Assembly (NCBI GenBank): GCA_020629155.1
Contig: JAHDDW010000005.1
Span: forward strand, 69,703-133,702
Length of the DNA: 64,000 nt
Origin: Acidimicrobiales bacterium
GTDB taxonomy: Bacteria > Actinomycetota > Acidimicrobiia > Acidimicrobiales > SZUA-35
Direction: 5' to 3'
Part shown: piece by piece, positions 1 to 64,000 of the stretch
How positions within the stretch are numbered: position 1 is the first letter of the stretch
How the letters are laid out: every line of letters starts with the position of its first letter
Position numbers and translations under genes: made by a program
Notes under the pieces: generated by a model
Databases searched by the model: none
The model's input: the letters and a program-made list of their open reading frames with translations, nothing else
What the model was told of the DNA's origin: nothing

Positions 1-1214
1 TGAGGCAAACGCAGACCCGCCTTGGCAAATTTTTTCTTGGCGTGCTTAAACAGTGATTTATCTGCTTTTGTACACACATCAAGTTCCATATCAGAAATGA
101 TATAGAGCACGTTAGGCATGCCCGATTGACCCTGCCCAGAAGATGTAGCTGCGTTCAAGATACTCTCAAACGCGGCTTGAAGGTTTGTGTTCATGCCCCA
201 AGCAGCTGTTTTGATCATACTTAAACGCTCAGTCAAAGAGTTGCCAACAACTTCCACAAGGTCAGGAGATTCAGAAAAAGTCATGAAATGGTCTTTAAAA
301 ATGCCTGTATTGCGCTCAGCGAAATACAAAGCTAAAGAAACTGACACACTCATTGGCCTGCCCCACATAGAACCTGACACGTCAGCCATAACCAAAGAGT
401 CAAGACCATCGGTGTAGTCAGGAAGGTTTTTCCACATGATGTTAGCGGCTGCCTCATCAGAGGTTATTGCATCAAACACTTCATAGGTGTACAACGTGCT
501 GGTATTAATTTTGCTCTCGCCTTTGGCAACAGATCCAAGGTACTTACTAAACCTGTCATTGTCATGGCGTCTGAAAGCAGCAAGATGTTTACGCATGGCT
601 TGTGAGGGCAAACTTGAATAGTCTATTTCACTCCATTGCTTGCCAGACATTTTATGCTCAAGCAAACCAATATATTTGCGCAACGCAACAACACGTTTGC
701 GATATTGAGATCTGCTCAGGCCAAGCTGCTCTGCAAGCCAAACAGCTGAGTCTCTCGTTGATTTACTAGAAGAGTTCTCTGATGGTAACCATTTAGCCAT
801 CAAAGAAACCGATTCATCTTTAGCCATCGACGCCTCATCAATCTCAAGCTGAGATTTAACAAGACTAGGGACAAGATAATCATCCCAACGGCCATATTCA
901 GGGATATGGACCGCTAAAGAATCAGCCAGTTGTTTATCTTTAGCTGCTAAATCGTTGAAGCAGATACGAAACAGATTTCTTTCACCCTGCCCGCCGCGAA
1001 CATCACGGAGGTAGAACAAGCAACGCACAGCAGCCTGAGGGTCAGCCTTAAACGCAAGCCTAAAGAGACGCAATGCATCGTTTGGTCTACCGCGCATAGC
1101 GCCAGCCAAAGCAAAAAAATCGAGGACAGGATTCAGGGTACTCTTATAGGCTTTGGCATCATTTTCCGTTTTCACGGAATTCGTAGCCTTTTTTAAATGA
1201 TTTAGAAAACTCAT
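1..1214 (-). CDS. DUF2828-like protein with vWA domain (3' end cut by window edge)
   Basis: Absent from the ORF track because no stop lies inside the window. I checked every in-frame triplet from 1214 down to 3 and found no stop. ATG at 1214-1212. Translation: MSFLNHLKKATNSVKTENDAKAYKSTLNPVLDFFALAGAMRGR...CLFYLRDVRGGQGERNLFR...MAKWLPSENSS...LVMADVSGSMWGRPMSVSVSLALYFAE. The RDxRGGxGER block and the DxSGSM MIDAS-type motif match what I recall for DUF2828/vWA proteins. Confidence 0.7.
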   Translation of the reverse strand, partial: MSFLNHLKKATNSVKTENDAKAYKSTLNPVLDFFALAGAMRGRPNDALRLFRLAFKADPQAAVRCLFYLRDVRGGQGERNLFRICFNDLAAKDKQLADSLAVHIPEYGRWDDYLVPSLVKSQLEIDEASMAKDESVSLMAKWLPSENSSSKSTRDSAVWLAEQLGLSRSQYRKRVVALRKYIGLLEHKMSGKQWSEIDYSSLPSQAMRKHLAAFRRHDNDRFSKYLGSVAKGESKINTSTLYTYEVFDAITSDEAAANIMWKNLPDYTDGLDSLVMADVSGSMWGRPMSVSVSLALYFAERNTGIFKDHFMTFSESPDLVEVVGNSLTERLSMIKTAAWGMNTNLQAAFESILNAATSSGQGQSGMPNVLYIISDMELDVCTKADKSLFKHAKKKFAKAGLRLP

Positions 1215-1483
1215 AGTAACCCCACGAAAATTTCGACGAACGCAGTCCATGGTAGCAAACCTCAAAATAAGTGCTTTGAATTAAAGTGTCTGGTCTATAG
1301 CAGATACTGGTTTTCAGTGAAAATATGGAAGCATCAGTAGCTACTATTTGGGTGCATTGCTTGGATTGCGGCTTCGACTTATGTGTGTAGAACGCAAGTT
1401 CTTAGTTGTGCTTATGAAATCAAGAACTTAAAAATTCTTTTTGAAGATACCCTTGTAATCCGATTGATTCCATCAATCAATTC

Positions 1484-1571
1484 GGAGGAGTGCGAGAGCG
1501 GCCGAATCGGCACGCTTGGAAAGCGTGTGTAGGGCAACCTACCGTGGGTTCGAATCCCACCTCCTCCGCCA
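1484..1571 (+). tRNA. tRNA-Ser (anticodon GGA)
   Basis: 88-nt cloverleaf read by eye. Acceptor GGAGGAG/CTCCTCC. Anticodon stem CACGC/GCGTG with loop TTGGAAA (anticodon GGA). Long variable arm GTAGG-GCAA-CCTAC, typical of class II tRNA-Ser. T-arm GTGGG-TTCGAAT-CCCAC. The CCA end is encoded. Confidence 0.9.
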
Positions 1572-1903
1572 ATCATGAACAGCTAGAAACTCTGAAATGG
1601 GAGTTTAAGCCTGTAAGAAGCCGTTTTTGAAGGATGAAAATCCTTTGAAGAACTTCAAAAAACTTGCATGAGCGACAAAAATGTGAGGTTAAAACGAGTT
1701 TATTGTCGTCAGAGAAGTTATCCGCAAACAATCAGAGACCAATCCTGATGGTTTTGTCTGGACGATTCAGGTTGTCCAATCGTAAAAATGGCATGTTGTT
1801 TGGTTTGCGGTCGTTGAATTTATAGGTCGTCGAAATATGGTCGTGTGTTTCTGGCGGTGTGAATTATTTTCTCTATTAACACATGATCGTTATGGATGGA
1901 ATA

Positions 1904-2122
1904 CTAGATGTAGTGTTTGCCGTATTTTTTGCGGCGTAGTCCTGGGGCGTACTGTTTTGCGGGAGTGCCAACTTTGGGAAATAGGGCAATTCTTTTGAAG
2001 GTATCGAAAAAACCTTGATGATACTCGTCTGCTACGTACTGGTTCCAGTTCTGGAATCCATAACGATAAATTTGTTGTAGTTGTTCTTCAACTTCGCTGG
2101 TTAGCTTGTAGGGTCGGTTCAT
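1904..2122 (-). CDS. parE: ParE/RelE-fold toxin (type II TA)
   Basis: 72-aa product MNRPYKLTSEVEEQLQQIYRYGFQNWNQYVADEYHQGFFDTFKRIALFPKVGTP... has ParE-like size and pattern. ATGA start/stop overlap with the upstream antitoxin gene at 2119-2122. The longer track ORF (to 2251) would overlap the antitoxin, so I prefer the internal ATG. Confidence 0.65.
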   Translation of the reverse strand: MNRPYKLTSEVEEQLQQIYRYGFQNWNQYVADEYHQGFFDTFKRIALFPKVGTPAKQYAPGLRRKKYGKHYI

Positions 2123-2319
2123 TCGTCGAGAGAGTCTAACGCTTTTTGTTTTATTTGTTCTGCTGAAAGCGTGCCGATGCCTGAATTTCTGGCTTGTTGT
2201 ATTTCGTCTTTGAAGTGTTGTTCTTGCTGGTCTCGGCTTAAAGAAGCCCAAAGCTCTAAATCTCGTTTGGTCGGGAACACAGCGAAGTTGTCGCTAAACG
2301 TCTGAGTAGTAGCAGCCAT
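2119..2319 (-). CDS. parD: ParD-like antitoxin (type II TA)
   Basis: 66 aa from ATG 2319: MAATTQTFSDNFAVFPTKRDLELWASLSRDQQEQHFKDEIQQARNSGIGTLSAEQIKQKALDSLDE. It resembles ParD (CC2985-type) antitoxins and is translationally coupled to the toxin. Confidence 0.6.
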   Translation of the reverse strand: MAATTQTFSDNFAVFPTKRDLELWASLSRDQQEQHFKDEIQQARNSGIGTLSAEQIKQKALDSLDE

Positions 2320-2748
2320 AGCATGTATTGTAGCATGTAATGATCGGCAGAGTAGGTGCGTCTGCCTCATTGTAGCTAGACTGTTTTTTGTTGGATGGAT
2401 CACTGAGTCCGAAATTCCTATCCCTGAAGAGTACGTCCCTTTACATCAGAAGTTGAAATCGATGTCAATCAGTTGGCATAGTGAGCACCCCTGTTGGCAA
2501 CCAAAGACAATACGTCTATTTAGCGGTGCACCTGAATGGCCTCCTTTAATTGTAGCTCCACTAGTAGGCTTAGAAGAAGCCCAGTTAACACGGTCGTAAC
2601 ACATGTGAGGTCCCCGAGTCTGTTGCTGAATTGTTCAAATCTATGGCTTTCAGTCACAAGATATTGCTGAACTTAAGGCCTTGGTTTGGGGTTGACCCAG
2701 TTCTGATTTTGTCTATGGACATAGGGTTGGGTGTGGTAGGGTTGTTGT

Positions 2749-2940
2749 ATGGTTTCTCGTCGTCAACCTTTTTCGGATAGGTTTCTTGCTATGTCTTCTG
2801 ATGAGCGTTTGGAATATTTGGAGGCTGCTCGTGTTGTTGATAGGTCTGCGCTTCCTGAGGATGTTAGGCGTAGGTCTGAGGCTATGTTGGAAGAGGCTCG
2901 TAGGAATTTTGAGTCTAGTCTTGAAGAAGTTGGAAAGTAA
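2749..2940 (+). CDS. hypothetical protein (63 aa, charged helical)
   Basis: Track ORF. A TAGGGT hexamer lies 6 nt upstream of the ATG. No recognisable family. Confidence 0.4.
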   Translation: MVSRRQPFSDRFLAMSSDERLEYLEAARVVDRSALPEDVRRRSEAMLEEARRNFESSLEEVGK

Positions 2941-3040
2941 GGCGAGAGGTTAAGGCTTAGGATAAGTTTCTCGATAAAGTTGATTACTATTTTGGTGAAG
3001 GGTTCAAGGGGTCAACCCCACTTCTACTCATAGGGTTTTA

Positions 3041-3304
3041 ATGCGTGAAGTTTTGCCGTATGTTTTTGAAGCTTCTAGACAGGGTTGGGATTCGTTTGAT
3101 TGGCTGTATCCCGATAATTCTAGGGTTAGATTTTATGAGTTTGTTGGTGATGAGATACCACACGCTTACTTCATAGGTCAACTTGATGGGGTATCTTTAA
3201 CTGAGCCTCTTTATTTAGTGGAAGAAATTTCGCTTATTGATTTGATTGTAGATTTCGGTGAAGAACCTTTAGAAGATCCTGATGAGCCAACACCAAGCCG
3301 TTAG
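3041..3304 (+). CDS. hypothetical protein (87 aa, acidic C-terminus)
   Basis: Track ORF, same orientation as its neighbours. A TAGGGT hexamer lies 4 nt upstream of the ATG. No recognisable family. Confidence 0.45.
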   Translation: MREVLPYVFEASRQGWDSFDWLYPDNSRVRFYEFVGDEIPHAYFIGQLDGVSLTEPLYLVEEISLIDLIVDFGEEPLEDPDEPTPSR

Positions 3305-3348
3305 TAACGTCAACAGTTGAATGAGTCGAATCTGAGTAGACTGAGCTT

Positions 3349-4317
3349 GTGAAGGCTGATTCAGAGAGAATTTTTAAGCAAGCGATAGAGCAAGTCCAAC
3401 CAGGCTATTTCGAGTGGACAGCTGATCAAAAAGAGACATACGGCTGGAAAATTTCTAATGAAGACTATTTCCAGATTAAGCAGTATCTGTTGGAGTGCTT
3501 ATTTGGAATTGTTGTTAAAAATAACGAAGGTCTGGACGATGCGACAAGAGAATTATCGCCTGATGAGTGGCGTCAGCTAAATGAAATAATGCTACCTTTG
3601 GTTGGTATTGGTGATGATTGCTTATTTCTAAATGAGTTGCTGAGAAAACCTTTGCAGAGCTATCCAACGCTGCACGACTATGCCTATGAAAACCATCAAT
3701 TTCAGGAAAAAGCTAACCGCAGCGACGACCCTGAGTATAGCCCGCAGCCTTACTTGGGTATGCTCTGGCATGCCTGGGCTCGGCTGAAAGTTAATAAGGA
3801 ATTTAGCTATGCAACACTTTGTACTAGCGCTGAATACATAACTGAAGCACTTCAAGAGTCTTGCCAGAAACAGTTGAGTAGCATGATTCCCAGCAGCTAT
3901 GTGGAAGGTCCTAGGCATATGCAGAAAACAGATGATGGGCATTTCGTTTGGGATATGGTGCTCGAAGCCGATGGTAGGGAAGGTCAGCTTGACTGGTTGC
4001 GGACAGAAGTCTTTTTTCATCTCCGAGACCTGCAAATAACTTTAGGGGAAGAATTCAACCGTCAAGCTTCCTGCGAAACGTATATACTAGATGCAACAAG
4101 CTTTGATGGAGAAACCAGAAAAGAGTTTGTGTTCTCCGATATCGAGGCTCTCAAAGTGGTTTCCTTCAGTCACTTTGTTGATAGCTGCACGGCTATCAAA
4201 GCTAACGCTCAACGGCTGCTCTCACGGCTTGAAGCCGAAAAGCAGGCTATGGATGTGTTCTTGCAGGATAAGTATGACTACATTATGGAAAACTATGATC
4301 CGTCTATGAACAACTAG
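3349..4317 (+). CDS. hypothetical protein (322 aa)
   Basis: Long clean ORF with a GTG start. No motif I can place. Confidence 0.6.
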   Translation: MKADSERIFKQAIEQVQPGYFEWTADQKETYGWKISNEDYFQIKQYLLECLFGIVVKNNEGLDDATRELSPDEWRQLNEIMLPLVGIGDDCLFLNELLRKPLQSYPTLHDYAYENHQFQEKANRSDDPEYSPQPYLGMLWHAWARLKVNKEFSYATLCTSAEYITEALQESCQKQLSSMIPSSYVEGPRHMQKTDDGHFVWDMVLEADGREGQLDWLRTEVFFHLRDLQITLGEEFNRQASCETYILDATSFDGETRKEFVFSDIEALKVVSFSHFVDSCTAIKANAQRLLSRLEAEKQAMDVFLQDKYDYIMENYDPSMNN

Positions 4318-4703
4318 TTGGCCCTTAAAAATGTATTTTTACACTTGATATCATTTAGGCGAGCCGAGTTGTTAGTTGTCTGCATATTTTTTCTAGAACA
4401 GTCGCGTAGTGTTAGCAATGATCGTCTGGCTGTCGCTATTAGAATGCAGCCTTTCGGGAATTCGCGGTTTTCTTGAGACTATTGCAAGTATCAAAAATAT
4501 TGACAGACTCTGCGCGATTTCCAAATTTGGTCATAGAGAAGTAGCCCGAAGTTGTGGCTCAGCAGAATTGTTTTGATGAGTTTTTTTAAAAGTTGAGAGC
4601 AAAAATTTGCCGCTGTTTTTTGTGCATCAGCTTCTGTATAAAATCCATTTCTTTGGTGTTGTCGCATTCGCTGTCTGCACTGTGAGGTATGTCAGATCGT
4701 GAT

Positions 4704-5399
4704 CTAGCCGTAGGTTTCTCTTGGATATTTCGAGGTTCTAACGTTGTCGCTTGTCAGTTCTTTGAGCGCATTAGTGGCTATCCACTTCGCAGTTCTATCG
4801 TTTATACTTAGTATTTCTTCTGCCGTCGAGATTGCTTTTGCTTGTAGATCTATGTTTCTTTTCCCAATGTTTCGTAAAGCCCAGTTGACCGCCTTTTTCA
4901 CATACAACCGGTTATCTATGCACTCTCTTTGAATTAGCGGAAGGAACTGCTCGAAAGTTTCATTTTGCGATTTTTTATCTGCCATGCAAAGCGCAGCAAT
5001 TGTTGTAAACCCAGCTCGTTTCTCAAACTCTCTTGTGCGTTCTGCCCATTCAATTGCTTTTGGTATCGCATGGTTACTTTGTGCATAGAGGCCCATGCAA
5101 AAAGAATCACATATTTCCCAATTCTCAAACGTTTTGGTCCATCGGTCCATTAGCTGTTCGGTTAGGTTTCGAGGGTTAAATATTTTGCTGCAAAGTAGTC
5201 GTGCTTCGTAAATGTCAGAATCAAAAAGTTGGATCGCTAGCGTGTCTTCTTTAGGAGTTCGCTTGGCGATTTCTTTCAATTCTTTTTGATAAATGCCTAA
5301 AGCATTGTTTGAAGAAATACCAAATTTGGTTTCTTTAAGCAGAATTTTTTCGGGGTCTGCTTTTCCTCTAAGTTCGTCTAGTACCTGCTCTGCCAACAC
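4704..5399 (-). CDS. DNA alkylation repair protein (AlkD/AlkC-like HEAT-repeat family)
   Basis: 231 aa with ...NWEICDSFCMGLY...KRAGFTTIAALCM...LYVKKAVNWALRNIGKRN..., the characteristic pattern of the DNA alkylation repair enzyme family. Confidence 0.75.
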   Translation of the reverse strand: MLAEQVLDELRGKADPEKILLKETKFGISSNNALGIYQKELKEIAKRTPKEDTLAIQLFDSDIYEARLLCSKIFNPRNLTEQLMDRWTKTFENWEICDSFCMGLYAQSNHAIPKAIEWAERTREFEKRAGFTTIAALCMADKKSQNETFEQFLPLIQRECIDNRLYVKKAVNWALRNIGKRNIDLQAKAISTAEEILSINDRTAKWIATNALKELTSDNVRTSKYPRETYG

Positions 5400-5725
5400 T
5401 AGTTGCTGGCATTTATTTCTATAGCTTGATTCATAAAATGCCTAATAGTTTCTTCATCCAGTTCACCACGCTGAGGCAGCACTCTGATTGCTTTGCCCTT
5501 GCCGGTAAGCAGCCCATGTTGGTCGGCCATTTTCGCTCCTTTGAGAAAGCCAAAGTCAACACCATATGACGTTGTCCTCATATGGCAAATTCCACCATTG
5601 CTGTTTGAATAGGTAGTGATTCTTTCTTTTTTCGTTTCAACGACCCCTTCGAAAGAAAGCAAGAGCTGCCTTGCTTGAAGAAATACGTCTTTAAATGTTG
5701 ACTGCATATCTTTGTCAAACTGCAT
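5399..5725 (-). CDS. DUF1801-like small protein
   Basis: 108-aa ORF whose stop overlaps the alkD-like start by 1 nt. Size and the ...ERITTYSNSNGGICHMRTTSYGVDFGFLKGAKM... pattern resemble YdhG/DUF1801 proteins. Confidence 0.45.
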   Translation of the reverse strand: MQFDKDMQSTFKDVFLQARQLLLSFEGVVETKKERITTYSNSNGGICHMRTTSYGVDFGFLKGAKMADQHGLLTGKGKAIRVLPQRGELDEETIRHFMNQAIEINASN

Positions 5726-5749
5726 GTACCAAACCCTAATGTCTTCCTC

Positions 5750-6067
5750 TTATATATGTTTTGCAGACCATGTTTCGAGAGATTTGAAAACGGGCAACAA
5801 GTCTTGAGCTTTGCTCGTAGGCGTGTAAATGAACTGGCTTTTTTTATTCGGGTCTTGACTTTTGATAGTAAAGCCTCGTTCTTCCAGTTTTTTCAAGCGA
5901 TCAGAAAGAATATTTGTAGCGATTTTTTCGTCTGACTCAAGGAAGTCTTTGAAATGTTTTTTGTCGTGGACTACTAAATCGCGCAGTATAAGTAGAGACC
6001 ATTTGTCTCCTAAAACGTCAAGAAAACAGCTTAAAAGGCAATCGGATCTGGCCTTCTCGTTATCCAT
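5750..6067 (-). CDS. HxlR-family transcriptional regulator
   Basis: C-x-L..VLGDKWSLLILRDL signature. 105 aa. Divergent from an SDR gene, which is the classical HxlR arrangement. Confidence 0.85.
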   Translation of the reverse strand: MDNEKARSDCLLSCFLDVLGDKWSLLILRDLVVHDKKHFKDFLESDEKIATNILSDRLKKLEERGFTIKSQDPNKKSQFIYTPTSKAQDLLPVFKSLETWSAKHI

Positions 6068-6161
6068 GTCATACAGTATAACAAACAGACATCACTTGCA
6101 TTTTGCAAGTGAACTTGGTACGCTGCGCTTACCGTACTTTTTTATATCTAGAGGAGCAAAA

Positions 6162-6908
6162 ATGACAGCAAAAAAGACCCCCATTGAAGGCAAAGTAGCG
6201 TTAGTAACAGGCGCTAATAGAGGCATAGGAAAAGCTATTGTGAACGAATTGTTTGCCAAAGGGGCAAGCAAAGTGTACGCAGCAGCAAGAGATCTAAACT
6301 CGTTACAAGAACTAACAGACAAATATGGTGACAACATTACTCCAATCGAACTTGACGTGACAGATGACGCAAGTATTAAAAATGCTGCGCAACAAGCTAC
6401 AGACACCCAAATCTTGATCAACAACGCTGGCGTTATGGCACCAGGAAACTTCATGGATGGCGAGCTGTTAGCAGGCTTGAAAGATAACTTGGATGTCAAC
6501 TTGTGGGGTCCAGTAAAGATAGTAGACGCATTCTTGGGTTCAATGAAAACCCAAGATTCAGCTGCCGTCGCAAACGTTTCTTCAGTTGTTGGCCTCGCTA
6601 GCATGCCAATGGGAGTGGCCTACTCGGCCTCTAAAGCAGCTGTGCATAGCATCACGCAAGGGTTGCGAGCCGAGCTAAAAGAAACAAACATTTTGGTATC
6701 TGGCATTTACCCAGGGCCGATTGACACTGACATGACAGCAGCCATGGAAATGCCTAAAGGAACTCCCGAAGAAGTAGCGGCAAACGTGGTCGAGGGTATA
6801 GAAAACGGTGTGGAAGATATTTTCACAGACGAAATGTCGAAACAGCTTGGCGATGTCTATAAGGGCAACCCTAAAGCAGTAGAAAATCAGATGGCTGCTT
6901 TCAAATAA
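6162..6908 (+). CDS. SDR-family oxidoreductase
   Basis: MTAKKTPIEGKVALVTGANRGIGKAI (TGxxxGIG), NNAG, and the YSASKAA catalytic YxxxK. GAGGAG RBS at 6151-6156. The track ORF start at 5862 is an artefactual extension across hxlR. Confidence 0.9.
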   Translation: MTAKKTPIEGKVALVTGANRGIGKAIVNELFAKGASKVYAAARDLNSLQELTDKYGDNITPIELDVTDDASIKNAAQQATDTQILINNAGVMAPGNFMDGELLAGLKDNLDVNLWGPVKIVDAFLGSMKTQDSAAVANVSSVVGLASMPMGVAYSASKAAVHSITQGLRAELKETNILVSGIYPGPIDTDMTAAMEMPKGTPEEVAANVVEGIENGVEDIFTDEMSKQLGDVYKGNPKAVENQMAAFK

Positions 6909-7056
6909 AGGGCGTCTCTGCAAAGTGTCGATGTCGTTCCGCTCGGGTTGTTCCCATGCAGGTTTTGGTGGTTTCTAGCAAAGCGGTTTAGACAGATAAA
7001 CAAATATCTAGCAAACACACCAGGCGTATTGATAGATGCGCCTGGTTTTGCTGTGT

Positions 7057-7842
7057 CTAGCGAAGGCTTTCGTCGGTTGCGCCTCTCATCATTTTCCCAA
7101 ACATTTTTAACGCGAGTTGTCGTGGCATCATTCTCATCATAAGTGTCATCGCTGTATTGCGTTTGCCTGCGATAACTGCTGGTTTCCGACCAATTTTTTT
7201 AAGCCCAATACTCGCAACGCGAGATGCATCCATCCAAGGCATGGGTAGGCTGTCAAGGTCAGCACCTTCGGTTTGTGCCATCTCTGTGCGGGTTGCGCCA
7301 GGGCTCAAAGACAAAACATCAATAGAATGTTCGTTCATTTCGATGGCGAAGGCCCGAGCAAACTGCAAAATAAACGATTTTGATGCTGCATACGATGCCA
7401 TATAAGGCGACCCAGTGTAGCCCACCATGCTTGACACAAAAATCACACCGCCTTTTTTGCGAGGAATCATTTTGCCTGCGAAGTGATGCGTCAACTCTAT
7501 GGGAGACTGCACATTCAGTCTTATATTGCGAAGCCTTGTCTCGGAACTCTGTTTGATGAAAGCTCCAGGGACAGCAGCACCTGCGTTCAATACAAGCAAC
7601 CCAATTTCAATATCTGAAGTAGCTGCGTCGATATGCTCCAAAGCATCATCAGCTGTAAGGTCTACGCAAACTGTGCGCACCTCGACGTTGTGTTGCTTTG
7701 CTAGTCCGTCGGCAAGGTTCTTGAGTCTTTCAGTTCGGCGGGCGACAACAACGATATTTAGGCCCTGTGCTGCTAGCTGGTGTGCGAACTGTTCCCCAGT
7801 CACAAGAGCCCATGAGCCATAACGAGTTGTAAGTTTTTCCAT
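7057..7842 (-). CDS. SDR-family protein lacking the glycine-rich cofactor loop
   Basis: MEKLTTRYGSWALVTGEQFAHQLAAQGLNIVVVARR...NAG...YAASKSF. SDR-like throughout, but the six residues of the TG-xxxGxG loop are absent in frame. AAGGGG RBS lies 7 nt before ATG 7842. Confidence 0.75.
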   Translation of the reverse strand: MEKLTTRYGSWALVTGEQFAHQLAAQGLNIVVVARRTERLKNLADGLAKQHNVEVRTVCVDLTADDALEHIDAATSDIEIGLLVLNAGAAVPGAFIKQSSETRLRNIRLNVQSPIELTHHFAGKMIPRKKGGVIFVSSMVGYTGSPYMASYAASKSFILQFARAFAIEMNEHSIDVLSLSPGATRTEMAQTEGADLDSLPMPWMDASRVASIGLKKIGRKPAVIAGKRNTAMTLMMRMMPRQLALKMFGKMMRGATDESLR

Positions 7843-8419
7843 AATCATTCCCCTTGCTTTGCTGTAAATTAGCGTTTTGTCTTGAAGAGTGAGGTTGGCT
7901 TGGTTGATCAGTCGCACTGATCTTAAAAACCTCTGCTCTTTCTCTCCTGGAAAAACTGTAAGGCTTCGGGTAACCCGAAAGTCAAGAGAATAGATGAAAA
8001 ATATTGGTCATTCTATTCCCTGCGTTGTGATCGTTCCTAAAACTTCTGGTTTCTTAGGCCAGCAAGAGCTGTAATCACAGAAACCTTCGGTTTTAGATTG
8101 TGCATGTGTCAGCGCAATGTGGACTATTAAACGACGTAAAGCAGATCAGGCCCTATGTGGCTGTTAATCAACTTTAGTGATACTGCTACACCTGAACAAA
8201 TAGAGGATTCCGCAGAGCGCTATGAGCAGCAGCTGCGACCTGAAGACAAGGTTGTCATCGGCATTAATTAGACGAATAGAAGCTAACAGGTCTAGGAAAT
8301 TACTGGTAAAAGAGTTGCGCACAAATCTGATGTAAGGGTGTCTGGCTAGTAGTCGACACTCTTGCATCTTGTGGAGTTCTATTCTGGCGAAAAATGACCG
8401 TAGCAGCGGCGCGGATCAA

Positions 8420-8445
8420 ACAGGTAGCCAAGAATACCTACCTGT
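8420..8445. promoter_or_regulatory. inverted repeat ACAGGTAG-N10-CTACCTGT upstream of mazE (likely TA operator)
   Basis: Perfect 8-bp arms at 8420-8427 and 8438-8445, ending 14 nt upstream of the mazE-like ATG. Confidence 0.45.
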
Positions 8446-8459
8446 GGTAGCATTAAAGT

Positions 8460-8678
8460 ATGAAACTTAGTGTGAGTCTCTCCGATGAAGATGTTAACTA
8501 CTTAGATACCTACACAAAAGCACAGGGTTTAAAATCTCGCTCTGCTGCTTTGTCTAAAGCCGTGCGACTTCTTCGAGCCTCAGAACTCAGCGCAGCGTAT
8601 GAAGATGCTTGGACCGAGTGGGCAAATGGCGACGATGCTGCCTTATGGGATGCAATCACAATTGACGGACTCGCATAA
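8460..8678 (+). CDS. mazE: ribbon-helix-helix antitoxin (MazE-like)
   Basis: MKLSVSLSDEDVNYLDTYTKAQGLKSRSAALSKAVRLL is an RHH N-terminus. The TAATG junction overlaps the toxin start. Confidence 0.75.
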   Translation: MKLSVSLSDEDVNYLDTYTKAQGLKSRSAALSKAVRLLRASELSAAYEDAWTEWANGDDAALWDAITIDGLA

Positions 8679-9025
8679 TGCGCCGAGGAGAAATTTATTG
8701 GGTGGATCTAGATCCGACACGAGGCTCCGAATCCAACAAGTCTAGACCTGTGGTGGTTGTTAGCAACAACGGAGCCACTACAACAGCAAGTAAACTCCAA
8801 CAAGGGCTCATCACCGTCGTCCCGATAACAACAAACATCACACGAATTTATCCGTTTCAAGTGTTTCTTGATGCAAAAACCACTGGGCTTCCAAGCGACT
8901 CAAAAGCCCAAGCAGAACAAGTTAGATCCATCGATGTTAGACGCATCAGCAACTACATAGGGAGCCTCTCAACTTCGACCATCGCAGCACTCGACGAAGC
9001 GTTGAGGGTTCATCTAGCACTGTGA
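8678..9025 (+). CDS. mazF: MazF/PemK-family endoribonuclease toxin
   Basis: MRRGEIYWVDLDPTRGSESNKSRPVVVVSNN... is the canonical PemK/MazF N-terminus. Confidence 0.9.
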   Translation: MRRGEIYWVDLDPTRGSESNKSRPVVVVSNNGATTTASKLQQGLITVVPITTNITRIYPFQVFLDAKTTGLPSDSKAQAEQVRSIDVRRISNYIGSLSTSTIAALDEALRVHLAL

Positions 9026-9099
9026 GATGAGGATGTCATAGGGCAAAGAAGGAAAATAGAAGACGTCTCACTTCTTGCGAAATCCAGTACCCTAATGAC

Positions 9100-10650
9100 G
9101 TGGCTCAAGATCTTATGAAAACAAAACTAGATGATTTGGCGCAACGCAAAGAAGAGGCGTTACGCGCTGGACCTGAGAAAGCTGTTAACAGGCAAAAAGA
9201 CAAAGGTAAGATGCTCGCGCGCGAGCGTATTGACTATCTACTCGATGAAGGTTCTTTCCACGAGCTAGATATGCTCGCTCGTACTCGTTTTGCTGAGGCG
9301 AAAGATCGTCCCTACACCGATGGTGTCGTCACTGGTTGGGGCACGGTCAACGGCAAGAAAGTATTTCTTTTCAGTCAAGATTTCACTATCAACGGTGGTT
9401 CATTGGGTGAAGTGTTCGCCGAGAAAATCCACAAGTTAATGGATTTAGCCCTTTCTGTTGGTGCTCCTCTTATCGGCCTAAACGACGGCGCTGGCGCTCG
9501 CATCCCTGAAGGTGTTGTCAGCCTCGATGGCTATGGCGGCATTTTCTATCGCAACGTGCAAGCATCGGGCGTCATCCCGCAAATCAGTGTGATTATGGGT
9601 CCTTGTGCAGGTGGTGCGGTCTATAGCCCAGCGATGACCGACTTTATTTTCATGGTTCGTGAATCATCACACATGTTTATCACAGGGCCCAATGTTGTGA
9701 AAACAGTCACAGGTGAAGATGTGACGCTTGAAGAGTTAGGCGGTGCCACAAGCCATTCGTCTCGTTCTGGTGTTGCTTGCTTTGTCGCCGACGACGAAGC
9801 AGCTGTGCTTGATGAAGTTAAGACGCTGCTCTCATATTTGCCTGCAAATAATGTTGAACCTGCACCAGTTGTTGAAGCAACCGACGATCCCAAACGTCTC
9901 TGCTCAGACCTTGCTTCGTCAGTCCCAACAGAGTCAAATGAGCCGTATGAAATCAAAGATGTGATCGCTCAGATTGTCGACGATGGCAACTTTTTTGAAT
10001 ATCACGCCAACTGGGCAAAATCGATTGTCTGCGGTTTTGCTCGTATTGATGGCCAAGCGGTTGGTATTGTCGCCAACCAGCCAACCGTGCTCGCAGGTGT
10101 TTTGGACACCGAAAGCGCATCAAAAGCTGCACGGTTTGTGCGCACGTGTGACTCGTTTAACGTGCCGTTGCTTACTATCGTTGATGCGCCAGGTTTCCTG
10201 CCAGGTGTCGACCAAGAACACGGCGGCATTATCCGCCACGGCGCCAAGTTGTTGTATGCCTATGCCGAAGCTACCGTGCCAAGAATCAGTTTGATTATCC
10301 GTAAAGCCTACGGTGGCGCCTATGTGGTGATGGATTCAAAAGGCATCGGTTCTGATCTTGTTTTTGCGTGGCCATCGGCTGAAATATCGGTGATGCGCCC
10401 AGAAGGCGCAGCCGATTCGCTCTATAAAGATGAGATAGCAACCGCTGCTGACCCGAAAGCAAAACGAAAAAAATACGTAGAAGACTATAGAGAGAACGTT
10501 TCAAGCCCCTATATTGCAGCCGAGCGTGGCTTAGTCGACGATGTGATCGACCCGAGTGAAACACGCCAAAAAATTGTTGACGGGTTTGCGATGCTTGCCT
10601 CGAAACAGGGTGACGTGCCGCAGCGCAAACATGGCAACGTGCCGTTATAG
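9100..10650 (+). CDS. acyl-CoA (propionyl-CoA) carboxylase beta subunit / carboxyltransferase
   Basis: 516 aa. Carboxyltransferase pattern throughout: RERIDYLLDEGSF, GWGTVNGKKVF.FSQDFT..GGSLGE, GPCAGGAVYSPA.TDF, RKAYGGAYVVM. Confidence 0.9.
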   Translation: MAQDLMKTKLDDLAQRKEEALRAGPEKAVNRQKDKGKMLARERIDYLLDEGSFHELDMLARTRFAEAKDRPYTDGVVTGWGTVNGKKVFLFSQDFTINGGSLGEVFAEKIHKLMDLALSVGAPLIGLNDGAGARIPEGVVSLDGYGGIFYRNVQASGVIPQISVIMGPCAGGAVYSPAMTDFIFMVRESSHMFITGPNVVKTVTGEDVTLEELGGATSHSSRSGVACFVADDEAAVLDEVKTLLSYLPANNVEPAPVVEATDDPKRLCSDLASSVPTESNEPYEIKDVIAQIVDDGNFFEYHANWAKSIVCGFARIDGQAVGIVANQPTVLAGVLDTESASKAARFVRTCDSFNVPLLTIVDAPGFLPGVDQEHGGIIRHGAKLLYAYAEATVPRISLIIRKAYGGAYVVMDSKGIGSDLVFAWPSAEISVMRPEGAADSLYKDEIATAADPKAKRKKYVEDYRENVSSPYIAAERGLVDDVIDPSETRQKIVDGFAMLASKQGDVPQRKHGNVPL

Positions 10651-10658
10651 GGGTTGCG

Positions 10659-10820
10659 ATGCATATTCTAGAGATAACCCCACGACCGACCGAAGATGAA
10701 GCTGCAGCTATCGCCCTAGCGTTGGAAGAACTGTGGCCAAAACCTGCTGCTCCGCAACCTGAGATAGCGCCTGATTGGCGTTTCGCGTCTCGCTGGTGGA
10801 ACAAGCGCGCTCTTGGCTAG
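10659..10820 (+). CDS. acyl-CoA carboxylase epsilon-subunit-like peptide (53 aa)
   Basis: Below the track cutoff, translated by eye: MHILEITPRPTEDEAAAIALALEELWPKPAAPQPEIAPDWRFASRWWNKRALG. It starts 9 nt after the beta-subunit stop. The xPTxEExAAxxAxL block followed by a Trp/Arg tail fits small AccE-type partners. Confidence 0.5.
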   Translation: MHILEITPRPTEDEAAAIALALEELWPKPAAPQPEIAPDWRFASRWWNKRALG

Positions 10821-10834
10821 CCGTGCATAAAGTT

Positions 10835-12193
10835 TCAGGATCTTAAAGCTTCTAGAGAGTCTTCTTGGAGCTGGGCATAGAGCACAAACGGGTCGAATGG
10901 CGTGTGGCCGAGGCCTGCTTCAAACTCTTTTTGGGAAGAACCCTCTGCAGTAAGCGCTTCAGCGCTGACTTTTGCATTGGATTGGAAAATGCCAGCAGCG
11001 CTCACAGGCAGAAAATCTTCATAGATGATGGGCGACAACGTGACAAGGTTTTGAGCGAGTAGTTCGTCGAGCAAATAGTTTTTGCTAAAAATATTACGAT
11101 CTGCGGCAGGAACGGTATCTGCCCAGCTATAGGTGAAATAAGCAAGTTTTTGCGTGTGTAGTTCATGCCAGGTATCTGGGAATGCTTGAAACGACTCATG
11201 CAAGAGTGCTTTGTATCGGCTGGCATTTTCCTCTGTTGGCAGCACTTGTGAACGAACTTTTTGAAGCAGCTGATCATAGAGCGCCCGGCCTTTGGGAGTT
11301 AACGCGACGCCTCGCTGCTCTATCTCGCCGAAACGAGCTGTGTGTTGTGCCTCTATCGTTTCGAAAAGCGCTGGTTCTGCCAGCGCTTTAAACGATGTTT
11401 GCCGCAACAGAATCGGACATTGTCGCATTGGTGGGCCCTCAATAATCGCTTTGGGGGTTATCCCAACGCCTAGCATCTGGTCTTGTACTACTTCTATCGC
11501 TAATGTGCGAGGCGTCAAATGGTTAAGATGTGGATTTGGGAAGCTAACAACATCAGCAAGCAATGGGTTTAGCTCTTGAAATTTCTTGTAAAGCTCGAAA
11601 GAAACACAACCTTCGCCACGCCACGCAAAAGTTTTTGCCAACTCGGCAACAAACAACTCGCCCTGTTCTGCGGTCAAACCGCCAGCTTGCTCACCTTGTT
11701 CTATGAGCGATACAGCCTGTGTTGTGCAGATTGTCCGCTGCGTACATACTGCGGCGATTTCTGCGCTAAGAGGATTGTCTTGAAACAAATCGGTTCGAAG
11801 CACCGAGGTGAATAGACGGAAAGGGTTTGCCGCTAAGGCTTCAGCAGTGATCGGCCGAAAAGCTGTCGAATGAAATGGGATATTCGCAACGGTCAGATCG
11901 TAATAGCCAACACTTTTCATGCCTAGTAACGCAAAAGCTCTGCTAAGCAAACGCAATTCGTCATAAGAAGCAAGCCGAATAGCGCCGTGGCGTTCGACGC
12001 TAAGTCGGTGCATTTGGTTGAAACCCTCAGATGTCTCGCCGTTGCTTTGATCTGTTGCGAGCTCGCTAGCGTTAACGCGTTGGACAAGGTCAAGTAGTGC
12101 GCCATATGGCGGCACTTCGATGCGGTACATATCAGAAAGCGTGGCAGCGAACCAGGTGCGGAGAGTATCAGAAGAAACAAACTGGCTGCTCAT
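10835..12193 (-). CDS. DUF1338 protein, YdcJ/HglS-like (putative 2-oxoadipate dioxygenase/decarboxylase)
   Basis: 452 aa. Size and N-terminal pattern (...LRTWFAATLSDMYRIEVPPYGALLDLV...) resemble E. coli YdcJ and P. putida HglS. Confidence 0.6.
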   Translation of the reverse strand: MSSQFVSSDTLRTWFAATLSDMYRIEVPPYGALLDLVQRVNASELATDQSNGETSEGFNQMHRLSVERHGAIRLASYDELRLLSRAFALLGMKSVGYYDLTVANIPFHSTAFRPITAEALAANPFRLFTSVLRTDLFQDNPLSAEIAAVCTQRTICTTQAVSLIEQGEQAGGLTAEQGELFVAELAKTFAWRGEGCVSFELYKKFQELNPLLADVVSFPNPHLNHLTPRTLAIEVVQDQMLGVGITPKAIIEGPPMRQCPILLRQTSFKALAEPALFETIEAQHTARFGEIEQRGVALTPKGRALYDQLLQKVRSQVLPTEENASRYKALLHESFQAFPDTWHELHTQKLAYFTYSWADTVPAADRNIFSKNYLLDELLAQNLVTLSPIIYEDFLPVSAAGIFQSNAKVSAEALTAEGSSQKEFEAGLGHTPFDPFVLYAQLQEDSLEALRS

Positions 12194-12286
12194 AGCTTAA
12201 TAGTACAACGACATTGCTGCTAAAAGTAGACGCTCATGTTCTTAGTGAGAATCACATAGCAAACGCAGGTGAGCTAGTCTTTTGTT

Positions 12287-15097
12287 GTGAACCGCCGATT
12301 ACAAAATTTTAAAGAGCAGTTATATGAAGCTAACTATAGTGGCGACTTTCTCGATGATGAAGCGACCAAAGTAGCCTACAGCACCGACAATTCGATCTAT
12401 CAACTTGTTCCTCAGGCGGTGCTTGTCCCCTCGTCAGCCGCTGATGTGGCTAGTCTCGCCAGAATAAATAGCATGCAAGCCACACCGTTTGCGCTTGTTG
12501 CTAGGGGAGGCGGAACGGGCACTAACGGGCAAAGCCTGACTGATCAGCTTGTGATTGACACAAAACGCAGCCTTAACCAAATCGTGTCTATCGATGCGAT
12601 GAATAAACAGGCGATTGTGCAGCCAGGTGTTGTGCTCACGCAACTAAACGAAGCACTACATGAGCATGGCCTCTTTTTTGCGCCGCATGTTTCGACTGCT
12701 TCACGGGCGACCATCGGCGGTATGGTTGCAACTGATGCTGCAGGTAAAGGGTCTATGCGATATGGGCGGACTAATGATCATGTTATAGCGCTAAACGTGG
12801 TGCTTAGCGATGGCACACAAACTCGGTTTGCATCGCCTGATGAGCCACCTGATACTGATCAGTTAGGCCAGCGTATGGACGCAGAGTTGCAAGAGATTTT
12901 GACTACAACAGATTTTTCGACACTGCCGCAACTGTCGCGAGGGTTTACTGGCTATAACATTGAACGAGCAGCGTCTAGGTTGCCTGTTGCGATCGATTAC
13001 ACAAAATTGTTATGCGGTTCGGAAGGCACGCTTGCAATCACAACTGCTATAACAATCAAGCTGACTGACCTGCCCAAGCAAACTCACCTTGCAGTCGTTG
13101 TTTATCCAACGTTTTTAGAGGCTATAGATGATGCGACTCGTCTGAAATCGACACAACCTATTGCGATTGAATGTATCGACGATACTACAATGAGGGCAGC
13201 GCAGCGCTCGTCTTCGTGGCCACAAGTAAAACGATTTGTCGGTGGTGAAACAAAGCCGGTGTTACTCATCGAATACGACGATATCGAAAAATGTGAACAC
13301 CTTGCGGAGCTGACGACTGAGCGGCAACGACATGTGGCTTATACTTCAGATTCAGACGAAATAGCAGCGCTTTGGCAGTTACGAAAAGATGCTGTGGGGT
13401 TAGTAGCAAAACCACTAGACGGGGCGGCTCCTGTTGCTTTTGTTGAAGATTGTGCGGTGCCGCCACAGCACTTATCGGCCTTCATCTCGGGCTTTCGTGA
13501 TGTGCTTGAACGCAATAGTGTTCGTTATGCCATGTATGGCCACGCCGATGTTGGTTGTGTGCATGTGCGTCCAGCCCTCAACCTTGAAAAATCTGAACAT
13601 CAGAAACTTGTACGCAAAATAACAGACGAAGTAACCGAACTAGTTACAAACTATGGCGGTGTGCTATGGGGAGAACATGGTCGAGGTTTCCGAGGTGCGC
13701 AGAATAGTTTAGACGCACAAACGTTGCTTGTAATGCGTAAGATCAAAACCCTTTTTGACTCGAATAATATTTTGAATCCGCATAAGCTGTATACGCCTAT
13801 CACAGAAAAAACAGAACCGAGCGAAGTGACAGCGCTTGACGATGTGCCGTTGCGAGCACAAAGCAATGTGCTGGTTTCTATCGACGAAAGGCAACGGTTT
13901 GAGAGCGCATTTAGTTGCAACGGTAACGGCATTTGCCATCACTGGGGCCCGACTGAAGTGATGTGTCCGTCGTTTAAAACCACAAATGACCCACGTCTTT
14001 CACCAAAAGGTAGAGCTGATATGTTTCGTGCGCATGCCGTTGATCCAACAAACGAAATGCTTGCAGACGACGTAGCTGAATCGCTTGACCAATGCTTATC
14101 ATGCAGCGCTTGCTTGGGTCGTTGCCCAGTGCAGGTAGATATCAGCGAAATGAAGTCGACCTTTTTAGCGACGCGCAAACGCACGGTTATAGACAATGTT
14201 CGCGTGCAGGCGATAAGTAGATTTGAATCGGTGGTGCCTTTAGCTGCGAAGCTTCCATCATGGCTGCAAAAAACTGGTTACCCGCTGTTGCGTTATGGTT
14301 TGCAGCTTGTAGATATGCCGATAGTTGCCGGTCCTACGCTTGCGCAACTGGCGAAACAAGAAGGCGTTGCCTACGGAAACGAAAATCTGGCTGATGCGTC
14401 GGTGCTTATTTTGCCTGATGCGTTTACCGCTTTTTTCGAACCGTCAGTCTTGCGTAGCGTTATTCGGCTTCTTAAAACACTGGGGGAGACTCCTGCTATA
14501 GCCACCTATGTTGCTTCTGGTAAGTTCGATCATGTGAAGGGGTTACGTGGCCGCTTTGCTCAGCAGGTAGCAAAACAACGTGCACATATCGAACAACTCG
14601 CTGGTTTAGGGGTGCCGATGCTCGTTATCGAGCCAGCAGTCGCTTCGTTATATACACATGAATATCGTGCTTTCGATGCACAGTTCCCAGAAATTGATGT
14701 GACTATCTCCACTTATGTAGTACAACACAAAAATAGTGCATCACTACAGAGCTTTTCGACTGGACAATCGGTTGATTTGTTTACTCATTGCACCGAGACG
14801 ACACTGCATCCACAGAACACCAGGGCCTATGCCCAGTTGCTAGAACAAGCTGGTTTTACTGTGCAAACACACGAGCTGACATGTTGCGGTATGGCAGGCA
14901 TCTTTGGCCATGAAAAGGCGAACCAAACGATGTCAAAAGAACTTTTTGAAAGTTGCTGGCTGCCGCTGATCAACCAAAGCAAAGCTAACTATCTAGTAGC
15001 GCCTGGCTACTCGTGCCGCTCTCAAGCAAAACGTTTCGATACAACCCTTACGCACCCACTATCATTAATGGCTAGCCTGCATGCCATTGCCGTTTGA
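12287..15097 (+). CDS. FAD-binding and (Fe-S)-binding oxidoreductase, YdiJ-like (putative D-2-hydroxyacid dehydrogenase)
   Basis: 936 aa. N-terminal FAD PCMH domain (ARGGGTGTNGQS). Central CxxCxxCxxxCP ferredoxin motif (CLSCSACLGRCP). C-terminal CCG motif (LTCCGMAG). GTG start. Confidence 0.75.
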   Translation: MNRRLQNFKEQLYEANYSGDFLDDEATKVAYSTDNSIYQLVPQAVLVPSSAADVASLARINSMQATPFALVARGGGTGTNGQSLTDQLVIDTKRSLNQIVSIDAMNKQAIVQPGVVLTQLNEALHEHGLFFAPHVSTASRATIGGMVATDAAGKGSMRYGRTNDHVIALNVVLSDGTQTRFASPDEPPDTDQLGQRMDAELQEILTTTDFSTLPQLSRGFTGYNIERAASRLPVAIDYTKLLCGSEGTLAITTAITIKLTDLPKQTHLAVVVYPTFLEAIDDATRLKSTQPIAIECIDDTTMRAAQRSSSWPQVKRFVGGETKPVLLIEYDDIEKCEHLAELTTERQRHVAYTSDSDEIAALWQLRKDAVGLVAKPLDGAAPVAFVEDCAVPPQHLSAFISGFRDVLERNSVRYAMYGHADVGCVHVRPALNLEKSEHQKLVRKITDEVTELVTNYGGVLWGEHGRGFRGAQNSLDAQTLLVMRKIKTLFDSNNILNPHKLYTPITEKTEPSEVTALDDVPLRAQSNVLVSIDERQRFESAFSCNGNGICHHWGPTEVMCPSFKTTNDPRLSPKGRADMFRAHAVDPTNEMLADDVAESLDQCLSCSACLGRCPVQVDISEMKSTFLATRKRTVIDNVRVQAISRFESVVPLAAKLPSWLQKTGYPLLRYGLQLVDMPIVAGPTLAQLAKQEGVAYGNENLADASVLILPDAFTAFFEPSVLRSVIRLLKTLGETPAIATYVASGKFDHVKGLRGRFAQQVAKQRAHIEQLAGLGVPMLVIEPAVASLYTHEYRAFDAQFPEIDVTISTYVVQHKNSASLQSFSTGQSVDLFTHCTETTLHPQNTRAYAQLLEQAGFTVQTHELTCCGMAGIFGHEKANQTMSKELFESCWLPLINQSKANYLVAPGYSCRSQAKRFDTTLTHPLSLMASLHAIAV

Positions 15098-15106
15098 ACA
15101 AAAATT

Positions 15107-16168
15107 TTACTCTTCAGCGAGGTAAAGAGCGCCTGTTTGCGTGGCGAGGAACGCATCGAAAGGTATATCTTCTTGTTTGAGAAAGCCTTGCGTGGGCAGT
15201 ATGCCGTCTCGCACCATTTCAATACTAGCTACAACCGACGCTGATGTTGTCCAAGAGATCGCAGTGCGCATTTTGCCTGCTAACTCTTTCGGACGGTAGC
15301 CTTTCACAAATTCTTTGCGAGCTAGCTTGCCGTTTACTGTACCTTCAGTCGCTACATGGACATACACAATATCATCAGCGACAGGAGGCTTAGCATGCAC
15401 AAGAACTTCTCCAGCTTCTTCACGTCGTTCACGCATCAACAGCTCATGAAAAAAGAAATTCATCAAACGCATATGTCCTGGATAGCGCATTGTTTTGTAG
15501 TCTAGATTGTCGACTTTGCCTAGATAGGTTTCACACATCGTGCCTAAGCCGCCCGAAGTAGTGAACGCTTCAAGTTTCACCGCGTTGATATAGATAGTTT
15601 CAAGCCATTCCATCGAAGAAAGCGTTTTTGAAACGCCATTTTCTATCACTTCGCAGTCATTTAAATATTCGTTTACAACGCCTTCAGATGACCAATTGAA
15701 TGCATAGCCCATAAGGCCTGTTGGGTGCTGAGGTAACGCACCAACACGCATTCGACAAGACCTGCAATCATCAAGTTGATTAATAAGATTTGCGCCAACA
15801 ATGCCAATAAAACCAGGGGCAAGACCACATTGTGGTGCCATCAGTTTGGTTGCTGTTGTGCTAAGACGCCTGATTTCTTGTGTGGTCGATACGTCTTCAG
15901 TCAAATCAAAATAGTACAGGCCAGCGTCATGTGCAGCATTGGCAATATTTTTGTTTAAATGATACGGCAGGCAAGAAAGCACAGCGTCATGGCGTTTGAA
16001 CTCGTTTGCTACGTCTGGTCCGTTTGTAAGGTCAAGCGTTTTAGTTGCAAAGGCTGCCTCGGGTTGAGTTAGCGCGTCTATGCCTGTGACCTCAAAACCA
16101 CAATCGTGAAGAAGTTGTGCAGCTAACGCACCGATTTTTCCTAAACCTAGTACCGCTATTTTCTTCAT
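15107..16168 (-). CDS. saccharopine dehydrogenase-family NAD(P)-binding protein
   Basis: MKKIAVLGLGKIGALAAQLL Rossmann start. The 353-aa size and C-terminal half are typical of the saccharopine / L-lysine dehydrogenase family. Confidence 0.65.
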   Translation of the reverse strand: MKKIAVLGLGKIGALAAQLLHDCGFEVTGIDALTQPEAAFATKTLDLTNGPDVANEFKRHDAVLSCLPYHLNKNIANAAHDAGLYYFDLTEDVSTTQEIRRLSTTATKLMAPQCGLAPGFIGIVGANLINQLDDCRSCRMRVGALPQHPTGLMGYAFNWSSEGVVNEYLNDCEVIENGVSKTLSSMEWLETIYINAVKLEAFTTSGGLGTMCETYLGKVDNLDYKTMRYPGHMRLMNFFFHELLMRERREEAGEVLVHAKPPVADDIVYVHVATEGTVNGKLARKEFVKGYRPKELAGKMRTAISWTTSASVVASIEMVRDGILPTQGFLKQEDIPFDAFLATQTGALYLAEE

Positions 16169-16234
16169 CTGTGTTACCTCAGCTTTCCTCCTTTAAGATC
16201 GGCAGGGTTGAGACAATTTTTATGAAACCACTAG

Positions 16235-16714
16235 CTAGCGTTGTGACCTGAGGTTGGCGAAAAAGTCTCGTAATAGTTTTGCGCAGGCTTCTTCTTGAAC
16301 CCCACCTATGGTGGCTATTTTATGGTTCAGGCGTGCATCGTCGCAAACAGTATAGAGCGTCCCGCAAGCGCCACCTTTAGGGTCATATGCCCCGAAGATA
16401 AGATGTGGAATGCGTGCAGAAAGCATAGTGCCAGCGCACATAAGACATGGCTCTAACGTCACGGCAAGACGAGCTTGCGGCAACCTCCAGCTGCCTACAA
16501 CTTGGGCCGCGTCTCGAATCGCCAAAACCTCGGCGTGAGCTGTAGGGTCTTGAAGCAATTCACGTTCGTTGTGGCGTCGTGCTATAATTTCGCCGTCTAG
16601 CTCGATAACAGCTCCCACTGGCACATCACCATGTTCGAGCGCTAACGCAGCCTCCTGCCGGGCTAATTCTATGAGCATCACATTATCCACTACTGCAAGG
16701 ATAGCTTCAAGCAC
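16235..16714 (-). CDS. tadA: tRNA adenosine(34) deaminase
   Basis: HAEVLAIRDA and PCLMCAG zinc motifs. About 150 aa. The true start may be the internal Met at 16678. Confidence 0.85.
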   Translation of the reverse strand: MLEAILAVVDNVMLIELARQEAALALEHGDVPVGAVIELDGEIIARRHNERELLQDPTAHAEVLAIRDAAQVVGSWRLPQARLAVTLEPCLMCAGTMLSARIPHLIFGAYDPKGGACGTLYTVCDDARLNHKIATIGGVQEEACAKLLRDFFANLRSQR

Positions 16715-16742
16715 CCTATTTGTGAGCTATTCGGCGTTGAAG

Positions 16743-17564
16743 CTACCCTTTAGCGAGTACAGAAAATACTGCGCCGTCTGGGTCTGCGAGAACGGCTTGG
16801 CGTCCAATCGGCAAATCGTACGGCGCAGTGATCACGTATCCGCCGTTGCGAACAGCAAGCGCAGCTGTCACATCTGCGTCAACGACAGTGAACGAAACAC
16901 ACCATGATGACGGAAGCGAATTAATAGCTGGTGTGACAGCGCCAGCAACATCTGTCACGCCATTGGTGAAAACGGTATAGCAGCATTGTGGCTCGTACGG
17001 GTCAGAAGGCAGCCAATATTCATATGAGTCCCAGCCAAAAATTTCTGCATAAAACTTTTTAGCAATGTCAAGATCTGATGCTTCAAGTTCTAGCCACGCT
17101 AACGAACCAACATCGAGCTTCCCATCGATGTCGCTGCCGTCATGATCTTGCGCTTCCCAAAGTCGAAGCACTGCATTGTTCGGGTCGGCAATGGTCGCAG
17201 CGCGACCTAACGTGCCAACAGTAGCGGCTGGTTCAAGAAGAGTGCCGCCTGCGCTATCAACAAGCTTCAATGTCTTATCTAGATCTGTCACCGTAACAAA
17301 AGCATCCCAAGTCGAGGGTACCGTTAAACCAAAGAGCGATTTGTTTTGTTTCGCAACGCTAGCTATTTGGTTGCCTTTACGTTTAGCAACAAGCTTTTCA
17401 AAACCATCTGAGATAGTGCTTGTTGTAGAGTTAGATTTGTTACGAGCAGTGAAATCCCACTCGAACAATGTTTGATAAAAGCTTTTAGAGCCTGAAATAT
17501 CATTTGTCTTCAGTGTCGCCCAATTGGGCGTACCGTGAAGGTAGCGTGTGGCGGTCATTGTCAT
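16743..17564 (-). CDS. two-domain VOC (glyoxalase/bleomycin-resistance fold) protein
   Basis: 273 aa with duplicated ...FY..LFGW.. modules (FYQTLFEWDF and FYAEIFGWDS). Confidence 0.7.
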   Translation of the reverse strand: MTMTATRYLHGTPNWATLKTNDISGSKSFYQTLFEWDFTARNKSNSTTSTISDGFEKLVAKRKGNQIASVAKQNKSLFGLTVPSTWDAFVTVTDLDKTLKLVDSAGGTLLEPAATVGTLGRAATIADPNNAVLRLWEAQDHDGSDIDGKLDVGSLAWLELEASDLDIAKKFYAEIFGWDSYEYWLPSDPYEPQCCYTVFTNGVTDVAGAVTPAINSLPSSWCVSFTVVDADVTAALAVRNGGYVITAPYDLPIGRQAVLADPDGAVFSVLAKG

Positions 17565-17783
17565 TTTTCCTCCGGGGTGATTGGCGGATCGTCCCCAATG
17601 AGAAACTAATGTAGACTAGATTGAGAAATAATGCCAGTGGTACTTGCTGCATCTAGAATGACCTTATCTGGAGTCACTAATAATGGGGTTTTGTGGCAGG
17701 CGTGAGAGAACTGTCAGTGTGTTCGCGTAGCAGAGCAGAAAAACGTCAGGTGTCGCATGGCGGAAAGTATCCGAAAACAAAAG

Positions 17784-17823
17784 CGACCAAAGCTGATTTT
17801 GGGAGAGTAATCAGCTTTGGTCG
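17784..17823 (-). terminator. 15-bp perfect hairpin with minus-strand U-tract
   Basis: CGACCAAAGCTGATT (17784-17798) pairs with AATCAGCTTTGGTCG (17809-17823). On the minus strand the hairpin is followed by CTTTTGTTTTCGG. It sits about 200 nt downstream of the ligD-pol stop. Confidence 0.5.
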
Positions 17824-18027
17824 TAATTCTTGTTATACCCGCTACGACATCCCAGTGACCGTGGCGCGGGCGGTATGGGTAAACCGGCCACTGGAACGTC
17901 GTAACGATGTTGACATCATGTTACAACACGGCTTCGAATATTACAAGAGCAACAAGCAAGTTTTTAAGAAAATTCCGTAAATGCGGAAGCGAACGTCGAC
18001 CGTCGGCTTTGTCTGGGGCTGTTGGCT

Positions 18028-19044
18028 TCACTCAGCGTCAGACTTTTTGGCTCGACTTGGAGCGACCCGTGGAGGTTCGTTTGGCTGCTTAGGATACACA
18101 GGCGGCCATGGGGCATCCATCAAACCTGCTTGCATATCTTTTTCATGCATCGCTAGCAATGGGTCTAACAGCTGTGGGTCATCATCAACGGTGAGCCAAG
18201 GGTCGCCTTCGTTGGCAAGTCGGCGCGGCACAACATCCATTGTCATCGAATCTGGCTCGATTGAATCAAGCTCTTCCCAATAAAACGGTGTGCTTACCTG
18301 GGCCCCAACTCTTGATCTGACACTCCACGCCCCAAAAACTGTTTTATGTGGAGCGTTCTGGTTAAAGTCGATAAATATGCGCTCTCCACGTTCTTCTTTC
18401 CACCATTTGGCGGTCAACTGGGCAGGGTAGCGCCGCTCCAGCTCCCTTGCCAAAGCAACCGCAGCGAAACGCACCTGATAGCTATCCCATAGTGGTTTCA
18501 AACGCACATATATGTGGATGCCTTTGCTACCTGTTGTTTTAGGGAACGATTTTATCCCAAGCTCGGCAAGTAGTTCTTTAGTTTTTTCGGCAGCGAAACG
18601 CACATCATCAAAGGTTGTCCCAGGAGTTGGATCTAAATCAATACGTAATTCATCGGCAACAGACAAGTCAGCAGCTTTAGTTGGCCAAAGGTGAAACCCT
18701 AAACATCCTAGATTGACTGCCCACACAACATGTGCAAGGTCGGCAAGTACTAACGCGTTTGATTCGGTCCCATTTGGAGTGCTAACAACTGTAGTTTGTA
18801 GCCAAGACGGGGCACCTTTGGGGACACGTTTTTGAAAAAAGGATTTGCCTGAAACACCATTAGGAAAACGCTGCATCAACGTTGGTCTGCCGCCAGCAGC
18901 TCGCAGAAACGCAGGCTCAACCGCTTGATAATAATCAATAAGATCTAGCTTTGTTTCACCTCGTCTAGGAAAGTAGACCTTATCGCTACTTGTGACAGTG
19001 AGCTCTTTGTCTTGCAGTTGCAACACGATAGGTTCGGGTTTCAT
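18028..19044 (-). CDS. stand-alone LigD polymerase/primase domain protein (NHEJ PrimPol)
   Basis: 338 aa: ...KVYFPRRGETKLDLIDYY...TLMQRFPNGV.GKSFFQKR...FHLWP...LRIDLDP...KTTGSKGIHIYVRL. These are the signature blocks of LigD-Pol. Confidence 0.85.
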   Translation of the reverse strand: MKPEPIVLQLQDKELTVTSSDKVYFPRRGETKLDLIDYYQAVEPAFLRAAGGRPTLMQRFPNGVSGKSFFQKRVPKGAPSWLQTTVVSTPNGTESNALVLADLAHVVWAVNLGCLGFHLWPTKAADLSVADELRIDLDPTPGTTFDDVRFAAEKTKELLAELGIKSFPKTTGSKGIHIYVRLKPLWDSYQVRFAAVALARELERRYPAQLTAKWWKEERGERIFIDFNQNAPHKTVFGAWSVRSRVGAQVSTPFYWEELDSIEPDSMTMDVVPRRLANEGDPWLTVDDDPQLLDPLLAMHEKDMQAGLMDAPWPPVYPKQPNEPPRVAPSRAKKSDAE

Positions 19045-19122
19045 AGCAACTAACCTAACCCTTTCTTTCGATGCCTTGCTGCCTGTTATCCTATAACGCT
19101 AGAGAAAATGATTCTTGATAAC

Positions 19123-20520
19123 TTAGCTATCGATAAATTCTAGGATCCGACTTGCTAACACAGCCTGGTCGTTAGGCATCGTTTCATAGGACTCTTTGCG
19201 TTCTAATAAGTCTGCGAGATGGCTAGGCAATGGCGGTCGAATATCGACAGCGTGTTCCATAACATCAGGAAATTTCGCAGGTGCAGCTGTTTCAAGCACG
19301 ACGATTTCACTAGTCAACGAACCTTTTGTGACATGCGCTGCTTTTGTTCCGACAGCGCTATGTGGATCTATGAGAACACCGCACTCGTTATGGACACGTT
19401 GTATCTCAGCGACTGTTTCGTCATCAGAGACGGTCACTGCAACAAAACACTCACGAATTGGAATCATCCAGCTTTCGGGAATAACAACCGAACCTTTCGA
19501 ACGGTAGGTACGCAACGTCTTGGCGATAGCGTCACCGTCTCGGCCGCTTGCTTCCCAAAGCAGGCGCTCTAAATTTGACGGCACAGCAATATCCATACTT
19601 GGGCTATGCGATTGATAAACCTGCTTAGCATGAAGTTCTCCAGACGCTAGGAACTGGGCGAACGCATCGTTACGATTACACGCAACAACAAATCGCTCTA
19701 TTGGTAGACCCAGCTGCTTTGCATACCAGCCAGCTAGCACATTGCCAAAATTGCCTGTAGGTACAGCGAAAGAAACCTGCGTTCCATCGCCATAACCTAA
19801 CGAAGCGTACGCCGAAAAATAATAAGAGATTTGAACCAAAACTCGGGCCCAATTAATCGAGTTGACTGCTGTCAAACCTGCTTTCTCACGCAGTGAAACA
19901 TCGGCAAAACATGCTTTTACTAAATCTTGACAATCATCAAAGGACCCTTCGATCGCAATGTTTAGAACACTATCGCTTTGCACAGTTGTCATCTGACGCC
20001 GCTGCACTTCGCTAACTCGACCTTGCGGGTGAAGCATCACCGTTTTGATATTCTGTGTTTGACGTAACGCCTCAATAGCGGCGGACCCCGTGTCGCCAGA
20101 GGTTGCGCCAATAACCGTGGCTTTACGATTTTGCGAAGCTAGCTCGTTGTCTAACATTTGCGCTAGCATTTGCAACGCAAAATCTTTAAACGCAAGCGTT
20201 GGACCTTTCGTTAAATCCAAGATATGAACATGGTCTTCAAGAACGCGCAACGGGCAGATAGCATCATCGCGAAACTGAGCAAACGCTTCCTTCGACATAG
20301 CTTGCAACGAAGACCGCTCTACCGAAGAGCCTAGAAATGCTGCTAAAACTTCTTCAAGAATGTTGGTGTACTTGGCGCCAGTGGAGGGCAGCTTTATTTC
20401 GGGCAATGTTATGGGGCAATACAGACCGCCGTCAGGCGCAAGGCCAGCGGTGACCACCGTTGCGAAGTCAACCAGAGCAGTTGAAGCAGGTGCGCGAGTC
20501 GATTGATAAAGTACTGTCAT
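19123..20520 (-). CDS. thrC: threonine synthase
   Basis: 465 aa, long-form ThrC: ...GPTLAFKDFALQ (PLP lysine)...GATSGDTGSAA... Confidence 0.9.
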   Translation of the reverse strand: MTVLYQSTRAPASTALVDFATVVTAGLAPDGGLYCPITLPEIKLPSTGAKYTNILEEVLAAFLGSSVERSSLQAMSKEAFAQFRDDAICPLRVLEDHVHILDLTKGPTLAFKDFALQMLAQMLDNELASQNRKATVIGATSGDTGSAAIEALRQTQNIKTVMLHPQGRVSEVQRRQMTTVQSDSVLNIAIEGSFDDCQDLVKACFADVSLREKAGLTAVNSINWARVLVQISYYFSAYASLGYGDGTQVSFAVPTGNFGNVLAGWYAKQLGLPIERFVVACNRNDAFAQFLASGELHAKQVYQSHSPSMDIAVPSNLERLLWEASGRDGDAIAKTLRTYRSKGSVVIPESWMIPIRECFVAVTVSDDETVAEIQRVHNECGVLIDPHSAVGTKAAHVTKGSLTSEIVVLETAAPAKFPDVMEHAVDIRPPLPSHLADLLERKESYETMPNDQAVLASRILEFIDS

Positions 20521-21821
20521 CGCAACACTCTAAAGAAGCTCTTTACCTGGCTAACATAGTCAGATGCTTCACAAAGTTTTATAACAGCATCAGCGTTTTC
20601 GTCCAGCGCCTCTTCAGTTAAAAAAACCATACGCGCCTGCGTATCATCGCCCGCTAAAGGCTCTTGTTCCATTGCTTTAATCGAAATATTCTGATCAGAG
20701 AAATAACCAGCAATCGCGGAAAGAACACCGGGAGAGTTCTTAGCGTCGATCACAAAAAAGAACGAAGACCGCATTTGAGAAGCAGGCTTAATGCTGGCTG
20801 GTTCTCCATGAATAACAGGCCGATGCATGCCTCGTCGAAGGTTTAACGCAGCGTCAACAAGATCGCCGAGAACAGCGCTAGCCGTTGGGAGCCCACCAGC
20901 ACCACGACCATAAAACATTAGCTCGCTTGACGCTTCACCTTCTAAAAATACTGCGTTGTAACTGCCCCGTACAGAGGCGAGTGGATGTTTTTTGTCGACA
21001 AGTGCGGGAAAGACACGGACGCCGATTTCACCGTCAGCAAATTTTTCTGCCAGCGCCAGCATTTTAATCACATAGCCCAATTCATCAGCGAAGGTGATGT
21101 CTTCTTTTGTTATATTGCTAATGCCCTCATGCGTCACATCAGACGCTACGACATAATTCCCAAACGCAAGCGATGCCATAATCGCAGCTTTTGCTCCAGC
21201 ATCGTAGCCTTCAATATCGTTGGTCGGGTCGCTCTCTGCGTAGCCTAACTGTTGTGCTTGGCTAAGAGCTTCAGCATAGTTTTGGCCTTCATCTGACATC
21301 TGCGTCAAGATATAATTTGTTGTGCCGTTAACAATGCCCATTACCCGTTTAATGTCTTCACCAAGAAGTGACTCTCGCAGAGGTCGCAGAATGGGGATGG
21401 CGCCAGCCGCTGAAGCTTCAAAGAGCACATCGACGCCGTTAGCAGAGGCAGTTTGGTAAAGCTCTGAACCAGATTTAGCAAGCAGCTCCTTATTTGCAGT
21501 GATTACTGGTTTGCCAGCATTTAGTGCTGCGAGCACTAAATCTCTAGCAGGTTCAACTCCACCGATAAGCTCAATGACAATATCGATATTGTCGTTTTTC
21601 ACTAGGGCAGCGGTGTCGGTTGTCACCTCAATCTGTGAATCTGCAGGCAAAGTGACACGTGAAATAGTGCGAACCCCGATCATCACAATCTGAAAGCGCA
21701 TCCCAGTGGTGCGTATCAGTTCAGACTCCCGTTCGGCAAGAAGATCTACTAAAGATCTTCCAACGGTGCCACACCCTAACAAACCTATTTTTATAACATC
21801 ACTATGATTCACAGCATTCAC
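20517..21821 (-). CDS. hom: homoserine dehydrogenase
   Basis: 434 aa. N-terminal GLLGCGTVG Rossmann motif, catalytic domain and C-terminal ACT domain. ATGA overlap with thrC. Confidence 0.9.
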   Translation of the reverse strand: MNAVNHSDVIKIGLLGCGTVGRSLVDLLAERESELIRTTGMRFQIVMIGVRTISRVTLPADSQIEVTTDTAALVKNDNIDIVIELIGGVEPARDLVLAALNAGKPVITANKELLAKSGSELYQTASANGVDVLFEASAAGAIPILRPLRESLLGEDIKRVMGIVNGTTNYILTQMSDEGQNYAEALSQAQQLGYAESDPTNDIEGYDAGAKAAIMASLAFGNYVVASDVTHEGISNITKEDITFADELGYVIKMLALAEKFADGEIGVRVFPALVDKKHPLASVRGSYNAVFLEGEASSELMFYGRGAGGLPTASAVLGDLVDAALNLRRGMHRPVIHGEPASIKPASQMRSSFFFVIDAKNSPGVLSAIAGYFSDQNISIKAMEQEPLAGDDTQARMVFLTEEALDENADAVIKLCEASDYVSQVKSFFRVLR

Positions 21822-21896
21822 ACTAGCAGGCTAAAGAACTGCTCTGATGGGAGCCTATGAACAAAGTGAAAATCTTACCCAGCTACCTACGCTTGT

Positions 21897-21931
21897 CCAT
21901 AATTAAAGTTTATGTTAAACTTTAATTATGG
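21897..21931. promoter_or_regulatory. 16-bp perfect inverted repeat overlapping the vapB start codon (TA operator)
   Basis: CCATAATTAAAGTTTA-TGT-TAAACTTTAATTATGG. The right arm contains ATG 21928. Confidence 0.55.
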
Positions 21932-22203
21932 TGACTGTTACGGCTGTAGAGCTTAGAAAAAATTTAGATCGCTATATAAAAATGGCGAGCACCGGCGAGG
22001 CTGTCCGAGTCACCTACCGCAATAGTCATTCTGTAGTGATAGGACCAGACACTGAAGCCTCAACACCATCAAATGCAGACGATATCTTTAAAGCCGCTAG
22101 CCTCTTGCACGATTTTATTCCTCGTGAGCTCCAAGAAAAGCTGGCGTTAGATGATGCCGTGAAGAAACACAAAGAGACAGCGCTTGCTAGGAAATACCAG
22201 TGA
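21928..22203 (+). CDS. Phd/YefM-type antitoxin partnered with a PIN toxin
   Basis: MVTVTAVELRKNLDRYIKMASTGEAVRVTYRNSHSVVIG is a Phd/YefM-like N-terminus. GTGA overlap with the toxin start. Confidence 0.7.
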   Translation: MVTVTAVELRKNLDRYIKMASTGEAVRVTYRNSHSVVIGPDTEASTPSNADDIFKAASLLHDFIPRELQEKLALDDAVKKHKETALARKYQ

Positions 22204-22577
22204 ATAAAGTTTTTGTTGATACAAACATTATGTTGGATATCCTTCTCGACAGGTCCCGATTACCACAGGTCAAAAAAACTCTCGCTAACAAAAATGTTTA
22301 CATATCTTCCTTTAGTGTTGCCACTTCCTACTACATACTCGGCAGAAACGAAGCTATCTCCAATAGCTCTTTCCAAAAGGCTATAGCACCATACAAAGTG
22401 CTGTCGATCAACGCCATAACCATCGAGAAAGCATTTGAAATAGTCGGTGAAGAGGATCTAGAAGATGCCATACAAATCGCTTGTTGTATCGAAAATGCTA
22501 TTGACCTATTCGTAACGGCAGATCAGGCCATTGCAAAAATTTATTCAAACTATGTCGATGTGGAAACCATAGTATGA
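22200..22577 (+). CDS. vapC: PIN-domain toxin (VapC-like)
   Basis: MNKVFVDTNIMLDILLDR (first PIN acidic residue) ...EDAIQIACC...FVTAD. 125 aa. Confidence 0.8.
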   Translation: MNKVFVDTNIMLDILLDRSRLPQVKKTLANKNVYISSFSVATSYYILGRNEAISNSSFQKAIAPYKVLSINAITIEKAFEIVGEEDLEDAIQIACCIENAIDLFVTADQAIAKIYSNYVDVETIV

Positions 22578-22656
22578 ACTTCAATGCCCTCAAATGTGGC
22601 AGCGGACAAAAACGTTTTTCTCTCGACACCTATGTTAACGCGTCTAAACAATTTGT

Positions 22657-23271
22657 TTAGCGTCGGTTTATTTCGGCCATAGCTTTTTCGATGCCTAGTT
22701 TCGCTATCTTTTCTATAGCATCGGCAGCCTCAGCTACAGCTATATCTAGTTCGATTCGGTCTTTCTTCGAAGGTCGCTTCAGCACGTAATCAGAGACGCT
22801 TTGTGCTGTCATTGGTCGCCCGATGCCTATGCGAACACGCAAAAAATCGGCAGACTTTAAGTGCTGCTTCAAAGACTTAAGCCCGTTATGGCCTGCAAGG
22901 CCGCCACCTTTTTTAAGGCGCAGCGTTCCACGCTCTAGATCAAGTTCATCATGAACAACAATGATCTGCGCTGGGTCAGAAACACCTTTTGCAGTAACTA
23001 AACTTTTGACTGCTTCACCAGAATTGTTCATATAAGTCAAAGGGAAAGCTAACGTCGTGCGTAAACCACACAACCGGGTGTTCGCAGTCAACGCACGGTG
23101 GTTGCTTTTTTTGAGTTTTAAGCCTAAACGGTTGGCAAGCAAGTCAACAGCCGCTGCACCTACATTATGGCGTGTGTCAACATAGGCATCACCAGGATTG
23201 CCTAAGCCAACTATCAAAAGGTCAATAGGATCCTGTTTAGAGTTAGCTCTAAACAGCTTTCTAGTAATCAA
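22657..23271 (-). CDS. pth: peptidyl-tRNA hydrolase
   Basis: LIVGLGNPG..Y..TRHNVG ... GHNGLKS motifs. Confidence 0.9.
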   Translation of the reverse strand: MITRKLFRANSKQDPIDLLIVGLGNPGDAYVDTRHNVGAAAVDLLANRLGLKLKKSNHRALTANTRLCGLRTTLAFPLTYMNNSGEAVKSLVTAKGVSDPAQIIVVHDELDLERGTLRLKKGGGLAGHNGLKSLKQHLKSADFLRVRIGIGRPMTAQSVSDYVLKRPSKKDRIELDIAVAEAADAIEKIAKLGIEKAMAEINRR

Positions 23272-23350
23272 TTTTCTAGGCTTGCTAAAAACGGTGCAAG
23301 ATCAAGAAGTATTGCCTGAGGAACTCTACGAGCAAAGGCGCCCATGCGTA

Positions 23351-24016
23351 TTACTCAGATTTTTCTTCGGAAGCGCCGCCTTCAGCAGCTTCGCCTTCTT
23401 CACCCTCAGTTCCACCCTCTTCACCTGCGGCCGCTTCAGCAGGCTCGCCAAGGTCAACAGCACGATGAATAACTGGAGCAGCGACAGAGATATTGTCGTC
23501 TACTAGCGCTGTGACACCTTCTGGAAGGTTCAAGTCGCCTACGCTGAGACGTCGATCTAACGTCATAAGAGAGACATCAGCTTCGAGAGCGAGGGGGATT
23601 GAAGTAGGAAGTGCTTTGATTTCGATCGTAAAGATCTTCTGCTCAACCGTTCCACCAGCATTTGTAAGATTGCTATCGTCGCCCACAAGCTTGACGGGAA
23701 CTTTAACTTTGACAGGAACTTTATCGTCAACACGCATGAAATCGACGTGAGTGACTTCTCTTCGGATCACGTCACGTTGCAAATCTCGGACATAAACAGT
23801 TTCGTTTTTGCCGTCGATGTCGAGATCAAAAACAGTGTTTAGGCCAGCAACGCCTTTCATCACATCTCTGAGTTCTATGTAATTAACAGCAATAGGCACA
23901 GGTTCTGAACCTAGACCATAGACAACGCCAGGCAGGTTGCCCTCACGACGCAAGCGGCGCGAAGAACCAGAACCCAAAGGTCTATTTGAAGTAGCTTTAA
24001 CAACTGACTGAGACAT
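23351..24016 (-). CDS. rplY: 50S ribosomal protein L25/general stress protein Ctc
   Basis: RRLRREGNLPGVVYG start, two-domain Ctc form, acidic low-complexity tail. Conserved position between pth and prs. Confidence 0.9.
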   Translation of the reverse strand: MSQSVVKATSNRPLGSGSSRRLRREGNLPGVVYGLGSEPVPIAVNYIELRDVMKGVAGLNTVFDLDIDGKNETVYVRDLQRDVIRREVTHVDFMRVDDKVPVKVKVPVKLVGDDSNLTNAGGTVEQKIFTIEIKALPTSIPLALEADVSLMTLDRRLSVGDLNLPEGVTALVDDNISVAAPVIHRAVDLGEPAEAAAGEEGGTEGEEGEAAEGGASEEKSE

Positions 24017-24118
24017 GACTAAATCCTTTACCTGACATAAGCTATTTAGTCCTATGCCAACCGATAAGCATAGCGCTTAGATTGTCGTAACCCAAAGAAA
24101 GCTCTTGTAAACTTCGTC

Positions 24119-25099
24119 TTAACTATGATTTTCGCCATCAAATATTTTGCTAACCGATGTGTCCTGAAACACAGCACGTATCGCATCAGCAATAAGTTCA
24201 GCTACTGACAACACTTCAAGCTTGTCAAATTTCTTTTCTTCAGCGATTGGGCAAGAGTCAGTGATAACTACCTTTTCGAAGGAAGAATTTTTCAAACGAT
24301 CTATGGCAGGGCCACTAAAAACACCGTGTGTGGCTGCCGCTATTACTGACTCGGCGCCCTTTGTCATCAGCAGCTCGCCACCTTCACAAATGGTGCCTGC
24401 TGTATCGATCATGTCGTCGATAATGACACAGGTTTTTCCACGAACCTTACCGACAATAGATTTAGCCTTTGAAACGTTTTTTACACCCTTAAGACGTTTT
24501 TTGTGCACAATCGCTAGACCAGCGTTAAGCCGTTGAGCGTAACGTTCAGCGACTTTCACCCTGCCAGCGTCTGGTGACACAACAACCAAATCGTCGCCGT
24601 AGCCTTTAAGGTAGTCAATAAGCACAGGCATCGCGGTCAGGTGGTCAACAGGGCCGTCGAAAAACCCTTGAATTTGGCCGCTATGTAAATCGATAGAGAT
24701 AAGCCTTGTCGCGCCAGCAACTTTGAACATGTCGGCCAACAGTCGAGCTGTGATAGGTTCTCGGCCGTCAGATTTACGATCTTGTCGGCTATAGCCATAG
24801 TAGGGGATAACAGCTGTAATGCGTTTCGCTGATGCTCGTTTGGCAGCATCAACCATGATCATCTGCTCCATGACAGCGTCGTTAACAGAACAACCGTCGG
24901 TGGCGCCATGTGTTTGGACTATAAAAACATCTGAACCACGAACAGACTCGCCAAACTGGCAGTGCGTTTCACCGCTTGAGAACTGGGCAACATTTGCCTC
25001 TGTCACGTCAACCCCTAGATGTGATGCGACTTGAGCGGTAAGCTCTTGACTTTGTCCGCCCGCAAACAAATGGAGTTTCTTTGTTGTTACTACCTTCAT
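24119..25099 (-). CDS. prs: ribose-phosphate pyrophosphokinase
   Basis: 326 aa. ...YYGYSRQDRK..., DLHSGQIQGFF, VSPDAGRVK and IIDDMIDTAGT motifs. Confidence 0.95.
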   Translation of the reverse strand: MKVVTTKKLHLFAGGQSQELTAQVASHLGVDVTEANVAQFSSGETHCQFGESVRGSDVFIVQTHGATDGCSVNDAVMEQMIMVDAAKRASAKRITAVIPYYGYSRQDRKSDGREPITARLLADMFKVAGATRLISIDLHSGQIQGFFDGPVDHLTAMPVLIDYLKGYGDDLVVVSPDAGRVKVAERYAQRLNAGLAIVHKKRLKGVKNVSKAKSIVGKVRGKTCVIIDDMIDTAGTICEGGELLMTKGAESVIAAATHGVFSGPAIDRLKNSSFEKVVITDSCPIAEEKKFDKLEVLSVAELIADAIRAVFQDTSVSKIFDGENHS

Positions 25100-25189
25100 C
25101 CCAGCACCCTTAACGTAGTCGTTTCTATACCATCATACAGTGCATCGCCCCTTATTTGAGCAGATAGTTAAAAGCCGTGTGTTCATGTG

Positions 25190-25229
25190 TAAAACAACAA
25201 AAACCAGCAGCCGAAGCCGCTGGTTTTTG
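25190..25229 (-). terminator. Rho-independent terminator downstream of tRNA-Gln
   Basis: ACCAGCAGC-CGAA-GCCGCTGGT hairpin (one mismatch). On the minus strand it is followed by TTTTTGTTGTTTT. A T5 run is also present on the plus side. Confidence 0.6.
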
Positions 25230-25320
25230 ACTCTTCGGGGGAGATAGTTCTCAATCGGACGCCAAAGTCAAATACTTAAGGACTTTGGCAGAAAGAAATT
25301 GGACTTCCCTAAAGATACTG

Positions 25321-25393
25321 CTCGCGGGGCAGGGCTCGAACCTGCAACATCCGGCTTCAAAGGCCGACGTTCTGCCAGTTGAACTACCCGCGA
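25321..25393 (-). tRNA. tRNA-Gln (anticodon TTG)
   Basis: The reverse complement reads TCGCGGG-TA-GTTC-AACTGGCA-GAAC-G-TCGGC-CTTTGAA-GCCGG-ATGTT-GCAGG-TTCGAGC-CCTGC-CCCGCGA-G. Anticodon UUG. CCA is not encoded. Confidence 0.9.
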
Positions 25394-25495
25394 AGATAGC
25401 ACCACTAACACCGTAGCGCCTATTTTGGAAAACTTCCAAATATTTATAGGAAGTTTGAGTATGACGCATTATTTTTAGCTACCCTTCAACAGGTC

Positions 25496-25591
25496 ATGGG
25501 ATCACTTATTAAAAAACGTCGGAAACGAATGCGCAAGAAGAAACACAAAAAACTTCTTAAGAAAACTAGAATTCAGCGCAGAAATAAATAG
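25496..25591 (+). CDS. 30S ribosomal protein bS22 (actinobacterial mini-protein, 31 aa)
   Basis: Below the track cutoff, translated by eye: [31 protein letters not shown]. Near-identical in pattern to mycobacterial bS22 ([29 protein letters not shown]...). Confidence 0.8.
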   Translation: [31 protein letters not shown]

Positions 25592-25652
25592 CATACTTCT
25601 GTTATCTAAAGCTGTCGGTCTCCATCTGGTGTAACACTTGATGGAGATTTGC

Positions 25653-25705
25653 TGTTTTTGTTTTGCTGGCATGGTTTGACAAACTCTAGCGCATGAAAGC
25701 TTTTC
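25653..25705. repeat. direct repeat copy 1 flanking the HigBA cassette
   Basis: TGTTTTTGTTTTGCTGGCATGGTTTGACAAACTCTAGCGCATGAAAGCTTTTC. 52 of 53 nt identical to 26644-26696. Confidence 0.9.
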
Positions 25706-25933
25706 TTTTTAGCTTTGGGCCATGAACGTGAACCTATCCTCAATGGCAATCCTGAGAGTCGTATGACGCCAAAGATAGAGGTGTATGTGATCATTGCATG
25801 CCTCAAGTCACCAACAAGTTCACCTTCGCCGATACCAGCACCTGGTTCATCTTTACCCGACGTCTTGGTAGTCAGGCGAACAGAAACATATATTACATAT
25901 TGCATATATGTTATTTTTGTTATAAAATGGATT

Positions 25934-26299
25934 GTGGGTAAATGGGAAGTAGTCGGAACAACAGAATTTGAACAATGGTTTTTATCGCTAGAAGATAAAC
26001 CAACTATGGAAGTATCAGCCGCTATCGATGAACTAGAAGCAAGAGGTCCAACATTATCAAGACCAACCGCAGACAAAATAAAGAACTCAGATTTTCACAA
26101 TATGAAAGAACTAAGGCCCAAAGGAGCGGCTAAACACTGCCGCATACTGTTCATCTTTGACCCGCAACGAAAAGCAGTCCTCCTATTAGGCGGCGATAAA
26201 ACAGGGAAATGGCAGGAATGGTACGACGAAGCAATCCCTCAAGCCGACGAAATCTATAGAAACTACCTCAAAGAGCTAGAGAAAGGAAACAAAAAATGA
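25934..26299 (+). CDS. higB: HigB/Gp49-type RelE-superfamily toxin
   Basis: From GTG 25934: (M)GKWEVVGTTEFEQWFLSLEDKP...MKELRPKGAAKHCRILFIFDPQRKAVLLLGGDKTGKWQEWYDEAIPQADEIYRNYL. Toxin-first order with an XRE antitoxin. The upstream part of the track ORF (25715-25933) looks non-coding and AT-rich. Confidence 0.75.
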   Translation: MGKWEVVGTTEFEQWFLSLEDKPTMEVSAAIDELEARGPTLSRPTADKIKNSDFHNMKELRPKGAAKHCRILFIFDPQRKAVLLLGGDKTGKWQEWYDEAIPQADEIYRNYLKELEKGNKK

Positions 26300-26616
26300 C
26301 AACAAAAAAATGGAGTGACATGCGACCAGGCTTCACCGAAGAACAAGAAGCAGAAATAACACGAAGTCGTGAAGCGTTGAGAAGCGAAGAAATTATTTAC
26401 TCACTCAGTGAGTTACGCAAAGCGTGCGGCGTTACACAAACGGAACTCGCTGAAGAGCTAGAACTCACGCAACCAAGAATTTCAACACTGGAAAAAAACA
26501 ACGACCCGAAACTGTCCACGCTAAAAGCAATCGCTAAAGCATTAAGTAACCAAACAACCCAAGACAACGTGTCCTTAAGAATACAGATAGGCGAGAAAGA
26601 ATTCCTACTCACCTAA
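26296..26616 (+). CDS. higA: XRE-family HTH antitoxin (HigA-like)
   Basis: ...LSELRKACGVTQTELAEELELTQPRISTLEKNNDPKLSTLKAIAKAL is an HTH_XRE motif. ATGA overlap with higB. Confidence 0.8.
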   Translation: MTTKKWSDMRPGFTEEQEAEITRSREALRSEEIIYSLSELRKACGVTQTELAEELELTQPRISTLEKNNDPKLSTLKAIAKALSNQTTQDNVSLRIQIGEKEFLLT

Positions 26617-26643
26617 GATGCAATACAACAGTTGGGCGCTGCA

Positions 26644-26696
26644 TGTTTTTGTTTTGCTGGCATGGTTTGACAAACTCTAACGCATGAAAGCTTTTC
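26644..26696. repeat. direct repeat copy 2 flanking the HigBA cassette (abuts the ispE stop)
   Basis: Same 53-mer as 25653-25705 with one G/A difference. It ends 2 nt from the ispE stop codon (26699-26701). Confidence 0.9.
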
Positions 26697-26698
26697 CT

Positions 26699-27448
26699 TC
26701 AGCTTAGACCCGATGCAGAAGAACTCGTATGGGCTATTTGTTTATCAACAGTAGTATAGGTTTGCAAACCTTCACCTGTGAATGAGCCTTCAACAAACCA
26801 GGTGGAACCGCTACCGGCCAACGTCGGACGAACACCTGTTATCTCGTGGAGCTTGTCACGCCAAATAGCCATCTCTGGAACAAGATCTATGACAGCTGGC
26901 TCTAGGTCGTTGTCGTACTCTCCTGTAGGGCCACCGAGTTGATCCCAGCGGGCAAATACCGCTTTAGTGGAGCACTGCAAAGGTGGCGTCAACAATGTGA
27001 AGCTTTGCCTTTGGAAAGGCAGCGGTTTGAGTTTTTCTCCTATGCCGCTAACAAGTGCACGCCCACCATTGATGCAGAAAGGCACATCGGCACCGATGCG
27101 CGACGCTGCTTCTAGATCTGTGAATTGCGCCCACCGCAACACGGCACCAGCATCAGCTGAACCACCGCCTAAGCCAGCTTGACTTGGGATATTTTTAACC
27201 AGCTTGATGTGTGCATGTTTCTCAGCGAGACGCAAAGCACGCATTACAATGTTTGAATCATCAGTGGGAATATCGTTAGCACCGCCCACCACTTCTAGTG
27301 TGTTCTGTTCTGCTGATGTGATTTCAAGCGTGTCATGCAGATCGAGCGACACCATTTCTACTTCCAACGTGTGGTAGCCATCAGGTCGTACGCCTGTGAC
27401 ACGTAAAGACAAGGTAAGTTTCGCAGGCGCTGTAAGGGTTACGGTCAT
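26699..27448 (-). CDS. ispE: 4-(cytidine 5'-diphospho)-2-C-methyl-D-erythritol kinase
   Basis: APAKLTLSLRVTG..DGYH start, GHMP-kinase motif PSQAGLGGGSADAGA. ATGA overlap with rsmA. Confidence 0.9.
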   Translation of the reverse strand: MTVTLTAPAKLTLSLRVTGVRPDGYHTLEVEMVSLDLHDTLEITSAEQNTLEVVGGANDIPTDDSNIVMRALRLAEKHAHIKLVKNIPSQAGLGGGSADAGAVLRWAQFTDLEAASRIGADVPFCINGGRALVSGIGEKLKPLPFQRQSFTLLTPPLQCSTKAVFARWDQLGGPTGEYDNDLEPAVIDLVPEMAIWRDKLHEITGVRPTLAGSGSTWFVEGSFTGEGLQTYTTVDKQIAHTSSSASGLS

Positions 27449-28299
27449 AGCGTTTCTTTCTCCTCAGTTATTTCTGTGACTGTTTCAGCAACATCAACAA
27501 GCGCAAGCCATTGCGTTAGAGAAAGCTCTTCGGCGCGAGCAGTAGGCGCTACAGCTGTTTGGATCTGTTCAGCGGTGAGGTGCGCTGCTAAACTTCGGCG
27601 TAACATTTTTCGGCGCTGACCAAAGCCAGCTTTGACAAGAGCTGCGAGCTTTTTAAACCGCTGCGCTGACGGCAGTTCGTTATGGCGATCGATCTTCACA
27701 AGCACCGACTCAACCCTAGGTTTCGGCAAAAAAAGCTCGGCAGGCACTTTAGAGACAACGGAACATGTGCCCCAGTAGCTAGCAAGCACCGACGGTATGC
27801 CATAAATCTTTGACCCAGGAGAAGCAGCCAGACGTTCGCCTGCTTCTCGTTGCACCATAACAAGCCACGACGCTAGCTGCGGCTGTGATGCAAGCAAGTC
27901 GAGAATAAGCGGCGTTGAAATGTTGTATGGCAAGTTAGCCACAACGTTCCAGCTGCCTTCGCCTAGCGTTGCTGGCCAGTCGAGTTTCAAAACGTCGCTG
28001 TTGATCAGTTCCACCGCATCGCGCTGGCCTGCCTCGTCTAGCACGTGCTCTAACGCTGGAATAATATATTTGTCGATTTCGATAGCGGTAACGTTCGCGC
28101 CTGCTTCACAAAGCCCAAGCGTTAACGAACCCAACCCAGGGCCTATCTCTAAAACCTTATCGCCCTTTTTTACTCCAGCGAGGCGAACAATTTTGCTTAT
28201 CATTTGCGGGTCGCATAAAAAGTTTTGCCCCAACGCACGACTTGGCGCAAGCTCAAAACGGTCAAGCAGTTCGTTGATTTCTGTTCTTGTTAAAGCCAT
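27445..28299 (-). CDS. rsmA: 16S rRNA (adenine1518/1519-N6)-dimethyltransferase
   Basis: LGQNFL, VLEIGPGLGSLT and NLPYNISTP motifs. I prefer the Met at 28299 (MALTRTEINELL) over the track start at 28326, which would overlap the serpin gene. Confidence 0.9.
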   Translation of the reverse strand: MALTRTEINELLDRFELAPSRALGQNFLCDPQMISKIVRLAGVKKGDKVLEIGPGLGSLTLGLCEAGANVTAIEIDKYIIPALEHVLDEAGQRDAVELINSDVLKLDWPATLGEGSWNVVANLPYNISTPLILDLLASQPQLASWLVMVQREAGERLAASPGSKIYGIPSVLASYWGTCSVVSKVPAELFLPKPRVESVLVKIDRHNELPSAQRFKKLAALVKAGFGQRRKMLRRSLAAHLTAEQIQTAVAPTARAEELSLTQWLALVDVAETVTEITEEKETL

Positions 28300-28301
28300 G
28301 T

Positions 28302-29456
28302 TTATCCTTGCGGTGTCATGATCCAACCTGCGAATAAAACAAGTTGTGTGAAACGGTCGACCGCAACAAAGCCGAAAGGTCGATCTAGTGAGAAATCGAT
28401 ATGGTGCGTTTCTTCGGATGGGACTTTCGCTGCTGCTCTAACCATGCTTACTGCTGTAACAGCGCTTGCTTTAAACCCAGCAGCTGAAAATGTTGCCGTT
28501 GCCGACTGCGCAGCGGCGGCAATGGCCAATGGTGTTGCACTGATAGCAGGAAAATTATGATGCTGTGTGTTAACTGCTTCACGTAAGCCAAAAAGGTCTT
28601 TCTTCTCAAGTAAATCATGCGTGCTCGAAACGGTAAATGCAGGCAATGTCACATCAAGTAAAGGGGTTTTTGTTATTGCCATACGCTTTTTTACTTCAAG
28701 GGCAGCTGCTTTGTCACCTATTTTCAGCTCTGAACCTTTTGTTATCTTTATCTGAGAGTTAGCAGAACAAGCAGCAATCGCAGTCGACAAAACTTTTTGC
28801 GGCGCATCACTCTCTTCTCCAGCCACAAGATGCACATCAAAGTGTTTATCGGTTTCACAAACCAGCCGAGAGATACGAGCCCCTTCGCCTGTAAGTATCG
28901 CAAGTTGATCAAGATTAGAAGTGCTTTTTTTCAGGCCAGCGATATAGTCATCGCCTTTCCAACGACAGTTCGCTTCTGTAAAGGGGATTTTCCACTCGGC
29001 TTCTGCCGTTACAACCGTCGCCAAAGCCATCAACGTATTCAGGTCTACTTCGACTGGAAACTTTTCAATCATCCCATGCGTTTGTTTTGAAACCCAGGCA
29101 TCTAAAACTTTTTGGTCCGATGGGATCTGGTCGATAGTTGTGGGTGCAACGGCCCCTTTAAAACGTTCTTCGATAGTTATATCTGGCTGTACCCAAACCC
29201 CAATAGCTTCACAAAGCCCTTCCGTTTCAGAAAAAAGTTGCCGCAAAAGTTTAAACTGCTCCATTGTTTTTGTTTTGTCTACACCAAGAGCGTCAGCCAT
29301 TTCACAGAGAACTTCATCTCTTGCGCTTGCAGCAAGCAATAAAGCCAACATTGCATAGCCTGGGCCAGAAAAAACTTCGTTACCTTCGCAGGTAAGATGT
29401 TCACCCCATTTTTTAGAGAATCGGTTTAACGCCTCAACGTTACTTTGGCCAGACAT
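28302..29456 (-). CDS. serpin-family protein (no signal peptide)
   Basis: N-terminal NEVFSGPGYAMLALLLAASARDEVLCEMADALG matches the serpin N.VFSP.S...AL.M...GA.G.T pattern. C-terminal FSLDRPFGFVAVDRFTQLVLFAGWIMTP matches F.xDRPFxFxI.D..T...LF.G.V..P. Confidence 0.75.
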   Translation of the reverse strand: MSGQSNVEALNRFSKKWGEHLTCEGNEVFSGPGYAMLALLLAASARDEVLCEMADALGVDKTKTMEQFKLLRQLFSETEGLCEAIGVWVQPDITIEERFKGAVAPTTIDQIPSDQKVLDAWVSKQTHGMIEKFPVEVDLNTLMALATVVTAEAEWKIPFTEANCRWKGDDYIAGLKKSTSNLDQLAILTGEGARISRLVCETDKHFDVHLVAGEESDAPQKVLSTAIAACSANSQIKITKGSELKIGDKAAALEVKKRMAITKTPLLDVTLPAFTVSSTHDLLEKKDLFGLREAVNTQHHNFPAISATPLAIAAAAQSATATFSAAGFKASAVTAVSMVRAAAKVPSEETHHIDFSLDRPFGFVAVDRFTQLVLFAGWIMTPQG

Positions 29457-29692
29457 AGACTGTACTATATAGGCAGAACATGCTAGGCCAGGTCTGGGTT
29501 AGTTTCACACTACCTACATTCACCAATTGACCAATATCGACAGACAAGTTGTTGATTGTCAGCTAGTTGAACCAGGGAGGCGCTAATTCGCTAGCAGTCA
29601 GAACGACGCCTTTGGGATCAGTCGAGTAAAGAACTCAACTATATTCACGAAACAATTTTGCAAATTATGCCGAACCTTATTGACGATAAATA

Positions 29693-29721
29693 AGGGCATT
29701 TCTACTACTTGTAGATGCCCT
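29693..29721 (-). terminator. hairpin terminator after tatD
   Basis: AGGGCAT-N15-ATGCCCT. On the minus strand it is followed by TATTTATCGTC. Confidence 0.4.
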
Positions 29722-29781
29722 CGGGTAAAGCGATTCACCGGAGAAGCAATAGATAGAGAAAGCCTTAAAATTGATTTCAAA

Positions 29782-30528
29782 TTAGGCCAAGTCGAACAGT
29801 TTTGAAGCGTTCGCATGAGTTTGCTGCGCAAAAACTTCGTCTGATGCGCCACGCAACTGGGCAACAAAAGCGCCAACCAGTGCAACGTTTGCTGGTTGGT
29901 TCTTTTTTCCTCGAAGCGGTACAGGCGCTAAAAATGGCGCATCTGTTTCTATCACGATTTTGTCGTCAGGCACCATAGCTGCTGCTTGTTGCACGTCGCT
30001 AGCCGACGTAAACGTGACGATGCCGCTGAAAGAAAGATACGCACCCCGTTCTAAACATTTTTCTGCTTCGGCGACACCACCTGTGAAACAATGAAATACC
30101 GTCCGCTCTGGCATGCCTGCTTCATCAAGGACTGCGAACGTGTCATCCCAGGCATCACGTGAATGAATCACCAATGCTAAATCATGCTTTTTCGCTAGCT
30201 CAATTTGCGCTGCAAACACATCGGGCTGCACCTCACGAGGCGAGTTTTCATAGTAATAATCTAGACCACATTCACCGACTGCTTTTACTTTTTCATGCGC
30301 AAGCAACGCCTCTAGACCAGCGATACCGTCTTTTGCTTCATGAGGATGCACACCTGCTGCAACCCAAATATTCGGTTGCGGCTCAGCCGTTTCGATACAT
30401 TTACGTGAGTCAGCCACAGTGCAACCAACCGTCACCATCGTATCAACGTTAGAAGCCGCAGCAGCAGCTAAAATTTCGTCTGAATTATTTTCTGCCAGCG
30501 TAAAATGGCAATGGGTATCAAACCACAT
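29782..30528 (-). CDS. tatD: TatD-family metal-dependent hydrolase
   Basis: MWFDTHCH start, ...GECGLDYYY..., ...VIHSRDA..., ...ETDAPFL. Confidence 0.9.
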   Translation of the reverse strand: MWFDTHCHFTLAENNSDEILAAAAASNVDTMVTVGCTVADSRKCIETAEPQPNIWVAAGVHPHEAKDGIAGLEALLAHEKVKAVGECGLDYYYENSPREVQPDVFAAQIELAKKHDLALVIHSRDAWDDTFAVLDEAGMPERTVFHCFTGGVAEAEKCLERGAYLSFSGIVTFTSASDVQQAAAMVPDDKIVIETDAPFLAPVPLRGKKNQPANVALVGAFVAQLRGASDEVFAQQTHANASKLFDLA

Positions 30529-30616
30529 AACAGCTACTTTCTTACAAGAATGCTTTCAATATTTTGTCTTATCCTATCTGTTCTGCAAAGTAGCCAGGCT
30601 CACTCAACAGTTTGCA

Positions 30617-32065
30617 CTAGTGCACAGTATCGAAAAGATCTTCGCTAGTTAGTACAGAAACGAAAAGCTCGTTCGAATAGGCGTTAGGAACCACGCCATT
30701 AGCGGCGATAAGAAAATTGTTTAGCGATTTGGTGGTCTTAGTTTGAGCCAAAAAAATTCCGTTTCTTGCTTTGATCTTTTGGTAAAGATCTTTGCGTACG
30801 GTTAGCGGTACTTGTGAATACCTTATTTCTCCAACCGAGATAACTCTGTCCGCTCTGTCAAGCAATAAATCTATTTGCGCACCGCTTTCTTCAGCATTTT
30901 TAGGGCTATATCTCCAACTGGCGATACCAACGTCGATGCCAGATATCCCGAGTCGTTGTAAGATTTGATTAGTATGCTTTTGGCAAAGAGACTCGAAGCT
31001 ATAACCTGACCAAGAACGAAACGAAGGCGTCGTAAACTTTTTGAGCCAATGATTATCTTGAAGCGCAACAGCATCGAGCGTTGGCTCTATCCAATGCTTG
31101 TAGAACAAGGTATATTCGTCAATAATCCTATAAAAAGATCCACGTTTCTTGGAGTTGTACGGCACATATTTTTTGATAAATCCAGCAAGTTCTAGCTCTT
31201 CAAGCAGACGATCTATGTTGCCTGTCACTTTTTGTGATAACTCTTTTCTCGTCGCTCCATTTCTTTGTTTCGCTAGAAGATCCATAATTTTGTAGTGTCG
31301 CTCTGATTGATCGAAAAGTGAACTAAACAAAACTGAATATTCTCTGCGAAGTAAACCTTCAGGCGTGAAGCAAAGAGCATCGATAATTTGTGGCGCTGAA
31401 TGGCCTGCTTTGGCGGCATGATCAAGATAATACGGGATACCACCAATTGCCATGTAAAGTTCGACAATCTGATTAGTGGTAAGGTCTCGTCCTTTGCCTT
31501 TGAGGTAATGTTTCGTTTCGCTAAGGTCTAGCGGCCGTAAATGCATGTGTTGTGTCAATCGATTATGCAGCCCGCCTTTGTTGCTTACAATATTTCGTAC
31601 CATCCATGCGGCTGCGCTACCACAAACAATAAACAAGATGTTTGATCTGCGGCTCCAAGAATTGTTCCAGAGAGCGTCAATTTCTTGTAATAGCGACGAC
31701 TTTTTGGTTGCGAGCCATGGCAACTCATCAAGAAAGACAACTACTTTGTCGGTCGATCGTATTTTTTTGATCTCGTTATCTAAAATCTCAAAAGCTTCTT
31801 TCCAGGAACGTGGAGATGTCCGTTCTTTCGTGGTGGGAAATGTTTGATGAAGCTGTTTTGTGAAGGTTGCTAATTGATCTTGTAACGAACCATCTTTCGT
31901 TCCTGAAACTTCAAAATAGGTTGACTGGTTCTGTAGTGACTCTCTAATGAGAAAGGTTTTACCTACCCGTCTTCGTCCGTAAACGCCAAGAAATTCAGAC
32001 TGATTAGAGTTCAAAAGCTCTTGAATCTGTTGCTGTTCTTTTACACGTCCAAGTATTGTTTTCAT
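30617..32065 (-). CDS. AAA-type ATPase with DUF234-like C-terminal (PD-(D/E)xK-like) domain
   Basis: Walker A GRRRVGKT, Walker B VVVFLDE, central wHTH-like segment. The C-terminal ...FESLCQKH...QIDLLLDRADRVISVGEIRYS resembles the nuclease-like DUF234 module of the archaeal-ATPase family. Confidence 0.7.
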   Translation of the reverse strand: MKTILGRVKEQQQIQELLNSNQSEFLGVYGRRRVGKTFLIRESLQNQSTYFEVSGTKDGSLQDQLATFTKQLHQTFPTTKERTSPRSWKEAFEILDNEIKKIRSTDKVVVFLDELPWLATKKSSLLQEIDALWNNSWSRRSNILFIVCGSAAAWMVRNIVSNKGGLHNRLTQHMHLRPLDLSETKHYLKGKGRDLTTNQIVELYMAIGGIPYYLDHAAKAGHSAPQIIDALCFTPEGLLRREYSVLFSSLFDQSERHYKIMDLLAKQRNGATRKELSQKVTGNIDRLLEELELAGFIKKYVPYNSKKRGSFYRIIDEYTLFYKHWIEPTLDAVALQDNHWLKKFTTPSFRSWSGYSFESLCQKHTNQILQRLGISGIDVGIASWRYSPKNAEESGAQIDLLLDRADRVISVGEIRYSQVPLTVRKDLYQKIKARNGIFLAQTKTTKSLNNFLIAANGVVPNAYSNELFVSVLTSEDLFDTVH

Positions 32066-32086
32066 ATATACAGCCTAGCGGTTAGG

Positions 32087-32142
32087 TTTCTATAGCTGTG
32101 ATTATCGCATGTTTTGACCATAGATAATCACAGCTATAGAAA
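32087..32142. repeat. 20-bp perfect inverted repeat between rmuC and the ATPase gene
   Basis: TTTCTATAGCTGTGATTATC (32087-32106) pairs with GATAATCACAGCTATAGAAA (32123-32142), with a 16-nt loop. It lies 22 nt upstream of the ATPase start and 22 nt downstream of the rmuC stop. Confidence 0.85.
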
Positions 32143-32164
32143 TATGTTTGTTGATTAAACGTCT

Positions 32165-33259
32165 TTAGGGAGTGTGTACATCATTATGTAGTCTGCGAGA
32201 GTTTTCCAGTTTAACAATTTGCCGGTCAACTTGCCGGAAACGAGGTCCAGCAAGTTCGTCAAACGCTTTTTGTGCAGAATCTAGCCCTCGACGCATTTTT
32301 TCTAACGGCTCAGCCCAATTATCCCACTGCTGGCGCAATGCTTCGACCTGATCAAGAATTTCGGCACTTTTTTGCTCGACCGAAAACGTGTCAATCGTTT
32401 GGCGAACTACCGCCAAAACTGCAAACAGAGAAGTTGGTGAACACAACACAACTTTTTGTTTCAACGCAAAATCGATTAACTCAGAGTCATGCTCATGCAA
32501 AAACCCATAAATACTTTCATTCGGAATAAAAAGCAACAAGTAGCCAACCGTCGACTCAGCTTCGCTATAACCACGACCAGTCAACTCTTTAATCCGTTGC
32601 CGCACATCATATTTAAACGACTTGATACACAATTTGCGCGTCGCCGCATCGCGAGCTTCAAGCCAACGCAAATAATTATCAGCTGGAAATTTCACATCCA
32701 TATGCAATAGCTGTTCTTTCGGCAATAAGAAAGAAAAATCTGGTACTGTCCCGGCAGCAATTTTCTTCTGCTTAACAAAATTAACACCTTCGACAAAACC
32801 AGCAGCAAGCAAAATATCTTCTGCCGTTCGTTCTCCCCACATGCCACGAGCCTTCGGTGATGCCAACGCTTTCTGCAATGACTGTGTTGTTCCTAAAAGC
32901 ACCGTTGACGTTTTTGTTGCATGCTGCAAACTTGCGTTCAACTGGCCGCTCTGTTCAGCTTTCTCTTTGCGAAGTGTTTCCACAAGAGCAGAAACCCGAT
33001 TCAGTTCGTCAGCTACGCCAGCGACCTGTTCAGAGATAAGCTGCCGCTCACGCTCGATCACATATTTGCCAGACGCAAGTTGATTGCCTAGCGTATCGGA
33101 TGCAACCGCAAGCAATGTTTCAAGTTGCTGGTTCGGCTCAACAGGAACTGCCACAGTTAGATCATTCTGCGAAACCGTTGGTTTGCGTTGACGGCTAGCG
33201 ATAAACCAACCAAGAAAACCTGCTGTTGCTATACAAAACGCTGCCGCAAAATACACCAT
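32165..33259 (-). CDS. rmuC: DNA recombination protein RmuC
   Basis: N-terminal TM segment, coiled coil, then ...MWGERTAEDILLAAGF.EGVNF..Q...PDFSFLLP....LHMDVKFP, typical of RmuC. Confidence 0.85.
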   Translation of the reverse strand: MVYFAAAFCIATAGFLGWFIASRQRKPTVSQNDLTVAVPVEPNQQLETLLAVASDTLGNQLASGKYVIERERQLISEQVAGVADELNRVSALVETLRKEKAEQSGQLNASLQHATKTSTVLLGTTQSLQKALASPKARGMWGERTAEDILLAAGFVEGVNFVKQKKIAAGTVPDFSFLLPKEQLLHMDVKFPADNYLRWLEARDAATRKLCIKSFKYDVRQRIKELTGRGYSEAESTVGYLLLFIPNESIYGFLHEHDSELIDFALKQKVVLCSPTSLFAVLAVVRQTIDTFSVEQKSAEILDQVEALRQQWDNWAEPLEKMRRGLDSAQKAFDELAGPRFRQVDRQIVKLENSRRLHNDVHTP

Positions 33260-33317
33260 GGTGTCACCCTAACGCACAGGTGTGACACTAAGCGGGTAAC
33301 GGATGGCCAATAAGCAG

Positions 33318-34388
33318 CTATGTCGTGATTAACGCATGTAAAGCGTTATAGGTTTTTTCTATAGCGCCACGTTCCACATGTTCATCAGCAGTGTGGGCGA
33401 CAAGAGCGTCACCTGGGCCGAAGTTAATAGCTGGGATACCTAACCCGACAAAACGAGCTACATCTGTCCAGCCAAGTTTTGCTCGAACTTCTAAATCATT
33501 GTCTTCTGCAAGCTGTTTCAACAACGGATGCTCAGAAGAAGGCATACACGCTGGCGACCCATCAACAATTTCAACGTCATCAGCCGGTTCTAGATAAGGG
33601 GCAAGTAAGTCGGTTACGAACTTTTTTGCTTGCGCTGGGTTGCGATCTGGAGCATAGCGATAATGGAAACGAACTTTCGCCTCGTCTGGCACAACATTAC
33701 TGGCCACGCCACCTTCAACATGAACTGCCTGAATTGACTCACAGAACGTGCAATCGTTTATTGTCGGCGTCCGAACTTTGAAAGCTTCAAGCTCAAAAAG
33801 AATTGGCGCTAACCGATGGACCGCATTGCGTCCCATCCATGGTCTAGCTGTGTGTGCTTGCGCACCTTTCAACGTGATAAGAAACGATAGCGTACCTTGA
33901 CAGCCAGCTTCGATAGCTGCCGCTGTCGGTTCGCCCAACACAGCGCAATCGCCTTCAAGTAACTCGGGCTGTTCAGCAATGACCTCATTTAAACCGTTAT
34001 GTTCAGCAGCAACTTCTTCACGTGCGTAAAAAACGTACGTAACGTCTTTTGTTGGGTTCTTAACTGTTCGAGCGAGTTCAAGAAACACAGCAAGGCCGCT
34101 TTTCATATCAGAGGCGCCTAGCCCCCAGCAAACATCACCGTCAATTCTAGCAACATCATTGCCGTTGACAGGCACCGTGTCGCTGTGGCCAGCCAACACG
34201 ATCCTCTCTGGATGTCCGAAATTGGTTCGGGCAATCAGATTGTCACCGATACGAATAGTTTCAAGATGGTCAAGGTCGGCTAGTTCTTCTTGGAGCCAGT
34301 CAACAAACGGGCCCTCCTCGAAAGAAACAGATGGCCGATTAATGAGCTCTGCAGTTAGCTCTAGCAAGTTGTTCACGCTATTCAACAC
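33318..34388 (-). CDS. dapE: succinyl-diaminopimelate desuccinylase (M20 family)
   Basis: LAGHSDTVP metal motif. Actinobacterial DapE size (356 aa). GTG start. Confidence 0.8.
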   Translation of the reverse strand: MLNSVNNLLELTAELINRPSVSFEEGPFVDWLQEELADLDHLETIRIGDNLIARTNFGHPERIVLAGHSDTVPVNGNDVARIDGDVCWGLGASDMKSGLAVFLELARTVKNPTKDVTYVFYAREEVAAEHNGLNEVIAEQPELLEGDCAVLGEPTAAAIEAGCQGTLSFLITLKGAQAHTARPWMGRNAVHRLAPILFELEAFKVRTPTINDCTFCESIQAVHVEGGVASNVVPDEAKVRFHYRYAPDRNPAQAKKFVTDLLAPYLEPADDVEIVDGSPACMPSSEHPLLKQLAEDNDLEVRAKLGWTDVARFVGLGIPAINFGPGDALVAHTADEHVERGAIEKTYNALHALITT

Positions 34389-34552
34389 TAGCTAATTTTG
34401 CGGCTGTTTGACCGTCGACCGCAAAGAAATAGTTGTGATGAGTCAGATAACTTAACGATTGGTCGTCGTCGTAGTCTTAATCGCGTCCATAACACCTGTA
34501 CTGGTGGCGGGCGCAGCTAGCGTAATTCCTTCAATAGTGGAGGTAGGCTTAA

Positions 34553-34777
34553 ATGGCGTACTATTCTGAAAGGCTGACCGTGCCAGTTTGGATATATGGA
34601 TTAATGCTTGTGCCTTCTATCCTTGGCGTGTTGGCAACTAACAAGTATTTCACAGGAAAACTGATTCCTAAGCAAAGCGAACCAATCATCACCAAACATC
34701 TTTTTATAATTACTGCATTGATGACCGTGCCAGTTGTTGGCATCTCGGTGCGTTTAGTTGACATGCTGGTCCAGTAA
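34553..34777 (+). CDS. small membrane protein (74 aa, 2 TM)
   Basis: Hydrophobic ORF with no family call. Confidence 0.4.
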   Translation: MAYYSERLTVPVWIYGLMLVPSILGVLATNKYFTGKLIPKQSEPIITKHLFIITALMTVPVVGISVRLVDMLVQ

Positions 34778-34899
34778 CAGCTGGCGTGCCGTTATCAATA
34801 TGCTCAGCCGAGGCACCAAAACAATGAGTTAAAGATTTTACTTTGCCCATTCTGATGTTCTATCGAAATACGCCTACGTTCTGCTGTAACCTTAGAGGT

Positions 34900-35223
34900 A
34901 TGCAGGAAACTATCGCTCGCCCAGCAGCAGATACTGATCAAGCACAGACGACGTTTAGCAAATCAATCGTGGTCTCTGGTATTCGCTGCGTTCTAACCTA
35001 TATTCTCCTACCTTTTTTCACACCGTTAATTAACTTAGCACCTCAAGTAGGCCCCTTAATCGGCTTGCCTCTCGGGCTTGTCGCTATAGCCTCAAACATC
35101 TATAGCATCAGACGCTTCTGGAAAGCCGACCACAAGTGGAAATACTATGTAACAGTCTTGCATCTCGCAGTCACAGGCTTGCTCATAGTGCTTGTTTATA
35201 ATGACATACTCTCGTTGCTGTAA
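34900..35223 (+). CDS. membrane protein (107 aa, 3 TM)
   Basis: I prefer ATG 34900 (MQETIARPAAD...) within track ORF 34843-35223. Three hydrophobic spans. Confidence 0.45.
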   Translation: MQETIARPAADTDQAQTTFSKSIVVSGIRCVLTYILLPFFTPLINLAPQVGPLIGLPLGLVAIASNIYSIRRFWKADHKWKYYVTVLHLAVTGLLIVLVYNDILSLL

Positions 35224-35251
35224 GACAAGAAACTTTCAGCTCAAACGTTTG

Positions 35252-36415
35252 TTATGGTCTGGCCTCAGAAACATCTGACGAAACATAAGACCAGCCATCG
35301 TTACTTTTTGTGACAGCTACGCAAGAGGCACCTGCTCGCCATAGGGCTACGATAACTGGCGTCGAATCGAAACGATACAAAGCAGGGAAGGCTTCACGCA
35401 CTGCTTTAGTTGCCGTATCTGCATGATAATGAGGAATAGACGAATTTAGATGATGAACAACATGCGTGGAACCAATATTGTGATGCAAAAAATTAATGAC
35501 GCGACCATAAGGGCGATCAACAGAACAAAAGGCTCCCTTCACGAATGACCACTCATCAGTGTCGTAATGAGGGACATCTTCGTTTGTGTGCTGCAACCAG
35601 GTGTAGGTGACAAGCCAAGCGTTGACAACCAAGTAAGGGCCAACATAGAAAGCCAACACAGGCGCTAAACTTCCAGCCGCAAATGCCCACAACACCAACA
35701 AAACTAACGTTGTCACAACGCCGATAGAAGACCAAAAAACTTTCGACGCGAGCCTTTTCGGAAAAAGCGAACTCGAAAATGGAGCCCAAGGCCAGAAATG
35801 GTTTGTCGCACCCCGAACAGGTGAACCAGTTATACCTGAAACTAGATAGAGAGGCCAGCCAATCCCTAGACGAGACGCTATTGTCACGACACCAAAAGCT
35901 TTAGCGCCGAGTTTGCTGCGCAGTCGAAGCGCTCGCCGGCCGCGCTCGGTATCTGACTTCTTTGGGACGTGTGTTTCACCTTCGGTGACATGGTTTGTTT
36001 TTGCGTGGTGAACTGCATGGCTGCGCTGCCACGAAAAATAAGGCACCAATAGTAGTGAATGCAGCACAAACCCTACAACGTTGCTCAATCGTTTACTTTT
36101 GCTAAACGCACCATGGCCACATTCGTGCGCAATGACCCAGCCACCCATTGCAACAGTGCCGCATACAACAGCATAGGCCATCCAAACAGGCAGCCAAGCC
36201 CACGATAAAGGAATAAATAGCCATGCGAACCATGTGACAGCTAGTGTTGCCGAAACTGAAAACAAGCAATATGCAAAAGAAGTAAACGTCGACTGCTCAA
36301 AACATTCTGAAGGTATAGCTGCTCGAACTTCTTTCGTCGTCGGAATTTTAAGGTCGGAAACATCTGAGGTGTCGCTCGCAGAGGCTACCGAAAACCTGGT
36401 TGAAGTAGAGGTCAC
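35252..36415 (-). CDS. membrane fatty-acid desaturase
   Basis: Three histidine boxes: HECGHGA, HAVHHAKTNH and HVVHHL. Confidence 0.85.
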   Translation of the reverse strand: MTSTSTRFSVASASDTSDVSDLKIPTTKEVRAAIPSECFEQSTFTSFAYCLFSVSATLAVTWFAWLFIPLSWAWLPVWMAYAVVCGTVAMGGWVIAHECGHGAFSKSKRLSNVVGFVLHSLLLVPYFSWQRSHAVHHAKTNHVTEGETHVPKKSDTERGRRALRLRSKLGAKAFGVVTIASRLGIGWPLYLVSGITGSPVRGATNHFWPWAPFSSSLFPKRLASKVFWSSIGVVTTLVLLVLWAFAAGSLAPVLAFYVGPYLVVNAWLVTYTWLQHTNEDVPHYDTDEWSFVKGAFCSVDRPYGRVINFLHHNIGSTHVVHHLNSSIPHYHADTATKAVREAFPALYRFDSTPVIVALWRAGASCVAVTKSNDGWSYVSSDVSEARP

Positions 36416-36459
36416 AAAGGGGGTCCTGTCGCTGATTCAAATAGCGGCTAACTCTATCC

Positions 36460-36801
36460 CTATTCGACGTTAGATCCACAATCGCCAAACGCTTGCTTTT
36501 GTTCTTCGGTGAAGTTAGCCTGCGCAGTCGCTAAATCTTCTAGCGTGTTAATGTCTTTGGCTAAACCTTCAGCTTCGAAAAAGTCGGTGTAACATTTCGC
36601 CAACTCTGGCGAAGCGTTCGCCTCAAGCCATAGGTTGTTTAACGCTGAAAGTTTTTGCTCTGGAGAAACATCTTCGGCAGCGATAGCCTCTGCATGGCCT
36701 GTGATCGTTGTCCGAGTATCTTTAGCTTCTTTGCTACCAGAACAAGAAGTAAGCACAACAGCGAACAGAACTAACAATGAGAAACAGAATCTTTTTACCA
36801 T
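36460..36801 (-). CDS. lipoprotein, unknown function
   Basis: From Met 36801: MVKRFCFSLLVLFAVVLTSCSGS, a signal peptide with an LTSC lipobox. Confidence 0.6.
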   Translation of the reverse strand: MVKRFCFSLLVLFAVVLTSCSGSKEAKDTRTTITGHAEAIAAEDVSPEQKLSALNNLWLEANASPELAKCYTDFFEAEGLAKDINTLEDLATAQANFTEEQKQAFGDCGSNVE

Positions 36802-36976
36802 AGAAATCAGAATGTAGTTCGGATTGTGAAGCTTGTGGGGAACCATTGGCAAGAGTATCCACGTTGTGTTCAAACGAGGGAACTAGTGTGGCATAGAAGC
36901 TATAAAAATAATATTTGTTGCAACATTACAGACGCTTGGCCGTCAGTTCATATGCATGTTATACATTGGAGGATTA

Positions 36977-37786
36977 ATGTACGCACAAAATGTTGCTGAT
37001 GCAACGGAAACTATTGGAAGCGAAGCGTCAGACGTTGCAGGTGAAACTGTTGGCGCTGCTGGCGAAACCGCAGAGAAAAGCTTAGATATCGTAGGTGATT
37101 TGAAAGATGGTGTGACCGATTTTATTGGTGACATCATTGACTTTCTGCCTCGCCTCATCGGCTTTGTTGTTATCTTGCTTATTGGCTTGTTTGTCGCCAA
37201 ACTTGTCGGTCGAGCTGTTCGCAAACTGCTCAAGAAAGTTAAATTTGACCATTACATGGACAAAGCAGGTATCGGCGCACCGTTAGAGCGCGCAGGTTTC
37301 AAAGACAGCGGCAAATTCGCTGGCAAGCTTGTGTATTACACAGTTGCTCTTGTTGTTTTGCAGGCGGCTTTTGAAGTTCTTGGCATTAAAGCAATCCAAG
37401 AGCCATTCAATAAGCTTGTCGCTTGGATCCCTAACGCAATCATTGCTCTATTGCTTGTTGTTATCGGTGGCGTTATCGCCAATGTTGTGAAAGAACTAGT
37501 CGACGGTGTAACACGTGGACAGTCATACAACAACATCGTGACAAAGGCTGCTTTCTTCGGTGTTTGGGTCATCTTCGGGCTCGCTGCTTTGGATCAGATC
37601 CAAATCGGTGCGGACCTCGTCGATACGCTAACCACAACCGTGTTCACAAGCCTCGGAGCTATCATCGTTATTAAATACGGTGTTGGTGGTGTCTGGGCTG
37701 CTCGTGACCGTTTCTGGCCAGCCGTCTACGATAGCGTTTCAAGCAAACCATCAGCTGCTCGACCAGATCGATCAACAGAACTTTAA
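36977..37786 (+). CDS. membrane protein with conserved TM-helix repeats (MscS-N-terminal-like)
   Basis: GGAGG RBS 5 nt before ATG 36977. Repeated ...DF(I/L)P.LIGFVVILLIG..VAK.V... segments. Confidence 0.6.
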   Translation: MYAQNVADATETIGSEASDVAGETVGAAGETAEKSLDIVGDLKDGVTDFIGDIIDFLPRLIGFVVILLIGLFVAKLVGRAVRKLLKKVKFDHYMDKAGIGAPLERAGFKDSGKFAGKLVYYTVALVVLQAAFEVLGIKAIQEPFNKLVAWIPNAIIALLLVVIGGVIANVVKELVDGVTRGQSYNNIVTKAAFFGVWVIFGLAALDQIQIGADLVDTLTTTVFTSLGAIIVIKYGVGGVWAARDRFWPAVYDSVSSKPSAARPDRSTEL

Positions 37787-37810
37787 GAGTCGCTGGTTCA
37801 TACAGTAGTT

Positions 37811-37855
37811 AAAGGGAGGGAAGCTGCACGCAGCTTCCCTCCCTTTGTATTTGTG
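37811..37855 (+). terminator. strong hairpin terminator
   Basis: AAAGGGAGGGAAGCTGC / GCAGCTTCCCTCCCTTT, a stem of about 16 bp directly after the stop of 36977-37786, followed by GTATTTGTG. Confidence 0.7.
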
Positions 37856-38037
37856 CAGTGGATTTGGTTTAGTCCGCAGTATTGTACTAACAGGACTCAT
37901 TGCTTTTGCTGGTTTGATGAGCGACCCAACCAGTCGATTTCCGTTTCTTTTCTTAGCCATCGGGTTGATAACTCTCGTTTTTGCATTGTTATCAAGAAAG
38001 ATACAGCTTACTACATCAAGATAAATCTAAGCCTTTG

Positions 38038-38070
38038 CTATTCGGCTACTATTCGGCTACTATTCGGCTA
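38038..38070. repeat. 3 x 11-bp perfect tandem repeat (CTATTCGGCTA) abutting the Fic start codon
   Basis: CTATTCGGCTA CTATTCGGCTA CTATTCGGCTA, then C-ATG (ATG at 38072). Confidence 0.9.
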
Positions 38071-38071
38071 C

Positions 38072-39097
38072 ATGTTTGAACCGCAGTATGAAATAACTAA
38101 CAGACTGGTCAAGTTTATTGCCGAAATCCACACAAAAGCCGCTGCTTTTGCTGATAATAGCGCCTTCGGCGCAGAACTAGCGAAATATAGAGCAGATGCT
38201 AGAGCCCTCTCAAGTCACGCATCGACAAGTATTGAAGGCAACCCTTTAGCGTTAACAGATGTTAAACAGCTTCTAAAAAACGCGCCTGAACATATCCGAG
38301 ATAGCGAAAAAGAGATCCTTAACTACAACCAAGCTCTAGAAAAAACCGATCAAAAAGTCGACGCTGGCGACTGGAAAATAACAGCAACGCAACTCAACGC
38401 AATCCAAAAGACCGTCACAACAGATCTTTTGCCAAATCCTTTTCATATTGGCGAGCTAAGGAACGATCAAGTTGTTATCCGTGATCCGCGAAGTGGTTCA
38501 ATCATCTTTATTCCGCCAAACCATAAAGATGTCCCTTCGTTACTTGAAGAACTATGCAGGTTCGTTAACGATAACAATGGTGTGATCGACCCACTTCTAT
38601 TGGCTGGAATATTCCATAGACAATTTGTAATCATCCACCCATATATGGATGGCAACGGCAGGACAGCCAGAATAGCGACGTCGGCAATACTTGCCGCTAG
38701 TGAACTGAAAATCGGTTCGGTCTTCTCATTCGAAAACTATTACAACCAGAACATCACTAAATATTTCAACATGGTTGGAATGAAAGGCGACTATTACGAA
38801 ACAGCCAACGAAATTGATCACACGCAGTGGCTTGAATATTTCTGTGAAGGCATACTCGACGAACTTGCTAGGGTCAACAAACTTCTCTCAGCCCAAAAAA
38901 CAAATAACCTGGCGCACCTCACTGTAATCTTGGACTTCATAGATTTACATGGCTCGATTAATCAACAGCAATACGGCAGAATCACAGAGCGAAGTCTTGC
39001 AGCTCGCAAAAAAGACTTCAAGAAACTCATAGACGCGGGTTTGCTGGCAAGAATAGGCAAAGGCAAAAACACAAAATATCAACGCGCTGATGTCTAG
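38072..39097 (+). CDS. Fic-family protein (class II, intramolecular inhibitory helix) with C-terminal wHTH
   Basis: Active-site motif HPYMDGNGRTAR. N-terminal inhibitory motif STSIEGN, i.e. (S/T)xxxE(G/N). I prefer ATG 38072 (MFEPQYEITNRL...) to the track start at 37853. Confidence 0.85.
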   Translation: MFEPQYEITNRLVKFIAEIHTKAAAFADNSAFGAELAKYRADARALSSHASTSIEGNPLALTDVKQLLKNAPEHIRDSEKEILNYNQALEKTDQKVDAGDWKITATQLNAIQKTVTTDLLPNPFHIGELRNDQVVIRDPRSGSIIFIPPNHKDVPSLLEELCRFVNDNNGVIDPLLLAGIFHRQFVIIHPYMDGNGRTARIATSAILAASELKIGSVFSFENYYNQNITKYFNMVGMKGDYYETANEIDHTQWLEYFCEGILDELARVNKLLSAQKTNNLAHLTVILDFIDLHGSINQQQYGRITERSLAARKKDFKKLIDAGLLARIGKGKNTKYQRADV

Positions 39098-39253
39098 CTA
39101 AAACCTGTTGCTTGTCTATTGCTTATCGCGGCTTCCGCCTGAGACGAACTGCAGGTCAGGTCGCGCAGCGTCGCGTTTAAGGTATGGCTGTCCAGTTTCA
39201 GCTCAAGAACGAATGCTGAAACAAGAACCCTTAGACCTAAGTATCATGGATGC

Positions 39254-39715
39254 ATGTTTGATACTTTAATTATGATTAAACCTGAATCGGAGCTACCAGT
39301 TAGTGAGATGCAGGCCATGCTTGAAAAGTTGTGCTTGACTGATCATAGCCTTGAATTGTCGCAAGGCGATAGCGGTTTCGTGATCAGAAGGGGTCAGTCA
39401 GCTATAAGTATTTTGTTTAGCCAAGAACCTCACGTTGTGGAAGAAAGTAAGGAAATCGCCGAAGCATTTGCCGTTCCGTGCGAAGGCTGTTACTCAAGGT
39501 ACGAGTTAGAGGCTGAAGTCGTAGACGATGAGATATTCAATGATTTTATCATCTTGATTGATATTCTCGCCGCAAGGAGTGAACTTGTGCTATTTGATGC
39601 TGTTCAAGGAAAACATATCAAGCAAATTATGAAGAAGGACGAAAGTCAAAAGACATCTAAGAGAATAGATTTCAGTAACTTGTCTTCGCTGGATGAAAAG
39701 TGGTTTGATAGTTGA
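39254..39715 (+). CDS. hypothetical protein (153 aa, acidic)
   Basis: Clean ORF with no recognisable family. Confidence 0.45.
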   Translation: MFDTLIMIKPESELPVSEMQAMLEKLCLTDHSLELSQGDSGFVIRRGQSAISILFSQEPHVVEESKEIAEAFAVPCEGCYSRYELEAEVVDDEIFNDFIILIDILAARSELVLFDAVQGKHIKQIMKKDESQKTSKRIDFSNLSSLDEKWFDS

Positions 39716-39879
39716 CAACCATCACGAACTGCCACGTTCGATAAGCTCGTCGACAACACGTGGCCGATTCGCAAATATGCCTTATCTGAAGAACCTCAAA
39801 TCGACGCTCGTAACCCTCGTCCTCATTCAGAAAGAATCGCACTGGTGGTTTCTCTTTCTTACAGAATGTGGAAGTTAAG

Positions 39880-40025
39880 TGATCGGGAAACGCCCTCGTA
39901 TTCACGCTCGACGATGCCAGGAAAGATATACAGGAACTTCCTGAAGATTTTAGTGACATGATCGCATGCTTGTTAGACGCAGAATGCGACTTTGTTATTG
40001 TCGGAGCGTACGCTGCTTTACGCGG
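39880..40025 (+). pseudogene. 5' fragment of a nucleotidyltransferase-like gene
   Basis: From GTG 39880: ...FTLDDARKDIQELPEDFSDMIACLLDAECDFVIVGAYAA. This resembles the N-terminus of nucleotidyltransferase-fold proteins (..FLVVGGYA..). The similarity stops where the IS remnant begins. Confidence 0.35.
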
Positions 40026-40391
40026 CCCAGCACTTCTGGTTTTCTGTGTTCTTAATCTGACGCTAGCGAATGTTGACTCGATCGGGTTCGTGGAGCGTAG
40101 ATGTATCCGATGTTGTTTCGGGAAATCATAGATAGCCAGTAATCTGTTGAGATCGTCAGTAATTTTGGCTGCCGATTTCGGGAACTCGGCGTAGCGTTCA
40201 GCAAAGTTCTATGCTGCAACCATTGCTTGTTCACGAGTCGCTGCTTTATAGATTTTGTGGATCTGTGGTTTAGATTCTTTATGTAGCCGTTTCGGTAACG
40301 CTGCTAACACGTTTTTAGCTTTATGTATCCAACACCTCTGCTCAGCGACTCCTGGAACATGTCGGCTACGAGCTCCCGAAACTGTACAATG
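40026..40391 (-). mobile_element. IS256-family (Mutator-type) transposase remnant, truncated at both ends, with an in-frame stop
   Basis: Minus-strand translation by eye: ...AEQRCWIHKAKNVLAALPKRLHKESKPQIHKIYKAATREQAMVAA*NFAERYAEFPKSAAKITDDLNRLLAIYDFPKQHRIHLRSTNPIESTFASVRLRTQKT. The QRCW.HK..NVL..LPK and YDFP..H..HLR.TNPIES.F..VRLR blocks are IS256 signatures. The TAG lies at 40209-40211. Confidence 0.75.
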
Positions 40392-40393
40392 AA

Positions 40394-40837
40394 GTGGTGA
40401 GACTCACCTCTACGAACGGCAGTTTCGTTGCCCTTACTATTGTCCATTACCAGTTTGAGTCAGGGCTAGATTGGTACGATTCGAACTGGTTGGTTCTCTC
40501 TGGTGAGGCTTCGGATTTGGCAGGAAGATGGTCCTTTAGAGACCCCTGCCTCCTAACCACAGAGGCCCAAACACTAGGTGGGTGGCTTCGACGAGCGGCA
40601 GACGCTTCATTGTCCGTGGATCGTATCGACTTTCTTGAGCCGAACCTATCGTTTGAGCGTGTCACCACCAACTCAAAAACCAGCACGATCCGAGTTGGGT
40701 TTGATCTTGAATCACGCCCTGCCGGAGCGGCAGAAGACGAGGTCTATTGCGTTGATCTCTGCATCAGCACCGAAGCCTGCGTTGAAGCAAGTGACGATTG
40801 GTTACGCGAATTGGAACACTTTCCTGAACGCAACTAG
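40394..40837 (+). CDS. hypothetical protein, possibly a WapI-like immunity protein
   Basis: 147 aa: ...HYQFESGLDWYDSNWLVLSGEASDLAGRWSFRDPCLLTTEAQTLGGWL...IDFLEPNLSFE...IRVGFDLE. The YxF...(Y/W)DxNWL ... W...DP.L ... F.EPNL.F pattern is what I recall for WapI-type immunity proteins. This is a memory-based call. Confidence 0.4.
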   Translation: MVRLTSTNGSFVALTIVHYQFESGLDWYDSNWLVLSGEASDLAGRWSFRDPCLLTTEAQTLGGWLRRAADASLSVDRIDFLEPNLSFERVTTNSKTSTIRVGFDLESRPAGAAEDEVYCVDLCISTEACVEASDDWLRELEHFPERN

Positions 40838-41167
40838 ACGACCCTGCATTCAATCAGTGCCTCCAAACTGTCGTTCATCGTTTTGTCTGATGCTGGAAAC
40901 TCTTGTGCATCCGATTCGTTGACCCATCAAAAATACTCCTGTAACTTTTTTCTACTAGCTAGGTGTTCGAATAGATAAAAGTTGTGGAGTATTTCTTGTT
41001 GTGCAGTAAGCATTAGTAATGACAAGAAGCAAACGCAAATAATCAGGGTTTTTATGTTGACTAGCTAAAACCCTACAACCAGGAGAAACAAACCCTGTAT
41101 CTGTGATAACAACCAACATGACGGGTAACTCTTACATGGGGATTGCCATTGTCCTCTGGTAGCAGAT

Positions 41168-41197
41168 GAGGACAACCAGGTTGATCTGATTGTCCTC
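41168..41197 (-). terminator. hairpin downstream of the giant gene (no U-tract)
   Basis: GAGGACAA-N14-TTGTCCTC, about 30 nt after the stop at 41225. Confidence 0.25.
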
Positions 41198-41224
41198 ACA
41201 CGCATGTCTATTTGTAACTAGTTG

Positions 41225-44200
41225 CTAGCTTTTGCGTAGCCGTCTGCGGCTTACCACTTTGATTGCGACGCCAGCAGTAAGCAAGATTGCAGCGTAGACG
41301 AGTAAGCTGTCAAGCAGCGAACTGCCTGTCTTTGGTAAGAACGGTACCTTTTCAGGTACAAACGGTAATGCTGTAGGTGGTGGTGTTTCGCCAACATAAT
41401 GCGATGCGTCGCTCGCAGAAGCCGAAATGTCAGTAGAACCGTCAGCGGTTTTCACTGCAATATAGTCTTCTGGATTTTGCGGCCAGGTTGAAGGATCAGA
41501 TGGGTCGCAGCCACAGGTCTCAGGGTCAGGCATAGCTGACGTGCCATCAATCGTGGCTGTGTTCTGATATGGCCCCTCGGTTGCAATCGCACTTGCACTA
41601 CACGTAACAGATTCACCAGGTAGCAGCAGCGCGATAACGTTAGAGCCGTCACCACAATCAACGGTCAAACTTGGGTCATCATCGCTTACTGTTATGGCAG
41701 TTGCGGCAGATGTACCTTCGTTTGTGACGACATAGCTCCACGTCACCGTGTCGCCAACGGTAACCGCTTTGGCGTCGCCTGCGCTGTCAGCGTCAGATCC
41801 GTTTGTGCTTTTCTCTACCGTCAATTTATTTTCGACGCCAAAGTAGTGTGACGGGTCGTCTGCTGTCATCGGTGGATACGGCTCGCCCGTCTCAGGGTCA
41901 ATTACTGGCTCATAATCGCTAGGGTCTGTTGGCCATGTTGACGGATCATCAGGGTCACAACCACAGGTTTCTGGGTTAGGTAACACTGGATCGCCGACAA
42001 GCTCAGCCAAGTTCTGGTATTGACCAGTTATCGCCGTGCCTGTGCCAGTACACGTAACAGATTCACCAGGCAACAGTAATGCGATAACGTTTGAGCCGTT
42101 ACCACAGTCAACGCTCACGCCTTGTGAGTCAGTCACCGTCGCGTTTGCAACAGCAACGTTTGTTGTGTTCATCACAACAAAGGTCCAGGTAACATCGCCG
42201 TCTGTCGAAATGTATGGCCCCACAGGGTCATCGGCATCAACATCATTGGTGTATTTCTCGATGGTGAGCTCGCCTTCTGAACCATAGTAATGCGAAGGAT
42301 CTTCATCGGTTACATCGTCGATAGGGTCACCGTTTTCATCGGTTGGTTCTTCAAAAGCGCTTTCATCATCTGGCCATGTTGATGGATCACTATGATCGCA
42401 ATCACAGTCTTCACCAGGCAACATTGGGGTTCCAGAAACTTCACCAAGGTTCATATATTGACCAGCGGTCGCTGTGCCCGTCGCAATACAGGTTACTTCG
42501 TCTCCTGGGAGCATGAAGTCGATAACGTTATCGCCGCCACCGCAGCTAACCGTTACACCTTGTGAGTCAGTAACGGTCACATCAGCAAGCGCTGTGTTGC
42601 CCGTGTTGATAACAACATAGGTCCATGTCACCAGGTCACCTGGAGCAATACCAGGGCCAGGCGTTGCATCAGCGTCGAAACCGTTTGTAGCTTTCTCGAT
42701 ATCGACACTTGGGACTGCGCCATAGTAATGTGATGGGTCTTTGTCTTCAACGGTTGGCCATGGTTCGCCGTCGTCATCGTTAGGAAGAGAGAACTCATCT
42801 GGATCATTTGGCCACGTTGTTGGGTCATCAAGATCGCAATCACAGGTCGCAGGATCAGGCAACACAGGAGTGCCGACAACCGTTGCGTTGTTTTCAAACT
42901 GGCCCTCTGTCGCTATGCCAGTTGCAGTACAGGTCACAACATCGTCAGGCAGCATAAGGTCGATAACGTTGTCACCGTTTGTGTCGCCGTAATGATCGGC
43001 ACAACTAATGCCTCCAGCAGGTGCAGGAATATCAGTAACCGTCACACCAGCAAGTGCAGTGTTGCCATCATTGGTCACGTCATAAGTCCATGTCACTGTA
43101 TCGCCAGGAACATAGGCTGGTCCTGTTGGATTATCAGCGTCGAAAATGCCGGTGCTCTTTTCAAGCTTCACACTTGGATCAGCGCCATAGTAATGCGATG
43201 GGTCTTCATCGGTTACTTCAGGCCACGGTTCGCCGTCTTCAGCGTCAGGTTGGAAATAGACATCTGGGTCGCCTGGCCATGTTGATGGGTCAGACAAATC
43301 ACAATCGCAAGTTTCTGGGTCAGGCAAATACGGATCGCCAGCCACATCACTTGTGTTAGCAAATGGGCCATCAACAGCAATGCCAGAGGCAGTACAAATA
43401 ACCGTTTCATTTGGCAGCAACAAGTCGATAACGTTGTCGCCATCGGTGTCGCTGTAATGATCGGCACAGCTGATGCCGCCAATTGGTGCTGGGATATCGT
43501 TAACTGTCACGCCAACAAGTGCTGTGTTTCCATCATTAAGCACCTCATAGGTCCACGTTATTGGATCGCCAGGAGCAATCGCTGGGCCAACAGGTTCGTC
43601 AGCTTGCACACCGTTTGTACGTTTTTCGATGTCAACTGACGGCCGCATACCATAGTAATGCGATGGATCTTCGTGCTCCACATTTGGCCATGGCTCGCCT
43701 TCATCATCAAGAAGATCTTCATACAAGCCTTCATCATCTGGCCACGACGTTGGGTCATCAAGATCACAACCACAGGTCGCAGGGTCAGGCAACACTGGGT
43801 CGCCGTTAACTGTTGCGTTGTTTTCAAACTGGCCGTCAATCGCACTGCCAGTGGCGGTACATGTCACCATGTCGCCAGGCAACATAATATCGATGATATG
43901 GTCGCCGTTGGTATCATCACGGAAATCGTCACAAACAATGCCACCAGATGGTGCTGGAATATCAGTTACGGTCACATCAAGCAACGTCGTGTTGCCGTTG
44001 TTATGCAACTCATAAGTCCAGGTAACCAAACCATTTAGTTTAATAGCTGGCCCAGTTTCATCATCAGCATCGAAGGTGTTTGTTTTCTTCTCCAAATCAA
44101 TGCTAGGGTTCGCGCCATAGTAATGCGACGGGTCGCTATCTTCCTCGTTCTCCAGATCTTCACCATCAGATCCGTCTAGATTATCGAACACGTCAGGATT

Positions 44201-47200
44201 CGTTGGCCACGTGTCAGGATCATCAGGATCACAATCGCAGGTTTCTGGGTTCGGCATATGCGGGTCACCAGAGACCGTTGCATTATTCGCAAACGGACCA
44301 GCAACAGCAGTGCCTGTCGCAGTACAAATAACCTCGTCACCAGGCAACAATATATCGATCACATTGTCGCCGTCGGTGTCACCGTTATGGTCAGCACAGC
44401 TAATACCGCCAGCAGGTGCTGGAATATCGGTTACTGTCGCAGGAACAAACGCTGTTTGTCCTTCGTTCCTAATAGTGTAGGTCCACGTTACTGGGTCGCC
44501 AGGGGCGATACCAGGGCCGTTCGGGTCGTCAGCTTGGACATCATTCGTTGTTTTTTCAATGTCAATGTCAGAACCGAGATAACGAACTTTCGCCTGGTTC
44601 ACCACTTCATCGACAATCTGATCAGAAACCACTTGCACGTCGTTCACATACCAATCGCCGAGAACAACCACAATAGGAACGTCAGTAACAAGTTGAATAT
44701 CAATCGACTCGCCAGCTTGCAAGTCAGAGATATCCCACATAATTTCTTGCGTGCCACCTGTACCTGCGCCAGCAGCGCCAACGTTATTGAGTGTTACCCG
44801 TGGGTCTGTCGAACTCCACGAGTTAAAGGTTAACGGCGCAGGCAAGAAGTCGGTCACCACAAGATTATCATTCGCAGTATCAGGTGCAGGGTTTGTCACC
44901 GTGATCGTCCAACTAGCTGTATTGCCAGACGACAAAATACCAAACTCTTGACGGTCAAGCGTTTTAGAAATCTCTAACGCATTTGCGCCGAGCGCAGCAA
45001 GTGACGGATCGCTAGAACGAGCACCAGTTACCGTGCCAGGCAGGGTAGAACCGTCCAAACCGAACGACTCGGCAGTAGCCCAGTTTGTCACGTTTAGCGG
45101 CGACTCTGCGCCAGGGGTAGCAGTGAACTCAATTTGCGCTGTATCGCCAGGAGCGATATCGCCAACAACCCATTCAAGGGTTTGCACGTTTGTTGTTAAC
45201 GTGCCTGTTGTAGGCTCGGCAGCGGTCCAACCAGTTCCGGTCGTTGTGCCGCCGTCATAGGTCCAGTGATATGGCAACGTGTCGTCGACAGTCACGCCAT
45301 AGGCTGGCGCTCCACCATCGTTTGCTACTTCAATACACCATGTATGTGGCTTGCCTTTTTCAGCAAACGCAAAGTTATTAGTACAGTCTCCAGAGTGCTT
45401 TTCCATCACAAGGTTAGGGCCAGAAAGCGGTGTCTCGGTTTCAACAACATCACCTTCATAGATGCGGTCATCGTCTTCAGGCGTTAACCCTGCACGAGCA
45501 CGGTAGCTGCTAATAGACGCTTCGTTGTCGGCAGTGCCGAAGCCATCAGAAAGATAACTGTCGGTAACCTCAGCGGTGTATTCCAACGTCACTACATCAC
45601 CAGGGTTCACCTGGGTGATAAACCACTGCAACTGTGGATCTATAGTCGTCCAACCGTTAGTAGTAACAGCACCAGGGAACGTCGGCGTAGCCATCACCGC
45701 GTTTTCTAACGCACCGTTAGGCGTGTCAGAAACTTCAACGGCATAGGCTGGAATTTCACCAGTGTTTTCAACCGTCACCGTATAGGTGATTGTCGAGCTG
45801 CCATCGGTCGGAGTCGCCGACGGAACAGCCACTTTATTGATTGTCAACTCTGGCTCTTCAATGTCGAGATCAGCCGTTGTTGTATCAGATGGGGGATAGG
45901 TTACATAACTTGATGGGTCAGGAATGGCGAGGGGATCGTCAAAGAGATTCTCTTCATTCGAATACCCAGTAACCGCATTTGTCAGCACGTCTTCGTCGAG
46001 AACCTGTGTGGTCCCGTCGTTATACGTGCCATCAACACGGACACGATATTTCATCGTCCAGGTATGCGGTGTTGCAGAACCTGGCATATCACCAAACCAC
46101 CACGCAAGCGTTGTGGTGCCGTCTGCGTTGACAACTTCGGCCAGCTCCAACACGTCAGCAGGCGTGAAACTGCCAGGGCAGCCGCCGCTGCACGTCACAC
46201 CTTGGTATGAATCAAAGGTGAGACCATCAGGAATAGTGTCTATATAGAGTAAGTCCATGTAGACATCAAACTCAGGCGCTGTCCACGACACCTCGTATTC
46301 AACAAAGTCGTTGATCGTCGCAGGGTTTGGCGTAACTGACTTTGTCGGTGTCGGCGGTGCTTTCGGATTCACAACGGTGATCTTGCCGTCGTCTTCAAAG
46401 TCAGAGTCATACCATTCTTTCACGAATGTAGAAGCATTGTTTTCCCAAATCAACAAGTTCTTTTCGTCTTTGTTAACAAGGATCGGAATGGTAATGGTAA
46501 TTGTTTCACCAGGGGCGATCGAATCAAAGAACCATTCAATATGGGTACTTTCGGTATTGCCACCAGTACAAACAGACTCGCTAAAGCCAGTGCCGCCAAC
46601 TGCTGTTGCATCACCACAGGTGTAACCACCATCAGCACCAAGCGGCGCTTGCGGATTGCCGCCAAGGGTTGCGGTGAGATCATCGACGATTGTTAAATCT
46701 TCGACAGGTACATCCAAACCGTTTGTGAATGTAATGGTATATTCAGGGTTTGTTTCGTCTGCAACAAAGTCATCGTCAGGAGTTTTTTCAAACGCGAGCG
46801 GGTTAGGCACAGGCGCAATCATGTCAAAAGAATCAGTTATCAGATTCGCAGGATCATAATCTGTTAACGCTTGAACGCTAACGTTGTTTTCCATAAAGTA
46901 TTTCTCGGTCGAGGTTGTGTCAGGGTCACAGTCAAACACTAACGGGTCAGGAATCGCATCGTAATGAATACGGATCCAGTTCGCTTTGTCAGACGCACCC
47001 TTGTCGTAGGTGCCTAAACTTGTACTATTGGAGTAACGCTCGCGAGAGTCGACATAGCGAACATCCCACGGTGCTGAACCATCATCGCCGCCGTCTTTCT
47101 CAAAGTTCCAGCTAAGTGTCTGGCCACCATTATGGTAGGTGCCAACGTTACAGCTTGTCTCGGTTGTTGCGTCAACCGCAGGGTCAACGAGCGGAATGGC

Positions 47201-50200
47201 AACATCGGCAGGGGTTATACCAAGATCTTCAGAGAAGGTCGCATCAGCATAGCCTAAGTTCCAGTTACCAGAAATAATTTTGGCTGAACCAGGAACATAG
47301 CGCCAGCCATAGGGCATCTGATCAGTCAGATCGAGATCTTCGATACGTTCCATACCGTCGATACGTAAATTAAGCGCCCAAGTATATGGTTGGGTTGGAT
47401 CGGCATCAAAAACATCAGCCCAAACTGCAGGGTTATCCATCGGACGATTCCACCAGCCACGATTGTTAGTCGCTATATCGTAGGTGTCACCATAATTTGT
47501 CCAACTCGTGTAGCTGTTGTAGACCGTGCCAAGCATATAGCCACGAAGATTCCACGGATAGCTAAACGGTGTCACTGCTCGTGAAGGAGGTTGTAGTAAA
47601 TCGGTGTATGCATCTGGTTGCTGATTCATCCAGTAATCACCAGCGTATGGGTCACCGAAAGTCTGTGGTGGGTTATAGGCGGCACTGGCTTGGAAAGATG
47701 CATTGGCAGCATATTCATAGCCACATGGCAAACGGCGGAACGGCCACAAGTTAGTTACGCCACATTCTGTAGGGTCTGTGAAAACGTTAGGAAACGGGTT
47801 CGCATCAACAGAAACATCACGATCTGCTGGGAATGGGAACTTAGAAACCTGCACAACGCTGTCATGGAACATCACTTCATCATGGGCGCGAATTTCTTGC
47901 CCCAGTGGTGTGCCGCCAGGAGCGTCAGTCCACGGCTGGAGGACCGCATCATTACGCCACATACCGTTCACTTCCCACGTGCCCGAGGCAGCATCATAGG
48001 CATCAGCGCCAGTTGGTTGATCGGTCCAACCGTCGATGCGTAGCTGATGGGTTAACGTTTCGCTTTGATTCGGTCCGATCGCTAAATTCCACTCAACAGG
48101 GTAGGTATTAGGAGCCGACGTTAAACCAGGGTGGCTGCCTGTATTGACACCAGAAATATCACAGGGGTATCGCACTACCGCAGGGTCATACGGATCGTCA
48201 ACGCCAGCTACACCACTAATTGCTGTTTTGTAGCGGACAAGGCCGTGGTAGGCGCGAGCGCCAAGAATACAGTCAGTTAGCGGCGTGTCAGTGATTGTGA
48301 TATCGTAGGCATCAACAGGCGACGCGTTTGTCACGGTGATTTCACACGACACGTTCGCGGTGCCGACGGGAGTCGCCGCAGGGTTCGCATCGTTTGTGCC
48401 TCCGAGGCCTTTACAGTTTTTATCCATCGTGATTAATGGGTATGCAACTGTGACAGACTCATCAGCGGTCGCCAATGAAGCAGAAGAAGAAACTTCGTCG
48501 CCCCATGCTTGACTTGGCAACGTTTCCCACGCATCGTCGCCGAGACCATCCCATTGGGCCATCACATCGTTATCAGAAGCAAACGCTCTAATCTGCACCT
48601 GGTTTGTATGTTCAACTTGGCTGAGCTCTTGAAACCAGTAGCTTGTCACGTCATCAAAAAGCGGGTCTGTTGCGCCGCCAGGCACACCAGTTGGCCACAG
48701 ATCAGCGATGCGTTGACGCTGCTCAAGAAGTGTCGGCGCTTCAACTGCATAGGTTAGACGAACAACACGGTCTTGATTTTCTGGGTCAACGTCAATATCG
48801 CCGAGGTACCAGCCAGCCGCACCGTTATTATCACGTGTGTACTGGTCAGAACTGCTCAGCGGCAATGACGCCGCATCGCTATGAAGCAGCGGTGTCATCG
48901 GTACCGCATCGATAGTATCAGCTGCACTTGAACAGCCAACCACGCAGTTATCAGTTAAGTAGTCATCGAGCTGCATTTCAGCAGGGCTATAAAGCCAATG
49001 CCCATAATAAAGCTCGCCAGCAGCAACAGGCCCTTGTGCGCCGACAGATACAGGGAAAATAGTTTGGTTTAAATGTAAGTTGCCAAGATCTTGGAACGTG
49101 TAAGGTGCTGGATCCCAGTTGCGGTGATTATTAATTTCGTCATAGACAATCACGTCTTTGCCGCTGTAGCCAGCAGGAATTGTCACATCAACGGTATAGG
49201 TAAAGGTGTCGCCGTAGGTGCCGTCGTTTTTGTTGACACGCTTTTTAATACTTGGCTGGCCTGAACCTTCAGTTAACATGGCGCCAGAATCTTTTCTAGT
49301 ACCAAAATCTTCAGTGTTCCAACTAAAACCGTTTACCACAAATTCGTTTGGATACGGCGGGTCGTCAAGTGCGATCACAGGCACGCGAATAACATGTCGA
49401 GTGTCGCTGCCGCTTGCGAGCGGATCATTTGCAATACCATACGGCAGTGGCGGAGGATCCCACGTAATGACAGTATCACCGTTGTTTTGAGCTACAGAAC
49501 TGGTGAAGTAGTCCTGCAAGTCAACATCGCCGTCGCCATCGTTATCGTTTGTCCAGGTAGACGGCACGACATCTATTGTTGCTTCTGCATAGTTAGGGTC
49601 GCCAACAGGCAAGTCGCCAGCATACATAAGGCCATCAGGTAGCGTGTCGACAAAATTGCCAGCCATACCAGCTTCGTCAGGAACCTGAATATACATAACA
49701 AATTCGTCTGCTTGGCCAGGCGCTAATTTAACTGCATCTTCAACATCAGGTGTTTTCCATACACGTGGAGGAGGTCCACCTGGACAACCGTGACGGTCTT
49801 TTTCTACAAATTCCCACGGTTCGCCGACGTTGTTACCACGATCGGTGTTGCCAGCAGCATCTTCTAGCGTTAAGTCAAACCAGATAGTTGCGCCACCTGG
49901 TTCAGTTTTCACAACGTCAATCAACAAGTCATAATGTGGCATAAAATCAGCTTCAGTTGCATGATTTGGGCTATGCGGGATGTCTTGCAATGAGGTGTTC
50001 CACACCAAGGTGTAGGTGCCTGGCTGTACCTCATCAAGAATCTGATCAGGTGCAGGGAACGGTGAATACGTTGTATAGGTAGGGTCGCCAGCGCCAGGGC
50101 CTGTGCCTTGCGTGCCGAGGTAGGTAAACTTATCTTGAATCGTGACACGAAGCTCTGGATTGAAACCAACGCCAGCATCAGGGAAACCGTCGCCGTCATT

Positions 50201-53200
50201 GTCAACAGTTGGGTACGGCGTGAGTGTTAAATCGCCATCAGGGTTACCGTTCACATCAAATCGGTCGCCGTTGCCAGCTTTGACCCAGAACTGCACTTCA
50301 GATCCGACGGGCGCTTCGGGTAATATGTCAGCGCCGCCGACACAACTCGCGTCGACTTCTGCCACAGGGGTGAATGCGTAGAGTCGAGAAATAGTTTGAC
50401 CAGTCGCGTATTGATTACCGCCTTCGTTCGCTGCTTCAAAATATTCACTCGTTGATGCGCGGTTCAAAATGATCATCGGATCTTGATTTTGTGTTGACTG
50501 TTGCGCATAAAAATCGTCGTTGTCAACCGTGGTCGCATCATAAGTGATAACGATCTGGCCGCCAATACCAGCACCTGCTGGGCCGTCAGGATCGCCAGCA
50601 AGAGGGCCAGCAAATTCACACTCTAGATTGTCGCCGCCGCCAACAGCGATAAAGTTACAGGTCACACCAGCAGGGGTGACATTCAATGACGACTGGTCGA
50701 TGTTCGCAAATGGTATGCCGCCAGGGTTCGCTAAATCGTCTTGAATGTCAATACTAAACGCTGGGCCAGAGCCGACATTGGTGACAATAATTTCATATTC
50801 AAATGACTCGCCAGCACTGATTTCAGTGACTGGGTCTCCGTCTTCGTTATAGACTGTTTTTTCAAAGTCGAGACGGGGCGTGACAATGTCGATCTCGGCA
50901 GGGTCTTTGGGATAAACACGGTCGTAATCAGCTGGGTCTGGGAAACCAGCTGGCGCGCCAGCAACAACGTTGCCAGATCCGCCAGGCACAGAACCATCTC
51001 GGTTGAAGATAGGTTTTGCTGTATTTATAAGTGGTTCTGAGAAACCGTCGATAATTTCGTCGCCAGAGTCAAAGTTTTTCTCAACTTCAACACGGAACGT
51101 TAGACGATAGACCGATGGTGTTTCGCTAGGATCTGGTGGCGTGTCGCCGAGGAACCAGCCAAGTTCGGTCACGCCGTTAAGGCCAGGGTTTTGTCCAACA
51201 TAGACACCGCCTTCAGATGCAGGACATGGTCCAGATACACAACTGACGGTCCAACCGCCAGCGCCAGGGATAGCACCAATCGCAGGTTCGTTGACGAGCG
51301 TCAACCCGTCAGGCATTTCGTCCATGATCCACAAGTCATAGTTCCATAACGTTGAGCTTGTTGGTACGGTCACATCGATAGAAAAGTCGAACTGTGCACC
51401 AGGGGCACCTTCCATAACCTCAACACCAGGGTGGATATCAACCGCTTCAACGGTTTTGCTAATTGACGGGCCAACTTCGACAGGAATGAGTGTGTACTCA
51501 CCTTGGGCTTGATGTACCGCAGGGTCAAAGGTGATGTTAGGGTTTGTTACATCAACGGTGTTTACACGAGTCAAGTTGCCATCAGGAGGATCTTCTCCAT
51601 TGTGCGCAAATGGAATGGTAATACGCACTTCGGCACCAGGTTGTAGCTGGCCGAGTGTAAAGTCAACTTGTTCGGTATAGCCAGGCAACGTTGCAGTGCC
51701 AGATGCAGCAGAGTTATCAACAAAGGTGCTCGGCACCTGACCAATCCACAAAATGCCTGTGCCAGGGTCTTGCGGCAAATATTCAAACGGTTCTGGCATA
51801 AGATCATCAACAACAAGACCACCAATAGGAACGGTCGAGGTGTTTTTGATGATAACTGTCCACGCGCCGTAGTTAATTTCTGATGGGAAATCGACGGTAC
51901 CGTTTTCATCGACATCAGCCGACCAGTTAATGGTCGCTCCAGCGCCAATTGCTGGACCTTTTTCTACTTCATATTCTGGGGCGACAAGTACAAGATCGGC
52001 TGGGTCTTCATCTTCATAGGTGGAACCAGCTTGGCTTTGATTATCGGTAAGATCTTCCCAGGTGAGCTCGGCTACGTTTTCATAGGTGCCAGGTTCAATT
52101 GGTCCGCAAACTTCGATGTAGGCCTCAAAGGTGACAGAAGCGCCAGGGGCGAGCGGGTTGTCGAGCGACCAGACACCAGGCGCGGTTTCAGTTACGCCAA
52201 CAGCGCCACTATCTAATCCGCCAGCAACTGTACATAAACTTGTTGGCGGCACGTCAGTAACTATGGCGTTGTATGCTGTTGTGTTAGAAACGTTTGTCAC
52301 GGTGAACACAAACGGGAACTGTGTGCCGATTGAGTTGGCTACGCCTGTTGTCGCTTCAGGCGCGGGTGATTTTTCGATAGTTAACTCTGGGTCTGGTATT
52401 TCAAGCGGTACGGTATCGCCTGGATTCTCTGTATAGGTTGCGCCGAGGTCGTCGCCATAACTGGGAATAGAGATAGCGTTATCAAGATCTCCGTTTTGTG
52501 TCGGCGTTGCTTCATAGGTGATGGTCTCGGTGCCAGTGAACGCAGCTAGCGGCCCAGGAATAGTGATTGTCAACGTGGCTCCATCCCAGGTACAAGTAGG
52601 AGCGCCACAAGGGTTTCCGCCGACGGTAATGCTGGCAGGGTCAATGTCTATCCCAACGGGGGTGTCAACAACGGTCAGGTTTGTCGCGTCGCGAGAACCG
52701 ACGTTTGTGATTTCAGAGGTATAGGTTGCGATGTCGCCGATTTCATAATCCCATTGTTCGCGGGTTTCGTCTGCTTCAACACCGTCGGTGGTCGCAACGG
52801 TTTTGTCTATCTCTAGAATCGGGCGGTCATAGATAACAATATCGCTGGTGCTTTCTTCGCCATCATAGCTAGGAGGGCTAGCAGTTGATGGGTTCACATC
52901 GCCGATGCGGTCAACGGTGTTCCAGTTGAGACGAAGATCGTTTTCGAATTCATCGAAGAAGACAACCTCGTCGCCATTCGCATACGCTGGATCAATCTGT
53001 GCGGTATAGGTGAGCACAAGTTGGCGAGGGTTAGGATCGAGTGGGATGCTGTTGGGATACCAGCCGATGCCGGTGCCACCACCAGCAAACACGGTTTGCG
53101 TTAATGGAGGGATGCCAGCTGGACAGTTAGCGGTGGCGGGTAGACAGGTTGCTGAGTCGTAGCTGATAAATTGCAGCCCGTCAGGAAGGTTGTCAAAGAT

Positions 53201-54508
53201 CGTAAAGTTCTCATACGTTGAGTTCGCTGGAATATCGATCGTCACAGTGTATTGAAAAGGCAGGTCGGTACCTGTGCGTTCAATATTTGCTTCTTTAGAA
53301 ACAGTTGGCGGTTCTGAGGCGACAAAAACTTCCGCGTCGTCATCGGCGAAGTTGTCGACGGTGGTGTTGTCGTCGCTGCCATCAGGAAGATACGAGAAAC
53401 CAACGTAGGCACTGTTGACAAGTGAATCTGACGGATCTAGGCCTGTGGCTATTTCCATCTCTTCGGTGATAGTCACATCGTTGCCTGGCAAAATATCGCC
53501 AAGGGTATAGGTGACTTCTCGTGTTGTCGCATCCCAAACACCACCGCCTGTTGTTGTGCCACCGTCTGCGACGGGGTTGCCTGCTGCGTCAAGTGGAATC
53601 AAACCAGCTGGAACGCTGTCTACCACAATCACGTCACGTGCTGGTGCGACTGCTAACGAACCATTCGTTGGGTTGCTTTGTGGCACCGTGATATCTAGAT
53701 CATATTCAACAACGTTACCTGCGTTATAGACATTTGCAGGTGCCGTTGTTTTTGCAATTTCGATGTATGGTTCAACAACTGCAACGGCGCTTCTGATTCG
53801 GTCAGTGTCACGGTTTGATGGGTCGGTCGAAACGCTGGCGAAACATTCGCCGCCGTCGTGCACATCGCCCCATGTTTCACCTGTCGGAGGAACTTGCGCA
53901 CGGTAGGAAAGAACAAATACTTCTCCGCCTGCTGGCACGCTATAGCTGAGTTCGCCGTTACCGTTTTGGTCGGCAAGCATCATTGCAACATCGCCTGGGA
54001 AGAGCAAACGAAACGTTGGGTTGGTGCCGCTTGTGTCGGTCTCGATAACCCACTGTGTTAGGTCAGGTTGTGTGCCTACGACCCAAGGTTGTGATACTGC
54101 TGCGGTAAAAGGGTTAGGCGATCCGCCTGGTGCAATCGCAAAGTCGACGCTAGCCATGTCGACGTTGAGATTTGATGGCAGCACAGTCAGTTCCATACGG
54201 GAAGAGAAATAGGTTGACCCGTCTGGGCGCTGCAAAATATCTTGAAAAATATCACCTTCGTCGAAGGTAACCTCTTGGGTGAAGTTGACCCATTCGCCAG
54301 CGACAGCACCTTGCACACCAGACTGTGTGACAGTTTCTGGCGTTGCATCGGGCCTTGCGAGACAGGCCTGAGTCAGGTCTTGCGTCGCTGGATTAGGATC
54401 AGCTGACGCTGTTTGCAGCGGCACTAATGCCGCTGCTAAGATCAGCACCGCAAAGAGCGGGCGGATCATAAATGGAACGTTATGGATTGCTTTTTTTACA
54501 GTTAACAC
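41225..54508 (-). CDS. giant LPXTG-anchored cell-surface protein (4427 aa) built from DUF11-like / Ig-like beta-sandwich repeats
   Basis: Uninterrupted 13.3-kb ORF. N-terminal signal peptide (MIRPLFAVLILAAALVPLQTASA). At least 12 repeats of the DUF11-type pattern (for example ITYTVTVENTGEIPAYAVEVSDTP). C-terminal sorting signal LPKTG (41324-41338), hydrophobic span and RRRLRKS tail. Confidence 0.9.
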   Translation of the reverse strand: MLTVKKAIHNVPFMIRPLFAVLILAAALVPLQTASADPNPATQDLTQACLARPDATPETVTQSGVQGAVAGEWVNFTQEVTFDEGDIFQDILQRPDGSTYFSSRMELTVLPSNLNVDMASVDFAIAPGGSPNPFTAAVSQPWVVGTQPDLTQWVIETDTSGTNPTFRLLFPGDVAMMLADQNGNGELSYSVPAGGEVFVLSYRAQVPPTGETWGDVHDGGECFASVSTDPSNRDTDRIRSAVAVVEPYIEIAKTTAPANVYNAGNVVEYDLDITVPQSNPTNGSLAVAPARDVIVVDSVPAGLIPLDAAGNPVADGGTTTGGGVWDATTREVTYTLGDILPGNDVTITEEMEIATGLDPSDSLVNSAYVGFSYLPDGSDDNTTVDNFADDDAEVFVASEPPTVSKEANIERTGTDLPFQYTVTIDIPANSTYENFTIFDNLPDGLQFISYDSATCLPATANCPAGIPPLTQTVFAGGGTGIGWYPNSIPLDPNPRQLVLTYTAQIDPAYANGDEVVFFDEFENDLRLNWNTVDRIGDVNPSTASPPSYDGEESTSDIVIYDRPILEIDKTVATTDGVEADETREQWDYEIGDIATYTSEITNVGSRDATNLTVVDTPVGIDIDPASITVGGNPCGAPTCTWDGATLTITIPGPLAAFTGTETITYEATPTQNGDLDNAISIPSYGDDLGATYTENPGDTVPLEIPDPELTIEKSPAPEATTGVANSIGTQFPFVFTVTNVSNTTAYNAIVTDVPPTSLCTVAGGLDSGAVGVTETAPGVWSLDNPLAPGASVTFEAYIEVCGPIEPGTYENVAELTWEDLTDNQSQAGSTYEDEDPADLVLVAPEYEVEKGPAIGAGATINWSADVDENGTVDFPSEINYGAWTVIIKNTSTVPIGGLVVDDLMPEPFEYLPQDPGTGILWIGQVPSTFVDNSAASGTATLPGYTEQVDFTLGQLQPGAEVRITIPFAHNGEDPPDGNLTRVNTVDVTNPNITFDPAVHQAQGEYTLIPVEVGPSISKTVEAVDIHPGVEVMEGAPGAQFDFSIDVTVPTSSTLWNYDLWIMDEMPDGLTLVNEPAIGAIPGAGGWTVSCVSGPCPASEGGVYVGQNPGLNGVTELGWFLGDTPPDPSETPSVYRLTFRVEVEKNFDSGDEIIDGFSEPLINTAKPIFNRDGSVPGGSGNVVAGAPAGFPDPADYDRVYPKDPAEIDIVTPRLDFEKTVYNEDGDPVTEISAGESFEYEIIVTNVGSGPAFSIDIQDDLANPGGIPFANIDQSSLNVTPAGVTCNFIAVGGGDNLECEFAGPLAGDPDGPAGAGIGGQIVITYDATTVDNDDFYAQQSTQNQDPMIILNRASTSEYFEAANEGGNQYATGQTISRLYAFTPVAEVDASCVGGADILPEAPVGSEVQFWVKAGNGDRFDVNGNPDGDLTLTPYPTVDNDGDGFPDAGVGFNPELRVTIQDKFTYLGTQGTGPGAGDPTYTTYSPFPAPDQILDEVQPGTYTLVWNTSLQDIPHSPNHATEADFMPHYDLLIDVVKTEPGGATIWFDLTLEDAAGNTDRGNNVGEPWEFVEKDRHGCPGGPPPRVWKTPDVEDAVKLAPGQADEFVMYIQVPDEAGMAGNFVDTLPDGLMYAGDLPVGDPNYAEATIDVVPSTWTNDNDGDGDVDLQDYFTSSVAQNNGDTVITWDPPPLPYGIANDPLASGSDTRHVIRVPVIALDDPPYPNEFVVNGFSWNTEDFGTRKDSGAMLTEGSGQPSIKKRVNKNDGTYGDTFTYTVDVTIPAGYSGKDVIVYDEINNHRNWDPAPYTFQDLGNLHLNQTIFPVSVGAQGPVAAGELYYGHWLYSPAEMQLDDYLTDNCVVGCSSAADTIDAVPMTPLLHSDAASLPLSSSDQYTRDNNGAAGWYLGDIDVDPENQDRVVRLTYAVEAPTLLEQRQRIADLWPTGVPGGATDPLFDDVTSYWFQELSQVEHTNQVQIRAFASDNDVMAQWDGLGDDAWETLPSQAWGDEVSSSASLATADESVTVAYPLITMDKNCKGLGGTNDANPAATPVGTANVSCEITVTNASPVDAYDITITDTPLTDCILGARAYHGLVRYKTAISGVAGVDDPYDPAVVRYPCDISGVNTGSHPGLTSAPNTYPVEWNLAIGPNQSETLTHQLRIDGWTDQPTGADAYDAASGTWEVNGMWRNDAVLQPWTDAPGGTPLGQEIRAHDEVMFHDSVVQVSKFPFPADRDVSVDANPFPNVFTDPTECGVTNLWPFRRLPCGYEYAANASFQASAAYNPPQTFGDPYAGDYWMNQQPDAYTDLLQPPSRAVTPFSYPWNLRGYMLGTVYNSYTSWTNYGDTYDIATNNRGWWNRPMDNPAVWADVFDADPTQPYTWALNLRIDGMERIEDLDLTDQMPYGWRYVPGSAKIISGNWNLGYADATFSEDLGITPADVAIPLVDPAVDATTETSCNVGTYHNGGQTLSWNFEKDGGDDGSAPWDVRYVDSRERYSNSTSLGTYDKGASDKANWIRIHYDAIPDPLVFDCDPDTTSTEKYFMENNVSVQALTDYDPANLITDSFDMIAPVPNPLAFEKTPDDDFVADETNPEYTITFTNGLDVPVEDLTIVDDLTATLGGNPQAPLGADGGYTCGDATAVGGTGFSESVCTGGNTESTHIEWFFDSIAPGETITITIPILVNKDEKNLLIWENNASTFVKEWYDSDFEDDGKITVVNPKAPPTPTKSVTPNPATINDFVEYEVSWTAPEFDVYMDLLYIDTIPDGLTFDSYQGVTCSGGCPGSFTPADVLELAEVVNADGTTTLAWWFGDMPGSATPHTWTMKYRVRVDGTYNDGTTQVLDEDVLTNAVTGYSNEENLFDDPLAIPDPSSYVTYPPSDTTTADLDIEEPELTINKVAVPSATPTDGSSTITYTVTVENTGEIPAYAVEVSDTPNGALENAVMATPTFPGAVTTNGWTTIDPQLQWFITQVNPGDVVTLEYTAEVTDSYLSDGFGTADNEASISSYRARAGLTPEDDDRIYEGDVVETETPLSGPNLVMEKHSGDCTNNFAFAEKGKPHTWCIEVANDGGAPAYGVTVDDTLPYHWTYDGGTTTGTGWTAAEPTTGTLTTNVQTLEWVVGDIAPGDTAQIEFTATPGAESPLNVTNWATAESFGLDGSTLPGTVTGARSSDPSLAALGANALEISKTLDRQEFGILSSGNTASWTITVTNPAPDTANDNLVVTDFLPAPLTFNSWSSTDPRVTLNNVGAAGAGTGGTQEIMWDISDLQAGESIDIQLVTDVPIVVVLGDWYVNDVQVVSDQIVDEVVNQAKVRYLGSDIDIEKTTNDVQADDPNGPGIAPGDPVTWTYTIRNEGQTAFVPATVTDIPAPAGGISCADHNGDTDGDNVIDILLPGDEVICTATGTAVAGPFANNATVSGDPHMPNPETCDCDPDDPDTWPTNPDVFDNLDGSDGEDLENEEDSDPSHYYGANPSIDLEKKTNTFDADDETGPAIKLNGLVTWTYELHNNGNTTLLDVTVTDIPAPSGGIVCDDFRDDTNGDHIIDIMLPGDMVTCTATGSAIDGQFENNATVNGDPVLPDPATCGCDLDDPTSWPDDEGLYEDLLDDEGEPWPNVEHEDPSHYYGMRPSVDIEKRTNGVQADEPVGPAIAPGDPITWTYEVLNDGNTALVGVTVNDIPAPIGGISCADHYSDTDGDNVIDLLLPNETVICTASGIAVDGPFANTSDVAGDPYLPDPETCDCDLSDPSTWPGDPDVYFQPDAEDGEPWPEVTDEDPSHYYGADPSVKLEKSTGIFDADNPTGPAYVPGDTVTWTYDVTNDGNTALAGVTVTDIPAPAGGISCADHYGDTNGDNVIDLMLPDDVVTCTATGIATEGQFENNATVVGTPVLPDPATCDCDLDDPTTWPNDPDEFSLPNDDDGEPWPTVEDKDPSHYYGAVPSVDIEKATNGFDADATPGPGIAPGDLVTWTYVVINTGNTALADVTVTDSQGVTVSCGGGDNVIDFMLPGDEVTCIATGTATAGQYMNLGEVSGTPMLPGEDCDCDHSDPSTWPDDESAFEEPTDENGDPIDDVTDEDPSHYYGSEGELTIEKYTNDVDADDPVGPYISTDGDVTWTFVVMNTTNVAVANATVTDSQGVSVDCGNGSNVIALLLPGESVTCTGTGTAITGQYQNLAELVGDPVLPNPETCGCDPDDPSTWPTDPSDYEPVIDPETGEPYPPMTADDPSHYFGVENKLTVEKSTNGSDADSAGDAKAVTVGDTVTWSYVVTNEGTSAATAITVSDDDPSLTVDCGDGSNVIALLLPGESVTCSASAIATEGPYQNTATIDGTSAMPDPETCGCDPSDPSTWPQNPEDYIAVKTADGSTDISASASDASHYVGETPPPTALPFVPEKVPFLPKTGSSLLDSLLVYAAILLTAGVAIKVVSRRRLRKS
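41400..44575 (-). repeat. eight tandem ~130-145-aa coding modules at the C-terminal end of the giant protein
   Basis: Each module reads DPSHYYG-x-PS(V/I)D(I/L)EK.TN..DAD...GP.I..GD.VTWTY.V.N.GNTAL..VTV.D...G(I/V)SC...NVID.LLPG..V.CTA.G.A..G.F.N...V.G.P.LP.PETC(D/G)CD.DDP(S/T)TWP. Eight copies were counted in the translation. Confidence 0.85.
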
Positions 54509-54741
54509 AGTCTGCCTTTGGCTATAGGAAGGTGACCCTCCCGACCTTTATCGGCAAAAGTGCTATTTTTTGTAAGCTAAAAGCCTTATTTTTTTAAAGG
54601 GGATGTCTATTTATTCTACATCCCTCAGTATTCCCGCTCCGCTTGGGGCGTGTGCACGCAGCTTTTTAGCGGTTTTCTGGTCAAGTCGTTCAGCAGAAAA
54701 ATGATACATAGAGATGTCTTAAAGAATTTTTTCGCGTAATC

Positions 54742-55389
54742 TTATCCATGCAATAGTGGCTGTAAAAGTTCGACGTACTTGCCACGTGAAATAGTTTTTA
54801 CTCCTAGTGTTTTAAGATGTGGAGTGGACCACTGGGTATCAACAAAAGTGGCGTTCGTTGAGGATTGTAATTTCTCGACAAGATGAAGTAACGCCACCTT
54901 TGATGCATCTGTTTCATGGTGAAACATTGATTCGCCTGCATAGAAGTCGCCTAGTTTCACGCCGTAGAGACCACCAGCGAGTTGCGACGTTTCACTATTC
55001 CAAACTTCTACGCTAAACGCTGCACCCAGGTCAAAAAGTTTTTTGTATGCCACAACAAATTCGTCGCTGATCCAAGCGCCATCACGTGAAGGATCTGCAC
55101 AGCATTTCATGATTTCAACAAACGATGTGTTAAACGTGACGCGAAATTTTTTGTCTGATCGTCGAAGCGAACGGCTTGCTTTAAAATCATGAAGAAAAAG
55201 AACGCCTCTTTCAAGAGGGGAGAACCAGCCGATTTCTCCTTCGAGTGGCATAGGAAAATAGCTGGCTGTGTATGCTGCAAGCAGCGTCGCTGGTTCAAGA
55301 TCTGCTCCCACAAAAGCAAGGTCATGGTCATCATGAATCTGGTCGACGCTAGGAAATTGCCATCGGCAAACAAGCTCGTCTTTGTCCAC
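54742..55389 (-). CDS. aat: leucyl/phenylalanyl-tRNA--protein transferase
   Basis: LLAAY..(S)YFPMP...WFSP..R.VL...F..SRSLRR..., ...GAWISDEFVVAYKKLFDLGAAFSVEVW......GGLYGV.LG..YAGESMF....DASKVAL. Strong overall match to Aat. Confidence 0.85.
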   Translation of the reverse strand: MDKDELVCRWQFPSVDQIHDDHDLAFVGADLEPATLLAAYTASYFPMPLEGEIGWFSPLERGVLFLHDFKASRSLRRSDKKFRVTFNTSFVEIMKCCADPSRDGAWISDEFVVAYKKLFDLGAAFSVEVWNSETSQLAGGLYGVKLGDFYAGESMFHHETDASKVALLHLVEKLQSSTNATFVDTQWSTPHLKTLGVKTISRGKYVELLQPLLHG

Positions 55390-55391
55390 GG

Positions 55392-55748
55392 CTACGCTGT
55401 GGTGGTCGCGCCTTCAGCTGAAGTTGTCGCTTCTATAGTCGTGTCTGTCGTATCGCTTTCAGCCAAACTTGCTGCGGTTGTTTCGGCGTCTGTACTTGGG
55501 ACAGCTGAAACACTTGGACCTGTAGAATCAACAACAGTAGGAATTGGTTCCAGGTCTGTTTGTTGCGGCTCGTCACTGCCACCAGTTAAAGACAGTAGCC
55601 AAAGCACAAAACCAATAGCGACAACAACGATTACACCGATAATAATTTGTTGTTTGCGTTTGCTTTTAGCCTCAACCTTTTGCTGCTCTTCTTTGCGAAG
55701 TTGGCGGTTAGCTTTTTGTCGTTCTCTTTTTTGACTTCCCACGGTCAT
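55392..55748 (-). CDS. single-pass membrane protein with basic N-terminus and Thr/Ser-rich tail
   Basis: 118 aa: KRERQKANRQLRKEEQQK... then TM IIIGVIVVVAIGFVLWLLSL, then a T/S/A-rich tail. Its stop lies 2 nt before the aat start. Confidence 0.5.
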   Translation of the reverse strand: MTVGSQKRERQKANRQLRKEEQQKVEAKSKRKQQIIIGVIVVVAIGFVLWLLSLTGGSDEPQQTDLEPIPTVVDSTGPSVSAVPSTDAETTAASLAESDTTDTTIEATTSAEGATTTA

Positions 55749-55801
55749 CTAATCTAGCAAGTAAAAACCTTATTGGTTTGCATAGTCTCGTGAGAATCTT
55801 T

Positions 55802-56025
55802 CTAGATGATTTATTCCAAGTCTTCTTTCTCAGTTAAACACCTGTCTTTCCCAGCTACGCCCCGTCATTCCCAGCTACGCCCCGTCATTCCCAGCTACGA
55901 CTGGGAATCTAACCAAGGAGAGATCCCCAATCAAGTTGGGGATGACGTGATCAAGTTGGGGATGACGAGATCAAGTAGGATGACTGGAACAAGTGGGGAT
56001 GACGTGATCATGCGTAAATAAAATC
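55802..56025. repeat. composite palindromic repeat element, copy A (one recognisable terminus)
   Basis: CTAGATGATTTATTCCAAG terminus. About 2.5 x 20-bp unit CCAGCTACGCCCCGTCATTC (55851-55900). Hairpin ATTCCCAG-CTACGA-CTGGGAAT (55887-55908). AAGGAGAG spacer. Hairpin ATCCCCAA-TCAAG-TTGGGGAT (55923-55943). About 3 x 20-bp unit GATCAAGTTGGGGATGACGW, to about 56010. Confidence 0.85.
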
Positions 56026-56136
56026 AATTTGAAACGGGTTTCTATTCGATCAAATATTAAGAAAACGTTAAGAGCGCATCCGATCCTCAAAACGTTGCGT
56101 AGTATCATCTGAAGTTAACCACAAAAGGATATTCAA

Positions 56137-56781
56137 ATGAAAAATGTACTACGTGCTTCTGCACTTCTAGTAGCTCTAACAGTTGCGGGTGCTGCATGCG
56201 CAAGTGACGATCCAGAAACAACAGACGATGGTGCAACAACTGTCGATGCTGGCGACGATACAGCAACTACTGTTGACGGTGACGCTATGGAAGACGGTGA
56301 CAAAGATAAAGAAGGCGACGCTATGGAAGATGGCGACAAAGACGCTGCTGCTGAAGAACCAGCAACCGTTGCAGCCATCGTTATTGATTCTGAAGATCAC
56401 ACAATTCTTGAACAAGCGTTGGCGAAAGCTGAACTTGTAGAAACTCTTGAAGGTGACGGTCCGTTCACCGTATTCGCTCCAACAGATGCAGCGTTTGAAG
56501 CATACCTTGCAGAGGCTGATATTGAAGCTGCTGATCTTCTTGCAAGCGAAGACCTTGCTAAAATCCTAACTGGTCACGTTGTGGCTGGTCCGGCAATCAA
56601 AGCTGAAGCAATTACAGAAACAGCTCAAGAATTAGACACTGTTGCTGAAACAAAAATTGAAGCGGTTATCACTGACGGTAAAGCTACAGTAGGCGGCGCA
56701 GAAGTAAGCACCCCTGATGTTGTTGCGGGCAATGGTATCGTTCACGTTATCGACAGCGTTATTCTCCCTGCTGCTGAGTAA
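56137..56781 (+). CDS. fasciclin (FAS1) domain lipoprotein
   Basis: Signal peptide plus lipobox (LTVAGAAC), an acidic linker, then the FAS1 blocks GPFTVFAPTDAAF and GNGIVHVIDSVILP. Confidence 0.85.
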   Translation: MKNVLRASALLVALTVAGAACASDDPETTDDGATTVDAGDDTATTVDGDAMEDGDKDKEGDAMEDGDKDAAAEEPATVAAIVIDSEDHTILEQALAKAELVETLEGDGPFTVFAPTDAAFEAYLAEADIEAADLLASEDLAKILTGHVVAGPAIKAEAITETAQELDTVAETKIEAVITDGKATVGGAEVSTPDVVAGNGIVHVIDSVILPAAE

Positions 56782-56811
56782 TACTAGTAACTACTACGTA
56801 ACTAGCAATAC

Positions 56812-56850
56812 ACGAAGACCGCTTCTTTCGAGGCGGTCTTCGTCGTTTTG
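56812..56850 (+). terminator. Rho-independent terminator between the convergent fasciclin and whiB genes
   Basis: ACGAAGACCGC-N10-GCGGTCTTCGT followed by CGTTTTGG. Confidence 0.7.
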
Positions 56851-56852
56851 GT

Positions 56853-57140
56853 TTACGAAATCTCTAACGCAACAATATTTTGGGTAGGAGCTGAGACGTA
56901 GCTTCTGCGTTCTTTCTCGGTTAAACCGCCCCAAATACCGTGACGCTCATTGATGTCAACCGCATATTGTAGGCACTTGTCACGCACTGTGCAGGTGGCG
57001 CAAATCTCTTTAGCCCGCTGCTCGCGACGTTTCTTATCCTTGCGTCTTTCCAGACGTACCGGAGGAAAGAAAATAAACTGGTTTGGTCCGCGACACGCAG
57101 CTTGCATGTGCCAAAGTTCTTCTGCTCGATATGCACTCAC
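56853..57140 (-). CDS. WhiB-family Fe-S transcriptional regulator
   Basis: The four Cys pattern C-x(n)-CxxCxxxxxC (AACRG ... CATCTVRDKC) followed by HGIWGG. The start may be the internal Met at 57107. Confidence 0.9.
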   Translation of the reverse strand: MSAYRAEELWHMQAACRGPNQFIFFPPVRLERRKDKKRREQRAKEICATCTVRDKCLQYAVDINERHGIWGGLTEKERRSYVSAPTQNIVALEIS

Positions 57141-57285
57141 GTAATCCCCTTCCGTGCCCGAGTGATACTAGTACACTTGTTGTCGCTTCGACAAGAGCAG
57201 GGGGTCAATTACCTCAGGAGGAAGTCTCTTTAGGGCATCTTTAAAAATTGTATATACCCTCGGTATTTCTGCTTCCCTCGGGTGC

Positions 57286-58611
57286 TTAACTTCGATCTCT
57301 GTAATCTTTTGCGGCACCTTCTAACGGTTCGACCTCTAATGTGAGATGGTCAATACCTGTTACCTTTATCGCATCGCCTTCACGTATTGGCGTCGCACGG
57401 TTGGTGATCGCAAGCCAAGGAACGTCGTTAACAAGCACTGTCCCTTTGGGGCTTATAGCCGTTTGTGCTTTGCCGTCATGGCCAATCATCCAGCTGCGGC
57501 CGATTGTCGGTGTCGAAAATCTTGTACGAACCATCGACGGCATCGCCGTATAGACGTAAAGGGCTGCACTCACTAGGCCAATAACTAATGTTATTTTCGA
57601 CATTGACATGTCGTCGAAAAGAAAGACAGACCCTATGGTAAAAGCGGCGAGCCCGATAATTGAATAGAAACCTGGCAAGTTTGTTTGTATATCGATCGCG
57701 AATAGAAATAGCGCAATAAAAATAAGTACTAGCGCCCACGTATTGATAGGCAACAAATAGAGGCCATAGCAGCTAAGAACAAAAAGTCCTGCACCTAGAA
57801 GCCCTGCTATGCCAACACCGGCAGTGTAAAATTCAAAGAGGAGCAGGCCTAAACCGAGAAATAAGAATAAATAAGCTATTTCAGGGCTAGCCGCTGAATG
57901 AAAAAACTGTGGGCCAATAGGAAGCGAAGAGGTTTCCGCCACGGTCGTCGGCCGTATTTCGGCACTGCCTGTTGCGTTAAGGCACGTTATGGTTTCATAT
58001 TTGTCAAATGTAATTAAAAACTGTTTAATGCTAGGGTTGCTTCGTGGTCCGACAGCTATTCCAGCTGTAACTGCTTCATCGCCGTTAAGAGAGCCTTCAA
58101 GTAATGCTGGGTTTAACGGTTTTCCAAAATTTTCTTCGAGGCGAGGTTCTCCCACGTCGCCGATCGCCGAATCTGGCGTGACCCCTACTTTGTCAACCAC
58201 ACGGGCAAGTTCAGCGACACCCCCTCTTGCTTGAGCCCTGTTTTGGCCTACCCAAAGACCAGTTTCTAAAGGGCTATCTAGCAGACGTTGCGCAAGGTTT
58301 TGATATTTCTCTTGTGAAAGAACAGAACCTAGGCTGTCAACTTTAAGAACAAAACCCGCCGAGTTGCCGTGATTCTCTGCATTGTCTAGACGGTCAAGAA
58401 TGTAGGTGTATGTCACATCATCAAGAAGGCCTGATGTTATCGCAATATGGATTGTTCCACTGTCTTCGGAACTCTCGCCCTTGGCCAGAGTGTCGCAGTT
58501 TACAACTTCGTCTTGCGCTGCCACAGGTGTTGCGAAAGAGAATAGCGAAACAAAGATAAAAGAAAACGCAGCAACAAGTAGGCCTACGTTTTTGTGACTT
58601 CTATTTTTCAC
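57286..58611 (-). CDS. NfeD-family membrane protein (ClpP-like N-domain, TM core, C-terminal OB fold)
   Basis: 441 aa: signal/TM, soluble domain, 4-5 TM helices, then a C-terminal ...GKAQTAISPKGTVLVNDVPWLAITNRATPIREGDAIKVTGIDHLTLEVEP NfeD-type OB domain. Confidence 0.7.
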   Translation of the reverse strand: MKNRSHKNVGLLVAAFSFIFVSLFSFATPVAAQDEVVNCDTLAKGESSEDSGTIHIAITSGLLDDVTYTYILDRLDNAENHGNSAGFVLKVDSLGSVLSQEKYQNLAQRLLDSPLETGLWVGQNRAQARGGVAELARVVDKVGVTPDSAIGDVGEPRLEENFGKPLNPALLEGSLNGDEAVTAGIAVGPRSNPSIKQFLITFDKYETITCLNATGSAEIRPTTVAETSSLPIGPQFFHSAASPEIAYLFLFLGLGLLLFEFYTAGVGIAGLLGAGLFVLSCYGLYLLPINTWALVLIFIALFLFAIDIQTNLPGFYSIIGLAAFTIGSVFLFDDMSMSKITLVIGLVSAALYVYTAMPSMVRTRFSTPTIGRSWMIGHDGKAQTAISPKGTVLVNDVPWLAITNRATPIREGDAIKVTGIDHLTLEVEPLEGAAKDYRDRS

Positions 58612-58628
58612 TGATGCCGCCGATGAAT

Positions 58629-58988
58629 TTAGGTGGAGCTCGTAGAGCTTTGTTTTAAAGCCTCTTCTGCTTCTTCTAACGAATCAGCCACAGGCACAAT
58701 ACGATCAAACCCAGTGGTGTGAAGCAGGCGAGTCAACGCAGACCGGCTGCAAGCAACAGCGACCGCACCGTCGGCTTCTCTCGTGCGGCGAATGCCGCCG
58801 ATAAGAGCGCCAAGACCCGCAGAATCCATGAAAGGTACTTCGGAAAGATCTATAAGCAAGTGACTTACGTCAGATTCAGCCAGTTTTGTTAACGCTTCAC
58901 GGAACGCAACAACTGTATAGGCGTCTAATTCGCCTGTTGGCTGACACAACGTATAGTTTTCTTTTTCTTCTATGTTTATTTCTAGCAC
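58629..58988 (-). CDS. STAS-domain anti-sigma-factor antagonist
   Basis: 119 aa: ...LLIDLSEVPFMDSAGLGALIG..., the SpoIIAA/RsbV pattern with the phosphorylatable Ser in DSAG. Confidence 0.85.
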   Translation of the reverse strand: MLEINIEEKENYTLCQPTGELDAYTVVAFREALTKLAESDVSHLLIDLSEVPFMDSAGLGALIGGIRRTREADGAVAVACSRSALTRLLHTTGFDRIVPVADSLEEAEEALKQSSTSST

Positions 58989-59083
58989 TTGGCCCGTCTC
59001 CTTTGTTGGTTTGGGCAGTGCTATTATACTAGCGTCGAATTTGTGGTAGGGGTCGACAATATTTGCCCATAGTCTATATTACT

Positions 59084-59461
59084 GTGAAAACTATTTTATT
59101 AGCCACTGATTCGAGCAGCATTTTTGCCGATATTGATTCTGCTTTAGCAAGTGAAAACATTTCTGTGCTTCGAGTCAAAGCAGGTAGCGATGTCCTCGGT
59201 GCCGTGAAAGATCACAACCCCGATGTTGTTTTGCTTGACATGCAAATAGGCAATATGGGTGGCATAGCATGCTGTTTAGAGTTGCGGCAAGAAGAAGGTG
59301 CGCAGCGTCTTGAGCCTCGACCTATCGGGCTGCTGCTCGATAGAGAAGCCGATAACTTTCTGGCGCAGCAAGTTAAGGCTGATGGCTGGCTGCAAAAACC
59401 ATTAACGTCACTACGGTTGCGTAACTTCTTTAAAGAGCTTAGCGGTGTGTCGTTTAATTAA
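59084..59461 (+). CDS. single-domain CheY-like receiver protein (atypical acidic pocket)
   Basis: From GTG 59084: (M)KTILLATDSSSIF...NPDVVLLDMQIGNMGG...GLLLDREAD. Receiver fold with the Asp in LLDMQ, but TDS replaces the usual N-terminal DD pair. Confidence 0.6.
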   Translation: MKTILLATDSSSIFADIDSALASENISVLRVKAGSDVLGAVKDHNPDVVLLDMQIGNMGGIACCLELRQEEGAQRLEPRPIGLLLDREADNFLAQQVKADGWLQKPLTSLRLRNFFKELSGVSFN

Positions 59462-59695
59462 TTGACGGGTTCAAAACCGCTAGTACTGCCAGGTAGTGAC
59501 AGTTTCTCCTCCTAGTCAAAATCTCAAATACCTCGCCATAACCACGCCACTATTTAGACGACACACTAGTTTATGGCTGACAGTAGAATTTGAGTCGAAC
59601 GCAGGCTCGTGTCGATAAAGCTGTGTAAAGTCACAGCTTTCTGCTGCGTAGCTAGCTGCCGCAGTCAGCGGTGAATCATGCTGTAAACTATTTTT

Positions 59696-60577
59696 ATGAG
59701 AAAAACCCTTGTTCTTTTTGCCCTTTTCCTCGGTATCGCCGCAGCTTGTTCAAGCGGCAAAGACGCTATCACTTCAGGAAGCGATGATGCGGAGACAACC
59801 GAGTCGCAAGACGGAACTGTTCTGATTGACAGCGGTGACACGCTTGCTGACGAAAACAAAAATGCTAGTTCTTCAGACATGTCTGATGGCAGTGCATCTT
59901 CTGACAGCTCGAACTCAGCTACTCCTGTAACTACTAGCACTTCATCGGCTGGGCAAGATAGCAAGTCGCCACCAACGACTCAGCCGTATCAAATTGGCGC
60001 AGCATCTGGACAAACCATGGCTGTGGTTGGTGTCGACTATAACGATACGCTCAATTTCCGCACAGACCCTAATCCAAGCGCATCGATCGTGGTCTCAGTG
60101 CCTCCGCTTGCAGACAATCCAGCTATCGTTTCGCAAGGCCAAGGGGTGCTAACCAACAATGGTGCATGGTGGAATGTGGAAGTTGGCGGCACGCAAGCAT
60201 GGGCTAATGTTACTTTTCTCGCTTCGCTAGGGACGTCGCTTCCGATTAGCAATGAAATTACGCCGAAATTGCCATCACAGCAGGCAGCGTCAGCAGAACT
60301 ATTAGTTAAAGCAGTTGCTGGCACTCGCACAGGCGATTTGGTGAAAACGACGATAGTGCAACAACCAGAAGCAAGCGATGCCATAGGCGGCGAAGTTATC
60401 TTTGATGTAACAGGCTACCTCGATGACTCAGTGCAAGGGGAGCGTATCGCAATGCAGTACAAATTTGTATGGGACAACCCGACGTCTGCAAATCGTAGCG
60501 TTATCGCATATGAGTTTCTTTCAGCTTCTTCTCAAGCACTGTGCAGCCGAGGAACTCTAAACGGCGTGTGTGTCTAG
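59696..60577 (+). CDS. lipoprotein with Ser/Thr/Asp-rich linker and SH3b-like domain
   Basis: MRKTLVLFALFLGIAAACSSG lipobox. ...LNFRTDPNPSASIVVSVP......GAWWNVEVGGTQAWANVTFL resembles a bacterial SH3 domain. Confidence 0.6.
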   Translation: MRKTLVLFALFLGIAAACSSGKDAITSGSDDAETTESQDGTVLIDSGDTLADENKNASSSDMSDGSASSDSSNSATPVTTSTSSAGQDSKSPPTTQPYQIGAASGQTMAVVGVDYNDTLNFRTDPNPSASIVVSVPPLADNPAIVSQGQGVLTNNGAWWNVEVGGTQAWANVTFLASLGTSLPISNEITPKLPSQQAASAELLVKAVAGTRTGDLVKTTIVQQPEASDAIGGEVIFDVTGYLDDSVQGERIAMQYKFVWDNPTSANRSVIAYEFLSASSQALCSRGTLNGVCV

Positions 60578-60887
60578 ATAGTTTATTCCAAGGTGTTTGT
60601 ATCGCATCATCCCCAACGTAACCCGTCATCCCACTTGATCTCGTCGTCCCCTACTTAGTCTTGTCATCCCACTTGATCTCGTCGTCCCCTACTTAGTCTT
60701 GTCATCCCACTTGATCTCGTCATCCCCAACTTGATTGGGGATCTCCTTGGTTAGATTCCCAATCGTAGCTGGGAATGACGGTGGTGGTAGCTGGGAATGA
60801 CGGTGGTGGTAGCTGGGAATGACGTTGGTGGTGGCTGGGAGTGACACGTGTTTAGCTGAGAAAGAGGACTTGGAATAAACCATCTAG
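60574..60887. mobile_element. MITE-like composite palindromic repeat element, copy B (both termini present)
   Basis: The termini CTAGATAGTTTATTCCAAGG (60574-60593) and the reverse complement of 60868-60887, CTAGATGGTTTATTCCAAGT, form inverted repeats. Interior: 38-bp x 2.7 array (60625-60727), two 7-8-bp hairpins, and a 22-bp x ~3.5 array (60766-60845). Collinear with copy A in the opposite orientation. Confidence 0.7.
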
Positions 60888-61384
60888 CGTCTGAGCAGCT
60901 TTTGTTTCAACCAGCGCCACGGGATAAACCGAGGCGTCTGTTTCATATGTCGCTCGTAGTCTTCGTATCTTTCGCAGAGTTGGTTCTCTTCCCAAATAGC
61001 CTTTTGGTTAAAAAAGACAGCAGTCGCCACGCCGATGAAAACATGGAGCCAACTGCTGGACAATACAACAAGCCCAGCAACCGCAAGTAGAACGCCGCTA
61101 TATATAGGATGGCGTACAACTTGATAGAAGCCGCCAGTTCTGAGCTGGCCATGTTTGCGAGGCACAGGCGTTGGTGTTAACGACGAGCCAAGGTGTAGCG
61201 CTGCGATAGCCATGACAATAAAACCTGCGATAGTGCAAATTCGTCCAACCAGAACAAGCCAAGGTTGCATTGGCCAGTCATCGCTGCCTGGAAGCAGCAC
61301 AAGCAAACCGATCGCTATGAACTGCACCGTAACGTAGAGCCAGCCAACTATAGTGCGGCGGGCCCTGTTTGTGTCACTGTTCAT
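60884..61384 (-). CDS. isoprenylcysteine carboxyl methyltransferase (ICMT/PEMT)-family membrane methyltransferase
   Basis: Multi-TM protein with TGGFYQVVRHPIYSGVLL, the ICMT-family motif. Confidence 0.75.
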   Translation of the reverse strand: MNSDTNRARRTIVGWLYVTVQFIAIGLLVLLPGSDDWPMQPWLVLVGRICTIAGFIVMAIAALHLGSSLTPTPVPRKHGQLRTGGFYQVVRHPIYSGVLLAVAGLVVLSSSWLHVFIGVATAVFFNQKAIWEENQLCERYEDYERHMKQTPRFIPWRWLKQKLLRR

Positions 61385-61402
61385 AGCTATGATAGTAGCT
61401 AG

Positions 61403-61849
61403 TTATAGAGGGCCTAACACGTTTAGAATGCTTTGTGAATACGACGGCGGTTTTGTGAATTTGAAATGCGGGTATACCTCTAGCAACGGTTCCATCACAA
61501 AATCTCGCTCAGTCATGCGTGGATGAGGAATCGTCAGCCCAGGTTCGTGAAGCTGCTCGTCACCATAGAGAAGAATATCGATATCTAAAGTGCGTGGCCC
61601 CCAACGAACTTCTCTTTTTCGGTCAGCTTTTTGCTCGATGTCTTGACAAAAAGCGAGCAAATCTTGTGGTGAAAGATGTGTGGACGCTTTCACCACAATG
61701 TTATAAAAGTTAGCCTGTTGCGGACCGCCTACGGGTTTGGTTTCATAGAGCTGAGAAATAGCGACAGCGCCTGGAAATTGTCCCACTGCTTCCCTAAGAA
61801 ATGCTCGACGGTTGCCGATGTTAGAACCCATAGCTAAAAAAACTTGCAT
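61403..61849 (-). CDS. folK: 2-amino-4-hydroxy-6-hydroxymethyldihydropteridine diphosphokinase
   Basis: FLAMGSNIGNR start, ...YETKPVG..Q..F.N..., ...RWGPRTLDIDILLYG..., ...IPHPRM.ER.FV..PL. Confidence 0.9.
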   Translation of the reverse strand: MQVFLAMGSNIGNRRAFLREAVGQFPGAVAISQLYETKPVGGPQQANFYNIVVKASTHLSPQDLLAFCQDIEQKADRKREVRWGPRTLDIDILLYGDEQLHEPGLTIPHPRMTERDFVMEPLLEVYPHFKFTKPPSYSQSILNVLGPL

Positions 61850-61975
61850 AGTGGCAGCCTAGTGGCGAGCTGCATCGTATCGGTGCTCTCAACTGCTAAC
61901 GGCCAATGTATTGTTAACCCCTATTAGACCTGCATGTCAGAACTGACTATGATAGCCAAACCTGAAAGGAGATAG

Positions 61976-63340
61976 ATGTCATCAGAAAGTTCAATAAAGG
62001 TGCGCGATGAAGCGTGGAGCGGCAGCGACAATTTCTTAGCAAAGGCTTTCGCTCGTCCAATGGTTAAATTTGTTGCTCAAGAAGCGGCCTCTGGGGTGCT
62101 ACTTCTTATTGCGACAGCCATAGCGCTTTTTTGGGCAAACAGCATATGGAGTGACAGCTATCATCATCTTTGGGAAACAAAACTGACGCTTAAACTTGGC
62201 GACACAAAAATTTTAGCGGAGTCGCTAGAACACATTGTTAACGATGGATTAATGGTGCTGTTTTTCTTTGTCATAGGTCTAGAAATTAAATCGGAAATAA
62301 CGACAGGAGATTTGCGAGAACCTCGGGTTGCTGCACTGCCAGTGATGGCCGCAATTGGTGGTATGGTCCTCCCAGCTCTCTTTTTCGTTGCTATAACTGC
62401 AGGCAACCCAGGGGCTAACGGTTGGGGTGTCCCTATGGCTACTGATATAGCTTTTGCTTTAGGGGTGCTGGCTTTAATGGGGCCGCGTATTCCGCAGAAA
62501 CTAAAACTGTTTCTGCTGACGTTAGCTATTGTCGACGACATCGGCGGCATTTTAGTAATAGCTATCTTTTATACAAACTCTATTAATTATCAGTGGCTTT
62601 CTGTGGCGCTTGCGTTGCTTATGGTCGTCATAATGTTGAAACGTTTCCGTGTCTGGTATCTACCTGTCTATATTATTTTGGGGATCATCATCTGGTATGC
62701 AACGCTAGAATCTGGCGTACACGCTACTATTGCCGGGGTCATCTTAGGATTGTTGACCCCAGCAAAGCCGCTGTTGGCGAAACGTACTTTTGAAGGTCTT
62801 GAAGATATTGTCAGCGGCGAGGTTATCGAATCTGAAGAAGTCAAAGAAATTGGATGGTTAACAAGAGAGTCTGTTCCAATGACAACTCGTCTCGCCCATA
62901 CACTTAGTCCTTGGACTTCGTTTCTGGTGATACCACTTTTTGCATTAGCTAACGCAGGTATCACCTTTTCTTCCGAGTCTGTAGGCAAAGCGTTAGACTC
63001 ACCTGTCGCATGGGGAATTGTCGCTGGTTTAGTGGTCGGTAAACCGCTAGGAGTTTTTGTTGCTACCTATCTGGCTGTTAAAACAAAGCTGGCTTCGCTG
63101 CCTGAAAACGTCACGTTTCTTCATGTTCTCGGCGGTGGCGCAGTGGCAGGTATCGGATTTACCCTGTCGTTATTCATAGCGAAATTAGCGTTTGTGGATG
63201 ATGAAGGTAAACCGCTGCCGATTTTAGACGCCGCAATATTTGGCGTGCTGGTGGCCTCTATTGCTGCTGCGATTATCGGTTGGCTAATTCTACGCGCCTG
63301 TAAACCAGTCGATGAAAACGCAACTACACATACACATTGA
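61976..63340 (+). CDS. nhaA: Na+/H+ antiporter NhaA
   Basis: 454 aa with about 12 TM helices: ...INDGLM.LFFFV.GLEIK.E...G.L, ...GW.VPMATDIAFALGVLAL.G..., ...LTLAIVDDIGGI.VIAIFY. Confidence 0.9.
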   Translation: MSSESSIKVRDEAWSGSDNFLAKAFARPMVKFVAQEAASGVLLLIATAIALFWANSIWSDSYHHLWETKLTLKLGDTKILAESLEHIVNDGLMVLFFFVIGLEIKSEITTGDLREPRVAALPVMAAIGGMVLPALFFVAITAGNPGANGWGVPMATDIAFALGVLALMGPRIPQKLKLFLLTLAIVDDIGGILVIAIFYTNSINYQWLSVALALLMVVIMLKRFRVWYLPVYIILGIIIWYATLESGVHATIAGVILGLLTPAKPLLAKRTFEGLEDIVSGEVIESEEVKEIGWLTRESVPMTTRLAHTLSPWTSFLVIPLFALANAGITFSSESVGKALDSPVAWGIVAGLVVGKPLGVFVATYLAVKTKLASLPENVTFLHVLGGGAVAGIGFTLSLFIAKLAFVDDEGKPLPILDAAIFGVLVASIAAAIIGWLILRACKPVDENATTHTH

Positions 63341-63341
63341 T

Positions 63342-63932
63342 TTATCGGCGGAGGCTAACGCTAACTTCTGGACAAAGACTTACTAAGCGCTCTTTCATGC
63401 GTGGGTGCGTCACGCTGGTTTTTGTGAAGTTGCAGTTGAACTGTGGGAAACGTCCAGTTAATTTCATGTCGCCACAGTCTGCTAGTCCTCGAAGGCATTG
63501 GGACTCTAGAGAATTGTAGATGTCTCGCCACACTTGTTGCCTGCTGACGCCTGCCTTGAGTTTTTGAACCCATTCATCGTCGTCATAAAGCGCTTCAGGT
63601 CGCAGGAGGCAGTCCCAAAAAAGCTTTTCGATGTAGCTAAGGTCTGAACCGCTATGTCTGGTGTAGCTTGCGCAAGAAGCAGGAGTATTTCGTGTAGAAA
63701 CATACATAGCTCCTGTCACTATTTTGCCATCACGTGTGCGGACAGTTGTTTGAACAGGTGTCGTTGTCGTAAGAGCGGCTGTTGTGGACGGCGCAATTTC
63801 TAGTAAAAAGGTTTCTTTCGGTAAGGTAGAAATTGTGACGGAAGGGACTATATCAGCTGGCGTCATTGTTGTGGTTGAAAGAGACAAGAGTTCGTCTGTC
63901 TGTATGGCGTTAGCCTGGTGATCTACAGCCAA
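63342..63932 (-). CDS. hypothetical protein with Thr-rich linker and DUF4214-like C-terminus (5' end probably beyond the window)
   Basis: The frame stays open upstream of the annotated TTG start, as far as I traced it (~63960); it may run to the window edge. The C-terminal ...LFWDCLLRPEALYDDDEWVQKLKAGVSRQQVWRDIYNSLE resembles DUF4214. Confidence 0.45.
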   Translation of the reverse strand: MAVDHQANAIQTDELLSLSTTTMTPADIVPSVTISTLPKETFLLEIAPSTTAALTTTTPVQTTVRTRDGKIVTGAMYVSTRNTPASCASYTRHSGSDLSYIEKLFWDCLLRPEALYDDDEWVQKLKAGVSRQQVWRDIYNSLESQCLRGLADCGDMKLTGRFPQFNCNFTKTSVTHPRMKERLVSLCPEVSVSLRR

Positions 63933-64000
63933 AAGTGAGGATTCTGCTGCGGCTAAACCGCTTCGTCCTTTTGAATCAGAGCTTTCATCGCCGCATGCTG

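Follow-up and report, generated by a model that had tools for sequence, protein, structure and literature searches.

The DNA analysed here, a stretch of 64,000 nucleotides from an Acidimicrobiia-like actinobacterium (hereafter the window), contains two convergent genes at 59696-60577 (+ strand) and 60884-61384 (− strand), which encode a 293-aa lipoprotein-like protein and an ICMT-like protein. The entire spacer between them is a single composite element, E1. As the original prediction had stated, no base of the spacer lies outside the 314 bp of E1, and the stop codon of each neighbor is the TAG inside the terminal CTAG. The sequence features listed in that prediction are all present at 60574-60887 and are non-random. 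The parts of E1 are as follows.

60574-60887, no strand: E1, the complete composite element
60574-60592, + strand: left arm of the terminal inverted repeat (TIR), CTAGATAGTTTATTCCAAG, including CTAG; the TAG at 60575-60577 is the stop codon of the lipoprotein-like gene
60601-60732, + strand: tandem array of truncated hairpin-Y units, with a 19-nt sub-period and a 38-nt period, 2.8 copies
60718-60745, + strand: complete hairpin Y, cGTC ATCCCCAA cttga TTGGGGAT ctc, tag CGTC, stem of 8 bp, loop of 5 nt, tail CTC
60746-60751, no strand: 6-nt spacer separating the two tails of the hairpin dimer; together with the tails it reads CTCCTTGGTTAG
60752-60780, − strand: complete hairpin X, cGTC ATTCCCA gctacgat TGGGAAT cta, tag CGTC, stem of 7 bp (8 bp if a G.T pair is counted), loop of 8 nt, tail CTA
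60765-60845, − strand: tandem array of truncated hairpin-X units, CGTCATTCCCAGCTAC plus CACCAC, with a 22-nt period, 3.7 copies, extending from the tag side of hairpin X
60846-60887, − strand: terminal module, common to E2 (see below), ending in the right TIR arm and CTAG
60869-60887, − strand: right TIR arm, reverse-complemented CTAGATGGTTTATTCCAAG, within the terminal module

At the core of E1, two different hairpins stand head to head (HH): their CGTC tags point outward, and their tails face the 6-nt spacer. A tandem array adjoins each hairpin on the tag side; its units are truncated copies of that hairpin, comprising the tag, the first arm of the stem, a portion of the loop and 6-10 nt of spacer. 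The core and arrays are enclosed in a lineage-specific terminal module that ends in a 19-bp inverted repeat with CTAG. The unit of the hairpin-Y array shows the tag GTC, the 5′ arm ATCCC(C)A and the loop-like CTTGAT or CTTAGT, and the last unit continues into the complete hairpin Y. Tandem Repeats Finder reports 38 bp × 2.8 with 97 % matches at 60625-60732, where about 2.7 copies had been predicted, and 22 bp × 3.7 with 94 % matches at 60765-60845, for a predicted 3.5 or so. Both predicted hairpins, ATCCCCAA-N5-TTGGGGAT and ATTCCCA-N8-TGGGAAT, were found, with AAGGAG on the other strand between them. This AAGGAG (CTCCTT on the + strand) is contained in CTCCTTGGTTAG. A role for it as a Shine-Dalgarno sequence was rejected, because it is formed by REP tail and spacer and has no start codon at a suitable distance.

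The original prediction held that the element could fold into one long interrupted hairpin, and the computed fold of the whole of E1 is exactly that. The RNA fold has an energy of −118.5 kcal/mol (z = −4.5) for the + strand and −116 kcal/mol (z = −6.1) for the − strand, while the DNA fold has −44.5 kcal/mol (z = −2.5). Short-read (Logan) contigs match E1 exactly over 93 nt at the right end and 81 nt at the left end, and both break inside the arrays. The ends of E1 are confirmed by these contigs, since both are reproduced exactly; the copy numbers of the arrays are those of the window's own assembly.

The inverted repeats that had been proposed for the termini are genuine, with 19-nt arms that are 95 % complementary and lie exactly at the boundaries of the element. 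If up to 2 mismatches are allowed, the window contains ATRGTTTATTCCAAG 3 times, versus 0.22 expected, and the third occurrence marks E2. Each of the three ends with a TIR, of which E1 has two and E2 one, carries CTAG. However, there are 204 CTAG sites in the 64 kb, and CTAG is thus common in the source genome, so one CTAG flank alone would say little. The flanks fit equally well a 4-bp duplication of the IS5 type, a TA duplication inside CTAG of the IS630 type, and a longer TIR. At the right end, the complement of CTAG supplies the stop codon of the ICMT-like gene (60884-60886), and the C-terminus of the ICMT-like protein lies within the length range of its homologues. A search for an empty site by way of homologues of this protein yielded none: the best homologue has 56 % identity, and the relatives' loci that were fetched show no synteny.

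The repeat character of the element had been staked on the existence of further copies. One such copy, E2, lies 4.6 kb from E1, with 78 % identity across about 230 nt, and consists of the following parts.

55802-56012, + strand: E2, a one-ended copy, inverted relative to E1, between the divergent genes 55392-55748 (−) and 56137-56781 (+)
55802-55820: CTAG and TIR-like arm
CTAG/TIR end to about 55843: terminal module
55844-55899: array of hairpin-X half-units, 20 nt × 2.8
55883-55911: hairpin X, with the 8-bp stem ATTCCCAG and a 6-nt loop
55920-55947, − strand: hairpin Y
55930-56010: array of hairpin-Y half-units, 20 nt × 4.2, the last part of E2

The terminal modules of E1 and E2 are identical at 38 of 42 aligned positions, and the HH dimers at 62 of 63, with a 2-nt indel; both arrays are also common to the two. 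No remnant of a second TIR was detected in E2, where the alignment score is no better than that of shuffled sequence. One might picture E2 and E1 as the two ends of a composite transposon, with outward TIRs enclosing six genes. This reading is unsupported: the segment has the same composition as its surroundings, and nothing else speaks in its favor.

Relationship to CGTC-tagged REPs

The original prediction placed the element in no described repeat family. For the core this was wrong, as both hairpins fit the super-family of CGTC-tagged REPs described by Di Nocera, De Gregorio & Rocco (2013, BMC Genomics 14:522; PMC3733652), and hairpin Y recurs far beyond this genome. The super-family comprises the families CGTC-1 to CGTC-4, with dRS3 as its CGTC-1 member. 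Its members have an unpaired CGTC (or TGTC or CCTC) tag, a stem of 8-9 bp starting with AT, a loop of 4-5 nt and a short unpaired 3-nt tail with the consensus CCA, and the HH dimer with the tags outside is their predominant arrangement. The likeness of the ATTCCC-N-GGGAAT core to dRS3, which had been called formal, is real and goes beyond the formal.

Complete tag-stem-loop-stem hairpins number exactly 4 in the window, versus 0.08 expected, and E1 and E2 have two each. All 4 have cGTC directly 5′ of the stem, and in the arrays the truncated units begin with CGTC or GTC. Every stem begins with AT: ATCCCCAA of 8 bp occurs twice, ATTCCCAG of 8 bp is found in E2, and ATTCCCA of 7 bp (8 with G.T) in E1. 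Against the family range of 4-5 nt, the loop of hairpin Y is 5 nt (CTTGA), and that of hairpin X is 6 nt in E2 and 8 nt in E1. The tails are CTC (Y) and CTA (X) rather than the consensus CCA, and a C directly follows the stem in 4 of 4. E1 and E2 each carry one HH heterodimer with the tags outward. Genomes with CGTC REPs hold tens to thousands of dispersed units (PMC3733652); in the 64 kb plus a further 6 kb that could be read here, there are two clusters and no solitary units.

E1 thus resembles the CGTC-tagged REPs of the 2013 survey in its tag, its AT-initiated stems of 7-8 bp, the CTTGA loop of hairpin Y, the 3-nt tail and the HH heterodimer, as well as in its location between convergent genes without an adjacent transposase. 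It differs from them in the sequence of the tails, the 6-8-nt loop of hairpin X and the dimer spacer of only 6 nt. Furthermore, E1 is enclosed in a 19-bp TIR, and long tandem arrays of truncated units flank its dimer, whereas the tandem (HT) arrangement was negligible in the survey. The hosts in the survey were Proteobacteria, Chlorobi, Bacteroidetes, Spirochaetes and Thermotogae; no Actinobacteria with CGTC-tagged REPs were reported. Three loci of the two nearest relatives found contain no such CGTC-type hairpins.

A search of the window and nine hairpin-rich loci against Rfam, at gathering and relaxed thresholds, gave only tRNAs and meaningless weak matches, among them a "Prion pseudoknot" on the GGTGGTGG repeat. 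A CsrA-type sponge RNA, iterons and a parS-like protein-binding array, all suggested by the anatomy, were dropped as candidates after the hairpins had been identified. We conclude that E1 and its truncated sister E2 are probably a non-coding, non-autonomous cluster of CGTC-tagged REP hairpins, belonging to the super-family of dRS3/NTS and Ssn-related motifs. This is a modest extension of known biology: a known hairpin family in an unusual package and in an actinobacterial host.

Hairpin Y and half-unit arrays in other genomes

The 21-nt hairpin Y, ATCCCCAATCAAGTTGGGGAT, is found unchanged in more than 120 metagenome contigs, with GC contents from 27 to 71 %, and in 4 viral contigs. The hairpin-Y metagenome loci contain 456 hairpins with 8-bp stems, loops of 4-5 nt and a TGTC or CGTC tag. 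Their tails are CCA in 330 cases (72 %), CTA in 36 and CTC in 34. The stems vary, with compensatory changes, while the loop CTTGA that they enclose stays constant; it is the most frequent loop among the 456. In named bacteria, the partner hairpin type occurs in Neisseria, Azospirillum, Legionella, sphingomonads, Photobacterium and Aeromonas; it forms a compact intergenic HH pair in Azospirillum and lies in frame within ileS in Sphingopyxis.

The original prediction of two internal VNTR arrays stands as regards the presence of tandem repeats, but the units are truncated REP units, and the module recurs in other organisms. Among 125 loci, 31 contain half-unit arrays, 51 in all, whose period is 20-24 nt. 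They are polar: of 48 arrays, 42 adjoin the tag side of a complete hairpin and none the opposite side. At one locus (L123), the 22-nt array unit is close to that of E1. About half of the half-unit arrays have a GGTGG-type spacer, which recurs in genomes from 30 % to 61 % GC. By contrast, the 19-bp TIR, the terminal module of about 45 nt and the CTAG flanks appear, as judged from the sequences searched, to be private to E1 and E2, and the TIR core is absent from the hairpin-Y loci.

Association with GIY-YIG nucleases

Chenal et al. (2025, Nat Commun 16:2388; PMC11893778) showed that the small GIY-YIG nuclease SsnA binds its hairpin only as ssDNA and in one orientation, and cuts a few nucleotides upstream of the tag. 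The C directly after the stem is critical for binding, and there is no interaction of SsnA with RNA. Most Ssn homologues were placed in Gram-negative bacteria. In our data, CGTC hairpins stand on both sides of small GIY-YIG genes, in metagenome loci as well as in 7 of the 12 isolates that we examined. The distance between hairpin Y and an Ssn-like gene is 9-29 nt at two loci (L221 and L228), and at a third (L216) the hairpin overlaps the 3′ end of such a gene. The ORFs were assigned as GIY-YIG by the RefSeq annotation of tblastn matches and by 53 % identity to the N. gonorrhoeae locus; an NCBIfam scan of them gave only a weak sub-threshold match. The association of GIY-YIG genes with CGTC hairpins is already published (PMC11893778) and is re-found here.

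No Ssn/GIY-YIG gene was found in the 64-kb window or in the 6 kb beyond it. The patterns for dRS3 (ATTCCC-N8-GGGAAT), NTS (CGTCATTCCCGCGMAVGCGGGAATCYRG) and the degenerate SRM have no matches in the window. The gap here is N10, versus N8 in dRS3, and the hairpin-Y consensus is incompatible with the SRM string, which does not allow AA/TT at the inner stem end. The hairpin design of E1 is nevertheless that of the Neisseria dRS3/NTS repeats and Ssn-related motifs, with CGTC, ATTCCC...GGGAAT and then C. In both systems, non-palindromic flanks give the orientation, and the units are clustered into mosaics, known in Neisseria as NIMEs. Unlike the Neisseria system, E1 and E2 match no published dRS3/NTS/SRM string and have no ssn gene in the 70 kb available. 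Furthermore, their host is Gram-positive by lineage and is not known as naturally transformable; a role of E1 and E2 in transformation is therefore not implied.

Discussion

The original prediction described E1 as MITE-like. What stands of this is a discrete, non-coding, structured repeat with a 19-bp TIR, CTAG ends and a second copy; against it, E2 has one TIR, and the termini were found in none of the other sequences searched. A true TIR-dependent MITE would be moved, as a 314-bp unit, through its ATRGTTTATTCCAAG termini by a DDE transposase elsewhere in the genome, either of the IS5 group with a 4-bp CTAG duplication or of the IS630 type with TA, and the REP hairpins would be passengers or an ancestral core. 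We regard this as a possibility, but a rather doubtful one. The position of the TIR precisely at the boundaries of E1, the CTAG at every TIR-bearing end and the 42-nt terminal module in two copies all point toward it. Excision of E1 with one CTAG would restore convergent genes with overlapping TAG stops, an arrangement that is plausible because the convergent genes overlap by 9 nt in a relative (L246), and the length of the ICMT-like protein agrees with this. There is also a precedent in Coxiella burnetii QMITE2 (Wachter et al. 2018, BMC Genomics 19:247; PMC5896051), a MITE of 150-190 bp with TIRs and a REP core. Like E1, it is located in 3′ UTRs, where it frequently overlaps a stop codon or provides one, and its shorter versions are bare REPs. 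However, its core is a GTAG REP that is a target of IS1111, its direct repeats are variable (7-11 nt), and it has about 50 copies per genome, whereas E1 combines a CGTC dimer with CTAG flanks and internal arrays and is known in only two copies.

The missing second TIR of E2 argues against a MITE, and the window contains no transposase, as had been noted originally. The dispersed copies and cognate transposase expected of a MITE are lacking in the data available, in which two copies 4.6 kb apart are known. CTAG is frequent in the genome and could be part of the TIR rather than a duplication. None of the other sequences searched contains the terminal module: a metagenome scan with the sub-terminal 23-mer gave no matches, and whole E1 had none in the plasmid collection. 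A genome-collection scan with the 18-nt TIR, a short and AT-rich pattern, gave at least 114 loci, with only chance 19-20-mers in common with the element among the matches listed. If a full-length IS with GATRGTTTATTCCAAG termini and the same internal arrays existed, the hairpins would be ordinary subterminal transposase sites.

It is also possible, although we think it unlikely, that the element is primarily a functional RNA structure, with E1 retained as a stable bidirectional terminator or 3′-UTR stabilizer and E2 regulatory in the divergent promoter region. E1 starts and finishes at both stop codons, no other terminator-like site lies between the two convergent genes, and both strands fold far better than shuffled sequence. 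The − strand of E1 and the + strand of E2, which are the same strand of the element, have the better z scores (−6.1 and −4.2, versus −4.5 and −2.9), and G.U pairs contribute there. REPs in general lie mostly 3′ of genes, where they are presumed to function as RNA hairpins (PMC3733652). However, E1 has no U-tract and no Rfam family, and E2 is upstream of both of its neighbors, so a terminator role cannot cover both copies. Furthermore, SsnA does not interact with RNA (PMC11893778), and the fact that the exact loop is conserved across phyla speaks for a protein that recognizes it, more than for mere hairpin stability. A small protein gene is highly improbable. From a terminal ATG there is an open frame of 64 aa in E1 (− strand, 60689-60883) and of 71 aa in E2 (+ strand, 55806-56021), in register across the arrays, and the segment EIPNQVGDD is in frame in both copies. 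This agreement arises because the net length difference of the arrays is a multiple of 3; the array periods themselves, 20 and 22 nt, are not. The frames lack a ribosome-binding site, each of the five nucleotide differences within the first 18 codons alters the encoded amino acid, and a protein-index census of 5.8 billion clustered proteins gave no homologues. The peptide consists of translated repeats, and similar peptides, such as "WIPNQVGDD" and "LDSRFRGND", appear wherever such hairpins are translated.

A cluster of CGTC-tagged REP hairpins is the reading that we prefer, and other systems suggest how it might have arisen. REPINs and BIMEs with RAYT, which are built from GTAG REPs, resemble E1 in that two inverted REPs with a spacer form the presumed mobile unit, and in forming mosaics. 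Their presumed mobilizer is a single-copy, trans-acting, hairpin-specific ssDNA enzyme, as is proposed for E1. They differ in the tag, GTAG versus CGTC, and in the enzyme, HUH/Y1 versus GIY-YIG; no RAYT was found in the window. The BOX elements of Streptococcus pneumoniae are small, non-coding and intergenic, and pair conserved end modules around variable tandem internal units. E1 is comparable to them in its modular build, but there is no sequence relation, and BOX elements have neither CGTC hairpins nor a TIR/CTAG boundary.

We propose that the hairpins act as ssDNA structures, and that an enzyme encoded in trans, either a GIY-YIG nuclease of the Ssn type or some other hairpin-specific enzyme, would recognize them in one orientation and be responsible for the spread of the hairpins of E1 and E2. 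Slippage, or cutting and repair on the tag side, may have produced the arrays as by-products. The composite was presumably copied as a unit at least once, since the terminal module, both arrays and the dimer are all common to E1 and E2. The insertion probably struck a CTAG at which the convergent genes had overlapping stops, leaving both reading frames intact. By analogy with REPs in general, the main local effect at present could be that of a long hairpin 3′ of both convergent transcripts, acting as a terminator or 3′-end stabilizer. A joint proposal goes further: that CGTC/Ssn-type hairpins have colonized Actinomycetota, that a TIR-bounded composite inserts at CTAG and moves as a unit, and that arrays of tag-side half-hairpins are a conserved, undescribed module of the family. 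That all of this holds together seems quite unlikely to us.

For annotation, such elements matter in that they break short-read assemblies, as both copies do here, and create spurious small ORFs. A copy in a streamlined actinobacterium would widen the host range of the CGTC REP family. E1 itself, with two hairpin types, polar arrays, TIR/CTAG ends and apparently preserved stop codons, would be a compact natural substrate on which to test whether enzymes of the Ssn type produce the arrays and mobilize the elements. The 2013 survey detected no dedicated transposase for CGTC REPs, and the 2025 work provided the nuclease, Ssn, but not the means of multiplication. If the joint proposal is true, the arrays on the tag side, which is the side of the SsnA cut, could be footprints of repeated nuclease cutting and repair. 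They would then give a first handle on the multiplication of these repeats, a question that both papers left open.

Results

Structure of E1 and of a related element

The ORFs on either side of E1, one lipoprotein-like (59696–60577, +) and the other ICMT-like (60884–61384, −), both stop at the TAG within its terminal CTAGs, so E1 occupies the complete spacer. Direct reading of the sequence showed every feature of the original prediction, and the repeat finder gave a terminal inverted repeat (TIR) of 19 nt with 95% complementarity. The terminal motif, with two mismatches or fewer, occurs three times in the window versus 0.22 expected; the third match marks a related element, E2.

60574–60887: E1, filling the whole spacer between the convergent ORFs
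60625–60732: left array of E1, 38-bp unit, 2.8 copies, 97% matches (Tandem Repeats Finder)
60765–60845: right array of E1, 22-bp unit, 3.7 copies, 94% matches (Tandem Repeats Finder)
55802–56012: E2, opposite in orientation to E1, between divergent genes 55392–55748 (−) and 56137–56781 (+)

Folding gave the expected single long interrupted hairpin on both strands of E1, far beyond shuffled controls (RNA, −118.5 and −116 kcal/mol for the two strands, z = −4.5 and −6.1; DNA, −44.5 kcal/mol, z = −2.5). Independent Logan contigs from sample SRR14415274 match both ends and then break within the arrays, which confirms the ends, and the array copy numbers rest on the window's own assembly. Another Logan contig, L116 (4,717 nt), runs exactly from E2 to E1, showing that both elements break short-read assembly.

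E2 is 78–80% identical to the reverse complement of E1, and its modules follow in the E1 order: CTAG, then a TIR-like arm, a terminal module of about 42 nt, GTCATTCCCAGCTAC units in an array, the two central hairpins, and finally the array of ATCAAGTTGGGGATGAC units. The terminal module is identical at 38 of 42 positions and the central 63 nt at 62, a 2-nt indel aside. A second terminal repeat is missing from E2: the best alignment of the other end of E1 to the distal E2 flank scores no higher than for shuffled sequence. The outward-pointing ends, the TIR-bearing end of E2 and the right end of E1, enclose six genes (fasciclin, WhiB, NfeD, STAS, response regulator, and lipoprotein), a layout that resembles a composite transposon. 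The composition of this segment does not differ from that of the surrounding DNA.

Identity of the core hairpins

Matches to E1 in other organisms are confined to its positions of about 130–180, the hairpin core. The metagenomes were scanned with the most conserved 21 nt, ATCCCCAATCAAGTTGGGGAT, which was found in at least 120 contigs with GC contents from 27% to 71%, often in several copies per contig. There the hairpin reads CTGG-ATCCCCAA-TCAAG-TTGGGGAT-GAC, regularly accompanied by a hairpin GTC-ATTCCCGC-GAAA-GCGGGAAT-CCAG and by runs of GGGGATGAC units. Four viral contigs (L237–L240, IMG/VR) carry hairpin Y, the CGTC-tagged hairpin with a CTTGA loop, exactly. Neisseria, Azospirillum, Legionella, sphingomonads, Photobacterium, Aeromonas, and others carry the second hairpin type, usually many times over, and an intergenic stretch of Azospirillum holds it as a compact inverted pair. 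Among PLSDB entries with the label 'plasmid', NZ_CP119140.1, NZ_CP119142.1, and NZ_AP026896.1 are in fact whole chromosomes (N. gonorrhoeae, 2.17 Mb; Aeromonas caviae, 4.9 Mb), a labelling error.

CGTC-tagged REPs combine a CGTC or TGTC tag with a stem of 8–9 bp beginning with AT, a loop of 4–5 nt, and a CCA-like tail of 3 nt; most form HH dimers, hairpin pairs with the tags outside, some lie within genes, and no transposase is dedicated to them (Di Nocera et al. 2013, PMC3733652). Neisseria dRS3 is their family CGTC-1 (PMC3733652). A strict detector found exactly four CGTC-type hairpins in the window, two in each element, versus 0.08 in shuffles. All four have the CGTC tag and an AT-initiated stem of 7–8 bp, and in each element they form a single pair with the tags outward. 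At other loci, 456 hairpins fit the published description, and the tails of E1 and E2, CTA and CTC, are the second and third commonest variants among them. An HH dimer also lies in frame inside the annotated ileS of the Sphingopyxis indica plasmid pMC4 (NZ_CP076395.1, 32500–32580), contributing a peptide of the type '...PRESGDPERASANPTLDSRFRGND...'; recurrent pseudo-ORF peptides in the metagenome loci come from the same hairpins. The core of E1 and E2 belongs to the CGTC-tagged REPs, and the earlier statement that the element is not a described repeat family was wrong for this part. Literal dRS3, NTS, and SRM search strings had no match in E1 or E2. The ATTCCC–GGGAAT gap is 10 nt here versus 8 in the dRS3 string, and the AA/TT stem end of hairpin Y is barred by the SRM string. 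Given these mismatches, we would file both elements under the broader CGTC-REP description rather than under NTS/SRM proper.

No matches in other organisms were found for the TIR, terminal module, or exact array units of E1, so two copies, E1 and E2, are all that is known of the whole composite. The metagenome collection lacks the sub-terminal 23-mer, the 18-nt TIR had chance matches only among the matches listed from the genome collection, and E1 had no match in the plasmid collection.

Arrays of truncated units

The array unit is a truncated hairpin made up of the tag with its proximal arm, a portion of the loop, and 6–10 extra bases. We found 51 such arrays, with periods mostly of 20–24 nt, in 31 of 125 loci (for example L120, L123, L136, L138, and L156), so they are not peculiar to this genome. 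Forty-two of 48 arrays adjoin the tag side of a complete hairpin in the same orientation and none the opposite side; the other six have no detected complete hairpin. The four arrays in E1 and E2 (60601–60845 and 55844–56010) all obey this polarity. About half of the arrays have a G-rich, GGTGG-type spacer, conserved across contigs of 30% to 61% GC, and a termite-gut contig has a 22-nt unit, GGGATGAC-GGTAGAGGTGGATC, that closely resembles the E1 unit, GGAATGAC-GGTGGTGGTAGCTG. Tandem arrangements were termed negligible by Di Nocera et al. (PMC3733652), and the available portions of that paper and of Chenal et al. 2025 (PMC11893778) contain no description of truncated-unit arrays that we could find.

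Association with Ssn-type GIY-YIG enzymes

A GIY-YIG ORF of about 95 aa recurs in the hairpin Y loci, several of which have a hairpin 9–31 nt from the gene or overlapping its 3′ end. In seven of 12 taxonomically spread isolates, host-type CGTC REPs lie within 200 nt of a homologous gene, and in four of these (Aeromonas caviae, Azospirillum lipoferum, Rhizobium sp. CIAT894, and Shinella) they bracket it on both sides with tags outward. The CGTC-1 hairpin has only two BLAST places in the 4.9-Mb A. caviae record, one of them (H18) 65 nt upstream of a small Ssn-like GIY-YIG gene; the strict detector placed a ATCCCCGC-stem hairpin 9 nt downstream, tags outward. This locus (NZ_AP026896.1, 1713454–1713841) looks like a minimal hairpin–ssn–hairpin unit, consistent with Chenal et al. 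(PMC11893778), from whose work the association of GIY-YIG genes with CGTC hairpins is already known. The single-domain GIY-YIG protein SsnA (cd10448) binds the NTS hairpin CGTCATTCCCGCGMAVGCGGGAATCYRG in single-stranded DNA only and in one orientation only, cleaves a few nucleotides upstream of the tag, is inactive on RNA and dsDNA, and reduces transformation with NTS-bearing DNA; SRM-flanked homologues are widespread, chiefly in Gram-negative bacteria (PMC11893778).

Genomic context

The window is ordinary chromosome, with a GC content of 47% and housekeeping genes that include prs, pth, L25, ksgA, thrC, hom, folK, and nhaA; it also encodes a WhiB regulator and a 4,427-aa DUF11 surface protein. 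The best homologue of the ICMT-like protein is 56% identical, and the named homologues are from Ilumatobacteraceae, Acidimicrobiales, and Actinomycetota, which points to an Acidimicrobiia-like actinobacterium without a close sequenced relative. Features noted in the window apart from E1 and E2 are as follows.

41225–54508 (−): giant ORF, 4,427 aa, with seven DUF11 and eight DUF7507 repeats and Cna-B/pilin-like segments
40394–40837 (+): WapI-like immunity protein gene, just past the 3′ end of the giant ORF
38038–38071: 11-nt tandem repeat CTATTCGGCTA, 3.1 copies, 100% matches, within the Fic/DOC-family ORF 37853–39097
28302–29456 (−): serpin-family ORF (Pfam E 6e-28)
25321–25393 (−): tRNA gene
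25715–26299 (+): Gp49/HigB-like toxin-family ORF

From its domain content, the giant ORF is probably a surface adhesin. Eleven is not divisible by 3, and gain or loss of repeat copies would thus throw the Fic/DOC-family ORF out of frame. Serpins are uncommon in bacteria. The region 25321–26299 may be a small integrated remnant.

Discussion

E1 is a CGTC-REP heterodimer with polar truncated-unit arrays within a TIR-bounded module, and E2 is a sister copy having all of its modules. The proposal that E1 is a MITE stands in part: the TIR, the CTAG flanks, and the second copy are real, and on the other side E2 has a single TIR, the loci of relatives are non-syntenic, so that no empty site was recovered, and the window has no transposase, as first noted, nor any RAYT, IS110, or GIY-YIG gene. 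With moderate confidence, we propose that an ssDNA enzyme specific for hairpins and encoded elsewhere, most plausibly one of the Ssn type, would use the hairpins as its cis sites, and that the arrays may arise on the tag side via slippage or cut-and-repair.

More tentatively, the composite may have inserted at a CTAG that the convergent genes shared as overlapping TAG stops, which would keep both reading frames. The C-terminal length of the ICMT-like protein and the overlapping convergent genes of a relative are compatible with this. With CTAG so common in this genome, an equally good reading is that it merely forms part of the TIR. A coding role was rejected: the array periods, 20 nt and 22 nt, are not divisible by 3, all differences between E1 and E2 in the first 18 codons are non-synonymous, and no homologue of the pseudo-ORF was found. 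Locally, E1 most likely provides both transcripts with a strong predicted hairpin at their 3′ ends, and there is no other terminator-like site between the two convergent genes. Since E2 lies in a divergent promoter region, this 3′-end role does not account for why the element exists.

E1 and E2 show hairpins of the CGTC-REP/Ssn type in an actinobacterium, where they come with half-unit arrays and have a TIR/CTAG wrapper. The most interesting lead is the polarity rule of the arrays, together with their position on the side where Ssn cuts.
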